A stretch of 64,000 nucleotides of DNA, taken from positions 1-64,000 of the IMG/VR virus record IMGVR_UViG_3300035698_022738; one strand, 5' to 3'. A program made the position numbers and the translations under genes. Within the stretch, counting starts at the first letter, position 1; the number at the start of each line of letters is the position of its first letter. Shown here in pieces: positions 1-64,000 of the stretch. The notes beneath the pieces were generated by a model, which worked only from the letters and a program-made list of their open reading frames with translations, was not told the origin of the DNA and ran no database searches. Source of the stretch: a virus.

Positions 1-3000
1 CCAGGCCAGCATGATCAGATTTCTCATGGGAATTGGGCGGATGGAAAAGGGGTTGTCAATTGGAGAGAACGAGTTGTACAGAACGACGGAAAAGCTGTTG
101 GACATCAAATCACGACCAAAGATGAGTTGGAGCAAGTTCTTAGAGGAACAAAAGGTCTTTGGGACCCAAACCCCAACAAGCTCCCTGTCTATATCAATCC
201 TCCAGGATCAATAGATGACTATCTTGAAAAGCTGACCGAGCAGCATAGCATAGAGGCTATAAACGAAAGGCGTTTATTTGTTTTTATGGTAGACAACAAG
301 ACTAGAGCTCTCGTCCTGCCAAGTGATATCACTTGGCAGGATTCCCACTGGGCACTTGCTGACTCTGTCTCAGGTCAGATACGGGGAGGACAGCCAGGGT
401 TCCTTTTAGGAGAGCGGGGAAATGTTTCAGATCAGGTGAATAACCTGTTGGATGGCTCAGTGCATGGGCGTGTTTATTTCAAAGAACCGTCTACGGAAGA
501 CTTTAATCTTAAGCTACAGATTGAAAGAATTGAGTTCAATATTGACTATGCTGGTGTTGTGAACACAAGAAACGAAAATTTTGCGTTCAATCTCGACTAT
601 GGGGATCCCTCTATCGGTGTTCAGTCGGGGGACGCTCGTGATAAGGCCTATGATAATATCTACGCTGCTATGGAGCAGCTCTCTAAGTTTGGGCTTGCCG
701 ATGATACTCAAGTTTTGATCCGTGATTGGTCGTTATCAGACGGTGTGCTCACAACTCTCAAACATCTTCCAGGTCAACACGATCAATTCTCTCATGAAAG
801 TTGGGCAAGGCAGGGAGTATTGTCAGGGTTTGAAGACTTTATTCAAGAGGATTACAGAGGACCCAGACCTGAGAGTTCGAGTAAATACGATGAGATGAGG
901 AATCATTATCTACTCCCTCCGGAGGCAGACAGTCCGATCATGGAAGTAAATGACCTGGCCGGAAGTGCCGCCGTTGAGGGGACAAAGAAATTTGTTCAAT
1001 ACCTATACGCTCCGGATGATCCAGATAAATGGGATGAGGACTACTGGTATGAACTCTCGTGGGATGCCGCACAAAAGATTGGAGAATCTTTTGATCCAGA
1101 GATTATAGAGGGTGAGTGGGGAGCTGACTTTTTCAGTGATGGGTACTTTACCGGAGACAAATTCAAAGACCGGGTGGATGATCTCATCAACGGCTGGAAT
1201 GAGCGCATGCCAACAAGTAATCTCACAGGTTTGTCTATGATGGAAGTAGCATCCGACCTTTTTGGTGTTGGTGAATCTGAATTCCAGAAAAATGAAAAGC
1301 CGATGTATGCCGGGGAAGAAGAGGGTAGTGAGAGGAGTGTCGCAGTTAGGGAGAGCCTGCCTCTGGGAGATGTGAGATATTCATTTCCGTTTGAAGAAGC
1401 TTGGAGAGATATGGAGATTCTGCCTCTCGGCTTTCCGACTGACTTCGAGTTTGCAGATGAGAGTAGAGCTGCAACCAGGTACATGCTTGGTAAGATGTAT
1501 GAGAATACTCAAACAGAGTTAGAGGCCGCAGGGGTAGAGAGTGTTATACTTTTCAGGGGGGTTCCGGCGCACAGGTTGGGAGATACTGAGACAGGGGCTG
1601 TCATTGAAATTGAGTCAAATACTCTGACAAGTTGGACAACTAACCCAGAGGTGGCTGCTCAGTTTGGAAGACGGATCGTAGCCGTAGTTCCAAGGGATCG
1701 TATTTTGTCTACCGCAAAAACAGGATTTGGAACATACCCACAGGCAGAGGTTGTGCTCATTGGCGGAATGGGGGGAGATCAAGCTCTTGTTTTGGATACA
1801 CCTGAAGCTGAGAGGATACAAGGTGGAATCTTTGGGGGTGCGTTCAAGCATCTCCCTGGTCAGCATGAACAGATTTCACATGGCAATTGGGCGGACGGCA
1901 GTTTAGAAGGCGATCCTATCCAGACCTCCGACATGTTTATTGTCGATGGCCGTGTGTGTGCATCTATCTTACGGGAGACTAGGGGCTACCATTCAGTTCA
2001 TCCCAATCAAATAGGAGTCTATATCAATCCAGAGAGCTCCCAGGATTATTTGGAAACTCTGAAAGCCCAGAATGGCGACTTGGAATACTACCCGAAGTTT
2101 GAAGTAAGAGTGCTCTATAACCCTAAGACAAGAGCTTTGATCTTGCCCTCCGATCCGATCTACCAAGACTCTCATCAAATGCTCGCTCAGGCCGTTGTGG
2201 GGCGTGATTTGGGGAGCATTGAATTTGATGAGTACGATTCGGGTGACTCCCTAGAAGCATCCTATGTGGGCAATGATTTACTGGACTCTTCGGTGCATTT
2301 GGTATTAGAGATTGACCCAGATGCGGGGTTTGTATTTACAGAGGTTGGAGCAAGTGTTCCCTTTGCCGGAGCAAGTGGAGAAAAGGCCTGGGATAACATC
2401 TATGATGCCTTTGATGCTCTGCACAAGTGGGGCCTGCCAGCGGAAACAAAGGTTGAAGTCTTTGGAGGGAGTTCCTTCAGAGATGTATTGAATACCACCC
2501 TCAAACATCTCCCAGGACAGCATGAACAGGAATCTCACGGAAACTGGGCGGATGGGCGGCCTTCCCTTCCGAGAGGTGCCATCACTGATATTGAGACAGT
2601 AGACAAAGTTTTGTCGAATGTGACAGGGCTCTGGAAGGCAAATGATGAGTCGGATGGGGTGTATATAAACACTCCCCTTGACCAGTATGTCGAAGTCCAG
2701 AAGGAGTTGAAATCATCTTTTGGGGAACCAATGGCATATTTGCCAGCTCTATTTGATCCAAAAACAAAGGCATTGATTTTTCCGAGAAGCCTCGTCTTTG
2801 ACACTCGACATGGAGGGATTGCAAAGAGTGTAACAGGCAATGATGGCGTCACAGAAAAGTACACGACAGATAACCCGCTATTCATTGATTTGATTGATAC
2901 TGAGCGGGAGCTTTTGGACAGGTGTGTACATTTGGAAGTTTTCCTTCGTCCTTCAGAGGATGGGAAAGTCTTGATTCCGGAGGTCACAGCTAATATAGAT

Positions 3001-4587
3001 TATGCCGGGTTCAAAAATGCCAGATACGACAACAAGAACAAAGCATACGACAATATCTACAAGGCTTTCGATAAGATGACCACTCTCGGGTTTCCTGAAG
3101 GCACGAAAGCCAGGATTACGGATAACTCGTTGACATACCCTGTCACGGAAGTTGACACGACCCTCAAACATCTACCAGGCCAGCATGAACAGGAATCTCA
3201 CGGCAATTGGGCTGATGGAATGGTGAAATACGAGAAGCGATTGGGATATGTTCAAGCTCCAAATCCAACCACAAACCCGTTAGATTATACAGACTCGGAG
3301 AAATATGCCCTCGATAAGTTGGGACGATCTTTGTCTACTCTGCACGACTTTTACGGAGAGTTTGATGATTTCCCCGAAGATATGAAAGAGGAATTATACT
3401 CCGTGATGCATGATGCTAGAGATGCTAAAAAGGAATGGCAAGTTGCCATCAAGAAGGAAATCAGCGTAGGAAACATTAAGCTCACAAAAGGGCAGTATAG
3501 TGGGAACTACGGAGATTTTACTGTCGAGGGCGGTCCTTGGAAAGAACCCGCTGACATATCAAGGAATGATCTTGACCTGAGAACTGGTCCAATTGTCCCT
3601 ATGTCAGAGTATCTGTGGCATGTGACAACAGCTGCCACCCAGCTAGAATCTGAGGGCTATATATTGAAGTCTCGGGATGATCTGGCTATGCAGCAAGGGA
3701 CAGGCCTTGGTGGGGGGGATGATACAACTATCAGTTTTTCCGATGACGAAGCGGTAGCAGAGGGTGTATACCGGGCCATGATTGAAGGCAGGGCTGTAGC
3801 CAGGGGTGACATCTCATTTCGTGATATGTTTGATGCCGCAGCTGAGGGTATCGAGGCAGATGAGCCGTGGGCTGGCAGATGGCTTGCATCAGTCACAGGC
3901 AGAACGAAATATGTAGATGAGACTCTTGCACCTGGGGATGCTATGCCACATGAGTTCGAGGCACTGGATGATGGGTATAACGCATTCGCTCTGGGGGTTA
4001 TGTCTCAGCCCATGACTGTTGAAGAAATCAACAGTTTTGACCCCCGTCTCGCAGATGATGGAACACGAGCAGAGGAGATCATACTAAGCCGCGCTGGGTT
4101 TGGTGGTATATTGGATGAGGTAGAACGAGCAAAAAGAAATTATGATGACTTCGAGTGGTCAGGGGTTGAACCTGACCTGTCATTTGAGCCAGTCGATTAT
4201 ACAGATGACGGAGAGCCTCGGTATAAGCACTTCTTGAGAAAAGTATCTCCAATGGAAAAACAAGATAAATACTTCAGTGCTTACACGACATGGCTGGGCC
4301 AGCGAGAAATTGCAAATGGTCCGATGAACCCTTTGTTCTGGAGCACTGATGTACAGTTTCTGGCAAACGCAGATAGGAGCGATATCCAGATACTCCACTA
4401 TCGGTCAAAGCCTGAATCTGTTGGACAGAGAATGGGGTCTCTCGCAGAATGGAGAACGTGGAACGGGGAGGCAGTTGTGTTTGACTCTCCGGCCAGGCAG
4501 TCAATGAATTATGTGGAAGATCAACTTGTCAAAACAAAGTTTGGTGAGAAGGTGATAGAGTCGCTCTACTTAGAGGTATACGACTGA
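1..4587 (+). CDS. Motif-delimited polyprotein 1 (5' truncated by the window edge): modules domain-X, ART (QxE), domain-X, domain-X, HVT-type ART-like
   Basis: Frame 1 is open from base 1 (PGQHDQISHGNWADGKGVVNW...) into the 127..4587 ORF. It has five KHLPGQHxQxSHGxWA-type motifs and an R..S-x-T..QxE ART signature at ~1495-1770. Confidence 0.8.
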   Translation, partial: PGQHDQISHGNWADGKGVVNWRERVVQNDGKAVGHQITTKDELEQVLRGTKGLWDPNPNKLPVYINPPGSIDDYLEKLTEQHSIEAINERRLFVFMVDNKTRALVLPSDITWQDSHWALADSVSGQIRGGQPGFLLGERGNVSDQVNNLLDGSVHGRVYFKEPSTEDFNLKLQIERIEFNIDYAGVVNTRNENFAFNLDYGDPSIGVQSGDARDKAYDNIYAAMEQLSKFGLADDTQVLIRDWSLSDGVLTTLKHLPGQHDQFSHESWARQGVLSGFEDFIQEDYRGPRPESSSKYDEMRNHYLLPPEADSPIMEVNDLAGSAAVEGTKKFVQYLYAPDDPDKWDEDYWYELSWDAAQKIGESFDPEIIEGEWGADFFSDGYFTGDKFKDRVDDLINGWNERMPTSNLTGLSMMEVASDLFGVGESEFQKNEKPMYAGEEEGSERSVAVRESLPLGDVRYSFPFEEAWRDMEILPLGFPTDFEFADESRAATRYMLGKMYENTQTELEAAGVESVILFRGVPAHRLGDTETGAVIEIESNTLTSWTTNPEVAAQFGRRIVAVVPRDRILSTAKTGFGTYPQAEVVLIGGMGGDQALVLDTPEAERIQGGIFGGAFKHLPGQHEQISHGNWADGSLEGDPIQTSDMFIVDGRVCASILRETRGYHSVHPNQIGVYINPESSQDYLETLKAQNGDLEYYPKFEVRVLYNPKTRALILPSDPIYQDSHQMLAQAVVGRDLGSIEFDEYDSGDSLEASYVGNDLLDSSVHLVLEIDPDAGFVFTEVGASVPFAGASGEKAWDNIYDAFDALHKWGLPAETKVEVFGGSSFRDVLNTTLKHLPGQHEQESHGNWADGRPSLPRGAITDIETVDKVLSNVTGLWKANDESDGVYINTPLDQYVEVQKELKSSFGEPMAYLPALFDPKTKALIFPRSLVFDTRHGGIAKSVTGNDGVTEKYTTDNPLFIDLIDTERELLDRCVHLEVFLRPSEDGKVLIPEVTANIDYAGFKNARYDNKNKAYDNIYKAFDKMTTLGFPEGTKARITDNSLTYPVTEVDTTLKHLPGQHEQESHGNWADGMVKYEKRLGYVQAPNPTTNPLDYTDSEKYALDKLGRSLSTLHDFYGEFDDFPEDMKEELYSVMHDARDAKKEWQVAIKKEISVGNIKLTKGQYSGNYGDFTVEGGPWKEPADISRNDLDLRTGPIVPMSEYLWHVTTAATQLESEGYILKSRDDLAMQQGTGLGGGDDTTISFSDDEAVAEGVYRAMIEGRAVARGDISFRDMFDAAAEGIEADEPWAGRWLASVTGRTKYVDETLAPGDAMPHEFEALDDGYNAFALGVMSQPMTVEEINSFDPRLADDGTRAEEIILSRAGFGGILDEVERAKRNYDDFEWSGVEPDLSFEPVDYTDDGEPRYKHFLRKVSPMEKQDKYFSAYTTWLGQREIANGPMNPLFWSTDVQFLANADRSDIQILHYRSKPESVGQRMGSLAEWRTWNGEAVVFDSPARQSMNYVEDQLVKTKFGEKVIESLYLEVYD

Positions 4588-6872
4588 TGAGATATAGAAC
4601 TGGAATTATGCGAAGAATGGTATCAGGTGGGGAGCCGTCGCCGGAAGATGATTTGAGAGATGTTGAGTTGGTTCCCGAGAGTTGGGAAGAGGAGACAGAA
4701 CTGAAACATCTCCCTGGTCAACATGACCAAATCTCTCATGGAAGTTGGGCTCAAGGTAGTGCAGAGGAGCCCGTGAGTCGAACACCTATCACAACAGTTG
4801 AACAAAGAAGGGAGCTCTTGGCTCAAAAGGATTTGTATGTCGAAGGCAATTTTCAGGATGGGCTGATGGGATATGCTCTGAATCCATCTAGTTTTGAGGA
4901 TGTCGTTCAATTTTGGAAAGGGGGCAATGTGGCCCCCAAAAGAGTTCCTGTCCTATATCATCCCAAAACCCACACACTTGTTTTTCCAGATGAGCCAACA
5001 GGACATCATAGAGAAGTCTACCTGGGTTTGTTCAATGTTCCCTTTGTTTATCCCAGTGTTCCATCAGAAGGAGTGCGTGAAGCTCAAACCTACGCAGAGG
5101 GGTTTTCTGATTCTTCAGTCCATCTCTACTTGAATCTTGACAAAGAATACAACATTGTACGGGTGGATGCTGATATAACATTTGCCGGAGAGGGATTTGG
5201 CGGATACGGTATGGGAGAGGACGAAAAAACAAAGGAGAGAGCCTACAAGAAAATTTACGAGTCTTTCGATAAACTGAAGGAAATAGGAATCTCTCCAGAG
5301 ACATCTGCAACTATCTCAGACTACACACTCTCCGGAAATGAACTCTCGACAACTCTCAAGCATCTCCCTGGTAGGCATGAGCAAGAATCTCATGGAAATT
5401 GGGCTAAAGGCAGTTCAACAAGTCTGCAAGAAAAATATACATCCAAAAGAATGTCGTTGATCGAAATTGTTGGAAAGTTGGAGCCCGAGGTTGTTGTCAG
5501 GGTAGCATCCAACCAGATTCCAGAGGGCTTTGGAACATACTATAATTATGAGGGAGAATCTGATTTTTGGTCCCCCCCAAAAGATATTTTGTTTGATGTT
5601 GTTGCCCAGTTCAAAAATCCAATCTTAACTGAGATGTCTGAAAATCTCATTGAACCTGAAAGTCTCGTCGAGGATGCCAGGGCGGCTATGCAAGAGTTGG
5701 GCGGCGGCGGAGAGGATGGATTGGATAACGCTCTTGCTCAGGGATTTCGAGTTGTAACTGTACGAAGGTCCACTAATATAGGTGGATGGACAAGGAGAGA
5801 TGACGAGCTATATATCGTCAAAACAGAACCGTCCAAGTGGTTGGAAGTGCGAGAGAGCCAGGGAACATCTCCAAAAATTGAATCTTCTCAAGGGCAAATT
5901 CCAGAAAACATTAAGTCCATGAGACTTCGAGACATTGATAGAGAAAATGGACAAATGAATCGGTACATATCGGGCGAGCAAGACATCGACGACCCCCTTG
6001 CGCTGAAAGTTGATTCTATCCTGGCTGGGGATAGCAAGGACAAGATAGCTACTAATCTATCAAAGGCAGCTCGTATTTCGTATGATGATGCAAACAGTCT
6101 CATTAAAGGATGGGCACAAACATCAAATGATGGTGATGGGCTGGCTTTGGGAGTCCAGCAAGCGGTGTCCGAAGAGTTTGGAATTCCCATGCAAGATTGG
6201 CAAAAGGAACATATGGCTCGTGTTCAGAGTAGTAGGGAAGAGCATTTTCCTGGGATGATCTATGAGACGGATGCCTATCCTTTTGAGCTAGGTTATCATA
6301 AGGTTCTGTCTGCCGAAACTCTTTTGGATAAGGAATGGAGTGAGTTCGGCAAAGAAAAAACAAAAACCATGCTGCGCGTCATGTATGATCAGACACAGAC
6401 AGAGTTGGAAGCAGCCGGGATTGAATATGTCACAGTGTTTAGGGGCGTTGGGTCCTCTATTCCGGAAACTTTCGAGGATTCTCCGTGGAAGAGTATGGAC
6501 AATCTGTCAATGAACCCGATTTCGAGTTGGTCAACATCTCCTTTAGTTGCCTCAGGATTTGGGAATACTGTGCTCGCGATGCGGGTTCCCAGAGAGCGTA
6601 TTTTATCGACTCCCCAGACGGGTTTTGGCTGTACAAATGAATTTGAGGTTGTCCTTCTCGGAGACCCCAAAGGTCAAGATACTGCTATAATTTTCCCAGA
6701 ATATTTAACTCAGTCATATCCACATGGATCACCCGTCAAAGTCTATGACCCAGATGACAATATCATCAAAGTGGTTGATGACGGAGAAGTGATCTATGTT
6801 GAAGATATGACGAATGAAGAAAAGATGGAATACGGGGTGTGGATAGAGGGAATGGGTTGGACAGTCACATAG
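4587..6872 (+). CDS. Motif-delimited polyprotein 2: 39-aa leader, domain-X module, module ending in an ADP-ribosyltransferase (ExE)
   Basis: Two motif copies. C-terminal VFRGV...ISSWSTS...NEFEVVL is an R-S-E ART signature, paralogous to the ART in gene 1. Confidence 0.8.
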   Translation: MRYRTGIMRRMVSGGEPSPEDDLRDVELVPESWEEETELKHLPGQHDQISHGSWAQGSAEEPVSRTPITTVEQRRELLAQKDLYVEGNFQDGLMGYALNPSSFEDVVQFWKGGNVAPKRVPVLYHPKTHTLVFPDEPTGHHREVYLGLFNVPFVYPSVPSEGVREAQTYAEGFSDSSVHLYLNLDKEYNIVRVDADITFAGEGFGGYGMGEDEKTKERAYKKIYESFDKLKEIGISPETSATISDYTLSGNELSTTLKHLPGRHEQESHGNWAKGSSTSLQEKYTSKRMSLIEIVGKLEPEVVVRVASNQIPEGFGTYYNYEGESDFWSPPKDILFDVVAQFKNPILTEMSENLIEPESLVEDARAAMQELGGGGEDGLDNALAQGFRVVTVRRSTNIGGWTRRDDELYIVKTEPSKWLEVRESQGTSPKIESSQGQIPENIKSMRLRDIDRENGQMNRYISGEQDIDDPLALKVDSILAGDSKDKIATNLSKAARISYDDANSLIKGWAQTSNDGDGLALGVQQAVSEEFGIPMQDWQKEHMARVQSSREEHFPGMIYETDAYPFELGYHKVLSAETLLDKEWSEFGKEKTKTMLRVMYDQTQTELEAAGIEYVTVFRGVGSSIPETFEDSPWKSMDNLSMNPISSWSTSPLVASGFGNTVLAMRVPRERILSTPQTGFGCTNEFEVVLLGDPKGQDTAIIFPEYLTQSYPHGSPVKVYDPDDNIIKVVDDGEVIYVEDMTNEEKMEYGVWIEGMGWTVT

Positions 6873-6878
6873 TTCTTA

Positions 6879-6918
6879 TTGCTCAAAAATGGGCCTTTGA
6901 ACGTTATTTGTAGTAGGA
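6879..6918 (+). promoter_or_regulatory. Putative phage-specific promoter (TTGCTCAAAAA...CGTT...TAGT) plus RBS
   Basis: Near-identical spaced motif at 58572; related copies at 38469, 42617, 44182 and 48038; all intergenic. Confidence 0.55.
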
Positions 6919-6925
6919 GAATTGT

Positions 6926-7198
6926 ATGAATGTTGATGATCTGCACTATTTGGTGCAAGGCTATCCTGGAAATAAGTGTTTGACTCATATCGTTACGAAA
7001 GATGGAAAGGCAATCTGTGGCCTTGGTGAGATTCCTGGGGTTGCTATGAAATTTTCGATTGATTGGGAGACTGCAATCTATACGAAGTTGTGTACAAAGT
7101 GCGCTGATCTGGTAGATATACATGAGTTGAACACTTCCCTCACATGTCGATATGAGTCATATCTGAAAGATTTTGGCATTGAACCCGCAGAGGGCTGA
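6926..7198 (+). CDS. Hypothetical protein, possible Zn-binding (H..C..CxxC)
   Basis: AGGAG RBS; motifs THIV..AICG and CTKC. Confidence 0.6.
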   Translation: MNVDDLHYLVQGYPGNKCLTHIVTKDGKAICGLGEIPGVAMKFSIDWETAIYTKLCTKCADLVDIHELNTSLTCRYESYLKDFGIEPAEG

Positions 7199-7299
7199 CA
7201 GAGCCGTTTTAAGACGGTTTTGGTATGGAGATACACAAATAGAGCATAAAACGCAACAGGGGCCGTTCTGGGGCCTTACAGAGGACGTGGGAGGAAACG

Positions 7300-7590
7300 A
7301 TGGCAGACAAAAAGAAGAAAACTGGTGGTGTGATCTTGGATCGCTCGTTGCATATCAATCCCTACACTGAAGAGGGGAAAAAGGCGCATGACCAGATCAT
7401 GCGTGAGACGCTTGAGGCCCTCGGGGCAGAAGTGCCAGAGGATTTGAAAAAGCGCACGGATGCGGCAGGGCATATCGATATTGATGCCATGATCGAAAAA
7501 GAGCGCAAGGAAAGAGAAGGGGAGTCAAAGGTAGATGTTGGTGATCTGGCAGAGGCTGTGAAAGAACTTGAAGAATCTTTGGAGGAATAA
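7300..7590 (+). CDS. Hypothetical acidic protein
   Basis: GGAGG RBS; TAATG coupling to the next gene. Confidence 0.7.
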   Translation: MADKKKKTGGVILDRSLHINPYTEEGKKAHDQIMRETLEALGAEVPEDLKKRTDAAGHIDIDAMIEKERKEREGESKVDVGDLAEAVKELEESLEE

Positions 7591-8453
7591 TGCGAGCCAG
7601 TAACTTGATTGCTGATCTACAAACTACCCTCAAGCATCTTCCAGGTCAGCATAACCAAGACGATCATGGAAGTTGGGCTCGTGGGCGTCAGTTGCCGTTA
7701 CCAGGGATGAACCCGCCTGGGTCTGAGTTCCCCAAAGTCTTCACAACTCACGGCAGTCAAACAGCAGATGCCGTGATGGTTAAGTGGGCAGAGGAAAAGG
7801 CTTTGCTTACTCATGAAGAGGGTCTGGCTATTGATGACTCCGGCAATGTGATATTTTCTGTTGTCGGAGAGAAGGATGTGATAAATCTCACAGATGACCA
7901 AGCATCTCAGATGCGTGATGCAATCTTCATTCATAACCATCCTGGAGCTGCCTTGACGTTTTCTGGGGAGGATTTGCTTACCTTTTCGCAACAAGAGGTA
8001 TTGGAGGGGCATGTGATTGGAGTAGATCACAATGGTCAATACAATCATTACAGTGTCAGTGCTCCGGAAGGAGACCCTGATAATTGGCCTGCTACTCCAT
8101 ACATTGCGGCTGCTTTGGATTCTGCTCACATCTCAGGGCTATACCTCTATGAGGTCATGACTGAGGACCTGGGCATTGATCAGTATGACGCCCAGGAACT
8201 TTGTGCGTCCTGGGAGAACGAGACGATTGGGAACTATTTTGACATGGACTACAAGGCTGAGGGAGTTAGGAGCAAAGAGAGCTTTGCCACAGAACATTGG
8301 GAGAGATTGAATGCCGCCTTCATTGAACGAGGCTATGGTCCTATTCCTCCGGCGGATGAATTTGCGATTCCCTTTGCATTTGACCCAGTTGACGCAGTTG
8401 ATCAGGCCAGGATGCAATCTATCTTATCTGGAGCATTCACACCATTCTTTTAA
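7590..8453 (+). CDS. Motif-bearing cargo protein with a JAB/MPN-like metalloenzyme domain
   Basis: 14-aa leader, then the motif; EEGL...IHNHPG..TFSGEDL matches the JAB pattern E..HxH-x7-S-x2-D. Confidence 0.7.
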   Translation: MRASNLIADLQTTLKHLPGQHNQDDHGSWARGRQLPLPGMNPPGSEFPKVFTTHGSQTADAVMVKWAEEKALLTHEEGLAIDDSGNVIFSVVGEKDVINLTDDQASQMRDAIFIHNHPGAALTFSGEDLLTFSQQEVLEGHVIGVDHNGQYNHYSVSAPEGDPDNWPATPYIAAALDSAHISGLYLYEVMTEDLGIDQYDAQELCASWENETIGNYFDMDYKAEGVRSKESFATEHWERLNAAFIERGYGPIPPADEFAIPFAFDPVDAVDQARMQSILSGAFTPFF

Positions 8454-8469
8454 TTAAACGGAGGTATAA

Positions 8470-9429
8470 ATGTCATCAATAACGATGATCCCAAGAAGGG
8501 AGAACTTCCCCCAGCAGGGAGGGGTTCGAGAGCATTTGATTCAGTTGACCAAGTGTATTGAGAGTTCAAACAAGTTCAACATTGTTCCATTTGGAGGGAG
8601 CCTCACTCATGTTGAGTCTTCATACAACTCTAAAGACAATATCAGACCGGACATCTATGTTTGTCACGGCGGATTTGAGCCGGAGCCCATTCAGGCTGTC
8701 TTGCGGAATCTAAGAGATGCCAAATTGATAGTGAGTGTTGCCAGGTGGATGGTTCCTGCTTACATGAGTGCAGTAACATACAAAACGGTAGTCATACCGA
8801 ATGGTATTGATCTCGATGATTTCAAGTCAGAGTATTTGCAGAGGGTCGAGACCAAGCCTGGGTATGTTTTGTATCCGAAGGCTGTCCCATATCATATGGA
8901 TGATGTATTTGATATCGCAGGGGCAATGCCAAAAACAAAGTTCCTGACAATCGCCAGGATCGAGAGGAACAAATATCCAAACAATATCCGGTGTATTGGT
9001 TTACAGAGTCATCGGTGGATGAAGAATTACATACGAGATGCTGCCTGCGTGCTACTGACCGGGCCTGAAGTCTGTCCAACGATTATGTTGGAGGCCTGGG
9101 CAGTTGGAACTCCGGTAGTGTTTCACAACTATGATCGAGGAGCCTGGGAGCTGACAACATGGGGACATAGCCATCCGATTTGTGTAGGAGCTATTCCCTA
9201 TAGGACCTTGCCAGAGGCAGTTCGTGCAGTTGAAGTTTGCAGGGACAACAAAGCCTATTATGGGGAAGCCGGTAAGCAAATGGTTGCCGATCATTTTCAG
9301 TGGAACAAACTTTTCAAACGATATGAAGGTGCATATGACGCACTCACGTATGGGGATATTGCCGTGCAAGATTTTATCAAAGCCGCGCAAAAGTGGTACA
9401 CCACGCGACCCTCGCCGTTGCCTGATTAA
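8470..9429 (+). CDS. Glycosyltransferase family 4 (GT-B)
   Basis: GGV N-terminal loop, VIPNGID, EVCPTIMLEAWAVGTPVV (E-x7-E), C-terminal F.W. Confidence 0.85.
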   Translation: MSSITMIPRRENFPQQGGVREHLIQLTKCIESSNKFNIVPFGGSLTHVESSYNSKDNIRPDIYVCHGGFEPEPIQAVLRNLRDAKLIVSVARWMVPAYMSAVTYKTVVIPNGIDLDDFKSEYLQRVETKPGYVLYPKAVPYHMDDVFDIAGAMPKTKFLTIARIERNKYPNNIRCIGLQSHRWMKNYIRDAACVLLTGPEVCPTIMLEAWAVGTPVVFHNYDRGAWELTTWGHSHPICVGAIPYRTLPEAVRAVEVCRDNKAYYGEAGKQMVADHFQWNKLFKRYEGAYDALTYGDIAVQDFIKAAQKWYTTRPSPLPD

Positions 9430-9730
9430 GAAAAAGGGGTATGGGCCAGACTGGATCAGACAGCGCAAGCTGGCTATGGAGCGTGATAATTACACCTGTC
9501 AGAAGTGTGGATACGTTGGAAAGAGGCGGAAGAGTAAGCCACGTAGATGGAGTGTGTCTGTGCATCATATCACAAAGATCAAAAACTTTGCCAACACCAA
9601 GACTGGAGAGGTTGACTACAAGACAGCCAACGACCTCTCCAATCTTGTTACTCTTTGTGATCGATGCCACAAAGCAGCTGACGGTCATACACCACTCAAG
9701 GGATTTTCTGGATTTCGAGGGAAGATATGA
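9350..9730 (+). CDS. HNH endonuclease (start uncertain; the ORF is open from 9224)
   Basis: RDNYTCQKC...VHHI...NLVTLCDRCH. Confidence 0.85.
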   Translation: MGILPCKILSKPRKSGTPRDPRRCLIKKKGYGPDWIRQRKLAMERDNYTCQKCGYVGKRRKSKPRRWSVSVHHITKIKNFANTKTGEVDYKTANDLSNLVTLCDRCHKAADGHTPLKGFSGFRGKI

Positions 9731-11397
9731 GCATTTTATCGGATGTTAAAGAAGCCTTGACTTTTGTTGAGTTGGATACAAGACTCAAACATCTTCCAGG
9801 ACAACATGACCAAGCAAGCCATGGGAGCTGGGCAAGCGGAACTTTTCGGAATGTCACTCAGTATATTGATCCGGACGAAGCTCGCAGGGCCAGGGCCTAC
9901 AATCCATCGGGACAGTCACTCACCGATATGTTTGCTTCCCAAGAGGATGAGGATGATTGGGTATGGTCAGAGGATGAGGGTGATTGGGTGTGGACAGGGG
10001 AGGATGAGACTCCGACTCTGGATAAGCCTTCCGACTGGAACAAGGCTGCTATCGAGGAGTTTGGGCTCACATATGATCTGGCAGAGGCCGGATATGTTCT
10101 CACCAATGGAGACATGCTAGATTTCAGTGGAAAACGTGAGGGAGGTTCTCCAGGTGTGCGCTCATATGACCATAGACAAATAGGTGTGGCATTTGAGGAT
10201 TACGACATAGAGACACTGGGTGGAACTGACGGCATGATGTACTTCATGCAGGAATCCGGTGCTATCAGAATTAGTTACTATGGGGATGATGTAACAATAG
10301 ACATTGCTGCATATCCAACCACAAAGCAATTTGATTGGTTGAAAGAGATAGATGAGCAATATCCCATAATTTGGGATGTGACCGATCCGGCTACCGGGTA
10401 CAGACTGGATTCCGGAGAAGGGTTTAGGGATTTGAGGAGTGCGATTAGTGATGCCTACAATGACCCAAAAACGGGGTTTAAGCATCTCCCTGGTCAGCAT
10501 GAACAGATTTCACATGGCAATTGGGCAGACAGGTTGTCCTATTATAGAGACCAAAGACAAGAAATGTCGGATCAAGAATGGTCTGAGTTCAAACGCATTG
10601 AACGAGAGTGGATGCGCGGTCAATCCTCTATGTTCACTAAAGAGGAATGGGAGGCATTGAACGAGGCCTCCGATGATAAGCCTCTGCCAAGAGTAGGTGA
10701 ATCAACCAGTCCCCGGGTTGAATTTGATGTTGAAGATACATGCAGTCTGAGAATAGCACTCGATGAGCATAATATAAATCTGGATGATATCCAGGCAGTC
10801 GTTGATCTCAATATTGATGGTCTTGTGAGTCAGACAGAGGTCAGTGCTGACAACTCATATGATGATGACATTCGAGTGAAAAGTGAGATTGTAGATTCCG
10901 GCGGGAACTCCGTAGGGAATATTGAATTCAACATTACTTCATACTCTATTCGATTTGGTTACTTTAAGCTCGATAATCAGTATGGTCGCTCGGGGAACGC
11001 CGTAGAAATCATCAATGATATGGTGAGCCTAGGCCAGAGGGCTGGTATTGACAGAATTTCTCTTGAGGCTGACATTTCAATCGGAAAATACGCATGGGCA
11101 AAGCTTGGTTTTGATTACGACGGTTCCGATTATTCTCCGGAACAGGCGTCAGAAGTTTTTCAAAATTGGTTTAGTGATATGAGCTATCTCCATGGGTTAG
11201 ATGAGCCTCCGGATGGATGGCCCGAGTTTGAGTCAGCTATGCATGTAGCTGAATACGATCCTGGAATCTATGTCAAAGGGTCGAATATATCGAACAGAGA
11301 TGTACCAAAGGATATGACTTTACCACTCGGAAAGGCTTTCATGTTGGATGATAGAGGTCATGGAAAGTGGCACGGAGAGCTCTACGTCTGGAACTAA
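9727..11397 (+). CDS. Motif-delimited polyprotein 4: 20-aa leader, unknown module, GNAT-like acetyltransferase module
   Basis: Two motif copies; second module has YFKLDNQYGRSGNA...ISLEA..IGKYAWAKLGF (GNAT motif A/B-like). Confidence 0.72.
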   Translation: MSILSDVKEALTFVELDTRLKHLPGQHDQASHGSWASGTFRNVTQYIDPDEARRARAYNPSGQSLTDMFASQEDEDDWVWSEDEGDWVWTGEDETPTLDKPSDWNKAAIEEFGLTYDLAEAGYVLTNGDMLDFSGKREGGSPGVRSYDHRQIGVAFEDYDIETLGGTDGMMYFMQESGAIRISYYGDDVTIDIAAYPTTKQFDWLKEIDEQYPIIWDVTDPATGYRLDSGEGFRDLRSAISDAYNDPKTGFKHLPGQHEQISHGNWADRLSYYRDQRQEMSDQEWSEFKRIEREWMRGQSSMFTKEEWEALNEASDDKPLPRVGESTSPRVEFDVEDTCSLRIALDEHNINLDDIQAVVDLNIDGLVSQTEVSADNSYDDDIRVKSEIVDSGGNSVGNIEFNITSYSIRFGYFKLDNQYGRSGNAVEIINDMVSLGQRAGIDRISLEADISIGKYAWAKLGFDYDGSDYSPEQASEVFQNWFSDMSYLHGLDEPPDGWPEFESAMHVAEYDPGIYVKGSNISNRDVPKDMTLPLGKAFMLDDRGHGKWHGELYVWN

Positions 11398-11430
11398 GGT
11401 GATATGCAAAGATAGTAAAAAGGTGGTACA

Positions 11431-11940
11431 ATGATCTCAATTGTTTTACCAAAGGGACACGAGTTGGAAGATGGAGAATCAGATGCTGAGTTCTGGTTTC
11501 CGTTGCTTGAAGAGGATGAGAATTTGGGACAGTTTGAAATCAAAAGGGGGAAGAAACCGATGACAGACCTTGGAAATCTTGATAAGAGTTTGAAGACGTT
11601 GGAGAGCTTGCTTGTACGAGAGAAAAAGAAGGGAATACCTCCGCTTTCGATGAAAATCCGCAAAGCGAAAACAGCTCAAGAGGTAGCTGAAAGAATTCAG
11701 TCCTCGTGGCTGGGCTATGGGGTCAGTGATCTGACACCTGTTGATGGTGGTGTGCAGATGACAATCACCAAAGGCGGGCAGGGGGGGACAGAAGTCAACG
11801 ATGATACGTTCAAGAATGCAATGAAATTTCTCTGGTACAAGGATTCCGGCTCAGGGACCTACACCCTGACAGGCTCTCCTTTTCCAGTCAAGGCTGAATT
11901 TGGCAGTAGCGATATTACGGTAACAGTAACCGACAAATAG
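11431..11940 (+). CDS. Hypothetical protein
   Basis: AAGGTGG RBS; 169-aa ORF in the operon context. Confidence 0.65.
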   Translation: MISIVLPKGHELEDGESDAEFWFPLLEEDENLGQFEIKRGKKPMTDLGNLDKSLKTLESLLVREKKKGIPPLSMKIRKAKTAQEVAERIQSSWLGYGVSDLTPVDGGVQMTITKGGQGGTEVNDDTFKNAMKFLWYKDSGSGTYTLTGSPFPVKAEFGSSDITVTVTDK

Positions 11941-11958
11941 ACGGGCCAGGTAGGTCAA

Positions 11959-13983
11959 TTGAATAGACCAAAAGTGTCGATTGTAATCCCTTGTTACCAG
12001 CATCAAACAATAGTGAAGAGAGCTGTAGCAAGTGCATTAGCACAAAAAAATGCGCCCAAATATGAGGTCATTGTTGTAGATGACGGCTCTGATCCGCCAG
12101 TTGCGGCGATGAGGGGAGTTCGTCTCATACGGCACGAAGAGAATAAGGGGTTGGCGGCTGCTTTGAACACGGGTGTACGTGCATCCAAAGCTAGCCGTTT
12201 TGTGATTCTGGCCTCTGATGACGAGCTCGATCCACTCTACATGAACGAGATGACTAAGCATAAGTCCGATATTGTCAGCTGTGACATGATGATATCTGAT
12301 GAGCATATCCTGATGAGATCTGGAAATTTATACAGGCTCAAGAAGGGGAACTGTCACTCATATGCAGCCCTGGTAACTAGAGATATGTTCAACAGAGTGG
12401 GTGGGTTCAAGAACATGAATCCATCCTGGGAGGATTATGAGTTTTGGTTGAATTGTGCAAAGCATGCAGCAAAGTGGAAGCATGTAAAGAAGCCTTTGCA
12501 CATCTACTATCACACAAAGGATGGGCGTAACGAGCAAGCTCAGGGAAAGGATCGCCTGCTAAACGGCCTGCTGCACGGCTACCACGAGGACCTGTATGGT
12601 CTGGGTATGGGGCTCGTTGGAGTGGTGATCCCCTGCTATAAGCATGAGGAGTTTGTTCTCGAGGCCGTGGAATCCTGTCTACATCAAAGCTACCCTCATG
12701 TTCAGGTTGTTGTGGTTGATGACGGGTCCCCTGGTGATGTTAAAGGAGCTTTGAAGGGAGTGAGTGACCCTGAACGGCTTTCAATCTTGAGGCAAGATAA
12801 CAGGGGCCTATCAGGGGCCAGGAATTCAGGCATACGCTATTTGATATCAAAATTCTATCCAGAATACACAATGATGCTTGACGCAGATGATATGATAGAC
12901 GAGAAATTCATCGAAACCACAATGACTGTGATGCAGGATAATGAGTTTGTGTACACGGATGTCCAGTTCTTTGGGGATGCTTGGCACATCTATGAGCTAC
13001 CGGAATGGGATAGGAATTTAATTCTCCGTAAGCATTTGCATCCGTGTACATTTCTTGCACCGTCTAAAATGTTCGATAACGTGATTGAAAGTCGTGGTTA
13101 TTGCTATGATGAGGATATGAAGGACGGCTATGAAGACTGGGAGTTCAGCATTGCATGTGCGATGTGTGACTGGAATGGAAAACGTGTGCCACAGCCTCTT
13201 TTTCAGTATAGGCAGTTTCAAAATGGATCAATGAGAACTGAGGCAAACAAAAAGAACAAAGACCTTGCCAAGTATATTCGAGAGAAGCACAGTTGGATTT
13301 CGACTGGAGGTTGGAGACAAATGGCTGGATGTACATCTTGCGGAGGTAACAGAATGGCAAAGACAGGTCCAGGAGCTCTCAAGGTTATCGTTCCAGGAAT
13401 AGGTGAGGTAATCTGGGACACCCCGTTAAGTGTGGAGTACACTGGGATCACAACCAGCACCGTTACCAAGATTGGTCATGGAGGCCAAATCTATAAGTTT
13501 AGCGGTGATCTCGAAAAGCAGGCAAGGGGGTATGGACCCCGATTTATTGCGAAGGCTGTAGACGCCCATCTCTTCTCAGGCCCATTTGAGCTGAATCCAA
13601 TCAGTAGTGAACCCGAAGTACAAAGAGATGAAGAGGCGGAAACACTTCAGATCGAGAGGGCTCCGGTTGTTCAAGACCCCAAGGGAACGAGGCTGGTTGA
13701 TCTGCGAAGGCCTTTGACGGAAGAAGAGACTGAAAAGAAAAAGGAACAAGAGTTCGAGGAAATTCAGGAGCGGGCGGCTGCGGTTGTGATTGCCTCTGAT
13801 GACCTAACACAAATCAAAGGTGTTGGGCCAGCTTATGAGGAAAAGCTAAAAGCTGCTGGGTATACTTTCCTTGTCGATCTTGCTGGGGCACACTCCGATG
13901 AGTTGAGTCTGCTGCTGGGGATCAAATCTGAAAAGGCTGAATCGTTGATTGCAGCCGCTCTGGCAGTGATGAATGAATCTTAG
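11959..13983 (+). CDS. Tandem GT2 glycosyltransferase fused to a CxxC domain and a C-terminal helix-hairpin-helix
   Basis: Two IVIPCY...VVDDGS...GL..A.N.G...EDY/WEF units; DDLTQIKGVGP HhH motif. Confidence 0.88.
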   Translation: MNRPKVSIVIPCYQHQTIVKRAVASALAQKNAPKYEVIVVDDGSDPPVAAMRGVRLIRHEENKGLAAALNTGVRASKASRFVILASDDELDPLYMNEMTKHKSDIVSCDMMISDEHILMRSGNLYRLKKGNCHSYAALVTRDMFNRVGGFKNMNPSWEDYEFWLNCAKHAAKWKHVKKPLHIYYHTKDGRNEQAQGKDRLLNGLLHGYHEDLYGLGMGLVGVVIPCYKHEEFVLEAVESCLHQSYPHVQVVVVDDGSPGDVKGALKGVSDPERLSILRQDNRGLSGARNSGIRYLISKFYPEYTMMLDADDMIDEKFIETTMTVMQDNEFVYTDVQFFGDAWHIYELPEWDRNLILRKHLHPCTFLAPSKMFDNVIESRGYCYDEDMKDGYEDWEFSIACAMCDWNGKRVPQPLFQYRQFQNGSMRTEANKKNKDLAKYIREKHSWISTGGWRQMAGCTSCGGNRMAKTGPGALKVIVPGIGEVIWDTPLSVEYTGITTSTVTKIGHGGQIYKFSGDLEKQARGYGPRFIAKAVDAHLFSGPFELNPISSEPEVQRDEEAETLQIERAPVVQDPKGTRLVDLRRPLTEEETEKKKEQEFEEIQERAAAVVIASDDLTQIKGVGPAYEEKLKAAGYTFLVDLAGAHSDELSLLLGIKSEKAESLIAAALAVMNES

Positions 13984-14338
13984 CTGGTTGCCGTCCTGGT
14001 TAAGGGTTGTTATATACGCTCTGGCTGTATTCAGGCTGACTCATTTGGTTTTGAGGGAGGCGGGACCCTTCGACATCTTTGTGAGATTGAGAGCCTTGCT
14101 CGGAGCTTACGAAAGACTGGAAGTGTCAAAGAATGGTGAGGTCATAGCCATACAGACCTCGAAGGGCTTTTGGACTGATTTGTTTTCCTGTCCTTACTGT
14201 CTGTCTGGCTGGTTTGCCATCATTGCAGCTGTCGGGCTCGCCTCAGATTTCTTGTGGCTCGATCTGATCGCCCTCTGGCTTTGTGTGTGGGCAATTGTAT
14301 TCTTTGTCTTTAGGGCATTAGAGAGGGGTGAGGGATGA
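13973..14338 (+). CDS. Membrane protein, DUF1360-like
   Basis: LAVFRLTHL..E.GPF...LFSCPYCLSGW plus hydrophobic helices. Confidence 0.65.
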   Translation: MNLSWLPSWLRVVIYALAVFRLTHLVLREAGPFDIFVRLRALLGAYERLEVSKNGEVIAIQTSKGFWTDLFSCPYCLSGWFAIIAAVGLASDFLWLDLIALWLCVWAIVFFVFRALERGEG

Positions 14339-15213
14339 GAATCCTGATAACAGGAGGCCTGGGGTATATCGGGGGCTATCTGGCAAAAGAGCTAAAGAGA
14401 GATGGACACGATGTTATCCTTCTTGATACTCTGTTCAATGCGGCATGGAATGCCAATGAGTTCAACGAGTTTGGAATTATGAGGGACAGCGTTACAAACA
14501 TTGATGTCGTTTCAAGGGCGTTGAAGGGTGTCGATGTTGTCTATCATCTGGCGGCCAGGATGGATTGGTCACAAGCCTTTAGGCACCCGATCAAGCTGTA
14601 CAGGACAAATGTACTGGGGACAGCCAACGTTTTGACAGCTGCCAGGGATGCCGGGGTTGACCAAGTTGTTGTGGCCTCATCAGCTGCGGTCTATGGAAAC
14701 GTGGATTATGCAGATGAGGACTGCCTGCCGATGCCCATCAATTCCTATGGCTGTACCAAGTTAGCCATGGAGGCTGTCTGTCGTGATTTTGGTATCATGG
14801 GGCTGAATGTTGTTGTTCTCAGGTTCTTCAACGTTTGGGGTGGCATGGTATCCCGATCTGTTGTCAATAAATTTGTAGATGGGCACTCGTCAATCTATGG
14901 AGACGGGGGACAAACACGAGACTTTGTTTACATTGGTGATGTCATTTCTGCTCTCATGCAAGCCCGTCTCTGGGACCCCCTAATCTACAACATTGGGACT
15001 GGGGTATCTATCTCAGTTCAGGATTTGTGGAGCATGATAAGAACTGATAAACCGGAGCTTGAAGGGTTAAGGTCTGGACAGCCTGAAATCTATATGTCAG
15101 GAGCTGACATGGATTCTACCTACCGTCGTGTACCTTGGAGACCAAAAGTAATGATCTCTGAGTTGAAAAAGACAGACATCATTAGACTGTCTTTGTCTGA
15201 ATCGCTTGATTAG
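14335..15213 (+). CDS. NAD-dependent nucleotide-sugar epimerase/dehydratase (extended SDR)
   Basis: GGLGYIG, HLAA, SSAAVYG, YGCTK (YxxxK), RFFNVWG, RDFVY. Confidence 0.92.
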   Translation: MRILITGGLGYIGGYLAKELKRDGHDVILLDTLFNAAWNANEFNEFGIMRDSVTNIDVVSRALKGVDVVYHLAARMDWSQAFRHPIKLYRTNVLGTANVLTAARDAGVDQVVVASSAAVYGNVDYADEDCLPMPINSYGCTKLAMEAVCRDFGIMGLNVVVLRFFNVWGGMVSRSVVNKFVDGHSSIYGDGGQTRDFVYIGDVISALMQARLWDPLIYNIGTGVSISVQDLWSMIRTDKPELEGLRSGQPEIYMSGADMDSTYRRVPWRPKVMISELKKTDIIRLSLSESLD

Positions 15214-15236
15214 AGTCCGGCTGGGAGGCCTATATA

Positions 15237-16085
15237 ATGCGAGTAGCTGTGTTTGGAGCGGGTTACTGGGGTATCAACTATATCAGGGAGTTGGGGAAGT
15301 ACGTTGAATTTGTAATAGAACCAAATGCTGAGAGAGCTGAGGTTGTGCGGAAAAAGTATGGAGTTGCAGTCTATCCTGACCTGCCAGAGGTGTATTTTGA
15401 TGCAGCCGTTGTAACAACACCTCCCGAGCATCATGTCAGGATTGCAAAACCAATCCTGGCCTCCGGCAGGAAAGTATTGATCGAAAAGCCGTTGGCTATG
15501 TCAGTCAATGAGGCCAAAGAGCTTCAGCCCTACGCAGAAAATTGCATGGCCGCTCTGGTCTACCTCTTTCACCCAACTGTCGAAACTCTCAGGAAAGAAG
15601 CTAGCGCGAGGATAGAATTCAAGCAGCTGTCTCATATATGTAGTCGTAGGACAAATGCAGGTCCTGTCAGACCATGGCAGACTGCAATGCACGACCTGGC
15701 TCCTCATGATATTTCCATTTTCAATTATGTACTGGAAAGCTCTCCGAAGTGGGTAAGAGCGGCAGGAAACAACGACTGGACATTTTTGAACCTTGGCTAT
15801 GAACTCACCTCGGGGGAAACATACGATGCCATTTGCTATGTATCATGGCATGGAGGGGAAAAAATCAGAAGAATTGAACTTGTGTACACTCCAGAGCACT
15901 CGGAACGGTTTGTATTTGACGATGTATCCATTGTTCTGTCAATAACCCCCTTGAGACGTATGCTTGACTCATTCATGAACGGGCAATGGGAAAAGAGCAC
16001 TTTTGACGATGGAATGGCTGTTATGCAGGTCTTGCAATCGGCGGAGAAAAGTCTCGCTATGGGTGGGCGGGAGGTAAAATTGTGA
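15237..16085 (+). CDS. Gfo/Idh/MocA oxidoreductase (WbpB/WlbA-like sugar 3-dehydrogenase)
   Basis: GAGYWG, EKP, DLAPHD motifs; adjacent to a DegT aminotransferase. Confidence 0.85.
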   Translation: MRVAVFGAGYWGINYIRELGKYVEFVIEPNAERAEVVRKKYGVAVYPDLPEVYFDAAVVTTPPEHHVRIAKPILASGRKVLIEKPLAMSVNEAKELQPYAENCMAALVYLFHPTVETLRKEASARIEFKQLSHICSRRTNAGPVRPWQTAMHDLAPHDISIFNYVLESSPKWVRAAGNNDWTFLNLGYELTSGETYDAICYVSWHGGEKIRRIELVYTPEHSERFVFDDVSIVLSITPLRRMLDSFMNGQWEKSTFDDGMAVMQVLQSAEKSLAMGGREVKL

Positions 16086-17233
16086 GTACCTTACTAGGTC
16101 CTGATCTTCGTATTCTTGACCCAAAAATTCTCGAAAGAGTTGAAAGCGTACTCATGTCAGGACAGTTTATAAACGGTCCGGGGGTTGGGTTCTTTGAGAA
16201 GAGCTGGGCGGAAGTGACTGGCAGTGAGTATTGTGTTGGGGTTGCTTCTGGGTCGGCTGCACTCAAGTCAATACTCACCTATATCCGACGCAAATCTCCT
16301 GACAAGCAGAATGTTATCTTACCCAGGATATCCTTCTATGCGACGGCGGAAGCTGTTGTATCCGCTGGGTTTACACCCTATTATGTTGATGTCGGGCCAG
16401 ATGGGGGAATACTTGTTGGGGACGTTAAGAAAATCTTGGAAGGGGGAGGTACGATAAGCCCCCAGAGTATTGCAGCTGTCGTAGTTGTCCATCTGTATGG
16501 AAAAGCCCTTCAAATGAACACTCATATTCAAAAGCTTGCTCGGGAACTTGGAATTCCTTTTGTAGAGGACGCATGCCAAGCTCATGGTGTATTCAACAAG
16601 GATTTCCCGCATTACGGGATTGCAGCAGCCTATTCATTTTATCCGGCCAAGAATTTAGGGGCAGCTGGGGACGCAGGGGCCGTTGTAACAAACGATATGG
16701 AGTTGGCTGACTTTGTACGGGCATACATCAACTATGGTGATCCAAAGGGCCAGAAGTTCAATCATTCCCTGCTGGGTACAAATGAGAGAATGGACACAAT
16801 ACAGGCAGCTGTGTTGAATGGGAAACTAGAGAGTCTGAAATCTTGGAATAATCATAGGAGCCAGGTTGCTGGATATTATGCAGCCAGTGGACTGAAGTCA
16901 ATTGCTTCCCGGTCTGGTCTGGAAGTTGTCTCAAACTGGCACCTCTATCCAATATTAGTCAAAGAGCGGGATATTGTGATGGAACAAATGAGAACGGTCA
17001 GAAGGGTGTCTACGGGCAACCATTATCCATACACCTTGGATAGTTTGTTCCCTGGCGAGAGGGCTTTTGAATCACTCTGCTTCGGAGATTCCTACTCAAA
17101 AGTTCTTTCCGAGCATACAATGACTCTTCCCATAGGAACTCATGTTACAATGGAGATGGCTGCACAAGTAGTCAACGCCTTCCAATCAATTTGCAAAAGA
17201 GACAAGACATATACATGGAGGTTAAAAGAATGA
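16082..17233 (+). CDS. DegT/DnrJ/EryC1/StrS PLP sugar aminotransferase (WbpE/WlbC-like)
   Basis: [28 protein letters not shown] with the catalytic Lys. Confidence 0.92.
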
Positions 17234-17670
17234 TACGTGATGATGTTGTCATTGAAGGCGAATGTAAAATCGGAGAAGGCCTGGACACCGGATATTTCGT
17301 TGTGCTCCGGTCATGTACAATTGGGGACAATGTTTGTATTTGGAGCCACTCTACAGTTGATCCAGGGGCTGTAATTGGGGACAACGTTAAGTTACACAAT
17401 CACTCCTACGTGAGTCAGAATGTGATCATCGAGAGTGGTGTTTTTGTTGGGCCTGGAGCCATAATCCTGAACGACAAATACCCCCCTCGGTATAACCCGG
17501 ATGTATGGGAACCACCGAGAATTTGTACCGGGGCTGTAATTGGGGGAGGGGCAGTTATCCAACCTGGGGTCACAGTCGGAAAAGGTGCGATCATTGCCGC
17601 CGGAGCAGTAGTAACAAAGGATGTTCCACCAAATCAGCTTTGGGGTGGAATTCCGGCAAAGAGGATGTAA
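17230..17670 (+). CDS. Hexapeptide-repeat N-acetyltransferase (WbpD/WlbB-like)
   Basis: Left-handed beta-helix repeats, [15 protein letters not shown]...GIPAK; ATGA overlap gives the start at 17230. Confidence 0.9.
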
Positions 17671-17671
17671 C

Positions 17672-18268
17672 ATGAAAGCTTTGGACAATGCTGCAAAGGT
17701 GTGGAACGATCCTGAGCCTCTTGAGAGAGCCTGGGAAACAATGGATCAGAAGAAGGAACTGGAAAAATGGGTATCATCTGAATGGGTAGGACAGGCCGAT
17801 AAGATTGCTGATCTGGAGTGTGGAACTGGCAGGTATGCTGATGTACTTGAATATTCCTGGTACAAAGGCTTCGACACCAGCACCCCTATGATCAAGTTTG
17901 CTGAGGCAAAGGCCAAGGACAGGGGAAGGGAGAACGCTGAGTTCACCTGTGTCGATGTCCTGAGTTACCAATCGACTGAGGCCTACGATCTTGTGCTCAT
18001 GATGGATGTAGCCCAGCATATTGATGAGCCCTTACAGGCAATCATGCAGGTTCTCAATCACTGGGTTGCAAACAGGTATATTTTTTCTGTTTTGGTTGGC
18101 CCCAAACGAGAACAGTTGATGAATTCTACGGTGATTCCATATGTAGAATTCGCAGACTTTTTGGTTGATATCACAGGGAAAAAGAAGAAATCTGTCTCTC
18201 TTCGGGTGGATCAGGTTGGGGGAGAACAGTTCAGAGCGGCGTATTTATATGTAGCAGGGGGAAAATAA
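17672..18268 (+). CDS. Class I SAM-dependent methyltransferase
   Basis: ADLECGTG motif I, GFDTS, YDLV. Confidence 0.8.
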   Translation: MKALDNAAKVWNDPEPLERAWETMDQKKELEKWVSSEWVGQADKIADLECGTGRYADVLEYSWYKGFDTSTPMIKFAEAKAKDRGRENAEFTCVDVLSYQSTEAYDLVLMMDVAQHIDEPLQAIMQVLNHWVANRYIFSVLVGPKREQLMNSTVIPYVEFADFLVDITGKKKKSVSLRVDQVGGEQFRAAYLYVAGGK

Positions 18269-18999
18269 TGCTATCACATACGATGGTAGGAGCAGTAACT
18301 CCAGGCCTTCATATCCGGAACGAGGAATACTGGATACATTACGTACTTCGAGATATTCTGAAGGTCTTTGGTCGGGCTGTTGTAATTGATACGGGAAGTA
18401 CGGATCAAACAACAGCAATCGTGAAAAAGACGTTTGATATGTATGGAACACCGGGTGAGTGCATCCTGGTCGAAGAGGACATGGGGACCGACGCAATAAA
18501 AATCGGTCAGTGTTCCACTCGATTACGAGGCATGATAAAGACCCCATGGATGCTGTTGGTAGACGGGGATGAGATATGGAGAACAACACAGCTCAAGAAC
18601 TTTTTGGATGCTTTGGAGGGTTTGCGAGTTGAAGATACCGAGGTTGGTCTGATAAAAGCTCGCAATATCATAGAGCACAATGATGTATTTGTAGAACGTG
18701 AGGGCTTTTCGGCAGACCGTCTTTTTTCTCCGGTAGTGAAATGGAGTAAGAGAAATGACTACCCGTTCCAAAGCCATGATCTTGAAGATAGAATCGATAG
18801 AGGGAAGTCATTTTACTTTTTGGGTGATGTGTTTTTCTGGCATGTTAGGCATATAATCAGGTCAAGCAATGAGCAAGTTGCCTACTTCCGCCAGGAAAAG
18901 AGGGATTATTTCCCATGGGATGGTCAATTTGAGGACCTACCCGAAGATTGGCTGGGCGACGTTGATCCAGCATTCCTAAATCCATATTTGAAAATATGA
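18268..18999 (+). CDS. Glycosyltransferase family 2-like
   Basis: RNEE, IDTGSTD, DGDE (DxD). Confidence 0.82.
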   Translation: MLSHTMVGAVTPGLHIRNEEYWIHYVLRDILKVFGRAVVIDTGSTDQTTAIVKKTFDMYGTPGECILVEEDMGTDAIKIGQCSTRLRGMIKTPWMLLVDGDEIWRTTQLKNFLDALEGLRVEDTEVGLIKARNIIEHNDVFVEREGFSADRLFSPVVKWSKRNDYPFQSHDLEDRIDRGKSFYFLGDVFFWHVRHIIRSSNEQVAYFRQEKRDYFPWDGQFEDLPEDWLGDVDPAFLNPYLKI

Positions 19000-19006
19000 G
19001 GTAACT

Positions 19007-20152
19007 ATGTACGGTGTTCGAGCAACGCATTTGTCGCTAGAAGAATACTGGGAGTTCCTTCAGCTTGATGAGCCCTTTGGGTATGGGATAAGAAATCATC
19101 CTGATCTGACCCCAACAGGAAACGTAACCTGTGGGACATACTGGGATCAAAGAGAACGGGTGTATCTAGCAAATGCGATTGCAAAGACTGAGAACCGTCT
19201 CAGGGCTGACCGTTGGCTGGGGTTCCCCGTCCGGAGGGAGTATGTAGGCCCCCGAGAGATTGAGTGGTCTGTACCATTGTGTTTTGGGAAGTATATCAGG
19301 CAGATTGGGGTAGAAGCAGAAATCACAATCCAGGCCGGACAGACTCTGGACCTGCAAAATGGAAGTATCAACGACCCAGTAGAGTTCACAGTTGCTGTTG
19401 ATTTCACGGATATTGATGAGTTGATCCTTTACTACCCAGACCAGACAAAGTACACAATACGGCCCTCAAGTGTGGTATTTGCTGGCGGGATTGCTACAGT
19501 TCAAGTGCCCAGGTGCAGATTGTTGAAGCCTGCATATTTTATCAACTACGTGCAGGACACTGACAGGCCAGACTACACTGATGACGACAATTTTCTGGCG
19601 ACGGTGGATGTTGTCCGGAATTATGTGGATACCACGACTGGAACCAACGTTGTTTGGAACAGGGACCCATATCAGATACGACCCTACTCTCCTGGGCCTG
19701 TCTTTGATCCGGTTTTTGGGACGTGCAAGCCAACAGGGCCTGTGAACCAGGAACTCCAATTAGCCCGAGGTGCTGTTGTGAACCAGAGAGATGGAGAGGT
19801 TTTGGTTGAACCTGGTGCTTATGCTGATGGTGCCTGGACGCGCTCAAATTATACAATTTGCCGGAATCCTGACATGGTTCAAACCAATTTCATGCAGGGC
19901 TATTATGATCGGTATGACGAGATTGATGCCGATCTCACCAAGGCAATCATATCTGTGGCCCATAACAACATGCCACAGGACCCGTGTTTTCGTTGTGCGA
20001 CTACTCAGCAGTATTACGAGCGAGATGTTTCCCCGCTTGAGCCCCCCGTGAGTCTAAGGCTTGGTCCAAGTACATGGGGAATTTATGAGGCAGTTCAAAT
20101 TCTCAAAGAGTTTGACGCCAAGCTCAATCCATATCACGGAGGTATGCTGTGA
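19007..20152 (+). CDS. Putative head-tail connector / virion structural protein
   Basis: Position before the tail genes; helical ends with a beta-rich insert; no clear motif. Confidence 0.45.
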   Translation: MYGVRATHLSLEEYWEFLQLDEPFGYGIRNHPDLTPTGNVTCGTYWDQRERVYLANAIAKTENRLRADRWLGFPVRREYVGPREIEWSVPLCFGKYIRQIGVEAEITIQAGQTLDLQNGSINDPVEFTVAVDFTDIDELILYYPDQTKYTIRPSSVVFAGGIATVQVPRCRLLKPAYFINYVQDTDRPDYTDDDNFLATVDVVRNYVDTTTGTNVVWNRDPYQIRPYSPGPVFDPVFGTCKPTGPVNQELQLARGAVVNQRDGEVLVEPGAYADGAWTRSNYTICRNPDMVQTNFMQGYYDRYDEIDADLTKAIISVAHNNMPQDPCFRCATTQQYYERDVSPLEPPVSLRLGPSTWGIYEAVQILKEFDAKLNPYHGGML

Positions 20153-20520
20153 AAGTGAATGTTGTTGAGGTGAATGAACACTGGGTTGTAGTCCAGTTCA
20201 TTGATACTTTTAGCAGTCTACAGAGACGCATGATACCGAAGGCGTTATCGCCTACTACCACGAAAGGGCCAGTCACTCTTTCACGGAATCTTGTGTACTC
20301 TGGGATGGAATACTCCAACGTTGATTTAGAGGCTGAGTTGGGGGAAATGTATTTGGACATTCCGGTCAGCATCCTACAAAACAAACTTCGAGAGAGGGGT
20401 TTTTGGACTGCGGCGGATTATCAAAAGAACCCTAGAGATGTACAATGGGTTGTGCGACAGCTGGCAGGAGCAAATATCAGCATAACCGATATTCTGAATG
20501 CGGCAGCTCGGCACACTTGA
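20149..20520 (+). CDS. Hypothetical protein (virion module)
   Basis: GGAGG RBS; GTGA overlap. Confidence 0.6.
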   Translation: MKVNVVEVNEHWVVVQFIDTFSSLQRRMIPKALSPTTTKGPVTLSRNLVYSGMEYSNVDLEAELGEMYLDIPVSILQNKLRERGFWTAADYQKNPRDVQWVVRQLAGANISITDILNAAARHT

Positions 20521-20536
20521 TCGAAGGGAGTCATGA

Positions 20537-21973
20537 ATGTCTCAAGAGCTATACTATGCTGGTGAGGTTGCTCTGTGGTTGCAAAGAGATTGTGGCGATG
20601 CATGGGAATTTCTGGGATGCCATAATCTGACAGGTGTCTCCGTCCCTAAAGGAGACACAAACGCAAGTTACTGTCGGACAGGCAAGAACGTGTACGACAT
20701 CAAGCGGACCTGGAAAGGAACACCCGGACTGGGATCGGCAACAGTCGTTGCGTATGATACGGTCCTGAATCTTATTCAGGAGTTGCCTTGCCCGTTTTAC
20801 CTCTTCGCACTGCACAGTGCCTGTGGAGCTGATGATGACCCCAAAAACTACGACTACCTCTACATGTATGAGGGCATAGAGCCCACATCAGAAGACACAG
20901 ACACCCATGTTTCCGGGATGTCCGCCGATGACCAGACGGAAATCACGTTAAGCTTCCCGGTATCATTCAAAAAGCGGTACAAAGTAAAGGGCCTGACAGC
21001 CCAGACCAGAGAACTTTCTGTAGCAACAGACCTTGAAAGCGTCTGGTTCTGTGACGAGCCAGAGTGTGGAAACCTCTGTGGCAACAAGTCAGTAGGTTGC
21101 CAGACTGGGTTCTTTGTTGGAGACAATGGAGTTATCAAACTGACGGAAGATGGGGGCGGATCATTTTCGACTGTCTCCTCACCGTTCACTACTGGAACAG
21201 ACCCAATCAGTGTGGTCAGATGCTCCGGTGATCTGGTCATCGTAGTTGATGGCACAGCAACATCGTATGCCTACAGCTGGGATGGTGGAACAACCTGGAC
21301 GGAAGTCACGACACTGACCAAACTGATCAATGACGTGTTTGTGATGGGCGGAACCAAGATTTGGGCGGTTGCCCAGGGTGGATACGTGTACTTCAGTTCT
21401 GATCGGGGAGCGTCGTTCTCAGTTCAGGATGCTGGGGCGGCAACAACCTACTCGTTGAACGCCGTCTCATTCTCTGACTCGTTGAAAGGTTATGCAGTAG
21501 GTGATACAAATTCCTTTATCCGGACAAGTGACGGCGGTGAAATCTGGGAGGCTGTGACAGGGCCTGCCCCGGCTGTTGTCAACAACGATCTATATTCTGT
21601 GGCTGCTGTCTCGGGGTCGGACGTTGTGTTCATCGGAGACGAGTCTGGTAATCTCTATCGGTCAGAGGACAATGGAGACAACTGGACAACTGTTTTTGCG
21701 AGTGTCACATCTTCGGCGGGTGGAGTCGTTGGTATTGCAGCTCCGCATTGCAATATCGTAGCCATCATTATCAACGACGAAGACCCATACTGGTACTCCG
21801 GCGCAACCGTGGACGGACTGATGTATCAGACAATCGACGGTGGAAATAGCTGGAATTCTATCGAATTGCCTGCAAATGACGGCCTGAATGCAATATACGC
21901 CTGCGACCATAACAAATACTGGATCGTGGGTGAGGATGGGTTTGCAGCTGTCGTTTCCGGACCTTCGATTTGA
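20537..21973 (+). CDS. Putative major tail (tube) protein with a C-terminal BNR/Ycf48-like beta-propeller
   Basis: Directly precedes the chaperone and tape measure genes; repeated S/TxDGGxxW/F Asp-boxes in the C-terminal ~300 aa. Confidence 0.6.
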   Translation: MSQELYYAGEVALWLQRDCGDAWEFLGCHNLTGVSVPKGDTNASYCRTGKNVYDIKRTWKGTPGLGSATVVAYDTVLNLIQELPCPFYLFALHSACGADDDPKNYDYLYMYEGIEPTSEDTDTHVSGMSADDQTEITLSFPVSFKKRYKVKGLTAQTRELSVATDLESVWFCDEPECGNLCGNKSVGCQTGFFVGDNGVIKLTEDGGGSFSTVSSPFTTGTDPISVVRCSGDLVIVVDGTATSYAYSWDGGTTWTEVTTLTKLINDVFVMGGTKIWAVAQGGYVYFSSDRGASFSVQDAGAATTYSLNAVSFSDSLKGYAVGDTNSFIRTSDGGEIWEAVTGPAPAVVNNDLYSVAAVSGSDVVFIGDESGNLYRSEDNGDNWTTVFASVTSSAGGVVGIAAPHCNIVAIIINDEDPYWYSGATVDGLMYQTIDGGNSWNSIELPANDGLNAIYACDHNKYWIVGEDGFAAVVSGPSI

Positions 21974-22040
21974 TTGAGTCGAAAGACTCCTTAGACGTGA
22001 GGGAAAATTATGAATAGCTTGATAAAAGCTTGGGGGAAAC

Positions 22041-22655
22041 ATGGCTACAAAGAAAAAAGACACAAGAATTGTTACACTTCCGACCTCTGGTGAAAAGATA
22101 ACAGTTCACCAGGTCCCAACAGCTGTCTTGAGCGGGGTTACACCTAAAGAACCTCGCCCGAGACGGCCTGTTGTCGAAATGAAAATTGCAGGGGGGGCAA
22201 TCCAGAAGCGTGCCGCAAAGCCAGGGGACGATGAATGGGATGCCTACGAAGAGGAAAAGACGTTATGGGATGAGAAGCGTTTCAAGCTTCGTGATGACGT
22301 TGCTCTTTGCCTTGCACTCCGCACCTATGAGTTTCCGGATGAGTTGACCTTCCCAGATTACATTGAGGAGCTTTTTGATCTTGGCATGATGGAAAAGCCA
22401 AGTGATCCTTACTCTCTCAAGGCCCTTTGGATCAAGACCTTTGTCCTCTCTGGTATGGGCGATGAGTTTGAGGTTGAAATGGCCTTGCAGGCTCTGACAG
22501 GAGTTCCGGAGGAGTCCATCGAACAAATGAAGGCCGACTTTCGATCTAAAATTTTCGGGCAAGTCGATGGAGGAGTGGGAGAGGATTCTAACGGCTCCGA
22601 CTCCGGACAACCTGAAGAAAATGTCGAAGTCGGGGACGTTTTGGCGGGAGACTAG
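22041..22655 (+). CDS. Tail assembly chaperone (gpG-like)
   Basis: Position between the tail tube and tape measure genes; acidic; overlapping downstream ORF. Confidence 0.6.
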   Translation: MATKKKDTRIVTLPTSGEKITVHQVPTAVLSGVTPKEPRPRRPVVEMKIAGGAIQKRAAKPGDDEWDAYEEEKTLWDEKRFKLRDDVALCLALRTYEFPDELTFPDYIEELFDLGMMEKPSDPYSLKALWIKTFVLSGMGDEFEVEMALQALTGVPEESIEQMKADFRSKIFGQVDGGVGEDSNGSDSGQPEENVEVGDVLAGD

Positions 22656-22794
22656 AGCTGCCTATAAATCCGGCTACATGGACGTTTGGAACGATCTGGA
22701 TATGACAACCAAGGCATGGATAATTGCAGCTACAGAGACAATTGAACTTCTGGAACAGGCGTCTTACCATGAATCGTCACAACCGACTGAATAA
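22531..22794 (+). CDS. Tail assembly chaperone frameshift extension (gpT-like), +1 frame
   Basis: The +1 frame opens at 22531, just before GAC TTT CGA (22536-22544); product contains WNDLDMTTKAWIIAA. Confidence 0.55.
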   Translation, partial: RPTFDLKFSGKSMEEWERILTAPTPDNLKKMSKSGTFWRETRAAYKSGYMDVWNDLDMTTKAWIIAATETIELLEQASYHESSQPTE

Positions 22795-22840
22795 TTTCCG
22801 ATAGGAAAGGGAGGTATCCCATAGAGCATTGAGAGAGCTT

Positions 22841-23326
22841 ATGGCTACCCACGTCAAATTTATAGTCCCTGGACCCTATAGACCCTCAAAAATTCGAGAG
22901 GCCATTGCCTTTGGTCTGTCTAGGACTGGAGAGTTGGTTAAGGTTGACTATGCTCTTGCAACATCCACCTGGGAGGCAGGGAATGTACCAGAGTGGCAAG
23001 AACAAACTCCAAGACTGGAAGGGGGTGCTCTCGTTTGGAAATATACAACAGAGAGCACTCCCTTTGTGTATGTTGACAATGGGACAGTTGGGGGCTATCC
23101 AATTGTTCCCGTCAACGCAAAGTTCTTGAGATTCACTGAGGGATTTATACCAAAGACAAAACCTGGGAGATTGCTGCCTGGGCCAGGGGCAAGATTTGGT
23201 GACTATCAGTTCCGGAAAAAAGTGATCCATCCAGGAGTTGAACCCAGAGACATGTCAGGTGAGGTAGCAGATCGAGCTGATATGGTTTTGGCTAAGTTCA
23301 TTCTTGAGAGCTTGGGAGAAATTTGA
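22841..23326 (+). CDS. Tail completion / HK97 gp10-like protein
   Basis: YVDNGT...IVPVNAKFLRF...KKVIHPG pattern. Confidence 0.6.
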   Translation: MATHVKFIVPGPYRPSKIREAIAFGLSRTGELVKVDYALATSTWEAGNVPEWQEQTPRLEGGALVWKYTTESTPFVYVDNGTVGGYPIVPVNAKFLRFTEGFIPKTKPGRLLPGPGARFGDYQFRKKVIHPGVEPRDMSGEVADRADMVLAKFILESLGEI

Positions 23327-26037
23327 TGGCTACAGATACCAAAGGTCTACGAAAAGCAGGAGTCATTCTAACTGCTGAGAACTACGAAGACTACATGAGA
23401 AAACTTCGGGCTATCAATCAAGCCAATCAAGAGGCTTTCAACAAAAAGCCCATGGAGGAATACGTCGCAGGAGCAAAAAAAGCTTCTCAAGCTGCGAAGG
23501 GACTCAGTTCTGATACCATGAGTCTGGGTCAAAAAGTAGGACTTTTGGCAAAAGGCGGAATGCGAGGATTATTTACCAAACTGGTGGGTTCATTTGCAGC
23601 CCTGCCTCCGCCCATAGCTGCAGCTGCAGCTGCAATTGCTTTTCTTACAGTCAATCTCAAAAAATTTTCCAAAGAAGCTCTCAAGGTTGCGGAGCGTAAT
23701 GAAACTCTAGGTGTTGTCCTGGGGCAAGTTGGCAAAAACGCAGGCTACACGTCGGATCAAGTCGAGGCAGCAACCTCGCAAGTCAAGGCCATGGGCATTT
23801 CAACCAGTGCTGCCACTCACTCACTCACTCTGATGGCTCAAGAAAGCATTAAATGGACGGGAGCAACCAAGTTAGCTAGGGTTGCTCAGGATGCTGCTGT
23901 CATTGGCATGACAAACTCATCTGAGGCATTCAATCGGCTGATTTACGGTATCAAAACGGGTCAGGTCGAGATTCTCAGAACGATTGGGCTGAACGTCGAT
24001 TTCCAGCGATCTTATGCACAGCTGGCAGTCCAGTTGAACACGACTGTTGACAATCTTACAGATCAGGAGGAAATGCAAGCCCGAGTTAACGCTGTTTTAG
24101 AGGCAGGTACAAAGATTCAAGGGACCTATGAAGCCACCCTGGATACGACCAGCAGAAAAACTGAGTTAATGGCCCAATCTATCGAAGAGGCCCAAAACAA
24201 TTTTGGTCAAATGCTCTTGCCAGTAAAGAGAGTATCCGTAGCATTAAAATATGAGTTTTGGAAAGGTGTAGAACAATCATCTTTAGGCTTGAAGAATATG
24301 GGCGTCCTGATAGATATGATTACTGATGATTTTCTCGGGCTGTTTGGTACAGTCCAAGAGGGTGAAGGATTTTGGGAGCATATGGGTTTAAGCTTGCATG
24401 AGACAACGCGAGCTTTAGCCTACTTCATGGCAATGGTGAAAGCCACTGTACGGTCTGTCTTGAACGACCTCAATATTATGGGGGCTGGCTGGAATTCCAC
24501 GTTTGATCTGATCACTGGCAAGAAATCATGGGAAGAGCATGTCAAGTTTATGGCACAGGTGTCTGTTGATCTCTATGAATCGGTAGTCCAGGGACCAGCA
24601 GGAGAGCTTGGCAATGTTATGGATGAGATGATAGCCAAGAACGAGCACGTTTTTGAATCCTGGGATGAAATGAAAAATAGGATCAAAAGCGAAGCCAATG
24701 TTGATCTTACCCTCCAGCCCTCTGCGGGGGACAACTACATCAAAACATTGGAGGATCAGATTCAGGCAGTGCACGCCTACAACCAAGCTCTTCTGCAAGC
24801 TGAGCGTATTGTAGAGAACTACAATGCAGCTCTCAGTAAAGCTTCTGAAAGTAGACAAAAGTCGATAGAAGCTGAAGAGGCCAAGCATACTAAGTCTTTG
24901 CTCGCACTTCAGGATAAGGCCCAAGAGAGTTTAATTTCTGCCTATCAAAACTATGAGGATAGACGAGCAAAACTCATTGACGATTACAGTTATCGACAGG
25001 CAAAAAATGTTGAACAAAAGAACCTTCAAGAGGCCCAAGAACAACGTAGATTTGAGTTGGGTCAGCTCCAGAATTTCCGGAGATTCAAGCTACAAGAGAA
25101 ATGGCTCAGAGCTGAGGGCGATGTCCTGGGTGTTATGCAGTTGAAAGAGAGCTATGCGCTTCAGAAAAAAGAAGCAGAGGAAAATAGGAATGAAAACCTG
25201 AAGTCCGCAGAGGAAAATAACACTGTACAGCTGAAACTGCAAGAAGAGGCACTCCGGCGAAGCTTGCGACAATTGGACATCGACCTAGCTAAACGCCGAG
25301 ATGAAATAGCAAGTAGCTATGTAGATGAACAAGCTGAACTCGAAGAGGCTCACTCAGAACGTTTGGCCTCAATTGAGCAAGCCTATATAGAACAACTCAG
25401 GCTGGCAAAAGAGCAAAGAGATGAGCAACTTACTCAATTAGGGAAAGCTCTTCAAGACGAGAAAACACTGACAGAAGAGGGCATGTCAAAAATACAAACT
25501 GCGATTGCAGAGGTCTTTGGGGATGAGGCAGCCGGAGACGCGCTGATTACAGGGTGGAAAGATAGGTCGAAATCTGAGATCGGTATAATGGTGGATGAGG
25601 GCATAGCAGAAATCAAGCGACTTCAGGCTGAGATAGATAAGATCAGTGCCTCTGGAATTGTTCCAACAGGCAGGCAACCTAACTTTTTTGCTCCTCCGGA
25701 ACCGACATCTATGCCTTTTGGCCCAGGAGCAGCTACCTATGGTCTTCCCTACTTACCATTTGGGCGAAGAGCCCCAGCTGCTACCTACCCGATGAGAGAG
25801 GGTGGAGTTGGAAAAGTGACGGGTCCTGCAATGTTTGAAGTAGAGCCAGGACAAAAAGAATACTTCTCTTTCATGCCTGAGTCTAAAGCAAATCGTGCCT
25901 TGAATGTCAACGCAGCTGTCTCGGGCGGAATTGATGTTAGAGGCGCAGGCAACGCATCTTCCGGAACTGTCGATGCAGCTGTGGAGTTGACAATGGAAGA
26001 GCTGAGACAGGCAATCAAGCGGATGGCCGGGAGGTAA
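23326..26037 (+). CDS. Tape measure protein
   Basis: ~903 aa, Ala-rich helical N-terminal half with an A..RL..GI..GQ.EIL..IGL segment, long coiled coil. Confidence 0.85.
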   Translation: MATDTKGLRKAGVILTAENYEDYMRKLRAINQANQEAFNKKPMEEYVAGAKKASQAAKGLSSDTMSLGQKVGLLAKGGMRGLFTKLVGSFAALPPPIAAAAAAIAFLTVNLKKFSKEALKVAERNETLGVVLGQVGKNAGYTSDQVEAATSQVKAMGISTSAATHSLTLMAQESIKWTGATKLARVAQDAAVIGMTNSSEAFNRLIYGIKTGQVEILRTIGLNVDFQRSYAQLAVQLNTTVDNLTDQEEMQARVNAVLEAGTKIQGTYEATLDTTSRKTELMAQSIEEAQNNFGQMLLPVKRVSVALKYEFWKGVEQSSLGLKNMGVLIDMITDDFLGLFGTVQEGEGFWEHMGLSLHETTRALAYFMAMVKATVRSVLNDLNIMGAGWNSTFDLITGKKSWEEHVKFMAQVSVDLYESVVQGPAGELGNVMDEMIAKNEHVFESWDEMKNRIKSEANVDLTLQPSAGDNYIKTLEDQIQAVHAYNQALLQAERIVENYNAALSKASESRQKSIEAEEAKHTKSLLALQDKAQESLISAYQNYEDRRAKLIDDYSYRQAKNVEQKNLQEAQEQRRFELGQLQNFRRFKLQEKWLRAEGDVLGVMQLKESYALQKKEAEENRNENLKSAEENNTVQLKLQEEALRRSLRQLDIDLAKRRDEIASSYVDEQAELEEAHSERLASIEQAYIEQLRLAKEQRDEQLTQLGKALQDEKTLTEEGMSKIQTAIAEVFGDEAAGDALITGWKDRSKSEIGIMVDEGIAEIKRLQAEIDKISASGIVPTGRQPNFFAPPEPTSMPFGPGAATYGLPYLPFGRRAPAATYPMREGGVGKVTGPAMFEVEPGQKEYFSFMPESKANRALNVNAAVSGGIDVRGAGNASSGTVDAAVELTMEELRQAIKRMAGR

Positions 26038-26041
26038 GAAG

Positions 26042-26419
26042 ATGGCTAGTGGTGGAATATACAGAATTGCCGGGGTTGAATTTCCAGCTCCTGTCACAGA
26101 ATGGCAGCAACAGGTGATTGGGCCTGGTTTGGATGGGTACCCAATACTTTGCAGTTATTCGATTCATGTCTGGTCATGGCCGGGAGGTGGTCTTGAGAGC
26201 TACTACATGGAGATGCTCTTGGACAAATTCTTTGATCAGGCAAGCACTCGTGCTCAAGTTGGACCGATTGAGACAGACCCCTATGACGCATCCGGCGGGT
26301 GTGAGGAGTATGGGACAACGACGTATACAGATGCCATACTCCTGAATGTAACTCCGGTGAGACGAGGATTGCCCCATTACGATGATCCCGAGGTGACTTT
26401 TGAGGTCTATGTCGGATAA
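26042..26419 (+). CDS. Putative distal tail protein
   Basis: Small gene immediately after the tape measure gene. Confidence 0.45.
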   Translation: MASGGIYRIAGVEFPAPVTEWQQQVIGPGLDGYPILCSYSIHVWSWPGGGLESYYMEMLLDKFFDQASTRAQVGPIETDPYDASGGCEEYGTTTYTDAILLNVTPVRRGLPHYDDPEVTFEVYVG

Positions 26420-26436
26420 CCTGGTGAGGGAGTGAT

Positions 26437-27288
26437 ATGGCAACACCATCAATTCCAAATTCATTCCTGACAAAACTTAGAGCCACAAGACAGGCTGCAA
26501 AGTTCTACATGACCAAGCTTGAACTTCGACAGTTCAGAGCTTTTTGCTGCGACATTGACAGCGAGGTAATTTCAGATGTTGCCAAGAATCCTGTTGTGAT
26601 TCTTGACATGCCACAACTCATCTGCCTGGGAGACACCGTTGACTGGGACTTGAGTGATTCATATGCGCCAGGCTCAACAGTCACTGCCTATTCGATAGAT
26701 ATGGATGATTTAACCACCTATGCAGTAGCCTCTGGGAATCATACTTATGCAGCTGTGGGGACCTATACGGTCGAAGCGACTATCACAGAAGGAACCGGAC
26801 TGACTACAACGATTGAATTGGAGGTCATTGTAGTTGATTGCTCTGTTCCGCTCATGATGGGCTTTGCTTATATTGCCACAGATGGGGGGGGCGTCTACTT
26901 TGTAAACTGGAACGATGCCGTTCCTGCCTGGGAGGCCAGGAACACTGGCCTTGAGGGAAATGCTCTCTTTGTTCGTGATCTTGAAATCAGGCCGGGACAC
27001 AAAGACATTCCTGACGCATATCATGAGCTTTGGGCTGCTACAGCTGATGGGGTATATCGCTCATTCACTGGTGGGCGCAGCTGGGCAAAGATGATTTTAG
27101 ACGAGCCTGTCAATTCAGCTGGGGACACTCCCGCTCCGGAGATGGCCGATTTGGACTTTGTGAGTGTGGAATACGATCCTGCTGTGCAGGATAAGGTGTA
27201 TGTTCTTGCTACGTCACCCACCAGATCATGGGTCTACTACACGACAGACATCGGTATAACTTGGAATAATGAGCAGGTAGGTTTGTAA
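26437..27288 (+). CDS. Tail protein with a PKD domain and BNR repeats
   Basis: SYAPGSTVTAYSID..HTYAAVGTYTV (PKD); RSFTGGRSW and TTDIGITW. Confidence 0.7.
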   Translation: MATPSIPNSFLTKLRATRQAAKFYMTKLELRQFRAFCCDIDSEVISDVAKNPVVILDMPQLICLGDTVDWDLSDSYAPGSTVTAYSIDMDDLTTYAVASGNHTYAAVGTYTVEATITEGTGLTTTIELEVIVVDCSVPLMMGFAYIATDGGGVYFVNWNDAVPAWEARNTGLEGNALFVRDLEIRPGHKDIPDAYHELWAATADGVYRSFTGGRSWAKMILDEPVNSAGDTPAPEMADLDFVSVEYDPAVQDKVYVLATSPTRSWVYYTTDIGITWNNEQVGL

Positions 27289-28439
27289 TGGCGACTCTTA
27301 GTTGGAATTGGTTAAGTGATCTGGAGACCTGGGCATTGCAAGGATCGTCTATGGGCTCTCCTAGTGTAATCTACGATGGAGCAGATGGTGACCCTGCAAA
27401 TGGTTGTATGGAGGTAGAAGGTATCTCATCTGTGTTTATGGGTACTGAATACGTAGATTCTGAAATCGACTTTGGTGGTGAGGGTGATGGCTATGTTGTT
27501 GGAGCATTAGGATCACAGATTCAGTTGAATGTAAAGATGACCTCTCTATTGTCTGGCTATGTGTACTTGTATGCAAACCTGAGAACAGCTGGTTGGGTCA
27601 ACCTTGGCTACATTTATAGGATAGCAAATCCAACACCAGGAAAGCCTGATGGGACTTGGAGAACATATTACGAGTCTATTGGTGCTGTGTATGCTGGTGA
27701 TATTTTAGATGGGTTTCGTATTCGGCTTCAGCATGGGTCTCTGACTGCCACGGGAACACATACGATTCACATAGACACAATGTCCATAGACAACTTGACG
27801 GCCGAACCGTCTGGCTACACCGTATTTTTCGATCCTACCCTGGTGACAGGAACAGGAATTCCTTCCTTGTCTATGGACATTGCCCCCGACGGAAAGGTCA
27901 TCCTTGGATTGTGGAACGTAAGCTCTCATCCTATCGTTTTAGTTGGGTCCGGACTTCCGGGATGCGCGTGGTCAACTGTATACAATCCTGGAGCAGGGAC
28001 ATGTGTTCATGTTCTAGCCGGAAGGAAAGACTCAGAGAAGTTTTGGATTTGTGGAGACTTTGGAACACCAAAGGTTCGAGTCACTGAAGACTCTGGGGCC
28101 AATTGGTCAACGGTTGATCCGGCATGGGCGTCTGTAACAGCAGTGTACCCGATGCACTTGTGGGCGGAAAACGATGATTCTTTGACTGTCATGACAGGGG
28201 ATCAGTTGCAAGTCAAAGAGACAAGAGACATGGGAGCGAGTTGGACAGAGAGGAACGGAGCTTTGCCATTTGTGGTCAGTGCCTTTGATTTGCTTGATGT
28301 TTATCCTCAAGAGGGGATTTTTGGTCGGATTGTAGCCAATGCAGATCGAGTCAGGGCAACAATAGATAACTGGGCAACAACTGTCGATATTTCAACGGGA
28401 ACTCCAAATGCAGCTGTGACAAAGGTGATTGTGGGCTAA
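27288..28439 (+). CDS. Tail protein, jelly-roll-like N-terminus plus BNR repeats
   Basis: TEDSGANW, TRDMGASW and TIDNWAT Asp-boxes. Confidence 0.62.
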   Translation: MATLSWNWLSDLETWALQGSSMGSPSVIYDGADGDPANGCMEVEGISSVFMGTEYVDSEIDFGGEGDGYVVGALGSQIQLNVKMTSLLSGYVYLYANLRTAGWVNLGYIYRIANPTPGKPDGTWRTYYESIGAVYAGDILDGFRIRLQHGSLTATGTHTIHIDTMSIDNLTAEPSGYTVFFDPTLVTGTGIPSLSMDIAPDGKVILGLWNVSSHPIVLVGSGLPGCAWSTVYNPGAGTCVHVLAGRKDSEKFWICGDFGTPKVRVTEDSGANWSTVDPAWASVTAVYPMHLWAENDDSLTVMTGDQLQVKETRDMGASWTERNGALPFVVSAFDLLDVYPQEGIFGRIVANADRVRATIDNWATTVDISTGTPNAAVTKVIVG

Positions 28440-29542
28440 TGGCAGAAGAATTGAAAGACCTTTCAATTGAGAGTATTGAGGGAGACGCCGAAGTCGGAGG
28501 CTGGCAAGCCAACCTCGGATTCATGAATGACCAGTCTCAGGCAGAGTATGGTCGCCGGGGGAAGATCACTTTTCTGATGGAGGGAGCTGGTGTTTTCTCT
28601 AGCCCCAAATCAGTCGGATTGGTTGGAAGCATATTCCCCCGACAGGTAACTTACGACAAGCGTCAATCAAGGTCTGAAGTTATCCTGGGTACTACGCATC
28701 TGTACATGGAGCAAGCTGGCCTGCAAGGCCTCTATTTTAGCGATCAGGCCGTGCCAGCAAACCCGCATCAGATGGTTGATCTTAGTCTGGCTAAGATTGT
28801 GCAGCATATCGTAGAGCAGCATACTAATATCAGTTCAACCGCTTTTATCCAAGAGTCTGATGGATCTTACAGTGCAGTTTTGCGCGGGGGTTGGGTAGAC
28901 ACAACGGGAATAAACACAGCAGATTCCACAACGGTAGATGTCTATTCTGTTAAAGAGACTCGGTCCATGTGGACAGCAATAAAAGCCATTGCTGCCAATG
29001 AGATGGGAGTTGTCTACTTTACAAAAAATGATGAACTTATCTATCAGTATCACCCCATGTTTGCCCCTGTCCTTCCAGACGTTACCTTAGATATAACTCA
29101 GAATATGGTCATCGACCAACCGCTCCTGAAATTCAATGAAGAGGCAAAGCCAGATCAAGTACAGTTGTATGCCTTCCAGGACCCTGGGGAAGAGCTTAAA
29201 TCGTTCTATCCAGAGGAAATGGGAGCGGAGGGACGCAGACATCGTATATCAAATATGCGGTGCAATACTCAAGCACGTTTAGATGTTTTGTCAGCTCGTC
29301 TCTATAACCAATTACACCGGGATTGGATTGTTGTTCTAAAGCTCCCAGGAGCGATTGGTTCGTTGTTGGAGTTGTTTGATCGGGTATCATTTACCTATAC
29401 TGGAACAGCTCAAAACGGAGTCGATATTGATTGGGACGAAAAAAAGTTCTGGGTCTCAAAAATCCGAGTCTCTCGGGTGCATAACTTTGGGGCAATAACT
29501 GAGCTGAGCCTGGAAGAAGAGCACGTAATTGTAGAGGAATAG
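28439..29542 (+). CDS. Putative tail tip/baseplate hub protein
   Basis: Position; ELFDRV..T...F.V..I...TEL.L C-terminus typical of hub proteins. Confidence 0.55.
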   Translation: MAEELKDLSIESIEGDAEVGGWQANLGFMNDQSQAEYGRRGKITFLMEGAGVFSSPKSVGLVGSIFPRQVTYDKRQSRSEVILGTTHLYMEQAGLQGLYFSDQAVPANPHQMVDLSLAKIVQHIVEQHTNISSTAFIQESDGSYSAVLRGGWVDTTGINTADSTTVDVYSVKETRSMWTAIKAIAANEMGVVYFTKNDELIYQYHPMFAPVLPDVTLDITQNMVIDQPLLKFNEEAKPDQVQLYAFQDPGEELKSFYPEEMGAEGRRHRISNMRCNTQARLDVLSARLYNQLHRDWIVVLKLPGAIGSLLELFDRVSFTYTGTAQNGVDIDWDEKKFWVSKIRVSRVHNFGAITELSLEEEHVIVEE

Positions 29543-29547
29543 GTAGA

Positions 29548-32500
29548 ATGACAGAACCTAAACACTCAAGAATTGCTGAATGGACCGACATTCTGTCAGG
29601 AATCACAGGAATGGGCGGGAAGGATGAAAGGACAAAAATAATCCCCAACCTGTTGGTTGTGGATGACAGTCCTGCTGATCTCCCGGCAGGGTACGTGATT
29701 GTCGAAGATATTGGAGGATACAAAAAACCTGCTGTTGTGGTCTCTGGGCTAGTTGTCAACACAAATGACCTTGTAAATGTTCTGTATATTGAAGGGACGG
29801 AGCCGATTGTCATGCAACAGGGCTCCGCATCTCCAACAGTTCCAGCAGGATGGCCGTATGATGATGTGTTCACTGTCGATTTAACTAATACGGGTGCAGA
29901 TTACGCCTCTGTTGCAACAGCTGTTGCTGCATTGACAGAAGGACAGACAGCTTTCCTCGGTTCTGTTGCGGCTTCATCGTATACAGAGGGCCTGATTGAA
30001 ATGGGGGATGACTATACCTCACTGATCGGGATCGACAAGCTTAACGCATATCTGGTGACTTCTGGCAGTGATGACAGCATTCAAGTTGACTATGGAACAT
30101 ACTTTGCCAATTTGAAGATTAGGAATTCAGCATCTGTCGCAACTACACTAGCAGGATTTGTGACTAACCCGCTTGAGGGTGGGTGTGAGGTAGATATAGA
30201 GCACGTCACTTTGGTTGTTAGTAACACCGGTGCGGGGGATGCACACGGAGTAACACTGGTATACAGAGATGATTATGAACTGATTGATTGTAATTTCAGG
30301 GTCAATATAAATTCTGGTGATGGGTATGCTGCCTACCTCGAAGAGGGGGCTGAGCTGTATGTACAAAGTGGGTTTTTGTTAGGGGAGACAGCAGCAATCT
30401 ACGCAGAGGTTGATGCTGAAGTTCAGTTCCGTGGGATGCCTACACTCCAGGGGGGAATTGACGGGCCAGGAACTTTCAGTGGTGCCTGGCAAGATGAAAG
30501 AGGCTATGTCCATGCAGTTCCAACATACTCAGATGCTGCACCTGCTGTTCCCCTTAATGGCATGATTTGGCTTGACACAAATTCTGATCCAATTGAATTG
30601 AACATCAGGAATACAACCAATGATGGTTGGCATACTTTCACAGCAGGCGGCAGCGCACTGAGTAATGTCACGGTAGCACCCGCTCCCGATGGTGTTACAG
30701 CTCTCTTTACTGTCACTGGTGGGGAGTATGAGGCAGATTCTTTGATTGTGACTGTGAACGGTCAGGTTCAAACAGCTGGTATCGACTTTGTTGAAACCGC
30801 ACCAGCTGCTGGGACGTTTACATTTCAGGCTGGCTCCATTCCAGAGACGGATGATATTATCAGAGTTTTCATTGGTTTGAATCCAGGTGCTGGTGGTATT
30901 GCGGCTGTTGGAGCTAACCCCACTGGGACTGTTGGTCTGTCAGTTGTAAACGGTGTGCTCACTACCTTCATGAGATCGGATGCGGCTCCTCCACTCAGTC
31001 AGTCAATTGAACCTACTTGGGATCACGACCATATTTGGAGTGATGGCTCAGTCACAATGACAGTTGATGTATCCGAGCAACAAGTTCTGTTCCCAGGGAC
31101 AGGCAGCGGGGCAGGATTGGTTATTGGCGGGGATACTCAATGGTACAGAAGTGCTGCTGACATATTGAGAACCCCAGATACAGTGGTCATAGATACAGCT
31201 CTTGGTATTGGTATTTCGCCGTCTCCATATCATCTATATGTCTATGGAGATAGTGGGCCTACTCAGGTTATCATTGATTGTACTGATTCTAGTGGAAGTG
31301 CCATACATAATGTGATGAATGATGCGGACAAAGGCGTTTCTGTTCGAACATTTGGAAGTGCTTATGGCGGCTCATTCCATGGAATTCCTACTAGCGACCT
31401 TGGAACAATAGCATTCACGAATGATAATGCCTTTATTTACACTGCACCTGCTGCTCCACTGTACCTTGGCACTTATGAAACTATCAGACTGGGGATAGCA
31501 AGCACGGGGGCGATTACATTCAATACTGCTTATACTTTCCCAACAGCAGATGGTGCTGCTAGTGAGGTTTTGGTTACTGACGGTGCTGGTGCACTGACTT
31601 GGGAACCACACTATACTAACCCAATGACTACTCAGGGAGACATCATCTACGGTGGTGCGGCTGGAGTAGCGACTCGACTTGCTGGCTCTGGAACAGATGA
31701 GTATGTATTGACATATGACACAGGAACAGGTGCTCCTACATGGGCCGACATTCAAACTAGAACTTTAACTTGGACGGCCCAGCACATATTTACCAACCAA
31801 AATGTAGGTATCGCGGTGAGTGACCCAGACACACAACTAGAAATATTCAACGCTGGCGACCAGCTCAAACTATCATTTGATGCTGCCGATAATGCAGTAT
31901 TTGCAGTAGATACTAATGGGGATTTAACAATCACTCCAAGCGGAACGTCAATCATTGCACCTTGCAAGATAGCGTTCACTCAAGCTGATTTGAACGAGTA
32001 CATAGATAGCTTAGCTGATGGCTATTTGGATATCTATGCTACTACGGCAATAAGAATGGAATCTGCACAAATGAGCCTTAGTGGTACTGGTGCATTAAGG
32101 CTTGGACCTGATACTACCTATGAGGCATTTTATGCAGATGCGGGTGACATCTATTCTGAAAGCGGTAAAATGTATATGGGGTCTGGCATACAGACCGTAG
32201 CCGAGAGATATGGAGTTGGGCTACAGGTAAGAGAGACCGCCCTAACAAAGACTCTGGTGTACGATATTGATGCGACCTTCACAGCTGCGACAGCTACAAT
32301 CCTAAAAGCGGGGGAAACTTTTGTAACAGACGGAGTTGTGGTTGGAGATTTTCTTATCATCGCCAGTGCTAATGACACTTCTTACATCGGCTCTACTGGT
32401 GAGGTGGTGGGCCTTACTGAGACTACCATTATTGTGAGTATAGCAGCAGCTGGGGATGCTATTCCTGCTGACCTGACTTCTGTGGATTTCGTAGTCTATA

Positions 32501-33528
32501 ATCATCCGGTGGCCGCCATATTAGACAATGGAGACATTCACTTTTTGGTTGGAGTCAGCCAGGACGCTTCATTCAAAGTGCTTTCACCAACTGGGAAAAA
32601 TGTACATTCAGCTCACTTTGATATAACCGCAGGAGTGGCTGGTCACCATGGAATCGGTATTGACTTCGACGCTCATACTTACGGCGGGTGTGTTGCAGAA
32701 CGTATAAATTATGACGCGACTGCTTTCGTTGCTGGCATTACTGGTGTTGGTCTTGATTTTGTTTTGTTGAACACAGGTGCAACTGGAGGTGATCTCCATG
32801 CCATTGATGTTGCTTTATCCGATCCAACCAACACCGACATGGAAAATGCAGCCGTAGCAACTCACACAGGAGTAGATGTAATCCATCAGCATTTGGGGAC
32901 ACAGGCTGCAATTGCGGCAGCTTTCACTTACGATGATAGTGCAGCAACCTACACAGATGTGACAGCTGCTTTTGCGGCAGCGGGCGTTGACGTTCAGTTG
33001 TTTGCTGAAGACGATGATCAGGTTTTGATAGCTTCTGCTGCGAAGTTCGATCAAGTAAATGTGCTGCTTGAGATTTTAGCCAGTGTCACTGTTAGTCCAA
33101 CGTTCCATTTTATAGAGGATGACGGTGACTGGATAGCATACACCCCATCTGATGATACTAATGGATTTCAGCAAAATGGGTCCATTAGATGGGATAGCGA
33201 TTCTTTAGCAACATGGGGACAGAGGACAGTAAACGAAGTGACAGGTGAAGCTGGAGCAGTTGATTATTACTGGATCAAGATTACAAGAACCAGGAATATT
33301 GTTGCAACTCCTCCGACGGAAGATACTGTTAAGGTTACGGTAACTGGAACGTTTCATGAATGGGATAGTGCGGGAAGATTGGCAATCAAAACATACAATC
33401 AAGCGGGAGAGCCGGACACAACAGACCTGCCTGCCAGCAAGTTTTGTTTTTGGAGTGACACAGATGACTCCAAGCTATACCTTTGCTATAATCATGGTGG
33501 CACTATCAAGACGGTAGAAATGACATAA
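29548..33528 (+). CDS. Large mosaic tail fibre / receptor-binding protein
   Basis: 1326 aa, Gly/Ala/Thr-rich, with fibre modules (PDG...FT, YTFPTADG..VLVTDGAG.LTW, NPMTTQGDIIYG). Confidence 0.8.
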   Translation: MTEPKHSRIAEWTDILSGITGMGGKDERTKIIPNLLVVDDSPADLPAGYVIVEDIGGYKKPAVVVSGLVVNTNDLVNVLYIEGTEPIVMQQGSASPTVPAGWPYDDVFTVDLTNTGADYASVATAVAALTEGQTAFLGSVAASSYTEGLIEMGDDYTSLIGIDKLNAYLVTSGSDDSIQVDYGTYFANLKIRNSASVATTLAGFVTNPLEGGCEVDIEHVTLVVSNTGAGDAHGVTLVYRDDYELIDCNFRVNINSGDGYAAYLEEGAELYVQSGFLLGETAAIYAEVDAEVQFRGMPTLQGGIDGPGTFSGAWQDERGYVHAVPTYSDAAPAVPLNGMIWLDTNSDPIELNIRNTTNDGWHTFTAGGSALSNVTVAPAPDGVTALFTVTGGEYEADSLIVTVNGQVQTAGIDFVETAPAAGTFTFQAGSIPETDDIIRVFIGLNPGAGGIAAVGANPTGTVGLSVVNGVLTTFMRSDAAPPLSQSIEPTWDHDHIWSDGSVTMTVDVSEQQVLFPGTGSGAGLVIGGDTQWYRSAADILRTPDTVVIDTALGIGISPSPYHLYVYGDSGPTQVIIDCTDSSGSAIHNVMNDADKGVSVRTFGSAYGGSFHGIPTSDLGTIAFTNDNAFIYTAPAAPLYLGTYETIRLGIASTGAITFNTAYTFPTADGAASEVLVTDGAGALTWEPHYTNPMTTQGDIIYGGAAGVATRLAGSGTDEYVLTYDTGTGAPTWADIQTRTLTWTAQHIFTNQNVGIAVSDPDTQLEIFNAGDQLKLSFDAADNAVFAVDTNGDLTITPSGTSIIAPCKIAFTQADLNEYIDSLADGYLDIYATTAIRMESAQMSLSGTGALRLGPDTTYEAFYADAGDIYSESGKMYMGSGIQTVAERYGVGLQVRETALTKTLVYDIDATFTAATATILKAGETFVTDGVVVGDFLIIASANDTSYIGSTGEVVGLTETTIIVSIAAAGDAIPADLTSVDFVVYNHPVAAILDNGDIHFLVGVSQDASFKVLSPTGKNVHSAHFDITAGVAGHHGIGIDFDAHTYGGCVAERINYDATAFVAGITGVGLDFVLLNTGATGGDLHAIDVALSDPTNTDMENAAVATHTGVDVIHQHLGTQAAIAAAFTYDDSAATYTDVTAAFAAAGVDVQLFAEDDDQVLIASAAKFDQVNVLLEILASVTVSPTFHFIEDDGDWIAYTPSDDTNGFQQNGSIRWDSDSLATWGQRTVNEVTGEAGAVDYYWIKITRTRNIVATPPTEDTVKVTVTGTFHEWDSAGRLAIKTYNQAGEPDTTDLPASKFCFWSDTDDSKLYLCYNHGGTIKTVEMT

Positions 33529-33552
33529 TGCCGGAACAAGAGGTAAGTGAAT

Positions 33553-34686
33553 ATGGCACAGACTAAAATAACCGAGAGACTGATTGTAGAGGACCCAACG
33601 TGGCTAGGCGATCACACCTGGCAGCCGTCTGTAGATGGTGTGGTCTGGACTATCAACGACAATGCAGCCACTGAGCAATTGACATTTGATACTACTACTG
33701 GACAGTTGGCAGTGGCTACTGAGGGGGTGGCTGCTGGTTTATTGCTTGGTGGGGATGCACTGTTGTACAGAAGTGCTGTCGATGTTTTATATACACCTGG
33801 TGATTTGTATGTCGCTGGTGGTGATTTGTATGTCGGAGCTGACCATACGCAAGTGGGTACAATAGAATTTTTTGGGTCCGCCGGGGGCTCAGATGTCGGC
33901 GGACGTGTGAAGAAGTACATGGCCGCTGACTATGACGGCACAGACGATCTTTGGTGGTCTGAAGTCTATCAAGACGATTACAGATGGCGTCTTGATGATA
34001 CAGGCGTGAGAATGACGCTCACCTATCAAGGCCAATTGCAACTGCCAGTGCAAGGTGATACGGGTGGTCTTCTCATTGGCGAGGATGTTCATTTGTACAG
34101 AAGTGCGGCGGATGAGCTTACAACATCAGACCAGCTAAAGGTTACAAATGCAAGTTCTGGCGCAATTGAAATAGGCGCATCTATCGCTAATGTGGACTTG
34201 GATTCATATTCCCATTTGACTATCAATAATGCATTCACAGCCAGGCTTTCCATAGTGTCGCCAGAGCAAGGCAACTGGGAAGGAGGCATTGTTATCACAA
34301 ATGTGTATGCCGACAATGACATGAGGAATTGGGGCATTGGGCAAGCCTCAGTAGCATTTGGTGGTGCCTTGCACTTTGGTTATCTCAGGAACACAACTGG
34401 GGCAGCAGTCGATACATTTGCTTCTATGTCAAATGCGCTTGTTATAGATGATAATAGTAGAGTTGCCGTTGGTCATACCGTCCCAGCAGCTATGCTGGAC
34501 GTATTACAAACAGAAAATGCTGGTGGAATCCCTGTACTTGAGTTGGACCAAGATGATATATCTGAGGGCTTTATCAATTTTGTCGGAGAAAACAGAGGTA
34601 GCATTGATGAGACAGACTCAGCTGCTAGTGTCAGGGTAGAGTTGAATGGTACAGTATACACCATAGCACTGTATGCTAACCAGTAA
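33553..34686 (+). CDS. Second tail fibre protein
   Basis: Shares GL.IGGD..LYRSAAD.L.T modules with the upstream fibre; GAGGT RBS. Confidence 0.75.
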   Translation: MAQTKITERLIVEDPTWLGDHTWQPSVDGVVWTINDNAATEQLTFDTTTGQLAVATEGVAAGLLLGGDALLYRSAVDVLYTPGDLYVAGGDLYVGADHTQVGTIEFFGSAGGSDVGGRVKKYMAADYDGTDDLWWSEVYQDDYRWRLDDTGVRMTLTYQGQLQLPVQGDTGGLLIGEDVHLYRSAADELTTSDQLKVTNASSGAIEIGASIANVDLDSYSHLTINNAFTARLSIVSPEQGNWEGGIVITNVYADNDMRNWGIGQASVAFGGALHFGYLRNTTGAAVDTFASMSNALVIDDNSRVAVGHTVPAAMLDVLQTENAGGIPVLELDQDDISEGFINFVGENRGSIDETDSAASVRVELNGTVYTIALYANQ

Positions 34687-34707
34687 AAATAATATGTGAG
34701 GTAACAA

Positions 34708-34809
34708 GTGGCACAAACTAAAATGACAGCAAGACAGATAGTCGGCAATAGTACCAATGTGGCTTGTACTCCTGCGCCGGATGGAGCGGAGACCGTATTT
34801 ACCATGTAG
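34708..34809 (+). pseudogene. Truncated tail-fibre gene remnant (33 codons)
   Basis: GAGGT RBS + GTG; encodes MAQTKMTARQIVGNSTNVACTPAPDGAETVFTM, matching the MAQTK start of 33553 and NVTVAPAPDGVTALFT of 29548. Confidence 0.6.
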
Positions 34810-34855
34810 CAAAAAGAGACACCATGCTTGTTCAATACAGTTGTAAAAGGAGAGT

Positions 34856-35227
34856 ATGATTATGAAGATCACAGTAGGTACATTGGCAGAATCCAATGAG
34901 GCTTTGGGCTGGATGTCTGAGCAAAAGACATTGAAGTCCAAAGACAAATTTGCGCTCGCATTATTGCTTGTGCAAGTTAGTGGGTATTTGAAAGCTTTTG
35001 AAGAGACCAGACAGGCAGCGATTAACAATTACGGGGTGGTTGAAGGCGACAGGTTTCGTATCCTGCCCGAGAACCTTGAGGCGTTCACTACTGAGATGGG
35101 AGAACTGACATCACAGGAGTGTGAACTGCCAGACGTAAGTATAGACGTAGAATCATTGATTGATGAGATGACCACGGCTCAGCTGGTCCAGTTGGATTGG
35201 TTGTTGATCAGGGATGAGAGTGAATGA
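34856..35227 (+). CDS. Hypothetical protein (common after tail fibre genes)
   Basis: AGGAG RBS; helical acidic 123 aa. Confidence 0.65.
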   Translation: MIMKITVGTLAESNEALGWMSEQKTLKSKDKFALALLLVQVSGYLKAFEETRQAAINNYGVVEGDRFRILPENLEAFTTEMGELTSQECELPDVSIDVESLIDEMTTAQLVQLDWLLIRDESE

Positions 35228-35261
35228 AAATTTTATCTGCTTTGTACGAAAGGTGAGACCA

Positions 35262-35657
35262 ATGCCAGCACCCAGAGTTTTGATAGTTGATGACGATGAT
35301 TCCGTTTTGCAGTATTTGAGTATGTGGTTCGAGCAGCAGGCTATTATGCATGAGTGCGTTTCGAGTTGTGCGGATGCCCTAGGTTTGTTGGATGACCATG
35401 TTTACGATCTCATCCTCATGGATATCCGCATGCCGGAAGAAGATGGAATTTCTTGTCGAAAGACTATTCTATCATTGCATCCCTCTGCATGTATCCGGAT
35501 GATCACAGGTTTTCCGGATGACGCTTTTGAGGCTGGCATACCTCCAGTCCAAGTTGTGCGAAAACCTTTCGAGAAGGGGCAATTGTTTGATATGTCTGTA
35601 CTGGCCTCTCAAAGGTATAGACATCGGGTAGGGGGGAGGGTAGTGAACTGTGCGTAG
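35262..35657 (+). CDS. Single-domain response regulator (CheY-like receiver)
   Basis: RVLIVDDD...YDLILMDIRMPEEDG...MITG...RKPF; D-D-T-K residues intact. Confidence 0.9.
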   Translation: MPAPRVLIVDDDDSVLQYLSMWFEQQAIMHECVSSCADALGLLDDHVYDLILMDIRMPEEDGISCRKTILSLHPSACIRMITGFPDDAFEAGIPPVQVVRKPFEKGQLFDMSVLASQRYRHRVGGRVVNCA

Positions 35658-37995
35658 GCCTGGAATGTGGACCTCAAACGGTTGGAATGATCGAGTATCA
35701 GAAATGCTCTCATGGCGGCCTGGAAGTCTTATGGGATTCTACGCTTATCTTGGATTCAATGGAGTTGCAGAATACAAAGAGCAATACCCGGAAGCCAGGA
35801 TAATGATCAGATTTCAGCACCCTACGAACTGGCACGAGAACCTGATTCAGAGCTCTCAGGATCATGCCAACAACATTGCGAGCAAGTGGCCTGATATCAA
35901 GTCTTTGGACCCAGATGTGATCATATGGAATGAGTTGAACCTGCACTATGAGAATGGGGACCCAAACGTAGGAAATCAGTGGAAGTATCAGACGCCAGAA
36001 TGGTATGCCAAGGTCGCAGAGTGGACTCAGATGGTAGCTCTTGAGATCAAGGATGTCGTTCCAGGCATGCGTCTTGTGCTTCCACCTTTTGCGTTTGGTC
36101 ATAGTGAGGATGGGTCTCCGGACAATACAGGAGTTCCAAAGGAAGGATGGGCTGGCTATGACTTTTTTGAGGAGCGAGGTTTGTTTTCCCTTTTTGACAA
36201 CATCGTATGCATGCATCCCTACTGGGGGGATGCGGGGGGAGAAAAACTTGATAGGCTGTACGATGAGGAACTGGCAAGCTGGTATGCGTTTAGATGGCAG
36301 CGTGTTTACAATCTTTGCAAATCTCGGTATGGAAAGGACGTAAGATTCTTGCTTGACGAGTGTGGGAACATGCAAGCCGGATCGGGAACCTTTACAGACC
36401 AGGTAGTCTACTATGCAACACGCTGCTTGAAAGACAAAAGAATTCTAGCACTTGCCATGTTCCTCTGGTTTGACCCAACAGGATCGCTCGGAAATATCAT
36501 GAACAGCTGGGTCAACAACATGGTCATCGGAGGCGATGAGTCCCGCCTTACTCAGCATGTCGAAACATTAGCCAACATGCCAGACGTAGAAATTGAGGCA
36601 CCTCCCCACGAGGGGGATAATTGCATTGATGATGAATTGGTGAGAGTCCAGATGTCGGACTCTATTTGGGAGGGGACCGTAGAGGCAGCCCTCAAGCATA
36701 TAATCCCTGCTGAGATCAATGTCCATGACAATCAATGGGCATGGCCTGATGAGGCAGTTAAGGCCAATGTTACAGAGCTCAGAACTTACATTGCCCACCG
36801 ATTAGAACACCCCAGAGATGGTGGTACTCACTACGATCTACGAGTGAGCGATGTTGCCTGGAAGGTGTCCCCCAAAGACGAGGAACTTAGACGGACCACG
36901 GCAGCTATTGAGGCTACTCGGGGGATGGTTGTTACCTCAAACGGGATGGTAGTAGAATACGAGTGTGTGAGTCAGTGCGGCAGAAGGGTAATCTGCAATG
37001 ATCCAGAATGCGCTGTTGGGAACGGGTATGTGAATCCCGAGCACCCCGAGTACGGTGGCCCAGTCTGGAACACTAGATTTTGTCAGGAGGGGAGCAAGGA
37101 ATGGGCGGAAGAAGGAAAAGGTTGGGAGTGGATCGTTCTCCGGTATACGGAGGGCGTTTATGAAGATGTCAAATTAGAGAGGAGATGTGAAATGGCATTA
37201 AATCCAGGAGTACCTGCCTCTCAGCTGCCAGTGTTGACAATTGAAGAGGCAAATAGTGGAATCTTTGGAGTCCGGCTTGGCCCAGATACCCACAAGTGGT
37301 TGTGGGATGATAATGGGATTAAGAGTGGTGTCGTGCGAGTGGTCGATGCAATTACGGCGCATAAGAAGTATGGTCATGATGATGTGATTGGGCCGGATGA
37401 CCTTGTGTGGATTGTTGACCGCGCTAGAATTATCACTAGTGCCGCTGGTGGTGATAACCATTTTATCGCGTTCAGTTTCATTGATGAGCGTGGCATTCCT
37501 GTTTGGAATGTTCCGCTGTTCTCGGCGTGGCCCACTGATCGTCTCAAAAACGCATCTTGGAATGCTGAGATGTGGGATGAGTATCGCCTTGACTATATGT
37601 CACCGCAGACAAACCAGTTTGCAATGGGTGGTGGGAATTTCGGCCCGACGAACAACAGCGACGAAGTTGGACCGTACACGTTCATGGTTTTGGATGTTGA
37701 CCCGACAAGTCCATACGCGCATCCATCTGAAGTTGCTGAAGGTTGGGGAATGCCTGGAAACTGGCATATCCCTGGTGATTGCGCGTGGATGTTGGTCAAG
37801 GCAAGGGACGCATACCCATGGATGTTTGGGGGGCCAGACCCCGATCCAGACCCCGATCCAGACCCAGACCCCGATCCAGACCCAGACCCTGATCCTGATC
37901 CAGGACCCTGTGAGTTTGAGAGAGCTACAGGCTGCTTGGTTGGAGTTATCGAGAATCTGACTGGGGCAGAGTATTACGTCGAAAAGGCCGGTTAG
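35650..37995 (+). CDS. Multidomain endolysin: clan-A glycoside-hydrolase-like + SpoIID/LytB-like + C-terminal domain + PD linker
   Basis: WNELN and LLDECG (acid/base and nucleophile-like); IIPAEI..WPDEAVKA..RTY..ATRG..CQEGS..AEEG (SpoIID-like); followed by a holin-like gene. Confidence 0.65.
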   Translation: MRRPGMWTSNGWNDRVSEMLSWRPGSLMGFYAYLGFNGVAEYKEQYPEARIMIRFQHPTNWHENLIQSSQDHANNIASKWPDIKSLDPDVIIWNELNLHYENGDPNVGNQWKYQTPEWYAKVAEWTQMVALEIKDVVPGMRLVLPPFAFGHSEDGSPDNTGVPKEGWAGYDFFEERGLFSLFDNIVCMHPYWGDAGGEKLDRLYDEELASWYAFRWQRVYNLCKSRYGKDVRFLLDECGNMQAGSGTFTDQVVYYATRCLKDKRILALAMFLWFDPTGSLGNIMNSWVNNMVIGGDESRLTQHVETLANMPDVEIEAPPHEGDNCIDDELVRVQMSDSIWEGTVEAALKHIIPAEINVHDNQWAWPDEAVKANVTELRTYIAHRLEHPRDGGTHYDLRVSDVAWKVSPKDEELRRTTAAIEATRGMVVTSNGMVVEYECVSQCGRRVICNDPECAVGNGYVNPEHPEYGGPVWNTRFCQEGSKEWAEEGKGWEWIVLRYTEGVYEDVKLERRCEMALNPGVPASQLPVLTIEEANSGIFGVRLGPDTHKWLWDDNGIKSGVVRVVDAITAHKKYGHDDVIGPDDLVWIVDRARIITSAAGGDNHFIAFSFIDERGIPVWNVPLFSAWPTDRLKNASWNAEMWDEYRLDYMSPQTNQFAMGGGNFGPTNNSDEVGPYTFMVLDVDPTSPYAHPSEVAEGWGMPGNWHIPGDCAWMLVKARDAYPWMFGGPDPDPDPDPDPDPDPDPDPDPDPGPCEFERATGCLVGVIENLTGAEYYVEKAG
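37834..37902 (+). repeat. (Pro-Asp)11 coding microsatellite
   Basis: Degenerate CCNGAY hexamer tandem. Confidence 0.95.
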
Positions 37996-38047
37996 ACTTG
38001 AGTAGCTCACATTGTGAGTCAAACGCAATAGCGAAAGGAACCAAAAA

Positions 38048-38461
38048 ATGAAGAAGTTCGTGATACCGTTCACAATCGTCTTGGTCACATTTGTGCTTGC
38101 TGGGGCGGCCTTCGCCCAGGATACCGTGGATTTTGTTCAGTTGCCGTCCGAGCAACTGAGTGGGATTTTGGTTTTGGCTGGAGTCCCTCTGGGAGCTGTG
38201 ATATTCATTTTGATTGAGATGCTGAAATTGTTCGGTAAGGCAATCGGCACCGCATTCTTTGATACCACAGCCGTCTGGTGGAATTTGGTACTATCTATAC
38301 TGGCCTTTGCCTTGGTCTTTGTCTGGCAACTCGGGTATCTTCCGGAGGGTACCACACAGACCCTGGTTGCCATCTTCACGTTCCTGACAACGTTTGCGTC
38401 GGCAGCGGGTATCTACAATCTGACAGCGCAGTCTGGGGTATTCCCATCTCGTAAAGGATAA
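38048..38461 (+). CDS. Putative holin / membrane protein
   Basis: Signal-like N-terminus (AFA-Q) and three hydrophobic helices, downstream of the endolysin. Confidence 0.6.
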   Translation: MKKFVIPFTIVLVTFVLAGAAFAQDTVDFVQLPSEQLSGILVLAGVPLGAVIFILIEMLKLFGKAIGTAFFDTTAVWWNLVLSILAFALVFVWQLGYLPEGTTQTLVAIFTFLTTFASAAGIYNLTAQSGVFPSRKG

Positions 38462-38474
38462 ATTGTTATAGCTC

Positions 38475-38520
38475 AAAAACTGCCTCGTTTTCGTTCTATG
38501 ATACGAGGCAGTTTTTTTTT
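38475..38520 (+). terminator. Rho-independent terminator closing the structural/lysis operon
   Basis: AAAAACTGCCTCGT / ACGAGGCAGTTTTT stem followed by a T tract. Confidence 0.85.
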
Positions 38521-38529
38521 GTGGAGAAA

Positions 38530-39888
38530 ATGCTTACATTTTTGGTTGGAGATACCTACACAAAAATAGAGGACGCTAACCTTGCGGTCAGGTCGAAGAT
38601 CAAAAAAGCTGTGTCGGCCAGACCCCAGGGTTTTCAGTATATGAAGAAGTTTAGGGATGGGTTTTGGGATGGCTATATCTCATTGCTCAAAGATAGCAGG
38701 TTCCCTACGGGACTCTTGCAACAAGTCACAGATGATCTGGATGAGTCCGGCACTGAGTATCAAATATCGAGGGTATCTGAAACTCCCTGTCCTGATATGG
38801 ATGCAATTGAAATCGAGGGATTTGATCTACGACCCTACCAAAGAGATGCGGTTGAAAAATCTCTAAGGGCCGGGCGTGGTGTTTTGGAAATGGCTACAAA
38901 CTCCGGTAAGACTCTTGTTGCGGCCTCGATTATCCGAGCAACTGGTATGCAGGCCATTGTCATTGTACCCAATCGTACCCTGCTTTTTCAGACAGCGGAA
39001 AGTCTGTCTAAAATGCTTGGTGCTGAGATTGGGATGTTTGGTGGAAACCACAAAGATTTCCTGCCTGTGACTGTGACTACAATGCAGTCACTAAAAAAGA
39101 TGACAAAAACAGAGGATATATCCAGCAACCAAACTCTCATCATTGATGAATGTCATCATACTCGGGCCGGACAGATTTTTGATACAATCTTCTCCGTTCC
39201 AGGTTATTTTAGATTTGGAATGTCTGGGACCCCCATCCGAGGTGATGACTTGAGCGACCTCAAGCTGATGGCAGCTACCGGAGGTGTAATCTGCTCAGTC
39301 TCCAACATGGACCTAATTGACAGTGATTTCTCGGAGATGCCTACGGTCTTTTTTCTCTCAGTCGAGGTGCCTAACCGTGGGGGTGAGACAGACTATCAAG
39401 AGGCCTATCGAGCGTGCATTGTCCGCAACCACGTCCGCAATGATTTGATTGTCTCAATTGCAGAGAGAGAGTCAAAGAGTCGGGGGCCTGTTCTGGTTCT
39501 GGTTGACTGGATTGAGCACCTTGATTCAATACGATCTCTCTACTCAGGGGAAGGAAACTGGCTGTTTTTGAATGGCTCTATGTCACAGGCTGAGATAGTT
39601 AGTGGCCTCGAAGAGTTTAGATCAGGGACGGTAGATGCCATGGTTGCCACTGATATATTTGGTGAGGGTATCGACGTGCCTGCAATTTGTACCGTTGTCA
39701 TGGCAAGCGGGGGGAAAAGTCGTATCAAGGTCCTGCAAAGGATTGGTCGGGGTATGCGTAAAGGAAAAGAGTGCGAAGGTCTGCATGTGTATGATTTTTT
39801 GGATGATACCCACGACATATTGCTATCTCATTCCGCTCAGAGATATGAGGTTTACAAGGGAGAGGGATTTGCCATTAAAAGAGCCTGA
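38530..39888 (+). CDS. SF2 DEAD/DEAH-box helicase (UvsW/XPB-like)
   Basis: LRPYQ, ATNSGKT, DECH, SGT, QRIGRGMR. Confidence 0.92.
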   Translation: MLTFLVGDTYTKIEDANLAVRSKIKKAVSARPQGFQYMKKFRDGFWDGYISLLKDSRFPTGLLQQVTDDLDESGTEYQISRVSETPCPDMDAIEIEGFDLRPYQRDAVEKSLRAGRGVLEMATNSGKTLVAASIIRATGMQAIVIVPNRTLLFQTAESLSKMLGAEIGMFGGNHKDFLPVTVTTMQSLKKMTKTEDISSNQTLIIDECHHTRAGQIFDTIFSVPGYFRFGMSGTPIRGDDLSDLKLMAATGGVICSVSNMDLIDSDFSEMPTVFFLSVEVPNRGGETDYQEAYRACIVRNHVRNDLIVSIAERESKSRGPVLVLVDWIEHLDSIRSLYSGEGNWLFLNGSMSQAEIVSGLEEFRSGTVDAMVATDIFGEGIDVPAICTVVMASGGKSRIKVLQRIGRGMRKGKECEGLHVYDFLDDTHDILLSHSAQRYEVYKGEGFAIKRA

Positions 39889-40423
39889 TCTCGTTATACA
39901 ATATAAGCAAGCATGCCGGGAGGTCCTGGGGGCCTCTGTCAGGGTTGCCAAAAAACACTTCGAGAAATTTAATCTTGTGGAAGGTAGCCTGGCTCGGGAA
40001 GGTGTCTCACCCAGGCACTTTGCATTTTCTGTCGTGAAATATTGGAGACCATTCGTAGAATCAAAGGGTTGGCGAAGTCTCCCCATCAACATTTTCCTCG
40101 GGAAGAAAGCTCGTGACAGATACTTTGATGAGATCATCGAAAAGCCATATCTCAATCTGGGGTTCTCCGAGAAAACAAGAACTGAGTCCAATGTCCTGGC
40201 CGATGAGATATGCGTTGGTCGATATGTGATTGAGAGTTACATCTACTACGATTTGGAAGTCAGCCCAGAAGAAGCCATAGGGAATTTGAGGCTTTCAGAG
40301 GACTGGCAATTTGCCATGGAACAAGGCCAGCGACCAGTTCAAAAAGCTGCTCGGGCTCTCTGCTCTTTGTACGGGATAGACAGCAAATCATCTAACTACA
40401 ATCGATTGGCGGAGGATGCATGA
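39869..40423 (+). CDS. Hypothetical replication-module protein (start uncertain)
   Basis: ORF between two helicases; TTG start after GGAGAGG; ATGA overlap with the next gene. Confidence 0.55.
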   Translation: MPLKEPDLVIQYKQACREVLGASVRVAKKHFEKFNLVEGSLAREGVSPRHFAFSVVKYWRPFVESKGWRSLPINIFLGKKARDRYFDEIIEKPYLNLGFSEKTRTESNVLADEICVGRYVIESYIYYDLEVSPEEAIGNLRLSEDWQFAMEQGQRPVQKAARALCSLYGIDSKSSNYNRLAEDA

Positions 40424-41724
40424 AAGAGCAATATGGGTGGAGCCTTGAGTTCCGGCGCAGGATTATTGCCCTATGCCTCGATCCTACATGGTTCTCAAGT
40501 TTTGGTGTGTTAGTTATCAAACCAGAATTTTTTGATCTGGAAGAGGAGCGTGAAGTTGTCACAGAAATTATTGATTTTTACGAGAAATATCAAAGGGCTC
40601 CATATGAGGACGAGCTGCTGACAATATTCGATGGAGAGGACGATATATTTTCTGACCTTGTGGAAGAATGCTTTGACCTTCTGGAAGTGGGGGACCTTGA
40701 ATTTGCCAAGGACAGCTCCCTGCAATTTGCTAAAGAGCAAGCCATGAAAAATGCGATCCTTGCCTCTGCTGATGACATTAAGGGCGGGGACTTGTCAAAG
40801 CCAATTGAACGGGTCGAAGAGGCTATGCACGTCGGCTTGGATATCAATGATCTTGGCCTGTCCCTGAAGGATGACAGGAGTTGGGCTTATGAGGAACGGT
40901 CAGACAACAAGATGATGACTGGCTGGCATTTGGTTGACATCATGCTTGAGGGAGGTCTTGGCCCAGGTGAATTGGGAGTTATCCTGGGGTCAACAAATGT
41001 TGGCAAGACCAGAGCTCTCATCAACATCGGAGTCGGGGCCTCTGGAATTGTAGGTAGGGCAACTGTTGGACATGTGACGTTGGAGTTGTCTGCTCGAAAA
41101 GTTGCCAAGAGGTATGCAGCTCGGACGGTCTTCCGGTGGATTGGTACAGAGGACCCCGATGAGTATTTGGATGAGTTCCACGAATCTACTGCGTTCAAGA
41201 TGCCGGGGAACATTTACATAAAAGAGTTCCCAACTTCATCTGCCAGTGCGCGTGAGGTAGACATTTGGATAGAGCGTCTGAAGATGTCTGGGGTTGAACT
41301 TGATCTGCTCATCGTAGACTCTCCGGATGAGATGGCACATGAATCTATCGGAGAATATCGGCACAACATCGGCCATACGTTTAAGCTGCTTCGGGCCATT
41401 GGGATCAAGTGGGATATCCCCGTGTGGGTAGCTGCCCAGGGAACCAGAGACAGCCTATCGAAAGAAGTCGTGACCCTCAAGGATATTGCTGAGAGCTTTG
41501 ACAAGGCTCGGATAGCTGATGTTGTTCTGGCCCTATGCCAAACCGTTGCTGAAGAAGAAGATGAAAAGCTACGTTTGTTTGCGGCAAAGGTCAGGGACGG
41601 CGATAAGGGTTGGATGGTAGAATGTCATACTGACAGCGATAGTCATGCAATAATTTCTGAGAGTTTTATAACCCGGTCTGAAATGGCAGAGCGGAAAAAC
41701 GAAAGAATGCAGAGTAGGATGTAG
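40420..41724 (+). CDS. DnaB-like (T4 gp41-type) replicative helicase
   Basis: GSTNVGKT Walker A, TLE, LIVD, AAQ, AES..KAR.AD, KVRDG. Confidence 0.9.
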   Translation: MKEQYGWSLEFRRRIIALCLDPTWFSSFGVLVIKPEFFDLEEEREVVTEIIDFYEKYQRAPYEDELLTIFDGEDDIFSDLVEECFDLLEVGDLEFAKDSSLQFAKEQAMKNAILASADDIKGGDLSKPIERVEEAMHVGLDINDLGLSLKDDRSWAYEERSDNKMMTGWHLVDIMLEGGLGPGELGVILGSTNVGKTRALINIGVGASGIVGRATVGHVTLELSARKVAKRYAARTVFRWIGTEDPDEYLDEFHESTAFKMPGNIYIKEFPTSSASAREVDIWIERLKMSGVELDLLIVDSPDEMAHESIGEYRHNIGHTFKLLRAIGIKWDIPVWVAAQGTRDSLSKEVVTLKDIAESFDKARIADVVLALCQTVAEEEDEKLRLFAAKVRDGDKGWMVECHTDSDSHAIISESFITRSEMAERKNERMQSRM

Positions 41725-41733
41725 AGGAGAGAT

Positions 41734-41970
41734 ATGAGAGACATTGCACTCAGGCCGATGGTAGGCAAAAAAGAGCTTGGAGTTGACGAGCTGGGAGAAG
41801 TCTCCAAACTTTACAGCTTGTGGCAAGGCCTCTGCAAGTACGAGAGGCTGAACCATATGATACCATTTATCATCATTACATCAGATGATAATCCATACGT
41901 TGTAGAGTACAAAAATTTGTACCGTAAACTGCACCTGGCGGCGAAGCAAAAAACACAGATTGGCCGCTAA
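41734..41970 (+). CDS. Hypothetical protein
   Basis: GAGGAG RBS. Confidence 0.55.
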   Translation: MRDIALRPMVGKKELGVDELGEVSKLYSLWQGLCKYERLNHMIPFIIITSDDNPYVVEYKNLYRKLHLAAKQKTQIGR

Positions 41971-42066
41971 GGCCTGTTTCAATGTGTTCAGGTCATTTCA
42001 TGCCTATAACAACAAAAAACGTCAGGAACGGGCCTCCAGGGGCCTTAGAAGGCAGGTAGGGGGTAT

Positions 42067-42507
42067 ATGATGGGGGAAAAGACGAAAGAAGGAACGAAAA
42101 TGGCTCTCCATAAGGGTGACAGGGTGAGGATCATGGCGACTGTCGATTCTCAATACATTGGCTACTTGGAGATTCAGGAGCTTGCTAAGAGTGCAGAGAA
42201 ATCAATTGTCGTGTGGCCGAATGACGCGAGCAACCTGGAAGAACTGAGAAAATTGTGGTTGGAAAATCAGCCCAAAGTTGCTGTCAGAGAAATGCTCTCG
42301 AAGCCAGAGGTCGGGATTTTCCTTGGCTGGTCACGGAGAGCTGTTGGTCGGTATATCTCTGGCTACGATGGGGGAAATGGATTGAGTATACACAAGCTGT
42401 ACCGAGTTGGGGTTGTGGCAATCCTGGATGGGACAATCAGGTATTTTATACCTCGTTATGCTTTGCCGGATGATCTCATTCTTGTTGACCAAAGAGAGGA
42501 AACGTGA
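42067..42507 (+). CDS. Hypothetical protein
   Basis: ORF with RBS; start may be 42100. Confidence 0.55.
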   Translation: MMGEKTKEGTKMALHKGDRVRIMATVDSQYIGYLEIQELAKSAEKSIVVWPNDASNLEELRKLWLENQPKVAVREMLSKPEVGIFLGWSRRAVGRYISGYDGGNGLSIHKLYRVGVVAILDGTIRYFIPRYALPDDLILVDQREET

Positions 42508-42699
42508 TACCATTGAGTTGGATAGCAGCTTTCGATGTCTTCAGCGGCTGCATCCCTTCCTCTTGCGGGGGACGGGGTACTGACAACATACCCTGTCCCT
42601 CGCTTTGATTCAGGGACAGCCCCAGAGAGACAATCTCCTGCGTTATATATCTAAGATGGGGGAAATTTCGATGAAACTTTACAGGAAAGGGGTCGTAAA

Positions 42700-43041
42700 A
42701 TGACGAAAAAATTTGATGCACGGATTCAAGGGGAACGAAAAACGATGTCAGTCAGAGAGTTCCGTAAGCTGGGTTTTCTGCAAGAGGTCAACCGCCAAAT
42801 TCTGCACCCCATTGGTCTGGCTCTTGAGGTCAGGCTGTTGGAGGATGGGACAGAGGAATTTGGCAGGATTTGGGACAGTCGGGATGACCCGGAAGGGTTT
42901 GCCTATGTGGATGGCCCCGATCAAGAAAAAGCCATCCCCTATTTGGAGCATTGGGTACAACATGCTCGGGCTCGGGTTAAGAGATTTGGCTGGCTCATTC
43001 AGCCTGTCGGAGAAAAGATTGAGGTAAAGGATGAGGGATGA
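42700..43041 (+). CDS. Hypothetical phage protein
   Basis: RBS; follows a promoter-like motif at 42617. Confidence 0.65.
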   Translation: MTKKFDARIQGERKTMSVREFRKLGFLQEVNRQILHPIGLALEVRLLEDGTEEFGRIWDSRDDPEGFAYVDGPDQEKAIPYLEHWVQHARARVKRFGWLIQPVGEKIEVKDEG

Positions 43042-43252
43042 CATGTTTCCAGGGATCGATCCCTTGATTGGTGGGGATTCTGCTTTGTACAGAAGCCACA
43101 TTGCCTCAGCGATAGATATTCCTGAGTACAAATCCTATCTCTATTTGACTGAGTCTTGTTGGGTGCCATCCACAAAGACAATGCCCAACCGATGGATAAG
43201 GTTCTGGCACAAAGTCTTTTTTGGGTTCCGGTGGGAGGCACCAAAAGAATGA
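43031..43252 (+). CDS. Hypothetical protein
   Basis: Overlaps neighbours at both ends (coupled). Confidence 0.5.
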   Translation: MRDDMFPGIDPLIGGDSALYRSHIASAIDIPEYKSYLYLTESCWVPSTKTMPNRWIRFWHKVFFGFRWEAPKE

Positions 43253-44181
43253 TCGAAAGTTGGCTCGAACAGAACTTTGATACATTGCTGGCACGGGACG
43301 GGCAAGAGATCAGGATCAATTGCCCGTTTTGTGCTGGGGGTGATACGGATCACCACTTGTATGTCAATGTCTATGACGCCCCTGTGGCTCATTGCTTCAA
43401 GTGTGAATGGAGAGGCAATCATTATCAGTTGCTCATGCAATGCGGGATGTTTGAGACAGCTCGTGATGTATTTGATGTCTTGGAGGGTAGAGGTACTCCA
43501 GACGTTGGAGAGTTTTCTTCTTTGGCAGATAGACTGTCTCTAACGGATAAGTTGCTTGATACCCCGCAGGACCTTGAGATGCCTGACTGGTTTGTACCCT
43601 TCAAGTATGGTGGGAAGTTGGATACTCATGCGGGTATGGTTTTTCGGTACGCTTGTAACAGAATGGACCTGTCTGACATCCTTGCTTATGGAGTTGGCTA
43701 TTGCAAAGACACAACGCATCCGGCAGCTTTCAGGTTGATCCTACCTGTCGAAAGAGGGTTCTGGCAAGGCCGCTCGATATCATCTAATTCAAGGGCAAAG
43801 TATCTATCTACAAGCAGTCCCAAAGGGGATGTATTGTTCAATGCTGGTGCTTTGGATAGTCAGGGGACATTGTACATAGCTGAGGGCATACTGAGTGCTA
43901 TTGCCCTTGGACCAAAAGCTCTTGCAATCCTGGGTAAGAGAGCGACACGAGGTCAGATAAAGAGGATGTTGGCACGAGCTCAGGCCCGAGAGGTCATCAT
44001 AGCTTTGGATGCCGGGGAAGCATACAGTCCTGGGACAATCGAGTTGGCAAAGGCTTTTGCCAATATCGGGGCTCAAGTCAAAATCAGGAATTATGCTTTT
44101 GGGGACCCTGACAATTACACGGAATACACAGACATACCATTTACAGATCGGTATGAGATTGAGGCGGCACTGTCTTTTTAG
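43249..44181 (+). CDS. DNA primase (Zn finger + TOPRIM)
   Basis: CPFC...HCFKC; AEGILSA; IIALDAG; DPD. Confidence 0.85.
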   Translation: MIESWLEQNFDTLLARDGQEIRINCPFCAGGDTDHHLYVNVYDAPVAHCFKCEWRGNHYQLLMQCGMFETARDVFDVLEGRGTPDVGEFSSLADRLSLTDKLLDTPQDLEMPDWFVPFKYGGKLDTHAGMVFRYACNRMDLSDILAYGVGYCKDTTHPAAFRLILPVERGFWQGRSISSNSRAKYLSTSSPKGDVLFNAGALDSQGTLYIAEGILSAIALGPKALAILGKRATRGQIKRMLARAQAREVIIALDAGEAYSPGTIELAKAFANIGAQVKIRNYAFGDPDNYTEYTDIPFTDRYEIEAALSF

Positions 44182-44477
44182 ATGCCACACTTTTGTGGTG
44201 TGCGACGTTATATATAGTGCAGCTGGCTAAGTCAGCTGTCTCCTATGCGAGAGGCGATCCTTGATTGTATGGGGTCGCCTCTCTGCTAAAATGAGAGGTG
44301 CAAGATAAAAATAAAAGTGAGTGGAAAAGTGTACGAGGTGTCATACACTAGCAAGGGAGTATGCCTCGATTGTGGTAGTCATACCACTGTGTACCATACA
44401 GTGGATACCAAGTCTTTTCGAGACTGCGATTGCTCTGATGCTCGTAATGTAATTGAGATGGAAAGTGAGAGGCAAGT

Positions 44478-44675
44478 ATGCCACATATTGTAGGAGCCAC
44501 AATAGCCAAAGTGGATTTTGCACGATTGGTAGCAAAGGCTACAGAGACCGGGGAACCAATCCACACTGTACGGTTCAATAAGCCGTTTGCGGTCTTAGTC
44601 AGTTGTGACACTTGGCAAGCCCTGAATGACAGGGTTGATGAGTTAGAGGAAAAATTGAAAGGGGATGTAGAATGA
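44478..44675 (+). CDS. Phd/YefM-family antitoxin-like protein (orphan)
   Basis: GATIAKVDFARLV..A...EPI...NKPFAVLVS.D.W. Confidence 0.75.
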   Translation: MPHIVGATIAKVDFARLVAKATETGEPIHTVRFNKPFAVLVSCDTWQALNDRVDELEEKLKGDVE

Positions 44676-45031
44676 AACGTGTCTTGATAGTTGTGTTGTC
44701 GTTGGTGCTGTTGTTGGGATTTGTGATGGCCTGCGGTGGGACTGAAGATACCGGGGGTGCTCAGTTGAGCAAGCCGTGTGAGCCGACAATGCTTGCTGGT
44801 CGTGGAGATGATATTGTAGATGTATCCGGCGTAGAGGGCTGCACCCGTGTTGTGTATACCCACAAAGGTGAGTCAAATTTCATTGTCAAACCGTATGATT
44901 CCAGCAACGAGCTGATGTCTGGCTTTATCAACGAGGTCGGGGACTACGCTGGCACAAGCAAATGGAACCAGAGAACTGCGTCCCTTGAGATAACAGCCGA
45001 CGGGAGCTGGACAATCAATATCAGCAAGTAA
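44672..45031 (+). CDS. Putative lipoprotein
   Basis: MKR + hydrophobic core + VMA-C lipobox. Confidence 0.7.
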   Translation: MKRVLIVVLSLVLLLGFVMACGGTEDTGGAQLSKPCEPTMLAGRGDDIVDVSGVEGCTRVVYTHKGESNFIVKPYDSSNELMSGFINEVGDYAGTSKWNQRTASLEITADGSWTINISK

Positions 45032-45084
45032 CCAAATCATACTGAGCTGGTGCTCTAAGTGCCAGCTCAGTGTAAGGAGAAATT

Positions 45085-45627
45085 ATGATGGCTAAGGTTA
45101 TTCCATTTCCAAAAGGCAAATATGATATAATTCTTGCTGACCCTCCATGGAATGAGACAGGCGGGGATCGCCTCCGACGTGGTGCAGATAGACACTACGA
45201 CCTGATGAAAACAAAGGATATAGCATGTCTCCCTGTGTCGGAGATATCTGCTGACAACGCCCACCTGTACTTATGGGTAACAAACAACTTCTTGCACGAC
45301 GGCTTGCATGTGATGCAAGCATGGGGTTTCGATTACAAGACAGCAGTGACATGGGTGAAGGACAGATTTGGTCTTGGTCAATACTTCCGAGGTCAACCTG
45401 AGCATTGTTTGTTTGGTGTACGTGGGATGCTCCCTTACAAAGTTGTTGACGGGAAAAGGCAACAGGGTGTGACTGTAATCAATGCACCACGAGGGGAGCA
45501 CAGCAAAAAGCCAGAAGAGTTGCGGACAATGATTGAAAAGGTGTCTGACCGCGATGGATACAAAAAGATTGAGTTGTTTGCGAGAAATAAAGTTGCTGGT
45601 TGGGATTCGTGGGGCCTGGAAGTCTGA
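45085..45627 (+). CDS. MT-A70 family adenine methyltransferase
   Basis: ILADPPW, LYLWVTN, EHSKKP, IELFAR, GWDSWG. Confidence 0.92.
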   Translation: MMAKVIPFPKGKYDIILADPPWNETGGDRLRRGADRHYDLMKTKDIACLPVSEISADNAHLYLWVTNNFLHDGLHVMQAWGFDYKTAVTWVKDRFGLGQYFRGQPEHCLFGVRGMLPYKVVDGKRQQGVTVINAPRGEHSKKPEELRTMIEKVSDRDGYKKIELFARNKVAGWDSWGLEV

Positions 45628-45656
45628 TTGTTGCATAACTGAGAGGAACTCAAAAC

Positions 45657-45794
45657 ATGGGAAGAGACAAAAAGGATTACGGAATGGGGCGGATCGGCCT
45701 GAGAACTTGCTTTGCTTATTTCCTGATGCTGTCGATAATGGTGGTGGCTATCGGGATTACATTTTACTGCATGATCAAAGTTTTTGGAGGATAG
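45657..45794 (+). CDS. 45-aa single-pass membrane protein, copy 1
   Basis: GAGG RBS; MGRDKKDYGMGRIGLRTCFAYFLMLSIMVVAIGITFYCMIKVFGG; too short for the ORF track. Confidence 0.7.
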   Translation: MGRDKKDYGMGRIGLRTCFAYFLMLSIMVVAIGITFYCMIKVFGG

Positions 45795-45930
45795 TCCGGT
45801 TGGTTCTTTGGTCCTCATATTTCACGAGAGGACTCGGGGACTTTACGGCCCGGAATTGTAATTATATTAAAGCATATTCTCTTCAATTCGTCTCACCTCT
45901 AAAGAGGGTGGGTTTCCAGGAGGTTTTAAT

Positions 45931-46620
45931 ATGATAGGGATGGGTGTGAACTTATGGACAAAGAGTGGTGCGGGTGCTCCTGCTCCTGACCTTTGGTGGA
46001 ATTTAGATGGAACCATCGTAGATCCGCAGGTAGCTTATCAGCCAAAGGGGGCATTATCATATGCAGCCAGCAAGCTTAATTTACCAGACCCTGGAACGAA
46101 TGACGCCAGCGAAGGGACGGCACCAACCTGGGATAGTGTGAACGGTTGGACATTTGATGGTATTAACGATTTTCTACGTACTGGTGCGGTGCCAACTGTC
46201 TCAACTGGTTCTATGATTGTGCAATACGCTAATAATCCCATAGGTTCTATCGCCGATGGGCCTTGTGGTTGTCTTGCTTCGCCGTTGACGCAGGATAGAT
46301 TCTATTTTTATATAGACGGCACCAGCAACCTAACACTCTACGGCAATGGCAAATATTCTGCTGGTACTTGGATGGCTGGTGGAAATATAGCAATAGCCGG
46401 ATTGAAGGGGTATAAGAATGGAGCGTTTGATGTAAATATTGCAGCTGGTGGCGAAGCGACACATACAACTGTAGCCGTCGGTTGTTTACATTCTGTCTAT
46501 GCTCCACCTGATGATTGGGTAAATTTTTTTGATGGAAACATTATTGCATTTGCCCTCTATGATTACACTCTGACGGGACCAAACGTGACAGCACTGGCAG
46601 CGAGAATGGCAGCGATCTAA
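45931..46620 (+). CDS. LamG/concanavalin-like jelly-roll protein
   Basis: GGAGG RBS; WTFDGINDFL...FFDGNI..FALYD..LT pattern. Confidence 0.6.
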   Translation: MIGMGVNLWTKSGAGAPAPDLWWNLDGTIVDPQVAYQPKGALSYAASKLNLPDPGTNDASEGTAPTWDSVNGWTFDGINDFLRTGAVPTVSTGSMIVQYANNPIGSIADGPCGCLASPLTQDRFYFYIDGTSNLTLYGNGKYSAGTWMAGGNIAIAGLKGYKNGAFDVNIAAGGEATHTTVAVGCLHSVYAPPDDWVNFFDGNIIAFALYDYTLTGPNVTALAARMAAI

Positions 46621-46631
46621 CGGAGGAAACA

Positions 46632-46823
46632 ATGATGGATTCAAAAACGCATGTGGTCGTAATATTCCCAGACAAAACTCTGACATCGAAAGAAGTGACG
46701 TCTGTATATTGGTGGATGAAACAGTGTCTAATTGATGTGTTCCATTCACAATTTTCCTCAAACCCCGATAGTCTGACCAACGATGTCAATCCAGGTGTCC
46801 ATGATGCTGTGATGGGAGGATGA
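46632..46823 (+). CDS. Hypothetical protein
   Basis: GGAGG RBS. Confidence 0.5.
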   Translation: MMDSKTHVVVIFPDKTLTSKEVTSVYWWMKQCLIDVFHSQFSSNPDSLTNDVNPGVHDAVMGG

Positions 46824-46824
46824 A

Positions 46825-47253
46825 ATGGGCTGGTGGGGATATATCGTACTAACAAAGTCGGACAGCATCACTCAGAAGGATTGGGAAGATAAAGTCATTC
46901 CTGAACTCTGTAAGAAGTGGAATACAGCACCAAAGTCAGAGAACTGGGCGGCCAGATTATGGCCCCCAAGATTCTCGCATGATAAAACTAAGTGTATTAT
47001 TGAGTCAACCTTTGATGAGAGAGATTTGGATACACAAGATTTAACACGCTTGCCAAAGTACATGGCTGATGCACTAAATGCCGAAGAATCTGTGACAACA
47101 GTAGAGATATGCAAGGACGCACTGACTGACAAAGTGACCTGCTTTGATCTGGGTCATGAGTGGTCAATGAGTGGAGACGCATGCCGGGAATACATTGCAA
47201 AAAACAACGCAGAATGGGAAAGGCCACTAGAGTTTGAAGTGTTGGATAAGTGA
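46825..47253 (+). CDS. Hypothetical protein
   Basis: GGAGG RBS, 142 aa. Confidence 0.65.
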   Translation: MGWWGYIVLTKSDSITQKDWEDKVIPELCKKWNTAPKSENWAARLWPPRFSHDKTKCIIESTFDERDLDTQDLTRLPKYMADALNAEESVTTVEICKDALTDKVTCFDLGHEWSMSGDACREYIAKNNAEWERPLEFEVLDK

Positions 47254-47286
47254 TCTCAGGGAAACCCTGAATGAAAGGAACAGAGC

Positions 47287-47424
47287 ATGGGAAGAGACAA
47301 AAAGGATTACGGAATGGGGCGGATCGGCCTGAGAACTTGCTTTGCTTATTTCCTGATGCTGTCGATAATGGTGGTGGCTATCGGGATTACATTTTACTAC
47401 CTGATCAAATTCTTTGGGGGATAG
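47287..47424 (+). CDS. 45-aa single-pass membrane protein, copy 2
   Basis: 113 bp identical to copy 1; ends YYLIKFFGG. Confidence 0.7.
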   Translation: MGRDKKDYGMGRIGLRTCFAYFLMLSIMVVAIGITFYYLIKFFGG

Positions 47425-47439
47425 TCCGGGAGGGACAAG

Positions 47440-47730
47440 ATGAAATTCATATCTGGTTGGGGTTCTGTAATTGGTTTAACGATCATAGCCATGGTGGTAC
47501 TTCTGGTGCTTTTCGGGGTGACAGTCCAGTATGTAGAGGCTTCTCAGGACACCCCAGCAACCTATCTACAGTGTATTTCATATGAGGGCTGCTGGGTGAA
47601 AGACATTCCATCAGGAACGGCCTATCCGGTAGCCTATTCTTATTGTGTGCCATCCTACACCTCTGCTCCCCTCAAAGGAGAGTTTATCTGGAAGTATTTC
47701 TACCCAGGCCAGTATGCCCCAACAATCTGA
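47440..47730 (+). CDS. Secreted/membrane-anchored hypothetical protein
   Basis: GGAGG RBS, N-terminal hydrophobic helix. Confidence 0.6.
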   Translation: MKFISGWGSVIGLTIIAMVVLLVLFGVTVQYVEASQDTPATYLQCISYEGCWVKDIPSGTAYPVAYSYCVPSYTSAPLKGEFIWKYFYPGQYAPTI

Positions 47731-47771
47731 GAGGTTACTCTACTGACTAAGTTGACATAACTGTCCCCTTC

Positions 47772-47994
47772 TCATGAGCTCATGAACTCCTCTATCATGA
47801 GCTCTTTTTTCATGAATCCATGAGCTCATGAGCTTATTGGCCCATGGGCCGATTGAGCAAGGGCTCATGGATTCATGGAGCAAGGGCCAATTGGCCCATG
47901 AAATCATGAGATCATGAAGTCATGAATATAAGTGAAAACATGAGCTCATGAATATAAGTGAAAACATGAGCTCATGAGCTCATGAATATAAGTG
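47772..47994. repeat. CATG/TCATGA/GAGCTC palindrome array with 26-bp tandem repeats (candidate origin or packaging site)
   Basis: 18 CATG in ~215 bp; unit CATGAATATAAGTGAAAACATGAGCT at 47921 and 47947, partial at 47981. Confidence 0.9.
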
Positions 47995-48119
47995 TTTGAT
48001 GTAAAGACCATGATGTTCTTCTTGAATTTTATTTTTGATGCCACACTTTTATATGTTCTTTCGTTTTATATATAAAAAGCCAACGGAGAATCTTCAGAGT
48101 TGCCTACAAGGAGATCGAA

Positions 48120-48698
48120 ATGAGAGAGAAGATTGTAGTGGGTGTATTTGCGAGGTTGTGTTCAGTCTTGATGATATCTGTCTTGCTCTGCTGTCTGATT
48201 TTAGGGACGTGGATTTTTGAGGCCTCAATACATAGCCTTGAGGTCCAAGCTGATGGACCTGTATATCCCGGAAATTATATTGACAGCTCGGGTTACTGGG
48301 TTTGTGTCCGGCCTCCCTGTCAGTATGCTCTTCCAGGTGGGGGATTAAATTCAGCATATGACCCGTGGGAATCCTATGGTTCAACTCAGATTGTTCCCAG
48401 GCCATCAATTTCAATTGATGGTCAGAATGATTATATCGATATGCCATGGGCATACTTACCTCCATATTCTCAATGGTATTCATCCGAGACACAGAATATC
48501 CCTCAAGACCAATTGCTGTATATGGAATCTACAATTCCAGGCCCCGACTATGTAACTCCAGGACAAGCACCTGCACCAAACTTGAGCATCTATGCACACC
48601 AGGCTCAGGACTATTCTCAGGGTGTCTCACAACCTCAGCAATTAACGTCTCGGGGTTACTTCGGTCCAGGCTATGATTCATCCTGGATTCCCCAATGA
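48120..48698 (+). CDS. Secreted/membrane-anchored Pro/Gln/Tyr-rich protein
   Basis: AGGAG RBS, N-terminal TM helix, low-complexity tail. Confidence 0.6.
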   Translation: MREKIVVGVFARLCSVLMISVLLCCLILGTWIFEASIHSLEVQADGPVYPGNYIDSSGYWVCVRPPCQYALPGGGLNSAYDPWESYGSTQIVPRPSISIDGQNDYIDMPWAYLPPYSQWYSSETQNIPQDQLLYMESTIPGPDYVTPGQAPAPNLSIYAHQAQDYSQGVSQPQQLTSRGYFGPGYDSSWIPQ

Positions 48699-49126
48699 GT
48701 GATTTTGAGGTATCTCTTATTGATATAGTGGGGGGTGCATTGCATCAGATTGAGAGAGAGAAGACTCCAATTGTTCGATTCTCTGGACTAAGCCGTAGGC
48801 AGCTCGTGCATTGGTTCTTTAACTCAATTGTTAGGATCAAGTCAATAGAGATCGAAATCTATGAGCCATTTGAGGATTGTGCTGAATATTTGGTGCATTG
48901 CCGGAGTGGAAGTGAATCGTTTTTCTTAGCAATATATGAAACATATGAGCGTAGTCATAATTTGGATACAGCAGATGTAAGAATCACGATTGCTAACATT
49001 GAGAATGCAAAGAAGTATCTGAGTGAGATGTGCAGGCTTATAGATGGTTTGTTAGTTGACATGAACTCTGTTCGTGATTTCTATTGTCTTCGATCTGAGA
49101 CGTGTGGAAAGGAAAAGAACGCATGA
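48695..49126 (+). CDS. Hypothetical protein
   Basis: ATGA coupling at both ends. Confidence 0.6.
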   Translation: MSDFEVSLIDIVGGALHQIEREKTPIVRFSGLSRRQLVHWFFNSIVRIKSIEIEIYEPFEDCAEYLVHCRSGSESFFLAIYETYERSHNLDTADVRITIANIENAKKYLSEMCRLIDGLLVDMNSVRDFYCLRSETCGKEKNA

Positions 49127-49419
49127 ACATGGTCAAGATTGATGGATGGTTTGTAGATATTTCTGACGTAGCGTCTACGGCAAAGCCGTGTGATATGGCT
49201 GAGTTGCTGAAAGATTATTCGTCTCGATCTGATCCAAGAGAGGTTGCCAAGTTTTTGGCTGCGTGGTCCTCATCTGATCAGGCACAGACTATTCGATTTC
49301 TGCGTAATTTGCTTTTGTCATATGCTGAGACGCCAGATGATCTTATTGATGACAATACAGAGCGGGAACGACATTTCTGTCAGCGGGTGGAACAATTTTG
49401 GCAGGCAGGCATGTTATGA
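49123..49419 (+). CDS. Hypothetical protein
   Basis: ATGA overlap start. Confidence 0.6.
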   Translation: MNMVKIDGWFVDISDVASTAKPCDMAELLKDYSSRSDPREVAKFLAAWSSSDQAQTIRFLRNLLLSYAETPDDLIDDNTERERHFCQRVEQFWQAGML

Positions 49420-49498
49420 TGGGCTTATTGGATGTGGATAGTTTTGTAGTGAGTCGAAAAGTTTTTCCAGAATTCCCCAAAAATTTTCGATCCCGTAT

Positions 49499-49527
49499 TT
49501 GACTTTACATGTAACATGTGGTATACT
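49499..49527 (+). promoter_or_regulatory. Strong sigma70-type (early) promoter with extended -10
   Basis: TTGACT-17 nt-TATACT with TG; AT-rich upstream; spacer contains ACATGT-A-ACATGT. Confidence 0.8.
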
Positions 49528-49921
49528 GTTTGTGGGTAAGGGCTCCCAGCCCAAACCCGCCACCTAGCAAGTAGTTAGGGGGTCAGTAGAATAGAATCTG
49601 GATGGGATCACTGGCAATGATGGGGGATGGTAGACGGCCTGAACCCTGAGCTCGGTCCAGATCGAGGGCAGGAAAGTCAGTAGACAGGATAGCCCTCATT
49701 GATGGCCCACCAAAAGCTTTTCTGGGCGATCTACACCACACCTTGGAACTGGCACGCAAGGGATGGTCACTGGTAAATTCCAACCTGACTGGTAAACACT
49801 CCGACGACAATGAGGGACCAGGGACCAAACTGGAAACGGGGTCAAGGCACACCACATCTAACCTCTGGATCGACTATGAAAAGAGAACTGCCAGGGTCAA
49901 GTTTCCCCCCTCACGGTATAC

Positions 49922-50033
49922 GACTTTTGTATCCGTGATTGCACTGATGAGTGACTAACGTCTCATCACAGCGACATCAAACGCAGGCTATCGCTGTACG
50001 CCTGAGTGCAATCACGGCTACAAAAGTCTTTTT
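49922..50033 (+). ncRNA. Candidate structured RNA (23-bp closing stem, two inner hairpins, possible pseudoknot)
   Basis: GACTTTTGTA-T-CCGTGATTGCACT pairs with AGTGCAATCACGG-C-TACAAAAGTC. Confidence 0.55.
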
Positions 50034-50052
50034 GATTCAAAGCATAGGGGGT

Positions 50053-50487
50053 ATGAAAATGAACATGGCTAACAGGTCTTATGAGTTGGTCAAAGCGGGT
50101 CTCGATAGTATTTCACACTACACTTCTGGTGATTACGCTGCGGTGACCATGTGGCAGGGGATGTCTCGGTTTGCGTTTGTCGATGACCTGATGCAAAAAA
50201 TGGGGTTGGATTGCTTTACCAATCACATTACGGTTTACGGGGAACGCTCGTGGATCGTAGAGTTATACAGCATCCTGGACAGGGAAAAACGCCTTGATGC
50301 CTCAGTGTATCTCAGTTTGGACGTGGGCACAGCTGATGTCAATTCTAAGGTCTGTGTCTCAATAATGATGTCGGACGATGGTTTTGGTCGTTTCATCTAT
50401 CGAGCCAAGGTAACTCAGAAGCAACTGGAAGCTGAGATTGCTGTCATCAAAGAGGCAGCCATTCGATTTGAAATGGGGGAAAAATGA
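50053..50487 (+). CDS. Hypothetical protein (first gene of the early operon)
   Basis: AGCATAGGGGG leader, then ATG. Confidence 0.65.
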   Translation: MKMNMANRSYELVKAGLDSISHYTSGDYAAVTMWQGMSRFAFVDDLMQKMGLDCFTNHITVYGERSWIVELYSILDREKRLDASVYLSLDVGTADVNSKVCVSIMMSDDGFGRFIYRAKVTQKQLEAEIAVIKEAAIRFEMGEK

Positions 50488-52085
50488 GCTGGGAAAAAGA
50501 GGACCTGATCCAGACCCGTTACGGCTGGTATCGGCTTGATACCAGTCACAAAACAAATGTTCATGAGGACTACCTCAGCACGGAGCTTTTCTGGAACGAG
50601 TGGGCGGCATTGAGAGAGTGCATCCAGAACGCTCTCGATGAGGCAGATATTATGTCTCAGTTGCAGGGTGGGGAAATCCACGATTACATTAGCATCAAAC
50701 GTCGTGGGGAACGAGTTATCCTGGCTGATCGTGGTCGGGGTGTTGACGTTGAGAGTATCCTCTTAATTGGCAAGTCCGGAAAACGTGGGGCTGGCCTTCG
50801 AGGGGATAAGGGTGAGGGTCAGTTGATGTCTTTTCTGGTGTTCACTCGTCTTGGGATTGACATTGAAATGTTTTCACGAGACTGGCTGGCCCGTCCTCGT
50901 TTCGAGAATTTCAACGGTAGCGATGCCAACACCAATAAGGTGTTGGTTGTGGACTTTTACCGATGCACTGATACCGACAGCCAAAAGGCTCTCAAAGAGG
51001 GTTCGGTCTGGCATATCGAGCGGACATCAGAAATTGATGAGATGGTAGCAACCATCGGGGATTATTTCCCTGAAATCTCACCAGCTGCCAAACGACAGGC
51101 CAAACGTCGGAAAGAGCAAGAGCAAGAGGAACGCTGGCGGGAACAGGATGCTCATAGCAGAAAACAACAAAGTCGAGAGCGGAATGAAATCCGTCGGAAA
51201 TCAACGACGGTCAACAAGCCAGTGTTCCGGCCTCGAAAAGGAACTCCCGCTCGGTTGTACTTGAGAGGGATTTACGTCAAGGACCTGACCGACAGCCAAA
51301 AGGCTCTCTGGTCTTACAACCTTGTGGATGCCTCGATTGACAGGGACCGCAAGATGGTCAACGAGCTTGAGTTGCTCGATGACATAGCCGAGAAAATGGG
51401 GTCTGAGTACGTGACTCCTTCGATGGCTCGGGAGTATTGGGAGCACGCCAAAGCTCAGGACAGGGCGTTGTATCTTGAGTTCAGAGTGGTCCCCCGACCT
51501 CAGAACGACGAAGTGTTTGAAATGTGGGCCAAGGCGTTCTGGAAAGTCTTTGGCCCGAAGACTTGTATCTACACCAACAGCTATGCCGCTGGTGACGCTG
51601 CGCGTGAGGGGTGGAACGTGATACCCCTTGACAATATTCAGTTGCGGTTTGCTCTTGACTCGTTGGGGGTCAAGACTGATAAGCAAGCCGCTGGTTTCAC
51701 CTCTGGCGACTTCAAGCTGGTTGACAAGGTGACACAGCGGGAAACCGATATGATAACCAAGACCTTGGAGATTTTCGATCTGCTGGGTCTCGCTCAGAGC
51801 TTCTCTCGGTTCCATGTTGTTGGAACCATACTTGGTGATGAGGAGACAGAGGCCTTTGCTTATGCGGGTGAGATATACGTCACTCGTAAGGCCTTCAAGC
51901 GAGGGGGCTTGCATGTCTTGGAGTGTGCCCTGCACGAAAAGGGGCATATTGAAACTCTGACGCAGGACTTTACGCGGGGATTTACTCACTGGTTCCTGCA
52001 CAACTGGGTGCAGGCGTTACGTGGAACCGATCTCAATCGTCAAGTTGAGATCGCTCAGAAAATTGCAGAACTAGAATCAATCTAA
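50484..52085 (+). CDS. GHKL (Hsp90/MORC-like) ATPase fused to a C-terminal HExxH metallopeptidase-like domain
   Basis: ALRECIQNALD (N-box), DRGRG (G1), GDKGEG (G2); ALHEKGH near the C-terminus. Confidence 0.75.
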   Translation: MSWEKEDLIQTRYGWYRLDTSHKTNVHEDYLSTELFWNEWAALRECIQNALDEADIMSQLQGGEIHDYISIKRRGERVILADRGRGVDVESILLIGKSGKRGAGLRGDKGEGQLMSFLVFTRLGIDIEMFSRDWLARPRFENFNGSDANTNKVLVVDFYRCTDTDSQKALKEGSVWHIERTSEIDEMVATIGDYFPEISPAAKRQAKRRKEQEQEERWREQDAHSRKQQSRERNEIRRKSTTVNKPVFRPRKGTPARLYLRGIYVKDLTDSQKALWSYNLVDASIDRDRKMVNELELLDDIAEKMGSEYVTPSMAREYWEHAKAQDRALYLEFRVVPRPQNDEVFEMWAKAFWKVFGPKTCIYTNSYAAGDAAREGWNVIPLDNIQLRFALDSLGVKTDKQAAGFTSGDFKLVDKVTQRETDMITKTLEIFDLLGLAQSFSRFHVVGTILGDEETEAFAYAGEIYVTRKAFKRGGLHVLECALHEKGHIETLTQDFTRGFTHWFLHNWVQALRGTDLNRQVEIAQKIAELESI

Positions 52086-52096
52086 AGGAGATTTCA

Positions 52097-52336
52097 ATGC
52101 CACGGATCGTAAGAAATTTTTTCATCTCTGGTGAGGTGGATGGACGCAAGACAGCGATTTCGGTCGGACCCGCCTCGAAAGAGGGGGGGTTTGATGTGCA
52201 GTTCCTCATTCGGAGTGCGGGTGAGGTAGCTCAGTCGGTGAGGGTTATCGGTGAGGCCTTCGAGGGGGGTGATCTCAAGCTCACTGTTCTCGATGAGAAC
52301 GGAAATGACATTCATGTACACCGGACTGTCCGGTAA
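52097..52336 (+). CDS. Hypothetical protein
   Basis: AAGGAG RBS. Confidence 0.7.
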   Translation: MPRIVRNFFISGEVDGRKTAISVGPASKEGGFDVQFLIRSAGEVAQSVRVIGEAFEGGDLKLTVLDENGNDIHVHRTVR

Positions 52337-52416
52337 CGTCGTTTGGGCGACGTAAAATAGCCGTCAAGCCCAAAGCGTAGAGAGCTCCGAGTTGGAAGTT
52401 GGAGCTCTCTGGTCGG
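52337..52416 (+). ncRNA. Pistol self-cleaving ribozyme
   Basis: P1 CGUCG/CGACG; pseudoknot UUUGGG/CCCAAA; AAAUAG; P2 CCG/CGG; GCGU; P3 AGAGAGCUCC/GGAGCUCUCU; GG^U site at 52412/52413. Confidence 0.88.
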
Positions 52417-52448
52417 GGATAAGCCCGAGCATAGGATGGGAGTGAAAA

Positions 52449-52754
52449 ATGAATGAATTTCTGGAACGTCACATTGTAGTATGTCCGATGGAAAGACCGA
52501 CATTTGTGGTACGTTGTCCCCTCTGTGGTTTCGAGACAGAGGTCGATGACCATCTGTCGGAGCACATCCTCGAAAAGCATGAGCTTGAAGCTCGTGATGG
52601 GACAGTTGATCTCAGCTCTCTGAGTGAGGATGTCAGAGAGAACATCAAAGAGACCCTGGCTGATTGGGATTTGGATGCGTCTCTCTGCGAGGAAAGTACA
52701 CAAGAATATGATGATTGGTGTCAGGGGATGGCGGAAAAGGAGTGCAAGAAATGA
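52449..52754 (+). CDS. Hypothetical protein with a CxxC..H..H Zn-finger-like motif
   Basis: CPLC...HILEKH; GGGAG RBS. Confidence 0.65.
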   Translation: MNEFLERHIVVCPMERPTFVVRCPLCGFETEVDDHLSEHILEKHELEARDGTVDLSSLSEDVRENIKETLADWDLDASLCEESTQEYDDWCQGMAEKECKK

Positions 52755-53038
52755 GCAAAGACATATATGAACTTGTTTTAACGGACTGTAATTTCGAGCG
52801 GCTGATAGATGCCTATGAGGCGTTTTGTACATTGTTCTTGGTACAGCCTGAAGTGTATGTACGAGGGGTTTTCAAGAACAACGAGGGCGGAGAAATAGTT
52901 GCTCTTTCGTCGGATATCAAGGTCTTGAATGTGAATCCTTTGGTTGGACTTGTGAACAATGGGAACCTTGAACTTGTTCCAAGTAGCCAATGTGAGTGGT
53001 CTATGTATCTCAATCGAAAGAGAGGGTTACAAAAATGA
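52751..53038 (+). CDS. Hypothetical protein
   Basis: AAGGAG RBS, ATGA overlap. Confidence 0.6.
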   Translation: MSKDIYELVLTDCNFERLIDAYEAFCTLFLVQPEVYVRGVFKNNEGGEIVALSSDIKVLNVNPLVGLVNNGNLELVPSSQCEWSMYLNRKRGLQK

Positions 53039-53313
53039 AATATAAGTGGCTGGCAGAGGCAGGTATCGCTGGGTGCCTGCCTGGGTTTACTTCCATCTGT
53101 GATACCAAGGCAGATGCTATTCAGACTGTTACAGACCTTTTCGACCTTTCACGTTATGGACGTGTTGCCAAGGACCTGTCACAGGCTGGTGATACCGTTT
53201 CGGATCGTGATGAGTCGGAACATGATCTGATGCGTTTTCAGGTTTACAAGGTAGTCCCGGCTGACCTGAATGTGGAGAGCTGGGATGAATTGGAGTTCAA
53301 TGATGATCTCTAA
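53035..53313 (+). CDS. Hypothetical protein
   Basis: ATGA overlap start. Confidence 0.6.
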   Translation: MKYKWLAEAGIAGCLPGFTSICDTKADAIQTVTDLFDLSRYGRVAKDLSQAGDTVSDRDESEHDLMRFQVYKVVPADLNVESWDELEFNDDL

Positions 53314-53701
53314 TCGGATAGACAGGGCGCGGAAAGCTGTCGAGTTTTGCCACGTTGGTACTGAGCGGAAAGGGATCATCCAGACTGTGTTTGTCCCAGG
53401 TCACGAGGGTCGGAAATATCGAGTGATCCTCAAGCGCGGAAAGGGATTGGTCACTCTGGAATGTCAGCGGATGTTGCCCTATGACACGTCTGTCCTATGT
53501 CCAGGGGGCTGTAAGACGGTTTGTTACCATTGTATGGCAGCTCTCATCTTTACGGCTCACCAGGCTGGATTTGATACCTCGTTCTGTGAGTCGAAAGAGG
53601 ATGCTCTCAGGCTCAAGAATTTGCACGAGGGTGCGCTGATGATGCGAGTGGTGAGCAAGCATGCACCATCAAACGGATGTTTTGCTGTATTCGGCAAATA
53701 G
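53300..53701 (+). CDS. SWIM-type Zn-finger-like protein
   Basis: Y.V...C...CP...CYH..AAL. Confidence 0.55.
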   Translation: MMISNRIDRARKAVEFCHVGTERKGIIQTVFVPGHEGRKYRVILKRGKGLVTLECQRMLPYDTSVLCPGGCKTVCYHCMAALIFTAHQAGFDTSFCESKEDALRLKNLHEGALMMRVVSKHAPSNGCFAVFGK

Positions 53702-53865
53702 GGTAGTTCCGGCGACTTTGGAAGTCACGTCCAGGGGACAATACCTCATTGACGCTATGAAGCCTAACTAGCAGACGTGGATATGGGGCTGGCATAGAAT
53801 GGTCGTAAGGAGTCCGGCTAGTGTACAGCCGTCGCCGTCAATCAATTCAAGCATGGGAGATTAAA

Positions 53866-54570
53866 ATGGAAAAATTGTTTCCGACATGGGATGAAAAGCC
53901 AACAGATTCTGGGCGTATGATTGCTTATGTTTCCGGACATTTCCGGTACTGGACTGGGAACTCGTGGAACCAATCCACGAGCTACGCGCATAACGTCAAG
54001 ATTCCGAGGCTGGGTCTTGACAGTGAGACACGGGACAAGTGCTATGCTGCACTGGATATTCCACAGGCTTTTGATGAGGTAAATGAAATTCTTGAAGACT
54101 TCGCTGTCCGGCACAACTACGCCTGGAAGATTTCGTTTAATGACCGCTCTGGGGGCTACCTTGTACTCTATCAGGGTGGGGTGAAAGACAACAAGTCATT
54201 TGTCTATCCAGTTCGAGGAGTGGGAGAGATGGACTGGGTGGACGGTGATTTTCTGACGGACTTGGTTGATGTGATATGGGATTTCGATGAGACTTGTCAG
54301 AGGGCTGTCGAAGTCTTTGTCGAATTTGCAGTGTCACATACCGTAGTGGAAGAAGAGATTATGGTTTCCAAAACAGTCCTTGTGGCAATCTCAAATGAGG
54401 ATGCAAACCGCAGGGAGTCCAACAGGCTTTGGGAGTCGGCCTGTCAGTTCGATGGGTACGATCCGGATGAAAAGTTTGTATGCTTTTCGGATGAAAATCC
54501 GTTCACCTCTGAGTACAACGCACGTATGATCGAGCGTCTGGAATACAGTCGGCAAGGCGACGTTAAATAG
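53866..54570 (+). CDS. Hypothetical protein
   Basis: AAGCATGGGAG leader, then ATG at 53866. Confidence 0.7.
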   Translation: MEKLFPTWDEKPTDSGRMIAYVSGHFRYWTGNSWNQSTSYAHNVKIPRLGLDSETRDKCYAALDIPQAFDEVNEILEDFAVRHNYAWKISFNDRSGGYLVLYQGGVKDNKSFVYPVRGVGEMDWVDGDFLTDLVDVIWDFDETCQRAVEVFVEFAVSHTVVEEEIMVSKTVLVAISNEDANRRESNRLWESACQFDGYDPDEKFVCFSDENPFTSEYNARMIERLEYSRQGDVK

Positions 54571-54615
54571 CCATCAGGCCTTGCGCGTCAGGCCCCCTCT
54601 CGGGGCCTGGGTTGG
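54547..54615 (+). ncRNA. Pistol self-cleaving ribozyme
   Basis: P1 GUCG/CGAC; pseudoknot GCAAGG/CCUUGC; UUAAAUAG; P2 CCA/UGG; GCGU; P3 CAGGCCCC/GGGGCCUG; GG^U at 54611/54612; covaries with copy 1. Confidence 0.88.
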
Positions 54616-54642
54616 AACACAAATCAAGCATGGGAGACTAAA

Positions 54643-55164
54643 ATGGCAAATGTGTTGATTTTCACAAAGGAAGAATTTGAGGCTGCTTTGCCTTGTCACA
54701 AAGATACAAGCAAGCAGCTATGGACTTATGAGGGGATCGAGAACAATGAGCACTGCTATTCGATAAACATTCCGGGGGGGAAACCTCATCGGGTGTTTAT
54801 CCGGTCCTCTGTGGGTCTTTCAGGTTTGTCAGCTACGTGTGGAGAGGATAGCATTCGTATCTGGCTCGAAGAGAAACGGCCTATCGGTATCGGGAATCGA
54901 GAGGCCTGGGCCGGTGTTAAGAAAAAACAACGCTGGGTGACACGAGTCACAGGCTGGCAAGAGCGTGTTGTGAATGTTTGTCGGGAGACATACCGGCTTG
55001 GAGTCAACAAAGTGAATCTGGAAAGTGCAGCTCCACTTTGTCCGAAGTGTCAAACAGAGATGCGGATCAGGTTCCGCAAATCTGATGACAATCCCTTTTG
55101 GGGATGCCCTGGGTTCCCAGCTTGCAGGGGGACCGCAAATGTTAAAGTTTCAGCGGGTCTTTGA
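54643..55164 (+). CDS. Hypothetical protein with a C-terminal topoisomerase C4 Zn ribbon
   Basis: CPKC..M..R....FWGCPGFPACRGT. Confidence 0.75.
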   Translation: MANVLIFTKEEFEAALPCHKDTSKQLWTYEGIENNEHCYSINIPGGKPHRVFIRSSVGLSGLSATCGEDSIRIWLEEKRPIGIGNREAWAGVKKKQRWVTRVTGWQERVVNVCRETYRLGVNKVNLESAAPLCPKCQTEMRIRFRKSDDNPFWGCPGFPACRGTANVKVSAGL

Positions 55165-55171
55165 GTTGTCC

Positions 55172-55200
55172 TTGATGGATTTTGCGGGTTGTGGTACAAT
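55172..55200 (+). promoter_or_regulatory. sigma70-type promoter
   Basis: TTGATG-17 nt-TACAAT with extended TG, intergenic. Confidence 0.6.
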
Positions 55201-55247
55201 TGACCCTAGACTCAAGTAGAGTTAGCACAAGCATAGGAGAGTGTAAA

Positions 55248-56954
55248 ATGTCTAGTAAGACAATGGTATGCCCCGCTTGCGGAGCAGAGATGGTTCTGCG
55301 GAATGGCCGCCGTGGCAAATTCTTTGGCTGTTCCACATTCCCCAAATGTCGCAAGACCGTGGATGCGGCAAACGGAGCATCTGGGATATTCCCAGTCAAA
55401 AAAGAGGTGCCAGCTGTAATGCACCCCCCTACTCCTCAGCAAGAGGAAATCTTTCAGGCCATAGCCAGTGATGATTGCGACGATATTGTCATTGAGGCTG
55501 GCCCCGGTTCTGGAAAGACCTACACGATTGTCCAGTCCCTCCAAAAAACGGCTGGTCGTGGAAAGGTGGTCGTGGTTGCATTCAACAAGGCCATTCAGCT
55601 AGTCCTTAACCGACTAGCACCTGACCACGTTCTCACAAGCACGTTCCACAGCCTGGGGTTCTCAATTTGCCGCAACGCAGCAAGCGGTCAGATTTCTGTA
55701 GACCAGAACAAAAAATACGGGATTGCGAAGAATATTCTGTTCCCCAATGATGCCGACAAGGCAGCTAGGGGAGCTGTCGTGAAACTGGCGAGTATCTGTC
55801 AGAACACACTGGCTGACCCGACAGACCAGGCCCTGATGTACCACCTGATGGATGAATACGACATTGGGGATGTCTTGAAAGAAAAACACCAGCCAGCTAT
55901 GGTTGTCGATGCTGTCCCCACGTTGTTGGCTCACAGTGCAAGCTTGGAACTTTTAATCGACTTTGATGACATGATCTGGATGCCTGTCATCAAGGGTATG
56001 AAACCAACTGTGTTTGATTGGGTCAATGTCGATGAGGCGCAGGACTGCAATGCGTGCCAGATCGAGTTGATTAAGATGATCACTTCCCCCTATGGGCGGG
56101 TCAATGCAGTAGGGGATCGACACCAGTCGATCTATGGGTTCCGTGGGGCTGACTCGCACGCCATTCCCCGGCTCATATCTGAGTTGAACAACACCTCGGT
56201 GCTACCCCTGAATATTACTTTCAGGTGTCCAACATCTCACGTTGCTCTGATCCAGCAGCTGGTTCCAGAAATCACTGCTCGGGACGGAGCTCCGGAAGGA
56301 ATCATCAATGAGGGCGTGCGTTTGCACGAGATGTATGATCAGGCAAAGCCAGGGGACTTGATCCTGAGTCGGATCAATGCCCCTCTGGCTGGGGATTGCC
56401 TTGAATTTCTCCGCAGGGGGAAAAAGGCAGTCGTGATGGGTCGGGACATCGGCAAAAATCTTATCACCTTGATGGATCGGGTTGATACGGAAAAAACCGA
56501 TGACATGATCAAGGGCCTTGCTGATCACCTTGATGTGGAACGTACTCGGTTTGCTTTGGCTGGCAAAGAGCACAAGATAGCTGCTCTTGAGGACAAGGTG
56601 GAAACCATTTTCGTGCTGGCTGAGGGGACAAAGTTGGTCAGTGAAATCGTCCAGAAAATCAATGCGATATACAGCGACACTGCTGAGGGCATTGTGCTCT
56701 CGACAGTTCACCGGGCCAAGGGACTGGAAGCTGAGGATGGTTACATTCGTAAGCCGTCCCTCTTTCCTCACCCACGAGCTAAGAGTGAAAAAGACATCAT
56801 CCAGGAGCGCAACATTCTGTACGTTGCTCTTTCCCGGTTCAAAAAATCACTCTCATTTGTCGAAGGAAAATCACCCATTTCGATCTCATCAGAATTAGTG
56901 ACAACAGAGGCAGCTGATCCAGTAGCTGCCTCTGAGGCGCAGGGGCTGCTATGA
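55248..56954 (+). CDS. UvrD/Rep-like SF1 helicase with an N-terminal topoisomerase Zn ribbon
   Basis: CPAC..FFGCSTFPKC; AGPGSGKT, VDEAQD, GDRHQSIYGFRG, STVHRAKGLE, YVALSR. Confidence 0.92.
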   Translation: MSSKTMVCPACGAEMVLRNGRRGKFFGCSTFPKCRKTVDAANGASGIFPVKKEVPAVMHPPTPQQEEIFQAIASDDCDDIVIEAGPGSGKTYTIVQSLQKTAGRGKVVVVAFNKAIQLVLNRLAPDHVLTSTFHSLGFSICRNAASGQISVDQNKKYGIAKNILFPNDADKAARGAVVKLASICQNTLADPTDQALMYHLMDEYDIGDVLKEKHQPAMVVDAVPTLLAHSASLELLIDFDDMIWMPVIKGMKPTVFDWVNVDEAQDCNACQIELIKMITSPYGRVNAVGDRHQSIYGFRGADSHAIPRLISELNNTSVLPLNITFRCPTSHVALIQQLVPEITARDGAPEGIINEGVRLHEMYDQAKPGDLILSRINAPLAGDCLEFLRRGKKAVVMGRDIGKNLITLMDRVDTEKTDDMIKGLADHLDVERTRFALAGKEHKIAALEDKVETIFVLAEGTKLVSEIVQKINAIYSDTAEGIVLSTVHRAKGLEAEDGYIRKPSLFPHPRAKSEKDIIQERNILYVALSRFKKSLSFVEGKSPISISSELVTTEAADPVAASEAQGLL

Positions 56955-57592
56955 ATGAGTTGGGTGAAAGAGTTCATGGCGATCTCAAGAATCTGGTGCA
57001 CTGGATGGGGGCAAACAGCAAGATGTCCGGTTGGCGCATGCAGCCGGATGAGCTTGAGGGTGAGTGTTGGTTGGCTGTTGCACGCTGTCTTGATCGGTAT
57101 GGGAAGTCCATAGAATACCCAGAGCTGCTCAGGGCATGCCGACAGTCGATGAAATTTGCCGTGATAGACGCCTCACGTTTATCTGGGCGTGAGACTGAAA
57201 TGTACTTAGAAGACGCATTAGATACACAAGGGGAGGAAAGTTGGGATGAATCAATTCCAGACGATCTCATCTATACCCCTGAGTTACACCTTGAGGCAAT
57301 GGAACTGGTAACATCTCTGTCTGGTTCTCTTTCAGATACTGACAGAGATGTTCTGGACGCCATTTTGGGAAAGAATAAAAGGGTTCCTATCTATCTTGAC
57401 CTGTGGATCAAGCGGTCAAGAGCTGCATTTTCGGGTAGGTCTGTGTCGACGAATATCTACGTTATTTCAAGGGCATTGTGCCTGTCGGAGTGGACCATCC
57501 GGAGAAGTTTGAGGCGTATAAAAGCCTCGTCAGAGGCGCATAGGGGGAGAAGGAGAAATGGATCTGACAGACCATGTATCGAAGGAGTTTAA
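56951..57592 (+). CDS. Putative phage RNA polymerase sigma factor
   Basis: DELEGECWLAV..C..RY (region 2-like); LSDTDRDVL...ISRALCLSEWTIRRSLRRIK (region 4 HTH-like). Confidence 0.55.
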   Translation: MNELGERVHGDLKNLVHWMGANSKMSGWRMQPDELEGECWLAVARCLDRYGKSIEYPELLRACRQSMKFAVIDASRLSGRETEMYLEDALDTQGEESWDESIPDDLIYTPELHLEAMELVTSLSGSLSDTDRDVLDAILGKNKRVPIYLDLWIKRSRAAFSGRSVSTNIYVISRALCLSEWTIRRSLRRIKASSEAHRGRRRNGSDRPCIEGV

Positions 57593-58013
57593 TCACGGGG
57601 AGTTGGTCAAGGTAGCTGAAATGATGGGCCTGGCTCCCACCTCTAGGTGGGGAGAACGCAAGCTCGTTGATTCCATCTTTGCCAAATGCAAAAAGGATGG
57701 GGTTCCGGAGCTTTCCCTTCGGGATGACGATCAAAGGCTTTTCACTGATTTTCTGTTCGTTGCTGAGCTCATTGATGAGCCAGAGGATGCTAAGAAATCA
57801 AAGTCAGATGAGGATGCGTTTGACCAAGAGTCTAAGCCGGATTGCTTTATGTTTGCAGATGATAAAGACCCGGCCTGTGGTCGGTGCAAGGTCTATAAGT
57901 TTTGTGTCGATGCCCGGCTCAGGAACCTCCCAGATTGCTTTGGTCACAGGTTTGATTTGGAGACACCGGAATGTCAGCTGTGCATCTATGCACCTGACTG
58001 TAAGATGGCATAG
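57558..58013 (+). CDS. Cys-rich protein with two PDCF..CxxC..C repeats
   Basis: PDCFM..CGRC....C and PDCFG..CQLC....C. Confidence 0.65.
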   Translation: MDLTDHVSKEFNHGELVKVAEMMGLAPTSRWGERKLVDSIFAKCKKDGVPELSLRDDDQRLFTDFLFVAELIDEPEDAKKSKSDEDAFDQESKPDCFMFADDKDPACGRCKVYKFCVDARLRNLPDCFGHRFDLETPECQLCIYAPDCKMA

Positions 58014-58022
58014 GAGAGTAAA

Positions 58023-58517
58023 ATGATTAGAGAACTGAAGTACACTGTGAAGGCGTTTAGGTCCATCTTGTCGGGACCTTTGGGTTGGGTAGTTGCCACA
58101 GAGGATGAGTGGCGACCAGCTGAATTGATGGATTGGTCGTTTAGCTCGTGGTACATCTGTGCTGAGTACCAGAACGGGCGGCACATCCCGTTTCCTGTTC
58201 TGGACGGGGTAAGTGGTAGCTGGTTCCAGAGACGGGCCATTCGAGCAGCTGAGTGGTTGTCAGGAAATTCAGCTTTCCCAAGTGATCCCCCAGACACCTC
58301 AAACTCCGGCATGTGCGTTGTAAGTCCGGGAGCTTTGGGCCTTGAGTCCAGTATTTTGGCGGGTTTGGTAAGGGACACCATTGCTGAGGATTGTCATCAG
58401 CGTGATGCGGGTGTCCGTAGATACAGACATCCAAATATGCAGAGCTTGCATGAGAATACTAAGCTCGGAACAGAAGTCAAAGAGTCTCTGTACAGACATA
58501 TGTACGGCGGGAAGTGA
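58023..58517 (+). CDS. Hypothetical protein
   Basis: AGGAG RBS. Confidence 0.55.
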   Translation: MIRELKYTVKAFRSILSGPLGWVVATEDEWRPAELMDWSFSSWYICAEYQNGRHIPFPVLDGVSGSWFQRRAIRAAEWLSGNSAFPSDPPDTSNSGMCVVSPGALGLESSILAGLVRDTIAEDCHQRDAGVRRYRHPNMQSLHENTKLGTEVKESLYRHMYGGK

Positions 58518-58535
58518 GTTGACAGGCAGGACAAT

Positions 58536-58570
58536 GGCACACATCCTAAATCGGGTGTGTGCCTTTTTTT
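58536..58570 (+). terminator. Rho-independent terminator
   Basis: GGCACACATCC/GGGTGTGTGCC stem + T7. Confidence 0.88.
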
Positions 58571-58571
58571 G

Positions 58572-58612
58572 TTGCTCAAAAAATGGTGTGATTCCGTTTA
58601 ATATAGTAGGAG
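58572..58612 (+). promoter_or_regulatory. Putative phage-specific promoter + RBS for the DNA polymerase operon
   Basis: TTGCTCAAAAA...CGTT-TAATATAGT-AGGAG; same spacing as the 6879 copy; directly after a terminator. Confidence 0.6.
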
Positions 58613-58619
58613 AGATTGA

Positions 58620-58964
58620 ATGGAAATTAAAGTGAATGTTGGGGATGTCAATACATACCTCGTCGTGGTGTTTGGGGAGGTAGATATCATGACCAATGCT
58701 CTCAGGGCTATTGCTCGTTTTAGGTCTGTAACAGGGGCACTCTGGCCGTCTGAGGTTGTGGTGCATGAAAACAATCGCATGTGTTTGTCATTGCCGACAA
58801 CACAGCGGAAAGCTCCCTGGAATTTGCGGGATGCCTTGTATATGCTCACGGCATATCCCATCAAAGGGGATGAGGAAAGTGAACGAGTTCCCGTTGTTTT
58901 TGACGGGGAACGTAAGCCTGTTGGCAAGGCTTTTAGAGACAGACCACTGAGGAAAGGGATATAA
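58620..58964 (+). CDS. Hypothetical protein
   Basis: AGGAG RBS; TAATG coupling. Confidence 0.6.
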   Translation: MEIKVNVGDVNTYLVVVFGEVDIMTNALRAIARFRSVTGALWPSEVVVHENNRMCLSLPTTQRKAPWNLRDALYMLTAYPIKGDEESERVPVVFDGERKPVGKAFRDRPLRKGI

Positions 58965-59224
58965 TGAAAACAATGGGGATTACGAAAGCTCGTGAAAATT
59001 TCACACACCTTGTGACTGAGGCAGCTCAAGAATGTCCGGTTGTCCTGACCAGCCTCAAGGTGCCAAAGGCTGTATTGATTAGCTATAATGCGTGGGTCAG
59101 ATTGAATGATCAGGTGGATGACTTGGAGGATTTGGTCACATATGTTAATCGACGCAATGAGTCATCGACACCATTTGAGAGGTTTGTGAAGGATCACGCA
59201 ATAGAGGGTGAAGATGCTACCTGA
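58964..59224 (+). CDS. Phd/YefM-family antitoxin-like protein (orphan)
   Basis: MKTMGITKARENFTHLV..A...PVVLT....PKAVLISY..W. Confidence 0.82.
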   Translation: MKTMGITKARENFTHLVTEAAQECPVVLTSLKVPKAVLISYNAWVRLNDQVDDLEDLVTYVNRRNESSTPFERFVKDHAIEGEDAT

Positions 59225-61796
59225 TCCCTGCAAAGAGTGCGGGTTACACAAGACTTGCAAAACGCACATGGTGCCGGGATCGGGTTCTGATCATCCGTTA
59301 GTTCTTTTTGTAGGGGAGGCCCCTGGAGCGGAAGAGGATGAAACAGGGGTGGTGTTTATGGGTAAGGCTGGTCAGGTTCTCAGAGAGGCTATCAATCAGT
59401 TGGGCCTCTCTGATGACCAGTATCGTATCACAAATGTTGTACGGTGTCGGCCCCCCAAAAATCGGACACCTCGGGCCAGAGAGATAGAGCTGTGCTCTGA
59501 GTTCCTTTTTGAGGAAATTAAACAGCATCCCCCCAAAGTTATTGTGTTGCTGGGTAACACCCCACTCAAAGCTGTTTTGGGGGAAAACAAGATTAGTGAG
59601 TGGAACGGGCTTGCAGTTCAACGGGGAGATTTTGTGTATGCTCCGGCTTTTCATCCATCAGCGTTCAACTATGGGAACCGGGATCGCCTTGAGGATTGGT
59701 ACGATGCTCTGGAACAAGCGGTGCGTATTGCTCACGGAGAAAAGGTTCCCGATAGGAATGCTGGCTGGGAGTACATCTACCCCAAATCGTATGATGACCT
59801 AGTGGCTATGGAACGCGAGCTGGCAAAAAGTGAGACCATCACCTATGACGTAGAGACTCGATTTCTCAATATTCATGATCCGGAGAACACTGTGATATCT
59901 GTCTCATTTGGGATGGATGGTGTGGCCTGGTCGTTCCCCTTGTATCACACTGAAGGGTCGGAATGGTGGAAGGGAACTCGAATATTGTCGGTGGTTGGTA
60001 TGGTTTTGAACATACTTAGTAAGTCACAAGTAGTAGGGCATAACGTCAAGTTTGATAGGTCAGCTACTCGGAAGTTGTTGGGGCAGGACTTTGTTCCATT
60101 TGGGGACACAATGCGTATCTCTCAGCTGATCGACAGCCAGCCAGGAATACACGGCCTGAAGAGATTGGCTGGCATGAAATTAGGGATGTTTGATTATGAC
60201 CAGGAGTTGACTGATTACACCGACGCTCACCCAGAGGCTAATCCCAAAAAAGGTGGGGACTTCGGGCTGGTTCCACTGAAGAAGTTGCTTCCCTATGGGG
60301 CCATGGATTCAGCGGCAACTTACAGGCTGTATCATTTGTTGTTGTCTGAGTTGACACCGGAACAAACTGTCTTGTACAAGCAGCTCATTATGCCAGCTGA
60401 TGACGCGCTAGCTGAAATGGAATATCGAGGTATTCTGTTGGATACCTATATGGCAGAGCGGTATGAGCGGATATATAAGTTTGTTCGGGAAGAGAAGTAT
60501 AGGGCGGCTATCTTGCAGGACCCCGACGTGCAGAGGTTTATAGCACGTAAGCAAAAGATTGTGGATATTGAGCTCAAAAAACGTCGGGAAAAGAGTACAC
60601 GTAAGCTCAAGGACAGAAAATTCTCATTCAACGCAAACAGCACAGAAATGATGGGGGAAGTGTTTTTTACGATCAAGGATCACGTCCCCCCCGCACTGAC
60701 AAAAACTGGAAAGCCCTCAATGGATGCCGGACTGTTGGCTCAGAGTCCAGTTGCGGATGATCCACTATTTCAGCTCTATCGCAAGTATCGGCTCTATGGG
60801 TCGATGCTGTCCAAGTATCTTGGTCCTGCCTCTAAAGGGCTAAGGGATTGGCGGACTTGTGTCGATGGGCGGATACACACTCATTTCAATGTCGGGGGTG
60901 CAACAACTGGCCGATTATCTTCGAGTCAGCCAAACCTCCAGAACATTCCGTCTCCGGAAAAAGAGCAAGGGACCCTGCTTGAGAGCTTGCCTATTCGTAA
61001 CTTGTTCAAGCATACCCATCCCGGTGGATGTCTGGCCTCAGTTGACTTTTCTGGTATGGAATTGAGGATCATGGCCTCAATGTCTGAGTGCCTACCCATG
61101 ATCAAGGTATTCAGGGAAAACGGGGACCTGCATAGGTTTGTTACCTCAGCTGCGTTTTCCATCCCTGAAAAAGATGTAACAAAGACAAAGCGACGTACTG
61201 GGAAGTCGATCAATTTTTTAATCATCTACGGGGGCGGACCTGAGTCTTTGCACAGAAAATATGGGGTCCCTTTGAGTCAAAGCAAGCGTCTAATGAAAAA
61301 CTACTTCAAGAGGTTCCCCGAAGTCCATGAGTTTCACAATAAGGTTATTGACTTTGCAGAACGAAATGGCTATGTAGAGACACCCTTTGGGCGTCGCAGG
61401 TATCTCAGGAATATCAACTCTGTGATCTCTTACAAAAAAGAGGCGGATGAGAGGGCGGCTATCAATATGCCTATCCAGTCTCTGGCCTCTGATATATTGT
61501 TGTGCTGTATTGCAATCCTGGAGCGTAAGCTGATAAAAGGTGGGTTCAAGTCTCGGATGGTCAACACGGTACACGACTCCATCACCTTTGATGTATACCC
61601 AGGTGAGTTGGATACGATCTTGGTTATGGCAAGAGACATCATGGTCAATATCAAATACTATGCCAAGCGGTACTTCCCTGGTCTTGATTTTAGCTGGCTG
61701 AAAGTGCCTCTCAATGTGGATGCTGAGGTAGGGTCCCATTACGGGAGCATGAGCGATTATGAGATACCTGGGGTGGTGAGAGGGAGAGGAAAATGA
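59208..61796 (+). CDS. Family A DNA polymerase with an N-terminal family-4 uracil-DNA glycosylase domain and 3'-5' exonuclease
   Basis: CxxC, GEAPG, NVVRCRPP, HPS (UDG4); DVET, HNVKFD, YGAMD (exo); DFSGMELR, RRTGKSINF..IYG, VHDS (pol motifs A/B/C). Confidence 0.95.
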   Translation: MKMLPDPCKECGLHKTCKTHMVPGSGSDHPLVLFVGEAPGAEEDETGVVFMGKAGQVLREAINQLGLSDDQYRITNVVRCRPPKNRTPRAREIELCSEFLFEEIKQHPPKVIVLLGNTPLKAVLGENKISEWNGLAVQRGDFVYAPAFHPSAFNYGNRDRLEDWYDALEQAVRIAHGEKVPDRNAGWEYIYPKSYDDLVAMERELAKSETITYDVETRFLNIHDPENTVISVSFGMDGVAWSFPLYHTEGSEWWKGTRILSVVGMVLNILSKSQVVGHNVKFDRSATRKLLGQDFVPFGDTMRISQLIDSQPGIHGLKRLAGMKLGMFDYDQELTDYTDAHPEANPKKGGDFGLVPLKKLLPYGAMDSAATYRLYHLLLSELTPEQTVLYKQLIMPADDALAEMEYRGILLDTYMAERYERIYKFVREEKYRAAILQDPDVQRFIARKQKIVDIELKKRREKSTRKLKDRKFSFNANSTEMMGEVFFTIKDHVPPALTKTGKPSMDAGLLAQSPVADDPLFQLYRKYRLYGSMLSKYLGPASKGLRDWRTCVDGRIHTHFNVGGATTGRLSSSQPNLQNIPSPEKEQGTLLESLPIRNLFKHTHPGGCLASVDFSGMELRIMASMSECLPMIKVFRENGDLHRFVTSAAFSIPEKDVTKTKRRTGKSINFLIIYGGGPESLHRKYGVPLSQSKRLMKNYFKRFPEVHEFHNKVIDFAERNGYVETPFGRRRYLRNINSVISYKKEADERAAINMPIQSLASDILLCCIAILERKLIKGGFKSRMVNTVHDSITFDVYPGELDTILVMARDIMVNIKYYAKRYFPGLDFSWLKVPLNVDAEVGSHYGSMSDYEIPGVVRGRGK

Positions 61797-62509
61797 AATC
61801 GAGACTTAGAATTGATGGAGTTCCTTGCACTGTGTTTGAGGGATTGTTTCATACGTGCAAGCTAGACTCGGTTGTTGTTGAAGCCGGACAGATTCTAGTT
61901 CCATTTGAAGTTGAAACATCAGAGGGAACCTGTCTGACAGGGGATGCTGGTGATTGGCTGATACGTGTTGATGGGGAATTGTACCCGTGTACGGACAGCA
62001 AGTTTAGAGACGCTTGTGGGGTGGTGGAGAACAAAGAATGGATGTTCAAGACATCTATCAAAGGTTATGACATGGGTAAGGGAAGTCAAATGAGTGAACT
62101 AACACCCGTATCATTTGTTCAGGATGATGGTGATCACCGATGGCCGCCAACATGTGAAGTTTGCAAAAAAGAGATGGAGTGCGACCATGCTGAAGAATGG
62201 AAAGATGGAACTCTGGTCGAGCGTGTACCGTTTGCTACGGGCTATTCTATCCATGCGTCATCTTTCGACTTGGCAACTTGGCCGGAAGGCCGTCGTATTG
62301 ATGTAACAGACGAAGGGTGGGAAGAAGGCCCAATCTGCTTCGAGTGCTTTAAGAAAATGTTGCATGCCCATGAGATGTATAAAGCTCTGGAATGGATAAT
62401 TAACGTGGAAGGTGGTGCAGGGCTGGCGGGGGGTGAGCCGCAGATAGGTGAAATGTCGACTGCGATAGATGCTGGCAAGGCCGCTATTGACAAAGTGGGA
62501 GTGAGATGA
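61793..62509 (+). CDS. Hypothetical protein (apparently composite)
   Basis: N-terminal ETSEG...GDWLI...GELYPC segment; second Met with an RBS near 62090. Confidence 0.55.
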   Translation: MKSRLRIDGVPCTVFEGLFHTCKLDSVVVEAGQILVPFEVETSEGTCLTGDAGDWLIRVDGELYPCTDSKFRDACGVVENKEWMFKTSIKGYDMGKGSQMSELTPVSFVQDDGDHRWPPTCEVCKKEMECDHAEEWKDGTLVERVPFATGYSIHASSFDLATWPEGRRIDVTDEGWEEGPICFECFKKMLHAHEMYKALEWIINVEGGAGLAGGEPQIGEMSTAIDAGKAAIDKVGVR

Positions 62510-62536
62510 AAAAAATGAATAGCAGAACGGGAGAGA

Positions 62537-62776
62537 GTGATGGGTGATTGGCTGACGTGGTGTAACGTACTTGACAACGAACAGGTTGCGCGGTTGGAGG
62601 CAATCGAGGCGCGAGCGAAGGCTGTGGCTGACAACGAAACAGGTATTGCTGGCGATGCTGAGATACGACTGGAAATCAATGCTCGACCCGACATACCTTG
62701 GCTGCTGGAACTGGTCAGCGATTTGGTAGCCAGTATCGAAAGCGAAGTTGAAAATTCAATGGGGGATGATATCTGA
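62537..62776 (+). CDS. Hypothetical protein
   Basis: LEAIEARA...ARPDIPWLL phage-type motif. Confidence 0.6.
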   Translation: MMGDWLTWCNVLDNEQVARLEAIEARAKAVADNETGIAGDAEIRLEINARPDIPWLLELVSDLVASIESEVENSMGDDI

Positions 62777-63057
62777 TGAGTAATGGAGTAGCAAAGGCAA
62801 TGATGGAGCGTATTGATCAGCTGGTAGCAGAGCGGGATACACTACTAGCAGATGGGCGGACTGTAATTCGTGAGCGCGACAAAGCCTTGGCCGAGTTGGA
62901 TACCCAGGCTGCCGAGATTGAGCGACTGCGAGGTATCATCAACGAGGCGCACGGCCTGTTTAGCACGATTGCATTCGACTGCGAGGATGAGGACGTGTCC
63001 GAGCAGGCTGCCAGTTATGCGGTGCACGTAATTGAGCAAATGGAGGCTTCTCTATGA
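62776..63057 (+). CDS. Hypothetical coiled-coil protein
   Basis: Coupled ORF; AEIERLR motif. Confidence 0.6.
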   Translation: MSNGVAKAMMERIDQLVAERDTLLADGRTVIRERDKALAELDTQAAEIERLRGIINEAHGLFSTIAFDCEDEDVSEQAASYAVHVIEQMEASL

Positions 63058-63683
63058 GTGAATGTCGGGCGGCAATCGTTGGAGCAGATTTGAAGGGTGA
63101 GCGGAGTCCACAAGATTTCTACCGGACACCCTCAGAGGCCGTTACGTCTCTCATGAAGAGAGAGACCTTTCCCGGTCTTGTTTGGGAACCAGCGTGTGGT
63201 GACGGGGCAATCAGTGAAGTCCTTTTAGATTACAAGGGGCATGAGTATGTACCAAACGGAGGGAAGGGGCCAAAAGACGGGGTATACAGCTCTGACAAGT
63301 ATGATTGGGGATATGGCGTTCCAGGAGTTGATTTCCTGGGGTCAGTGGATGCTCTTCCGCTGAATACAGTGGATCATGTGGTGACAAATCCCCCTTACGG
63401 TGTGGCAAAAGAATTTGTCCAACGAGCGTTGTATGTGACAACAGGCAAGGTTGCCATGTTCCTGAAGCTCACTTTCCTGGAGGGCAAGGGGCGTCATGTG
63501 TTCCTGGACCATAGTCCTCTGAGATCGGTCTATGTTTTCTCGGGGCGTGTCAAGGTCTACCGTCATGACATCGAAAATTTAGACTCTAGGCCGACTGGTT
63601 ATTTTTGTTACGCATGGTTCATTTGGGAGCATGGCTACCGAGGAAAGCCTGAGATTGACTGGATATATGAGGCAGGGATGTAA
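63054..63683 (+). CDS. Phage DNA amino (N6-adenine-type) methyltransferase
   Basis: DFYRTP, WEPACGDGAI (motif I), TNPPY (motif IV). Confidence 0.82.
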   Translation: MSECRAAIVGADLKGERSPQDFYRTPSEAVTSLMKRETFPGLVWEPACGDGAISEVLLDYKGHEYVPNGGKGPKDGVYSSDKYDWGYGVPGVDFLGSVDALPLNTVDHVVTNPPYGVAKEFVQRALYVTTGKVAMFLKLTFLEGKGRHVFLDHSPLRSVYVFSGRVKVYRHDIENLDSRPTGYFCYAWFIWEHGYRGKPEIDWIYEAGM

Positions 63684-63686
63684 GGC

Positions 63687-63950
63687 ATGAGAAATTTTAT
63701 CAAGAATTTGTTTTCTCCATCTCGTTGCTACATGTTCTTTTTTTCCTACACTTATGATGCAGATGGCTTCTCTGGTCAGGGGTTTGGAAATGATCGGTTT
63801 TGGATTCGAGGGAAGATAACACATGAAAAAATAAGGGAGATAGAGAATCTTTTGAAGTATTCGATTCCGGAAATTGTACTGCCAGAGAACCATGACAATC
63901 TCGATTATTTCAATATTGTCTCTCTTGGATGGGAACGTATTTGGGAGTAA
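63687..63950 (+). CDS. Hypothetical protein
   Basis: 87-aa ORF in the operon. Confidence 0.5.
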   Translation: MRNFIKNLFSPSRCYMFFFSYTYDADGFSGQGFGNDRFWIRGKITHEKIREIENLLKYSIPEIVLPENHDNLDYFNIVSLGWERIWE

Positions 63951-64000
63951 ATGCATGAAACTGAGTGTCTCCATTAACCAGCCGGATGAAAAATATTTGG

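Follow-up and report, generated by a model that had tools for sequence, protein, structure and literature searches.

A His-rich header peptide, probably a processing and cargo label, on the modules of head-associated phage polyproteins

Packaged and injected proteins are a phage's first weapons against host defences, and to our knowledge the way in which such proteins are chosen for loading is understood for T4, the phiKZ-like phages, P1 and N4 only. In the stretch of DNA analysed here (the window, 64,000 nt of a 96,851-bp phage contig), the 16-residue, His-rich peptide K-H-L-P-G-[QR]-H-[DEN]-Q-x-x-H-[GE]-[NS]-W-A occurs ten times within positions 1-11397 against zero expected, heading modules of the putative cargo genes PP1-PP4. 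What does such a tag do, and which machinery reads it?

The ten copies, first noted in a sequence-only reading of the window, were borne out by a six-frame regular-expression scan, by shuffling and by the copy at the window edge. Intact copies have their first His (His1) at nt 763, 1849, 2506 and 3169 (ORF 1..4587), 4707 and 5361 (ORF 4587..6872), 7635 (ORF 7590..8453), and 9790 and 10483 (ORF 9727..11397); the earlier coordinates refer to the preceding Lys codon and not to His1. The tenth copy, PGQHDQISHGNWA, runs from nt 1, its 5' part cut off by the window start. A degenerate DNA pattern of the tag gave 8 matches against 0.00 expected (100 shuffles), and the only other H.PG.H match in the six frames of the window lies at 26619 in a stop-riddled frame. 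Three further copies are found on the contig beyond the window (genome nt 81006, 95407 and 96052), and each of the contig's 13 copies heads a module of 160-500 aa. The two ends of the contig share 14 nt, in frame and within the motif; if the contig is circular, PP1 would be a 2,018-aa protein of seven modules, running from genome nt 95353 across the ends. The features of the cargo genes are as follows.

1..4587, + strand: PP1 cargo polyprotein, 3' part, five of seven modules (ORF list, end overlap)
1..39, + strand: tag copy, 5'-truncated, PGQHDQISHGNWA (end overlap, ORF)
760..807, + strand: tag copy KHLPGQHDQFSHESWA, header of the ART module PP1_m4 (regex scan, DNA pattern)
1495..1719, + strand: DRAT-like ADP-ribosyltransferase core of PP1_m4 (Pfam PF07357, E 3.6e-4, below cut-off; paralogue of the PP2 ART)
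1846..1893, + strand: tag copy, header of a family-A module (regex scan, BLASTP)
2503..2550, + strand: tag copy, header of a family-A module (regex scan, BLASTP)
3166..3213, + strand: tag copy, header of the PP1 terminal 472-aa module (regex scan)
4587..6872, + strand: PP2 cargo protein, with a 40-aa leader, a family-A module and a 503-aa ART module (ORF list, BLASTP)
4704..4751, + strand: tag copy behind the PP2 leader (regex scan)
5358..5405, + strand: tag copy with Arg for Gln, header of the PP2 ART module (regex scan)
6363..6617, + strand: DRAT-like ADP-ribosyltransferase core of PP2 (Pfam PF07357, E 2e-6 to 7e-7, above cut-off; tblastn match to Bacillus phage SP-15)
7590..8453, + strand: PP3 cargo protein, with a 15-aa leader, tag and JAB/JAMM-like module (ORF, BLASTP)
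7632..7679, + strand: tag copy behind the PP3 leader (regex scan)
7932..7973, + strand: HNHPGAALTFSGED, JAMM-type HxHx7Sx2D signature in PP3 (read in the sequence; no Pfam match)
9727..11397, + strand: PP4 cargo protein, with a 21-aa leader and two tagged modules without database match (ORF list)
9787..9834, + strand: tag copy behind the PP4 leader (regex scan)
10480..10527, + strand: tag copy, header of the second PP4 module (regex scan)

Within the tag, His, Asp, Gln and Trp positions are kept invariant, and the copy at 5358..5405 is the only one with Arg instead of Gln. At most synonymous sites the 13 copies use different codons, which argues that selection acts on the peptide and not on the DNA. 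The residues directly upstream are also those reported earlier (TTLK five times, TELK, TRLK, GAFK and TGFK), the leaders before the first motif are indeed short (40, 15 and 21 aa, Lys counted in), and the modules, put at ~220-500 aa, measure 218-503 aa.

The modules themselves are diverse. PP1 holds four family-A modules, a JAB-like module, a DRAT-like ART and a 472-aa module without match. Both ART modules claimed for the window agree with Pfam DRAT, one below the cut-off (E 3.6e-4) and one above it (E 7e-7), and they are the only window modules confirmed by a profile (PF07357-like). BLASTP likewise agrees with four copies of a recurring domain, family A, and places a fifth past the contig end. 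The JAB assignment stands in so far as the E..HxHx7Sx2D signature occurs in two paralogous modules, and has neither a Pfam match nor other support; the PP3 module is a paralogue of PP1_m2 and a homologue of the C-terminal domain of a MuF-like protein in the relative L079. The GNAT and 'HVT ART-like' domains proposed for the window found no confirmation in Pfam, PHROGs or PDB sequence searches. Family A, the PP1 terminal module, PP3 and PP4 had no match in Pfam (E<=1), PHROGs, PDB sequences or the ESM Atlas, and a MuF domain is absent from PP1-PP4 by Pfam. Tagged relatives carry PF18760, PF03496, PF10263, PF07737, PF00583, PF06414 and PF04233, their cargo including ARTs, zeta toxin, GNAT and zincins. 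Small, very acidic, non-enzymatic proteins encoded in the head cluster between protease and scaffold are tagged as well.

The placement of the tag is that of a header. Among 511 copies in 287 genes from 74 viral loci, the first copy lies no more than 80 aa from the start in 77% of genes, no copy lies fewer than 10 aa from the N-terminus or fewer than 49 aa from the C-terminus, and the spacing from tag to tag is 116-661 aa (median 213); the tag leads modules rather than trailing them, in this phage too. Leaders measure 13-40 aa in this phage and at least 9 aa in all of the 280 genes whose 5' end is complete. Related phages vary widely in the modules they carry, and it is exactly at the tag that genes are divided or joined between close relatives: what is a separate single-module gene with a leader of its own in one phage lies inside a longer protein in a close relative, and the homology break points between close relatives (69-95% identity) fall at most about 3 residues from the tag. 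The sequence-only reading had made its proposal depend on the motif lying at domain boundaries in homologues, and both the header placement and the fission and fusion at the tag agree with this; the tag marks all module boundaries. In an AF2 model of a tagged 179-aa head-module protein, pLDDT stays below 50 through the leader and tag (residues 1-40) and is about 90 in the domain; the tag is predicted to be disordered.

Searches of 1.84 billion proteins gave 822 cluster representatives with the tag, and 1,184 distinct copies were collected. All came from viral or metagenomic sequence, and the carrier phages are all uncultured. The full 15-residue pattern was absent from 185,579 prokaryote genomes, in which an 8-residue pattern gave 167 unconfirmed stretches against about 40 expected by a rough estimate. 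Cultured phages gave no tblastn match to the tag, PP2 and zeta-toxin protein queries matched them through the ART and zeta domains only and never through the tag, and the peptide strings were not found in the searchable literature. The His peptide is near-identical between phages that show no detectable relationship in capsid, portal or protease, and it is kept between phages without any other detectable similarity. Such constancy across unrelated capsids is difficult to reconcile with a capsid pocket that co-evolves with the peptide, and favours a universal ligand or a chemical role of its own. Only one module, the non-tag domain of the 179-aa head-module protein, is shared with 57 of the 74 tagged loci, and it is always tagged. 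For the fold of the conserved H-domain, neither Foldseek nor VIA wide (best Z 4.3) found a PDB match; its profile had no match among PDB sequences.

The residue before His1 (position -1) is K in 779 of 846 copies (92%). Particular polyproteins uniformly carry another residue there: F (8/8, 9/10, 6/7 and 4/4), L (6/6), A (6/6), E (4/4 and 3/3) or Y (4/4). Such proteins number ten, and 2,000 shuffles gave at most 1. Both the K class and the E class have a hydrophobic residue at position -3. The T4 prohead protease gp21 cleaves at the consensus [LI]-x-E, and the hydrophobic -3 with a fixed -1 is alike. A -1 residue that is lineage-specific yet uniform within each protein supports the view that specificity is set at the bond preceding His1. 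As for -1 class and protease type, the gene comparison comes to a single F-class genome, G001, with a different protease-like gene, which matches phrog_18402, belongs to no Pfam family and shows no similarity to the XkdF protease by phmmer. The non-K proteins P0149 and P0243 were not found in IMG/VR, the E-class DNA pattern had no matches, and PDB sequence searches with the E-class proteins P0243 and P0198, aimed at finding an embedded protease, gave none.

The genomic setting is that of head genes. The tagged array of this phage adjoins the capsid gene on its downstream side, and just upstream of the capsid gene a 1,446-aa ORF (genome 89068-93405) contains an assemblin-fold prohead protease at residues about 1030-1270. 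The ESM Atlas assigns this domain to S78 at 0.95, its top three Foldseek matches are all T4 gp21, and VIA-align superimposes it on gp21 with Z 9.9 and an rmsd of 2.9 A over 125 residues; the ORF has no Pfam match, and the protease family of this phage was not found in IMG/VR. In the 60-kb phages the tagged genes come after portal and MuF and are followed by XkdF protease (PF14550, E 9e-11), scaffold and capsid, in that order. In the loci L005 and L027 the tagged genes lie between MuF and protease/scaffold/capsid, and some 60-kb phages encode the protease or MuF within a tagged polyprotein. A tie to one capsid/protease family, as had been suggested, did not hold: the protease is of the XkdF type (PF14550) in the about 60-kb phages and a very divergent assemblin-fold enzyme here. 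Relatives with the capsid and protease of this phage carry one tagged gene or none in the available stretch after the capsid gene, so the tag is accessory to that capsid; L079, whose capsid is 66% identical, has no tagged array there. T-x-[LIF]-K sites, looked for in this phage's portal, capsid and protease-scaffold proteins, failed to appear, which is weak evidence because only about 0.8 would be expected by chance. When the protease domain and the tag were modelled as a complex, the score was 0.02, which is evidence neither for nor against. The x-E-A-[DE] motif, present in 12 copies in the protease-scaffold gene, was considered as a protease site and rejected, as orthologues do not conserve it and all copies have identical codons.

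Judging by sequence, the tag probably marks proteins for cutting and for carriage in the virus head, a kind of label not described before. We favour, with about even confidence, a putative processing site immediately upstream of His1, with a universal His-triad peptide that would remain on every cargo module loaded into the head. A bipartite 'cargo header' would thus stand before all stored modules, enzymes and orphans alike: a short, lineage-specific stretch closed by one fixed residue (T-x-[LIF]-K here), and the universal peptide H-x(2,4)-H-D-Q-x-x-H-G-x-W-A. The cut between the fixed residue and His1 would be made by a protease of the phage, for which the assemblin-fold prohead protease is the simplest candidate; it would remove the 13-40-aa leaders and separate the modules. 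With the presumed cut at K|H, the product would retain the conserved peptide; mature modules would all begin with it, and it would serve one common step, either loading or retention in the prohead or a metal-dependent role in ejection or in the host. T4 Alt is injected with the DNA, and the modules here (ADP-ribosyltransferases, JAB-like, family A and others) may likewise be injected as host-takeover or anti-defence effectors. The original idea of a combined loading and cleavage tag thus survives in part: the header position in head-associated multi-effector proteins, the specificity-like bond, the gene position, the MuF-like fusion of the orthologous module in L079 and the prohead protease speak for it, while the lack of T-x-[LIF]-K elsewhere and of a single capsid/protease family speaks against it, as does a peptide that a K|H cut would leave in place, unlike the T4 targeting sequence. 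Counting against cleavage, too, the conserved P' side of 16 residues is far longer than any prohead-protease site known to us. More tentatively, and with rather low expectation, one may picture a two-part, phage-only addressing code, in which a lineage-specific cut site for the phage's own head protease is followed by the universal His-triad peptide, which, with its His exposed as a free N-terminus, would form a metal-binding clamp needed for holding cargo in the head or threading it out with the DNA.

Other readings dispense with the cut in the head. The polyproteins may stay whole and use the repeated His peptide for multivalent docking to one head receptor (DNA, a metal ion, the portal/MuF complex or the widely conserved 'H-domain' protein), the fixed -1 residue being part of the epitope. 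This is an unlikely reading. In its favour, the tag is universal where the structural proteins are not, the common, always tagged domain of the 179-aa protein (57/74 loci) could be the hub, other head proteins have no T-x-[LIF]-K site, and transfer without cutting is described for the virion RNA polymerase of phage N4 and for some polyvalent proteins of plasmids (PMC5512222). A pure binding tag, however, has no need of the leader of at least 9 residues that single-module genes always possess, fused and split forms alternate freely among close relatives, and -1 switches class (K, F, L, A, E, Y) while the following peptide stays constant, which is typical of a protease P1 position and not of one epitope. 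The tag might instead be read in the host after injection, as a host-protease release site, an address for a host factor or metal, or an activation switch, with no role in head assembly. The enzymatic cargo (ARTs, zeta toxin, GNAT, zincins) and the conservation of the peptide over unrelated capsids would fit, and Iyer et al. propose such processing for some polyvalent proteins (PMC5512222). We regard it as quite improbable, for small acidic non-enzymatic head-cluster proteins are tagged too, protease and MuF are embedded in tagged polyproteins of some phages, and a -1 residue uniform per phage protein and varied between phages would call for host proteases of many specificities.

Two further readings have little to recommend them. 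That the tag is a recombination junction only, a conserved stretch for module exchange like the pre-toxin motifs of polymorphic toxins and devoid of a biochemical role, would explain why the break points of module shuffling coincide with it and why module content varies so widely among related phages. It is nonetheless very unlikely: with codons differing at most synonymous sites the 13 copies share little DNA identity, the peptide is conserved between phages without other detectable similarity, and the invariant His, Asp, Gln and Trp with the uniform -1 residue indicate selection on the peptide. Least probable of all is metal-assisted self-processing, in which the three His residues and Asp would hold Zn, Ni or Cu and the element would cleave the bond upstream of itself with no protease involved. 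The H-x(2,4)-H-D-Q-x-x-H spacing resembles metal sites, the tag is present in phages with very different proteases, and it is predicted to be disordered and accessible; the lineage-specific -1 and -3 positions suggest an external enzyme, and we know of no precedent for self-processing by such a sequence.

A processing site with a retained peptide can be set beside several known systems. The capsid targeting sequence of the T4 internal proteins IPI-III and Alt is removed by the prohead protease gp21. As in T4, a short N-terminal leader precedes head-associated cargo that includes an ART, and an assemblin-fold prohead protease is encoded; the same consensus in capsid, scaffold or portal was not found. 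In T4 the tag is a discarded leader, whereas here the conserved peptide follows the presumed cut and would remain on the product, and it recurs inside polyproteins and across unrelated capsid lineages, without sequence similarity to that of T4. Encapsulin cargo-loading peptides are usually C-terminal, Gly/Ser/Leu-rich and co-evolve with the shell. They share with the tag the character of a short, conserved terminal peptide on diverse enzymes, the lumen of an HK97-fold shell being encapsulin's address, but the tag is N-terminal, His-rich and common to unrelated shells. In phiKZ and SPN3US, ejection or inner-body proteins are reported to be cut by the prohead protease at [SAG]-x-E (PMC10052503, PMC7411985), many head-internal proteins being trimmed by one protease, with propeptides lost and cargo ejected, much as predicted here. 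Their sites, as described there, are 3-residue motifs without a conserved P' peptide in separate genes, in contrast to the tag-punctuated polyproteins of this phage.

The PP genes are polyvalent proteins in a head-gene block. In the paper by Iyer, Burroughs, Anand, de Souza and Aravind (2017, PMC5512222), polyvalent proteins are predicted to be packaged and injected, and peptidase processing is proposed. PP1 and PP2 each combine at least two unrelated effector-type domains in one polypeptide, and a phage-type context (portal, MuF, capsid) is present here, in L005 and in L027. Signature domains (ART-PolyVal, zincin/SprT, MuF, ParB-like, GNAT) occur in tagged relatives, the window itself holding only the PF07357-like ARTs. 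The likeness lies in strings of unrelated effectors, ART and JAB-like here and ART, GNAT, zincin/SprT, zeta toxin, ParB-like and MuF in relatives. The difference lies in the recurring delimiter or header peptide, which the searched passages of PMC5512222 do not describe and which here stands on every module, stand-alone genes and small acidic proteins included. The earlier suggestion of an undescribed system is thereby narrowed, for the polyvalent proteins had been described, as far as that source shows, and the tag alone is new.

With the tag on about 1,200 modules in hundreds of uncultured phages, candidate injected effectors, many without known fold, could be listed from sequence, and phage polyprotein processing would become open to experiment. 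Through the lineage switches at -1, genomes can also be read for protease specificity. If the tag is sufficient for loading, it would be a tool to place chosen proteins in phage heads in laboratory phage-host systems; if the addressing code is true, any protein with the header would be encapsidated and injected, making it a portable handle.

MuF polymorphic toxins deliver a variable effector by attaching it to a head protein (Jamet et al. 2017, PMC5576092). In this phage no effector lies C-terminal to a MuF domain: its MuF-like gene (genome 81860-82801) has no fused effector, and the tag takes the place of fusion. Immunity genes were likewise not found. The L079 orthologue, like MuF toxins, does carry one, a JAB-like domain fused directly to the MuF-like protein and not tagged.

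The virus is represented by a single contig of 96,851 bp, the first 64 kb of which form the window. In the ORF listing the + strand carries all large ORFs, and these include a tape-measure protein, helicases, a primase, a DNA polymerase and the large terminase, indicating a tailed phage. A six-frame scan of the window revealed nine full copies of the tag, the His-rich peptide K-H-L-P-G-[QR]-H-[DEN]-Q-x-x-H-[GE]-[NS]-W-A, and one cut by the window start, exactly where the sequence-only reading had placed them; three further copies lie elsewhere on the contig, beyond the window. A degenerate DNA pattern for the tag gave 8 matches versus 0.00 expected. Most synonymous codon positions differ between copies, which points to selection on the peptide and not to a DNA repeat. 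The conserved region spans about -8 to +16 around the K/H bond, i.e., the bond between residue -1 and the first histidine (His1). The two ends of the contig have 14 nt in common, which fall in frame within a tag (window 1-14, genome 96838-96851). This could mean a circular or circularly permuted genome, or an assembly break at the repeated motif. If the contig is circular, the ORF at window 1..4587 would be the 3' end of PP1, a 2,018-aa protein that would begin immediately behind the putative capsid gene and comprise seven tagged modules. The tagged genes of this phage are as follows:

window 1..4587, + strand, 3' part of PP1 (ORF joined across the contig ends if circular)
window 4587..6872, + strand, PP2, two modules
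window 7590..8453, + strand, PP3, one module
window 9727..11397, + strand, PP4, two modules
genome 80952-81488, tagged 179-aa protein, between the portal and MuF-like genes

BLASTP among the modules of these cargo proteins distinguished three families. Family A, with no function assigned, comprises modules of about 220 aa each; it is the repeated unknown domain noticed earlier, whose four copies in the window are joined by a fifth beyond the contig end. The JAB-like pair (PP1 module 2 and PP3) shows the signature E..HxHx7Sx2D, in keeping with the JAB assignment made from sequence, but a Pfam profile match was not obtained. The third family, an ART pair, had likewise been recognised as such and is matched by Pfam DRAT. 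The identity of the remaining modules was not confirmed by Pfam, PHROGs, PDB sequence searches or the ESM Atlas, and the proposed GNAT and "HVT ART" domains found no confirmation in Pfam, PHROGs or PDB sequence searches.

The tag is widespread. Back-translated patterns identified 110 confirmed sites in IMG/VR, from which 74 loci were retained; a short form, K-H-x-x-H-D-Q-x-x-H-G-x-W-A, emerged in these loci and is commoner than the long one. A profile search of a word-indexed protein collection returned at least 899 tagged proteins, and HMMER, run exhaustively against 1.84 billion cluster representatives, returned 822 at E≤1e-3, with a maximum of 19 copies in a single protein. In total, 1,184 distinct tag copies were collected. 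None of 185,579 representative prokaryote genomes matched the full 15-residue pattern, so tagged phages seem to be absent as prophages from sequenced genomes, and no cultured phage was matched through the tag by tblastn. Among the collections searched, the tag occurs solely in viral or metagenomic sequence. The domains found on tagged proteins (ADPrib_exo_Tox, ART-PolyVal, GNAT, SprT-like, ATLF, zeta toxin and MuF) identify them with the polyvalent proteins, as presented in the searched passages of Iyer et al. 2017 (PMC5512222); those passages do not mention a delimiter peptide, and the motif strings were found in no paper in the searchable literature. The genes are thus of a known kind, polyvalent, head-associated cargo proteins; what seems undescribed is the widespread header tag that punctuates them.

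The anatomy of the tag was analysed in 511 copies from 287 genes of the 74 loci. In 77% of the genes the protein start and the first tag are separated by no more than 80 aa, tags come no closer than 10 aa to the N-terminus and 49 aa to the C-terminus, and the distance from one tag to the next is 116-661 aa (median 213). This placement and spacing mark the tag as a header of domain-sized modules. In the AlphaFold2 model of the 179-aa protein, built with 28 homologues, pLDDT stays below 50 across the leader and the tag, which together make up residues 1-40, and reaches about 90 in the domain, suggesting that the tag acts as a disordered linear motif. In locus L078, a relative described below, two small post-capsid genes (L078:12799-13242 and L078:13725-14180) have the common leader MNTQE.LAKLD.IQESLKHLP; the full His peptide follows KHLP in only one, and the other diverges immediately after it. 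The HD-domain protein encoded after the portal (genome 78907-80733, outside the window) contains two NPGH stretches, and its homologue in another tagged locus, L024, has full KHLPGQHDQ tags. By their look, the two stretches could be degenerate or variant versions of the tag.

The tagged genes keep company with head genes. In a group of roughly 60-kb phages, most abundantly represented in IMG/VR samples 3300023174, 3300023179 and 3300023184, the head genes run from portal and MuF (PF04233) through several tagged genes to an XkdF-type protease (PF14550), a small tagged acidic protein, the scaffold and the major head protein. Some phages carry the protease or MuF as one of the domains of a tagged polyprotein. 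The acidic module (L027:14035-14583, L009:9937-10215 and similar loci) has about 70 residues, is very acidic and repeats DDSEGE; its location between protease and scaffold indicates that non-enzymatic head-internal peptides are tagged as well. The order in our phage is terminase, portal, HD-domain protein, tagged 179-aa protein, MuF-like gene, further genes, a 1,446-aa protease-scaffold protein, putative capsid and PP1-PP4. Two metagenomic relatives, L078 and L079, share its capsid (66-70% identity) and protease. L078 has a single tagged gene, of 152 aa, downstream of the capsid gene. In L079 no tagged gene was found within 7 kb downstream of the capsid gene, and the MuF-like protein is directly fused to a JAB-like domain that is a homologue of PP3. 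In our phage the tag therefore appears to stand in for physical fusion to a known head protein, and this apparent swap is our best argument for head loading. The fusion (L079:4661-6061) is joined by a His/Gly-rich linker, GSGHHGHAGRPGQVGGS, which may represent another recurrent linker of phage head proteins. Other tagged phages share just one module with ours, the non-tag domain of the 179-aa protein (H-domain), which is present in 57 of the 74 loci and tagged in each of them (alignment A3). It is a domain of about 130 aa with a confident alpha/beta AF2 model, for which a PDB profile search, Foldseek and VIA (best Z 4.3) gave no solved match, and the domain may belong to the core of the system, e.g., as an adaptor.

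The residue before His1 is K in 779 of 846 copies. Elsewhere it is constant or nearly so within particular polyproteins: F (8/8, 9/10, 6/7, 4/4, 3/3), L (6/6, 5/7), A (6/6), E (4/4, 3/3), Y (4/4) or R (2/2), and the peptide downstream is unchanged across all non-K classes. Ten proteins with at least three copies each are homogeneous for a non-K residue, and shuffling never yielded more than one in 2,000 trials. Each class has its own upstream pattern, with V, I or L at -3 in the K and E classes. The consensus of the T4 prohead protease gp21 is [LI]-x-E, which the -3/-1 pattern of the E class reproduces. In the single F-class genome examined, G001, a protease-like gene matches phrog_18402; it had no Pfam family match, and phmmer detected no similarity to the XkdF protease. 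A universal peptide preceded by a lineage-specific, internally uniform residue would be the expected look of a co-evolving protease P1 position, and constitutes the strongest, still indirect, argument for cutting before His1.

The sequence-only reading had proposed a combined capsid-loading and cleavage tag. Head-associated cargo, header placement and the -1 pattern speak for it, but the predicted cut-site signature T-x-[LIF]-K is absent from the portal, capsid and protease-scaffold proteins of this phage. The reading to which we give an even chance is a processing site right before His1: the cut would fall between the fixed -1 residue and His1, and the universal His-triad peptide would be retained on each cargo module. 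The T4 targeting sequence is removed, whereas here the conserved peptide would stay on the product if cut at K/H. Trypsin also cleaves at K/H, which makes tryptic peptides that open with HLPGQH uninformative about such processing. An uncut multivalent anchor is the foremost of the rival readings, and rather unlikely next to the -1 pattern.

Phages with no detectable relationship between their structural proteins have a nearly identical His peptide. This makes a co-evolving capsid pocket unlikely; a universal ligand such as a metal or DNA, or else an intrinsic role, is likelier. Such constancy could accompany a signal read in the host, which we regard as improbable beside the head-gene setting, or metal-assisted self-cutting, the most far-fetched of the readings given the lineage-specific -1 residue. 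One and the same module (69-95% identical) can be a free-standing gene with a leader of its own in one 60-kb phage and lie within a longer protein in a close relative, with homology break points within a few residues of the tag; that the tag is a mere recombination junction is nonetheless very improbable, its peptide being under selection.

Residues about 1030-1270 of the 1,446-aa protein (genome 89068-93405) form a prohead protease. Its ESM Atlas neighbours are Peptidase_S78 (score 0.95), the top three Foldseek hits of its AF2 model (pLDDT 67) are all T4 gp21, and VIA-align superimposed it on gp21 with Z 9.9 and rmsd 2.9 Å over 125 residues, herpesvirus proteases coming next. Its invariant, presumably catalytic His lies within L-R-Y-[KR]-H-[IV]-P-G-L-D-G (genome about 92230-92260, aa about 1055-1065), which has K-H-[IL]-P-G in common with the tag; the rough expectation by chance, estimated post hoc, is ~0.02 per proteome. 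The 9-mer TGAAGCTGA has 13 copies on the + strand and 0 on the - strand (genome 89337-92076, plus window 1803); 11 lie within the protease-scaffold gene and, with one further site, encode x-E-A-[DE] twelve times. The motif is missing from orthologues of the protein, which makes a conserved cleavage site less likely than a recent expansion of the 9-mer or a role at the DNA or RNA level.

Glycosyltransferase, epimerase and aminotransferase genes are interspersed with the cargo genes (window 8470-9429 and 11959-17233), and in L078 and L079 such genes directly follow the capsid gene. The cargo array accordingly has the appearance of having been inserted, or having expanded, within a conserved capsid-glycosylation block. 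Between a glycosyltransferase gene and PP4 lies a 168-aa ORF with an HNH-type Cys/His pattern (window 9224-9730), conserved in both relatives.

Follow-up and report, generated by a model that had tools for sequence, protein, structure and literature searches.

What does a domain contribute to a phage particle when it recurs, in strongly diverged copies, along proteins that may be carried in the capsid? Proteins delivered from the capsid encounter the host before any other phage product does, and most of their domains are uncharacterized. The question is raised by the start of an uncultured phage contig, of which the first 64,000 nucleotides (positions 1 to 64,000 of IMG/VR record IMGVR_UViG_3300035698_022738, hereafter the window) were analyzed. 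A domain of ~200 residues, termed domain X, is present in the window in four diverged copies of about 30% identity, which alternate with an ADP-ribosyltransferase (ART) and other modules in two putative cargo proteins.

Organization of the two putative cargo proteins

The features of the two cargo genes are listed below; coordinates of the X copies are given with the adjoining peptide tag removed.

1..45, + strand: tag, truncated by the contig start (PGQHDQISHGNWADG), with the remainder at the opposite contig end
46..762, + strand: domain X copy 1, 239 aa, with a ~20-aa insertion in the beta6-alpha5 loop
763..813, + strand: tag (HLPGQHDQFSHESWARQ)
814..1848, + strand: module 2, whose C-terminal part weakly matches a DRAT-like R-S-E ADP-ribosyltransferase
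1849..1899, + strand: tag
1900..2505, + strand: domain X copy 3, 202 aa
2506..2556, + strand: tag
2557..3168, + strand: domain X copy 4, 204 aa, the copy used for the structure model
3169..3219, + strand: tag
3220..4587, + strand: module 5, 455 aa, the C-terminal end of the polyprotein, without assignment
4587..6872, + strand: second cargo ORF, 761 aa (leader, tag, X copy 6, tag, 486-aa module)
4707..4757, + strand: tag
4758..5360, + strand: domain X copy 6, 201 aa
5361..5411, + strand: tag, HLPGRH variant

The X copies are true paralogues. Pairwise blastp among them gives 27-36% identity (E 1e-7 to 1e-23), and the family profile matches each of the five paralogues in the genome at E 1e-51 to 1e-58, with no other sequence in the genome at E < 1. 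The initial annotation had recognized the four copies in the window, at essentially the same coordinates, by an ordered pattern (VYINP, PKTxAL, H, LLDxSVH, IDYAG, KAYDNIY, TTLK) that is indeed found in them. It had missed a fifth copy, however, which lies beyond the range that it described, at 95,459-96,052 of the genome (L001:9459-10052) and thus at the opposite end of the 96.9-kb contig. This fifth copy and the first ORF of the window probably belong to the same ~2,020-aa ORF, the contig ends being joined, as we infer, through a 14-nt overlap within the tag. The polyprotein so assembled contains four X copies, a DRAT-like ART, a JAMM-like module, and one further module. The contig is estimated by CheckV to be 53% complete. 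Expansion of X by duplication, also proposed at the outset, is borne out by the five copies here and by well-supported sister copies within single proteins of other phages; in the tree, tandem duplication recurs in other lineages. Around the five copies of this phage the tree is unresolved, and their monophyly is neither supported nor contradicted.

Each X copy is bordered on both sides by an 18-aa peptide tag, KHLPGQH[DEN]Q..HG.WA.G, which heads every module of both cargo proteins, including modules unrelated to X. As a correction to the initial annotation, the "KHLPGQH..." ends lie outside the domain and constitute a separate tag, which also flanks these unrelated modules. When co-folded with X, the tags are predicted to be disordered (pLDDT below 50), and the tag was rejected as a portion of the domain because of this disorder in the model. 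The DNA encoding the tag varies at synonymous sites among copies, and the peptide is therefore under selection rather than recently copied. The exact tag occurs in 27 IMG/VR loci, which lack X except for a weak partial match in L014; a literature search with its literal sequence returned nothing relevant.

The other modules include putative enzymes of effector type. Module 2 matches PF07357 at E 0.0026 (17.4 bits, under the curated cut-off of 25), and its translation shows FRG, SWT, and QAE motifs. The 486-aa module of the second cargo ORF ends in a DRAT-like ART that exceeds the cut-off (PF07357, E 2.1e-6, 27.6 bits). At least two unrelated effector-type domains are accordingly present per polypeptide, both in the polyprotein and in the second cargo ORF (X plus ART). 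In Pfam searches with the whole cargo proteins, P0001 and P0002 match DRAT alone; a Phage_Mu_F domain, a zincin match, and an HExxH motif were each sought in both proteins and are absent.

The polyprotein gene lies between a terminase-like gene (weak TerL match, E 0.0062) and a tape-measure gene. This gene order and the weak TerL match suggest a head-module context, which would place both cargo genes in the late/structural region. Upstream ORFs annotated as putative "capsid" and, with 1,446 aa, "protease/scaffold" have no matches in Pfam, PHROGs, or the PDB. A related phage with a 61%-identical homologue of the 509-aa upstream ORF has neither tag nor X, and the cassette is therefore accessory. 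Megablast of the locus gave no matches.

Fold and conserved residues of domain X

The initial annotation had described X as a new family, to be challenged by profile searches and by structural comparison of a predicted model, and this description has held. Pfam, PHROGs, and NCBIfam searches with the whole proteins and 15 family members returned no relevant family, the hmmscan of these members against Pfam extending to E 5; the PDB sequence profile search had no matches below E 0.008. X is thus placed in no well-known family. The AF2 model of X copy 4 is of high confidence (pLDDT 89.9, pTM 0.89), and Foldseek comparison of the model with PDB and BFVD gave no match at E 1e-3 or better. ESM Atlas yielded no usable match with copy 4 and a single lead (0.80) with P0022. 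The nearest solved structures are the Stay-Green Mg-dechelatase (PDB 7y5y) and gelsolin/ADF-H, with scores below the noise level of the tool and 3-5% identity; neither match has Pfam backing for X. The absence of a known fold neighbour is the proper reading of both, and neither marks a relationship. The PADLOC Cas2 model PDLC01568 weakly matches two of the 15 X members (best E 0.0027); there is no Pfam Cas2 match in these 15 members (E up to 5), no CRISPR_Cas2 match genome-wide (E up to 10), and no Cas2 structure among the fold matches of X. From the model, X is predicted to be a self-contained alpha/beta domain, itself not described before, with a confidently predicted orphan fold. Its fold and family matches point to no chemistry.

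A small set of residues is conserved family-wide, namely His85, Asp121, Arg/His125, Asn166, Tyr168, and a C-terminal Thr-Thr (numbering of X copy 4), and polar residues are kept across the family at about 20% identity. Position 85 is His in 32 of 33 family instances and position 121 is Asp in 29 of 32, whereas position 125 is divided between Arg (20/34) and His (14/34). An invariant His/Asp/His triad had been proposed from the window; it is intact in the four copies there (His85, Asp121, His125) but not in the fifth, where position 125 is Arg. The metal-dependent site built on this triad did not survive: in most instances (20 of 34), among them the fifth copy found here, Arg stands in place of its second His. 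That X is a metal-dependent enzyme with a metal ion chelated by two His and one Asp is improbable, the proposed third ligand at position 125 being Arg more often than His (20 vs 14). The pattern of conservation suggests one shared catalytic or ligand-binding site within otherwise divergent surfaces; a small-molecule or phosphate-type site seems to us slightly more likely than a function solely in protein binding. The conserved polar residues might, alternatively, be structural.

Relatives and similarity to known phage systems

The X family is very small. When 1.84 billion proteins were searched exhaustively with the family profile, only 24 relatives (clusters) were found, all metagenomic, in the form of tag-punctuated phage polyproteins, singletons composed of a tag and X, or MuF-X fusions. 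X is the sole module of a stand-alone protein in 10 of the 24, with a recognizable tag ahead of it in eight of these ten. Modules found beside X in the same polypeptide are, among others, Zeta_toxin (in P0005 and P0015), an ATLF-like zincin (in P0009), and ARTs; several relatives carry HExxH modules. The two MuF-X fusions (P0024 and P0028) have X in the C-terminal cargo slot; the Phage_Mu_F match of P0024 scores 30.3 bits (cut-off 29.6), and P0028 matches PF04233. A MuF orthologue of 44% identity lacks X. Word-based homologue searches found P0028 as the sole new relative among proteins of similar length and nothing among proteins of polyprotein-like length and longer. No X match was obtained by tblastn against 50,697 GenBank phage records, and a scan of IMG/VR with the X pattern gave no relatives. 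X occurs behind four different tag types, which is the behavior of shuffled cargo and not of a tag receptor; the latter role was rejected for this reason. The isoelectric points of the family range from 4.4 to 9.8, and a role as DNA mimic or DNA binder was rejected on account of this span.

A close parallel is provided by the "polyvalent" proteins of phages, which contain the orphan domains LPD1-LPD40 and of which one has 12 ART copies (Iyer, Burroughs, Anand, de Souza, and Aravind 2017, PMC5512222). Like the LPD domains, X is globular, lacks an assigned function, and lies within giant multi-domain phage proteins. As with polyvalent-protein modules, X is combined with ARTs, zincin peptidases, JAB-like domains, and MuF domains, occurs in multiple copies per polypeptide, and is also found solo beside structural genes. 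The LPD families are represented in Pfam. In contrast to the LPD/PolyVal families, X matches no Pfam model at E up to 5, and its family is tiny (24 clusters in 1.84 billion proteins). The modules here are, moreover, set apart by an 18-aa tag that is strictly conserved and does not feature in the survey of polyvalent proteins (PMC5512222), and the processing peptidase (MPTase zincin) that is frequent but not obligatory in those proteins is absent from the two cargo proteins of this phage.

A second parallel is found in the MuF polymorphic toxins (Jamet et al. 2017, PMC5576092), in that X of P0024 and P0028 occupies the variable toxin position after Phage_Mu_F. However, the X copies of this phage are not fused to MuF. 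The MuF toxins of that study came from temperate phages (PMC5576092), whereas no lysogeny context is obvious in the genome of this phage.

The working model for the cargo proteins resembles that of other head-carried phage proteins. In phage T4, the internal proteins and Alt have a capsid targeting sequence (CTS), are cut by the prohead protease gp21, and are injected with the DNA. By analogy, the small X proteins and the ART behind a short N-terminal peptide may be carried in the head, released by the head protease, injected, and active early; the tag stands before every module and is predicted to be disordered. X has no sequence or fold relation to the T4 proteins, however. Here, translation yields a single chain of many modules, and in place of the T4 CTS there is a His-rich tag of 18 aa. 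T4 Alt is itself cited in the polyvalent protein survey (PMC5512222).

Candidate roles of domain X

We favor, at about even odds, a reading of X as a new orphan cargo/effector domain that belongs to the "polyvalent" virion proteins of phages and is repeatedly duplicated in tandem, packed in the head, and injected. An effector function is plausible from the ART, Zeta-toxin, and zincin modules that accompany X and from its place in the C-terminal cargo slot of MuF. In such a scheme, the tag would mark proteins for loading into the procapsid, and the polyprotein would be cut at the tag junctions. Each polyprotein would then release about five distinct X proteins of ~22 kDa, which would enter the host together with the DNA and act on it at an early stage of infection. 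There are published precedents both for multi-domain phage proteins that are injected and for effector arrays with multiple copies (PMC5512222, PMC5576092). A more specific version is possible but doubtful: X would have a new fold and a new site (His-Asp-Arg/His-Asn-Tyr), and the paralogues would form a capsid-delivered battery, each directed against a different variant of a host defense or early-infection target, as a multi-specific counter-defense array enlarged by tandem duplication. That X is diversifying against a host defense target, as the initial annotation had it, is speculation.

X might instead be a carrier, spacer, or internal head protein with no action on the host: one that helps to load, space, or solubilize toxic modules or that, in the manner of inner-body proteins, fills or organizes the inside of the capsid. 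Its position directly after the tag would fit this role, as would its place ahead of every other module in this phage (X0 leads into the JAMM-like module, X1 into the ART, X3-X4 into module 5, and X6 into module 7 with its ART) and N-terminal to Zeta_toxin in P0005 and P0015; several copies per protein suit a stoichiometric function, and no chemistry can be assigned to X. We nonetheless consider it unlikely. X has nothing to carry in the 10 of 24 relatives in which it stands alone, it forms the end of the MuF-X fusions, and it is paired with unlike tags; its absence from the related phage and from the MuF orthologue indicates that it is dispensable for head assembly. The spread of isoelectric points is unsuited to a DNA-condensing role, and the conservation of polar residues in so divergent a family also argues against a mere carrier.

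Another candidate role is that of an in-cis antidote, by which the neighboring toxin module would be silenced within the producing cell up to the moment of polyprotein cleavage. It would suit the alternation of X with modules of toxin type in this phage and in P0005, P0015, and P0009, and also the lack of a separate immunity gene beside the X gene in L031. This role is quite improbable: known immunity proteins are toxin-specific (PMC5576092), yet the same X family partners unrelated toxins (ART, Zeta kinase, zincin, JAMM-like) and is also found alone, in a toxin-free tandem (X3-X4), and as the one domain appended to MuF. Least probable of all is a peptidase that cuts the tag junctions, either in cis at its own ...TTLK/HLPGQH boundary or in trans. 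The nearly invariant His and Asp, the conserved Thr-Thr directly before the tag, and the lack of a recognized processing peptidase in the polyprotein speak for it, but the same tag also follows modules other than X, and stand-alone X proteins stop at TTL with nothing to cut. X, furthermore, has no peptidase fold match and no conserved Ser or Cys nucleophile, and five diverged copies would be odd for a processing enzyme.

Domain X has thus been duplicated repeatedly in the cargo polyproteins of unrelated uncultured phages and is also found fused to a MuF head protein. Should X prove to be an injected effector, the phage repertoire for early takeover or counter-defense would gain a new activity, probably with a new fold, and the five natural variants in one phage would be a ready-made specificity series. 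Even as a mere carrier or filler, X would help to show how tag-punctuated cargo polyproteins are organized.

Arrangement of the domain X copies

The 96,851-bp virus contig, of which the window forms the first 64 kb, carries all of its large ORFs on the plus strand. Five copies of domain X, a domain of about 200 residues, are found at its two ends, together with the following features.

Features of the X-bearing ORFs (window positions unless marked; L001 is the locus at the other contig end)
1 to 4587, plus strand: P0001, polyprotein ORF (1,528 aa), frame 1 open throughout
4587-6872, plus strand: P0002, the next ORF (761 aa)
46-762, plus strand: X1, tag removed (this and the next three by alignment, blastp and family profile)
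1900-2505, plus strand: X3, tag removed
2557-3168, plus strand: X4, tag removed
4758-5360, plus strand: X6, tag removed
814-1848: DRAT-like R-S-E ADP-ribosyltransferase (ART) module
5412-6869: second DRAT-like R-S-E ART module
genome 95,459-96,052 (L001:9459-10052): fifth copy, X0; its ORF is cut by the contig 3' end
L001:10104-10828 (genome about 96,103-96,827): JAMM-like module between X0 and X1

The four window copies are alignable over their entire length, and pairwise blastp relates the copies at 27-36% identity (E 1e-7 to 1e-23), which bears out the coordinates and ordered motif list of the initial annotation. The family profile recovers each copy from the genome at E 1e-51 to 1e-58, with no match at E below 1 beyond the copies. 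Expansion by duplication, also proposed there, agrees with a maximum-likelihood tree: copies within the relatives P0005, P0015 and P0020 (strong support) and P0003 are each other's closest relatives, so tandem duplication inside one protein has happened repeatedly. The branching of this phage's own five copies is left unresolved in that tree.

Both contig ends (window 1-14; genome 96,838-96,851) lie inside a tag copy and have 14 nt of tag DNA in common. Because joining them restores the reading frame and one complete tag, the two end pieces most likely belong to a single ORF (about 2,020 aa), a join read through tag DNA, with the order leader, X0, JAMM-like module, X1, ART module, X3, X4 and module 5. 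Assembly probably stopped at this repeated element; given an overlap made of tag DNA, a record listed as linear and a CheckV completeness of 53%, the polyprotein may hold more tag-bounded modules than are seen. It is flanked by a weak terminase match on one side and a tape-measure gene on the other, and searches with the ORFs immediately upstream gave no match.

The H-N-H-P-x6-S-x-x-D motif of the JAMM-like module, read by eye, resembles that of JAMM/RadC-type metallopeptidases, a putative assignment; a similar stretch occurs in the relative P0010, and the module has no match in Pfam or PDB sequences. The two ART modules differ in motif, Q-x-E in one and E-x-E in the second, which suggests that they aim at different target residues.

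The 18-residue tag

The tag (consensus K-HLPGQH[DEN]Q..HG.WA.G) divides P0001 and P0002 into modules. Its 13 genomic copies, spread over five ORFs, are all in frame on the plus strand and vary at synonymous sites, and the peptide is therefore kept by selection rather than being recently copied DNA. Because the tags have pLDDT below 50 when tag, X4 and tag are folded together, while the X fold stays the same, the tag is modelled as a flexible linear motif outside the domain.

Tagged ORFs elsewhere in the genome (tags on the plus strand)
window 7632-7682: HNQ-variant tag (KHLPGQHNQDDHG.WA.G), in ORF 7590-8453
genome 81,003: HNQ-variant tag (KHLPGQHNQDDHG.WA.G), in ORF 80,916-81,491 (L032:10916-11488)
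window 9727-11397: third tagged ORF (556 aa), tags at 9790 and 10483, two modules without assignment

ORF 7590-8453 has a 15-aa leader ending ...TTLK, yet no X stands ahead of it. The 556-aa ORF sits among glycosyltransferase genes (8470-9429 and 11959-13983). A second, larger tagged-cargo locus is present on the metagenomic phage contig that encodes the relative P0008 (Ga0315274_10000759, 1-21,897), where six consecutive or nearby ORFs have one to four HDQ-type tags apiece.

Family, predicted fold and conserved residues

The proposal of a new family is upheld by searches with X that gave no match in Pfam, PHROGs, NCBIfam, PDB sequences (profile search) or 50,697 GenBank phage records (tblastn), and no usable match in the ESM Atlas. 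When 1.84 billion representative proteins were searched exhaustively by hmmsearch with the profile of the five copies, 24 reached E 1e-3 or better, this phage's own ORF2 (P0002) among them; a word-based search added one more, P0028. All ten relatives looked up are metagenomic clusters, each with one or two sequences, and none is informatively named. X is thus a real family, though a very small one made up purely of "dark matter". The PADLOC Cas2 model PDLC01568 matches two of the 15 members of the family alignment (best E 0.0027); a Cas2 identity finds no support from Pfam Cas2 or fold searches.

An AlphaFold2 model of X4, built from the 15-sequence alignment, is confident (mean pLDDT 89.9, pTM 0.89) and predicts the order a1 b1 b2 a2 b3 b4 a3 a4 b5 b6 a5 b7 b8. 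Foldseek found no match for it in PDB or BFVD at E 1e-3 or better. Among the weaker BFVD matches (E 0.05-0.3) are several large proteins of uncultured phages annotated as MuF head morphogenesis, RadC-like JAB or PolyVal ART proteins; polyvalent proteins may therefore contain more structural relatives of part of X than can be seen by sequence.

The initial annotation noted two His and one Asp as invariant and proposed a metal-dependent or ligand-binding family. His85, Asp121 and His125 (X4 numbering) are indeed invariant in the four window copies; among 35 domain instances, position 85 is His in 32 of 33 and position 121 Asp in 29 of 32, but position 125 is Arg in 20 and His in 14, with Arg in this phage's fifth copy. 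Ala150-Gly151, Asn166, Ile167, Tyr168, Asp172, Gly178, Pro180, Thr183 and the C-terminal Thr-Thr are further conserved positions. With a basic Arg/His position beside the His and Asp, a metal site of the classical three-ligand type is disfavoured, and an H/D/H metal enzyme is improbable; the arrangement could suit a catalytic, phosphate- or carboxylate-binding site that the family shares.

Domain contexts and proposed role

In relatives, X almost always starts directly after a short tag and ends in ...TTL(K), at the next tag or the protein C-terminus. Four tag types precede it: the HDQ type of this phage, a G-H-x-G-R-P-G-x-x-G-G-S type, an HPR...G.F/W type and GGHWVKGSF. X is the sole module of ten relatives (eight behind a recognisable tag); elsewhere its toxin-type partners include Zeta_toxin kinases (P0005, P0015), an anthrax-LF-like zincin (P0009) and ARTs. 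In P0024 and P0028, both Phage_Mu_F head proteins, X occupies the C-terminal slot, which in MuF polymorphic toxins holds a variable domain (PMC5576092); a MuF orthologue of 44% identity has no X at its end. A related phage (IMGVR_UViG_3300009509_000706), a DTR-bounded 67-kb record, encodes a homologue, 61% identical, of the 509-aa ORF that lies ahead of the polyprotein and has no tag or X anywhere, so the cargo cassette is a lineage-specific addition. From the four tag types, the MuF fusions and the X-less orthologue and phage, X is seen to be accessory, to move between tag systems and to be joined to head proteins. At L031:9956-11442, on another contig, a stand-alone tag+X gene (P0016-like) lies directly between a tagged ART gene and the tape-measure gene; a transposase is encoded some 2 kb upstream.

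In phage T4, Alt and the internal proteins travel inside the head and enter the cell with the DNA. A similar role for X as cargo is the best supported of the readings weighed, and we give it an even chance: the procapsid would be loaded with tagged modules, which would come apart at the tag junctions, travel in the head and enter the host together with the DNA, where every released X protein of about 22 kDa would act on the host. For phage polyvalent proteins as a class, such carriage and injection has been argued (PMC5512222).

That X is instead a carrier, spacer or inner-body-like part would fit its multiple copies and its place ahead of each toxin module. This reading is unlikely, since X also exists alone and in MuF fusions, is dispensable, is promiscuous toward tag types and keeps polar residues down to about 20% identity. 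The same observations speak against a mere chaperone and against an in-cis antidote, which is a shade less probable than the metal enzyme; a junction peptidase is the least probable role.

The proposed cargo system that houses X is of an already known kind. In functional terms X resembles both the variable domains at the C-terminus of MuF toxins and the orphan "LPD" domains found in polyvalent proteins, but it lies outside every curated family tested and is itself a new domain family with a fold unmatched so far. Finding an activity or a host target would greatly increase its importance.

Follow-up and report, generated by a model that had tools for sequence, protein, structure and literature searches.

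The window analysed here, a 64,000-nt stretch, belongs to a 96.8-kb IMG/VR phage contig of uncultured, metagenomic origin, whose record is about 53% complete and which has no close relatives, a blastn comparison with 50,697 phage records having given no match. Among the ORFs chosen, 97 of the 123 in the contig lie on the + strand; GC skew is positive throughout the window, and the use of Shine-Dalgarno sequences is strong. Two pistol ribozymes, called here pistol 1 and pistol 2, separate co-directional genes and lie on the coding strand, inside a DNA replication module that contains DnaB-like, Toprim-like, UvrD-type helicase and PolA genes (the PolA is nearest to Bacillus phage polymerases, at an identity of only 28-29%).

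The gene immediately upstream of pistol 1 (52097..52336, + strand) encodes 79 aa and matches phrog_37977 (E 4e-12). Its TAA stop codon occupies 52334-36 and the ribozyme begins at the very next base, just as an earlier note on this DNA had described. Pistol 1 is followed by four small, tightly packed + strand genes (52449-52754, 52751-53038, 53035-53313 and 53300-53701), for which we found only weak zinc-finger matches in Pfam and no match in PHROGs. Then come a 164-nt non-coding + strand spacer (53702..53865), which holds no ORF, and a gene of 234 aa (53866..54570, + strand). The last eight codons of the latter and its TAG stop (54568-70) lie within pistol 2, the stop being 24 nt inside the ribozyme, so that the overlap with the upstream gene that had been pointed out is indeed there. 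The 234-aa gene has 81 homologs, and the aligned ones have the N-terminus in common; among the matches listed, coverage is no more than about three quarters of its length. A collection of 5.8 billion proteins contained no close relative of it, the best matches being 57% identity over 38% of the length and 49% over 71%. The closest protein homologs include one on an Omnitrophica MAG contig. Downstream of pistol 2, also on the + strand, there are a gene for a 173-aa zinc-ribbon protein (54643-55164; Pfam Zn_ribbon_Top1, E 2.8e-6) and a gene for a UvrD-type helicase of 590 aa that bears a zinc ribbon at its N-terminus (55182-56954; UvrD-helicase, E 2e-24; Zn_ribbon_Top1, E 1.3e-13).

Pistols are a class of self-cleaving ribozymes which reportedly goes back to Weinberg et al. 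2015. Both elements had been recognised by reading the sequence, and the Rfam model of the class agrees with that reading: at the curated gathering cut-off of RF02679, which is 34.5 bits, cmscan reported a full-length model match at 54547-54616 (60.7 bits, E 1.4e-8) and a second match at 52337-52396 (42.2 bits, E 2.4e-4). These are the sole above-threshold Rfam matches in the window and the sole pistols in the 96.8-kb record, and a search at E<=1 of the window and the remaining 33 kb revealed no further ribozymes or structured RNAs. In the case of pistol 1, the Rfam alignment deletes P3, as the long P3 is misaligned, and stops too early. Direct reading of the sequence and our own structural matcher, which was applied to the pistols beside the covariance model, both place its true 3' end at 52417, not 52396. 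The two elements lie where the earlier note had placed them, with the exception of the 3' end of pistol 1, and they span 52337..52417 (pistol 1) and 54547..54616 (pistol 2), both on the + strand.

In pistols, the loop of the P1 hairpin provides one strand of the pseudoknot and the P2-P3 junction the other, P2 pairs with the strand directly 3' of the cleavage dinucleotide, and P3, which varies in length, stands between a conserved GCGU and the junction. All parts of the pistol architecture are present in both elements. Pistol 1 consists of P1 (52337-40/52349-52, CGUC/GACG), the pseudoknot (UUUGGG at 52342-47 with CCCAAA at 52369-74), a P2 of 3 bp (CCG at 52361-63 with CGG at 52414-16) and P3, which is a perfect 11-bp helix closed by a 12-nt loop (52378-88/52401-11); its fold z-score is -4.4. 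Pistol 2, which passes the structural matcher, is composed of P1 (54548-50/54559-61, GUC/GAC plus G-C), the pseudoknot (GCAAGG at 54552-57 with CCUUGC at 54579-84), again a P2 of 3 bp (CCA at 54571-73 with UGG at 54613-15) and a P3 of 9 bp (54588-96/54602-10). In the class as described by Harris et al. 2015 (PMC4604425), P3 and P2 are joined by a strictly 2-nt junction, usually GU, which holds the scissile bond. Such a junction is found in both copies (G52412-U52413 and G54611-U54612; in pistol 1 it and P2 come directly after P3), and the predicted cuts are G52412^U52413 and G54611^U54612. The nucleotides of the pistol active site are, in env25 numbering, purine-32, the G33-C41 pair, G40 and G42 (PMC6154101). 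We transferred this numbering to the Rfam model via its single G-C pair (model positions 32-40), and found the equivalents to be, in pistol 1 and pistol 2 respectively, A52367 and G54577, G52368-C52376 and G54578-C54586, G52375 and G54585, and G52377 and G54587. The conserved A-rich linker is present as well (AAAAUAG in pistol 1, UAAAUAG in pistol 2).

The two copies differ extensively in sequence and yet keep the same fold. In each of them all six pseudoknot pairs are Watson-Crick; four of the six differ between the copies, every one of these differences being compensatory, and P2 adds one more compensatory pair difference, which bears out the covariation proposed before; the other structural statements of the earlier note hold as well. 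The outermost of the four model pairs of P2 is mismatched in both copies; among pistols that pass the structural test, a P2 of three out of four model pairs is much more frequent than any other state. Since helices and catalytic bases have been kept despite extensive divergence, with compensatory changes, the active fold appears to be under selection. Both elements are bona fide pistols: they share with the class P1, the 6-bp pseudoknot, P2, a variable P3, the 2-nt G^U junction and the catalytic nucleotides, as well as the published setting, which is beside phage genes and inside phage genomes. What differs is the length of P3 in pistol 1, longer than in the Rfam consensus and within the range of the survey described below, and a phage lineage without close relatives; nothing essential is different.

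The position of the two pistols relative to the neighbouring genes was compared with that of 87 non-redundant, pattern-selected IMG/VR phage pistols (total ribozyme length 61-104 nt). The Rfam model confirmed all 50 of the survey records tested. A co-directional ORF stops at -12..+31 nt from the ribozyme 5' end in 78% of the 87 pistols, compared to 11% at random positions and 8% in antisense, and an ATG-ORF starts 16-60 nt past the cut in 53% of them versus 17% at random, though part of these placement statistics is explained by the compactness of phage genomes, which forces intergenic inserts to lie near both neighbours. The median distance from the cut to the next ATG is 40 nt. The earlier note had estimated about 30-36 nt for the window, and we measured 36 nt for pistol 1 (ATG at 52449) and 31 nt for pistol 2 (ATG at 54643). 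Two to four clustered, co-oriented copies, within 0.3-2.4 kb, occur in 13 of 50 pistol-bearing records. The flanking ORFs in the survey are small, come from many unrelated families and are not related to the genes of the window; the idea of a partner gene family for pistols was rejected, as these ORFs fall into many small unrelated clusters. The conserved feature is position relative to ORF boundaries, with no partner gene. Judging from placement, spacing and clustering, the layout of the window is thus the norm of the family, and the intercistronic placement of most phage pistols strengthens the view that these ribozymes process operon transcripts.

Relatives of the neighbouring genes were found without pistols. 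Helicase homologs (31-40% identity) are present at 16 IMG/VR loci, and no pistol was detected near them in the 12 loci scanned or in any of 5 whole records; likewise, none was detected in 50 records that carry homologs of the 234-aa gene. The exact core common to both pistols has no other occurrence in IMG/VR. The absence of pistols from homolog-bearing records indicates that these genes do not need them, and that their distribution is sporadic.

As to the transcription unit, consensus scans, in which site counts were no higher than in shuffled sequences, revealed no convincing promoter or terminator between the pistols, so that cleavage would split a polycistronic RNA. The best sigma-70-like promoter match (49499..49527, + strand; TTGACT-17-TATACT with TG) weakly suggests where this unit may start, and a strong intrinsic-terminator-like hairpin of 11 bp, 7 of them GC, with a T7 run behind it (58536..58573, + strand) is a candidate for its end, both being products of the same scans. 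The contig has 39 intergenic regions, and a search for a phage promoter motif repeated among them found none. That the transcript is an early one, as had been proposed, is a guess.

We infer that the two pistols are co-transcribed, that they cleave in vivo, and that stability or expression may thereby be affected. Both would be transcribed within a long + strand mRNA of the replication-gene module, which probably begins near 49.5 kb and extends as far as the terminator at 58.5 kb. After transcription each ribozyme would fold (P1, pseudoknot, P2, P3) and cut itself at its G^U site, 52412^52413 or 54611^54612. The upstream segment would then keep nearly the whole ribozyme at its 3' end, as a compact cap with a pseudoknot and a terminal 2',3'-cyclic phosphate, while the downstream segment would retain 5 nt of the ribozyme and start with a 5'-OH, 31-36 nt before the start codon. 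For the class, the ends (2',3'-cyclic phosphate and 5'-OH) and a cleavage rate of about 10 per minute at physiological Mg2+ have been reported (PMC4604425). In this way the operon RNA may be divided, with no protein involved, into three or more pieces (...-52412, 52413-54611 and 54612-...), and such a division would make the decay of each piece, and hence gene dosage, independent of the others. On balance, we lean towards the idea that functional pistols split the mRNA of the replication module and thereby uncouple segment decay and gene dosage, and the operon-processing interpretation of the earlier note is to this extent partly supported.

The predicted 5'-OH leader of pistol 1 (52413..52448, + strand) contains a GGGAG Shine-Dalgarno sequence, and when the cleaved product is folded with ViennaRNA, a 5-bp hairpin forms at the extreme 5' end (52413-52428); the predicted 5'-OH leader of pistol 2 (54612..54642, + strand, read from the sequence) contains the ribosome-binding region AAGCAUGGGAGACUAAA, an exact motif which occurs only at 53849 and 54626. 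The predicted accessibility of the ribosome-binding site (ViennaRNA) is identical before and after cleavage. The folds thus do not predict cleavage-dependent unmasking of this site, and we rejected the idea that translation is unmasked by the cut.

It is plausible to ask whether the pistols have any adaptive role in operon expression at all, or whether they are selfish or near-neutral passengers which spread into intercistronic spacers and are tolerated there. Their patchy occurrence (none in 5 records with helicase homologs, none in 50 with homologs of the 234-aa gene), the unrelated flanking genes in the survey and the clustering of copies would all fit passengers, and since the pistol core closes two or three reading frames in 74 of 83 cases, insertion at the ends of ORFs would be harmless. 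On the other hand, passengers would hardly be expected to keep every helix and catalytic base in two divergent copies, with compensatory changes, nor to display so strong a strand and position bias (78% versus 8% in antisense), and no transposase or repeat structure accompanies them. We consider this explanation unlikely.

Another possibility is that the ribozymes are active but serve polarity control by destabilisation, that is, that the 5'-OH end invites 5'-3' decay of the RNase J1 type, and expression of the distal genes is stepped down. A precedent exists in Bacillus subtilis, where RNase J1 degrades the downstream 5'-OH product of glmS (PMC3328962). Firmicutes are the group in which pistols are most frequent (PMC4604425, PMC6154101), and the strong use of Shine-Dalgarno sequences and a PolA nearest to Bacillus phage polymerases (at 28-29% identity only) point the same way. 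However, the helicase and other replication functions encoded downstream of pistol 2 are probably needed, and the terminal 5-bp hairpin of the pistol 1 product would hinder a 5' exonuclease. This scenario seems to us quite improbable. In Bacillus, decay by RNase J1 is triggered by a 5'-OH end, so the sign of any effect of cleavage would depend on the RNases of the host.

That the two elements are chance resemblances or inactive relics, with no cleavage, is very unlikely: the score of pistol 1 is only 42.2 bits, its Rfam alignment lacks P3, and the outermost of four model P2 pairs is mismatched in both copies, but both scores exceed the curated cut-off, pistol 1 when correctly read has a perfect 11-bp P3 that is followed exactly by the GU junction and P2, three of four P2 pairs are the commonest state among structural-test passers (of which 50 out of 50 records drawn passed the Rfam model), and the catalytic bases are complete. 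Hardly credible is the idea that the pair excises a 2,199-nt RNA (52413-54611), a five-gene segment that an RtcB-type ligase could circularise; two co-oriented ribozymes do bound the segment, their class chemistry provides ends that fit such a ligase (PMC4604425), and ribozyme-bounded circular RNAs are known in other systems (PMC7761336), but the 96.8 kb of this approximately 53% complete record contain no RNA end-healing or sealing enzyme (RtcB, RNA ligase or AAA_33 kinase), the segment consists of protein genes in an ordinary arrangement, with no sign of replication or mobility, and pistols in other phages are spaced by 0.3-2.4 kb without repeat structure.

To return to processing of the replication-module mRNA by the two pistols, the early operon of phage T7 offers a comparison, as RNase III sites there cut one long transcript between cistrons into gene-sized pieces. 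The earlier note had drawn this analogy: the cuts would be intercistronic in both cases, and the folded RNA would stay at the 3' end of the upstream piece. The pistols, however, act intramolecularly and need no protein enzyme. The chemistry of the ends differs as well, with 3'-OH and 5'-phosphate produced by RNase III (PMC3328962) and 2',3'-cyclic phosphate and 5'-OH by pistols, and in hosts with RNase J1 the 5'-OH may destabilise the downstream RNA. The likeness to T7 is a functional analogy only and not family membership. A similar case is the glmS ribozyme (Collins et al. 2007 on RNase J1 decay, as summarised in PMC3328962), in which self-cleavage in the 5' leader likewise yields a 5'-OH end that decides the fate of the downstream mRNA; glmS is metabolite-dependent and regulatory, whereas no ligand is known for pistols, which presumably act constitutively. 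The phage association of pistols and the operon-processing idea are both already published, the latter as a proposed processing of polycistronic mRNAs by self-cleaving ribozymes of bacteria and phages (PMC6765202). The mRNA-processing role proposed for bacterial hammerhead and twister ribozymes, reviewed in the same article, and synthetic ribozyme insulators rest on the same principle, namely that self-cleavage in a polycistronic RNA gives fragments which differ in stability or translation. That proposal concerns other ribozyme classes and is likewise a hypothesis, and the present survey adds positional evidence for pistols.

The 164-nt spacer at 53702-53865 also occupies a slot of the pistol type, as a stop codon directly precedes it and a pistol-2-like leader forms its end, the last 27 nt matching the pistol 2 leader at 25 of 27 positions. 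We rejected it as a degenerate pistol or known ribozyme: it has no Rfam match at E<=10, its fold is no more stable than those of shuffled sequences (z-scores +0.62 and -0.02), and only the 27-nt leader aligns. Searches of 1.7 Mb of fetched loci, of IMG/VR and of JGI metagenomes turned up no homolog of the spacer, and the nine metagenome matches of a 20-mer from the leader are chance matches. The same type of slot is used by twister-sister ribozymes in two phages, where the 5' start lies on the stop codon of a small ORF; both of these phages carry homologs of the 234-aa gene. It would be a long shot to suppose that the spacer is an undescribed self-processing or RNase-recruiting RNA, and that pistols and twister-sisters provide a general operon punctuation of small phage genes. 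If this were true, the operon would have three punctuation points, one of them of a new class, and stop-codon-anchored pistols and twister-sisters would amount to a protein-free punctuation.

The roles ascribed to pistols, as to most self-cleaving ribozymes of bacteria and phages, are proposals. The locus alone would not surprise a specialist, and what it adds is two intact, divergent pistol copies within one operon of replication genes; as it comes from an uncultured metagenomic contig, it is an inconvenient test system. The survey, for its part, puts numbers on a rule: phage pistols lie on the coding strand, their 5' end meets or covers the stop codon of the small gene that precedes them, the cut comes some 40 nt ahead of the following start codon, and co-oriented arrays are frequent. 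This is the pattern expected of an intercistronic processing signal, and the hypothesis would be easy to test with reporter operons.

On sequence grounds, both elements are confirmed as members of the pistol class. A cmscan of the window at the Rfam gathering threshold returned two matches, both to Pistol (RF02679, cut-off 34.5 bits): pistol 2 at 54547-54616 with 60.7 bits (E 1.4e-8), and pistol 1 at 52337-52396 with 42.2 bits (E 2.4e-4). A relaxed search (E<=1) of the whole contig, the 33 kb beyond the window included, gave nothing further credible. The Rfam alignment of pistol 1 drops P3 and takes GUUGGA of the P3 loop for the junction; the actual fold was read from the sequence and with a purpose-written structural matcher, and because the real P3 and the junction G52412^U52413 were located, we place the end of pistol 1 at 52417 instead of 52396. 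In this fold, P1 (52337-40/52349-52) is accompanied by a pseudoknot of UUUGGG (52342-47) with CCCAAA (52369-74), P2 pairs CCG (52361-63) with CGG (52414-16), and P3 is a perfect 11-bp helix (52378-88/52401-11) with a 12-nt loop. Pistol 2 has the pseudoknot GCAAGG (54552-57) with CCUUGC (54579-84), P2 of CCA/UGG, a 9-bp P3 (54588-96/54602-10) and the junction G54611^U54612. Comparison of the two copies shows changes at four of the six pseudoknot pairs and at one P2 pair, every one of them compensated. The active-site nucleotides of crystallised pistols (PMC6154101) form a full set in both: purine-32 (A52367 in pistol 1, G54577 in pistol 2; either base corresponds to an active state according to the same paper), the G33-C41 pair (G52368-C52376 and G54578-C54586), G40 (G52375 and G54585) and G42 (G52377 and G54587). 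Every sequence-level feature that defines the class is thus present in each element.

The gene context is equally well defined. A TAA stop (52334-36) ends one base 5' of pistol 1, and the TAG stop of the 234-aa gene (54568-70) falls within pistol 2, so that this gene's last eight codons also form part of the ribozyme. From the predicted cuts it is 36 nt to the next ATG at 52449 and 31 nt to that at 54643, and GGGAG precedes each of them. An earlier note on this DNA had claimed the pistol architecture with covariation between the copies, the position of one element right past a stop codon and of the other over the last codons and stop of the upstream gene, and G^U cuts about 30-36 nt before the next ATG; the Rfam check that it proposed puts both elements above the cut-off, and all its factual statements proved correct, the sole exception being the Rfam-implied 3' limit of pistol 1. 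The 234-aa protein has a conserved N-terminal domain of ~170 aa, with invariant H25, R27, Y28, W34 and N35 and an SGGYLVLY motif. Its 81 homologs are chiefly unnamed metagenome proteins (the best named one is from an Omnitrophica MAG), and the best of them do not match its C-terminal ~55 aa, the part that extends into pistol 2.

The source IMG/VR record, whose first 64 kb form the window, comprises 96,851 bp, is classed as linear and has a CheckV completeness of ~53%; blastn against 50,697 phage records gave no match. A 40-nt stretch at window positions 7-46 is repeated with 87.5% identity at the opposite end of the contig (95419-95458), and this repeat may be related to the genome termini. 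GC skew is positive across the whole window and the + strand holds most of the selected ORFs. The region 40-64 kb is a DNA-replication module with many small ORFs of no known function, encoding a DnaB-like helicase (40420-41724), a Toprim-like protein (43156-44181), a UvrD-type helicase with a zinc ribbon (55182-56954) and a family A DNA polymerase (59208-61796), the best matches of which are from Bacillus phages of the SPO1/CP-51 type, at an identity of only 28-29%.

Between 49951 and 58517 all genes point the same way, and most of them overlap or abut. Consensus scans gave one good upstream sigma-70-like promoter candidate (49499-49527, TTGACT-17-TATACT with TG), the region's strongest intrinsic-type terminator-like hairpin (58536-58573, 11 bp and a T7 run) and no convincing site between the two ribozymes; the site counts are no higher than in shuffles, and this part of the evidence is therefore weak. 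A search of the 39 intergenic regions of the contig for a repeated phage promoter motif was negative. Co-transcription of both pistols is therefore likely, as inferred from this arrangement; the "early" timing assigned to the transcript in the earlier note finds no support past gene content. On the 3' side of the hairpin, a stretch of ~630 nt with promoter-like sites at 58936 and 59060 precedes the polymerase gene. Between the pistols, directly past a stop codon (53699-53701), lies an unassigned non-coding spacer of 164 nt (53702-53865), the last 27 nt of which are identical at 25 positions to the leader released by pistol 2. It holds no ORF, is not matched by any Rfam model at E<=10, folds no better than shuffles (z +0.62 and -0.02) and has no homologs in the collections searched (IMG/VR, JGI metagenomes and 1.7 Mb of fetched loci). 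We also considered it as a pistol-like element, and found no resemblance outside the 27-nt leader.

The most economical reading, and a reasonable one as far as sequence can tell, is that the pistols would provide protein-free intercistronic processing of the operon RNA. The pistol cut site is close to the ribozyme's 3' end. In pistol 1 ~76 nt, and in pistol 2 ~65 nt, would remain attached to the upstream segment as a folded, pseudoknotted RNA with a terminal 2',3'-cyclic phosphate, and the downstream segment would start with a 5'-OH and carry only 5 nt of ribozyme. The predicted pieces would end at 52412, span 52413-54611 (five genes and the spacer) and begin at 54612, and their decay would become uncoupled. 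A pseudoknotted 3' cap plausibly hinders 3' exonucleases, and in E. coli 5'-OH ends are poor substrates of the 5'-end-dependent RNase E pathway. The direction of the effect on distal genes would depend on the host, as does the fate of a 5'-OH end. The same mechanism may take an attenuator form, in which the 5'-OH triggers decay of the distal genes; there is a precedent in Bacillus, where RNase J1 degrades the 5'-OH fragment left by glmS ribozyme cleavage (PMC3328962). According to ViennaRNA, cleavage leaves the accessibility of the Shine-Dalgarno/AUG region unchanged (0.51 vs 0.50 and 0.65 vs 0.65), and the downstream product of pistol 1 has a 5-bp hairpin at its very start (52413-52428).

A survey of IMG/VR puts this layout into perspective. 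A degenerate core pattern matched by both window pistols was scanned for, and filtering of the matches on P1, pseudoknot, P2, P3 and junction left 87 non-redundant pistols including the two window copies; survey records re-tested with the Rfam model were all confirmed (50/50). As the survey is pattern-selected and relies on crude ORF calls, its percentages are approximate. In 78% of the 87 pistols, the stop codon of a co-directional ORF (>=50 codons) lies at -12 to +31 nt from the ribozyme's first base; random positions in these loci give 11% and the opposite strand 8%. An ATG-initiated ORF begins 16-60 nt past the cut in 53% (17% at random), with a median cut-to-ATG distance of 40 nt, and a stop codon lies within the ribozyme in 38%. 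Of 83 unique cores, 74 have two or three reading frames closed by the conserved triplets UAA at model positions 18-20 and UAG/UAA at 29-31 (window 52353-55, 54564-66), often with a further UAG at 22-24, and therefore any ORF entering a pistol ends within ~31 nt. The flanking ORFs are small (median ~95 aa) and belong to numerous unrelated families, none akin to the window's genes. Two to four pistols occur in 13 of 50 pistol-bearing records, all co-oriented and 0.3-2.4 kb apart. Arrays of three or four, with small ORFs between copies spaced at ~0.3 to ~1.2 kb, are found in the records behind the fetched loci L072 (G088; 3717, 4490, 5388, 5792), L084 (G091; 91845, 92117, 92408), L094 (G096) and L114 (G102). 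With a stop codon that adjoins or overlaps the ribozyme, leaders of 31-36 nt and a distance of 2.2 kb between the two copies, the window layout is the family norm, because survey pistols show the same placement.

Among relatives, pistols are sporadic: none was found in 12 scanned loci and five whole records with helicase homologs, nor in any of the 50 records carrying 234-aa gene homologs; this gene itself has no close relative in a collection of 5.8 billion proteins (best matches 57% identity over 38% of the length and 49% over 71%). Such a distribution speaks for selfish or neutral passengers, and the pistols may be just that; however, a fold preserved with compensatory changes and a strong strand and position bias argue against it. 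In two of 18 loci with 234-aa gene homologs, both from IMG/VR phages, a twister-sister ribozyme lies a few genes upstream (L152:2335-2412, 62 bits; L149:975-1052, 58 bits). Each starts on a stop codon, that of an ORF of 67-68 aa, and thus different ribozyme classes fill the same type of slot in such gene runs, which fits the published clustering of bacterial self-cleaving ribozymes near phage-type genes and one another (PMC4604425, PMC5737381, PMC8782182). In several phages with homologs of the UvrD-type helicase (L005-L009 and L012, ~4530-4930), the helicase match is preceded, within ~70-390 nt, by one or two tRNA genes, which are likewise RNA-processing elements in a similar position.

The pair is unlikely to excise the 2.2-kb RNA for ligase-mediated circularisation; the end chemistry would suit this, but nothing apart from it speaks for the idea. 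Genes for RtcB, an RNA ligase or an AAA_33-type kinase were sought in the 96.8 kb of the ~53% complete record, and none was found. That the elements are inactive look-alikes is very unlikely, given their Rfam scores and intact catalytic core.

The operon-processing interpretation is not new, as the occurrence of pistols close to phage genes, and within phage genomes, is already known (PMC4604425), and the processing of polycistronic transcripts by such ribozymes has been put forward in a review (PMC6765202). The likeness to the RNase III sites of T7 drawn in the earlier note is fair in terms of function, but it implies no kinship, and the RNA ends are chemically different. The most useful by-product of this analysis is a quantified placement rule for phage pistols, and the two window pistols are further members of the class in its typical context.
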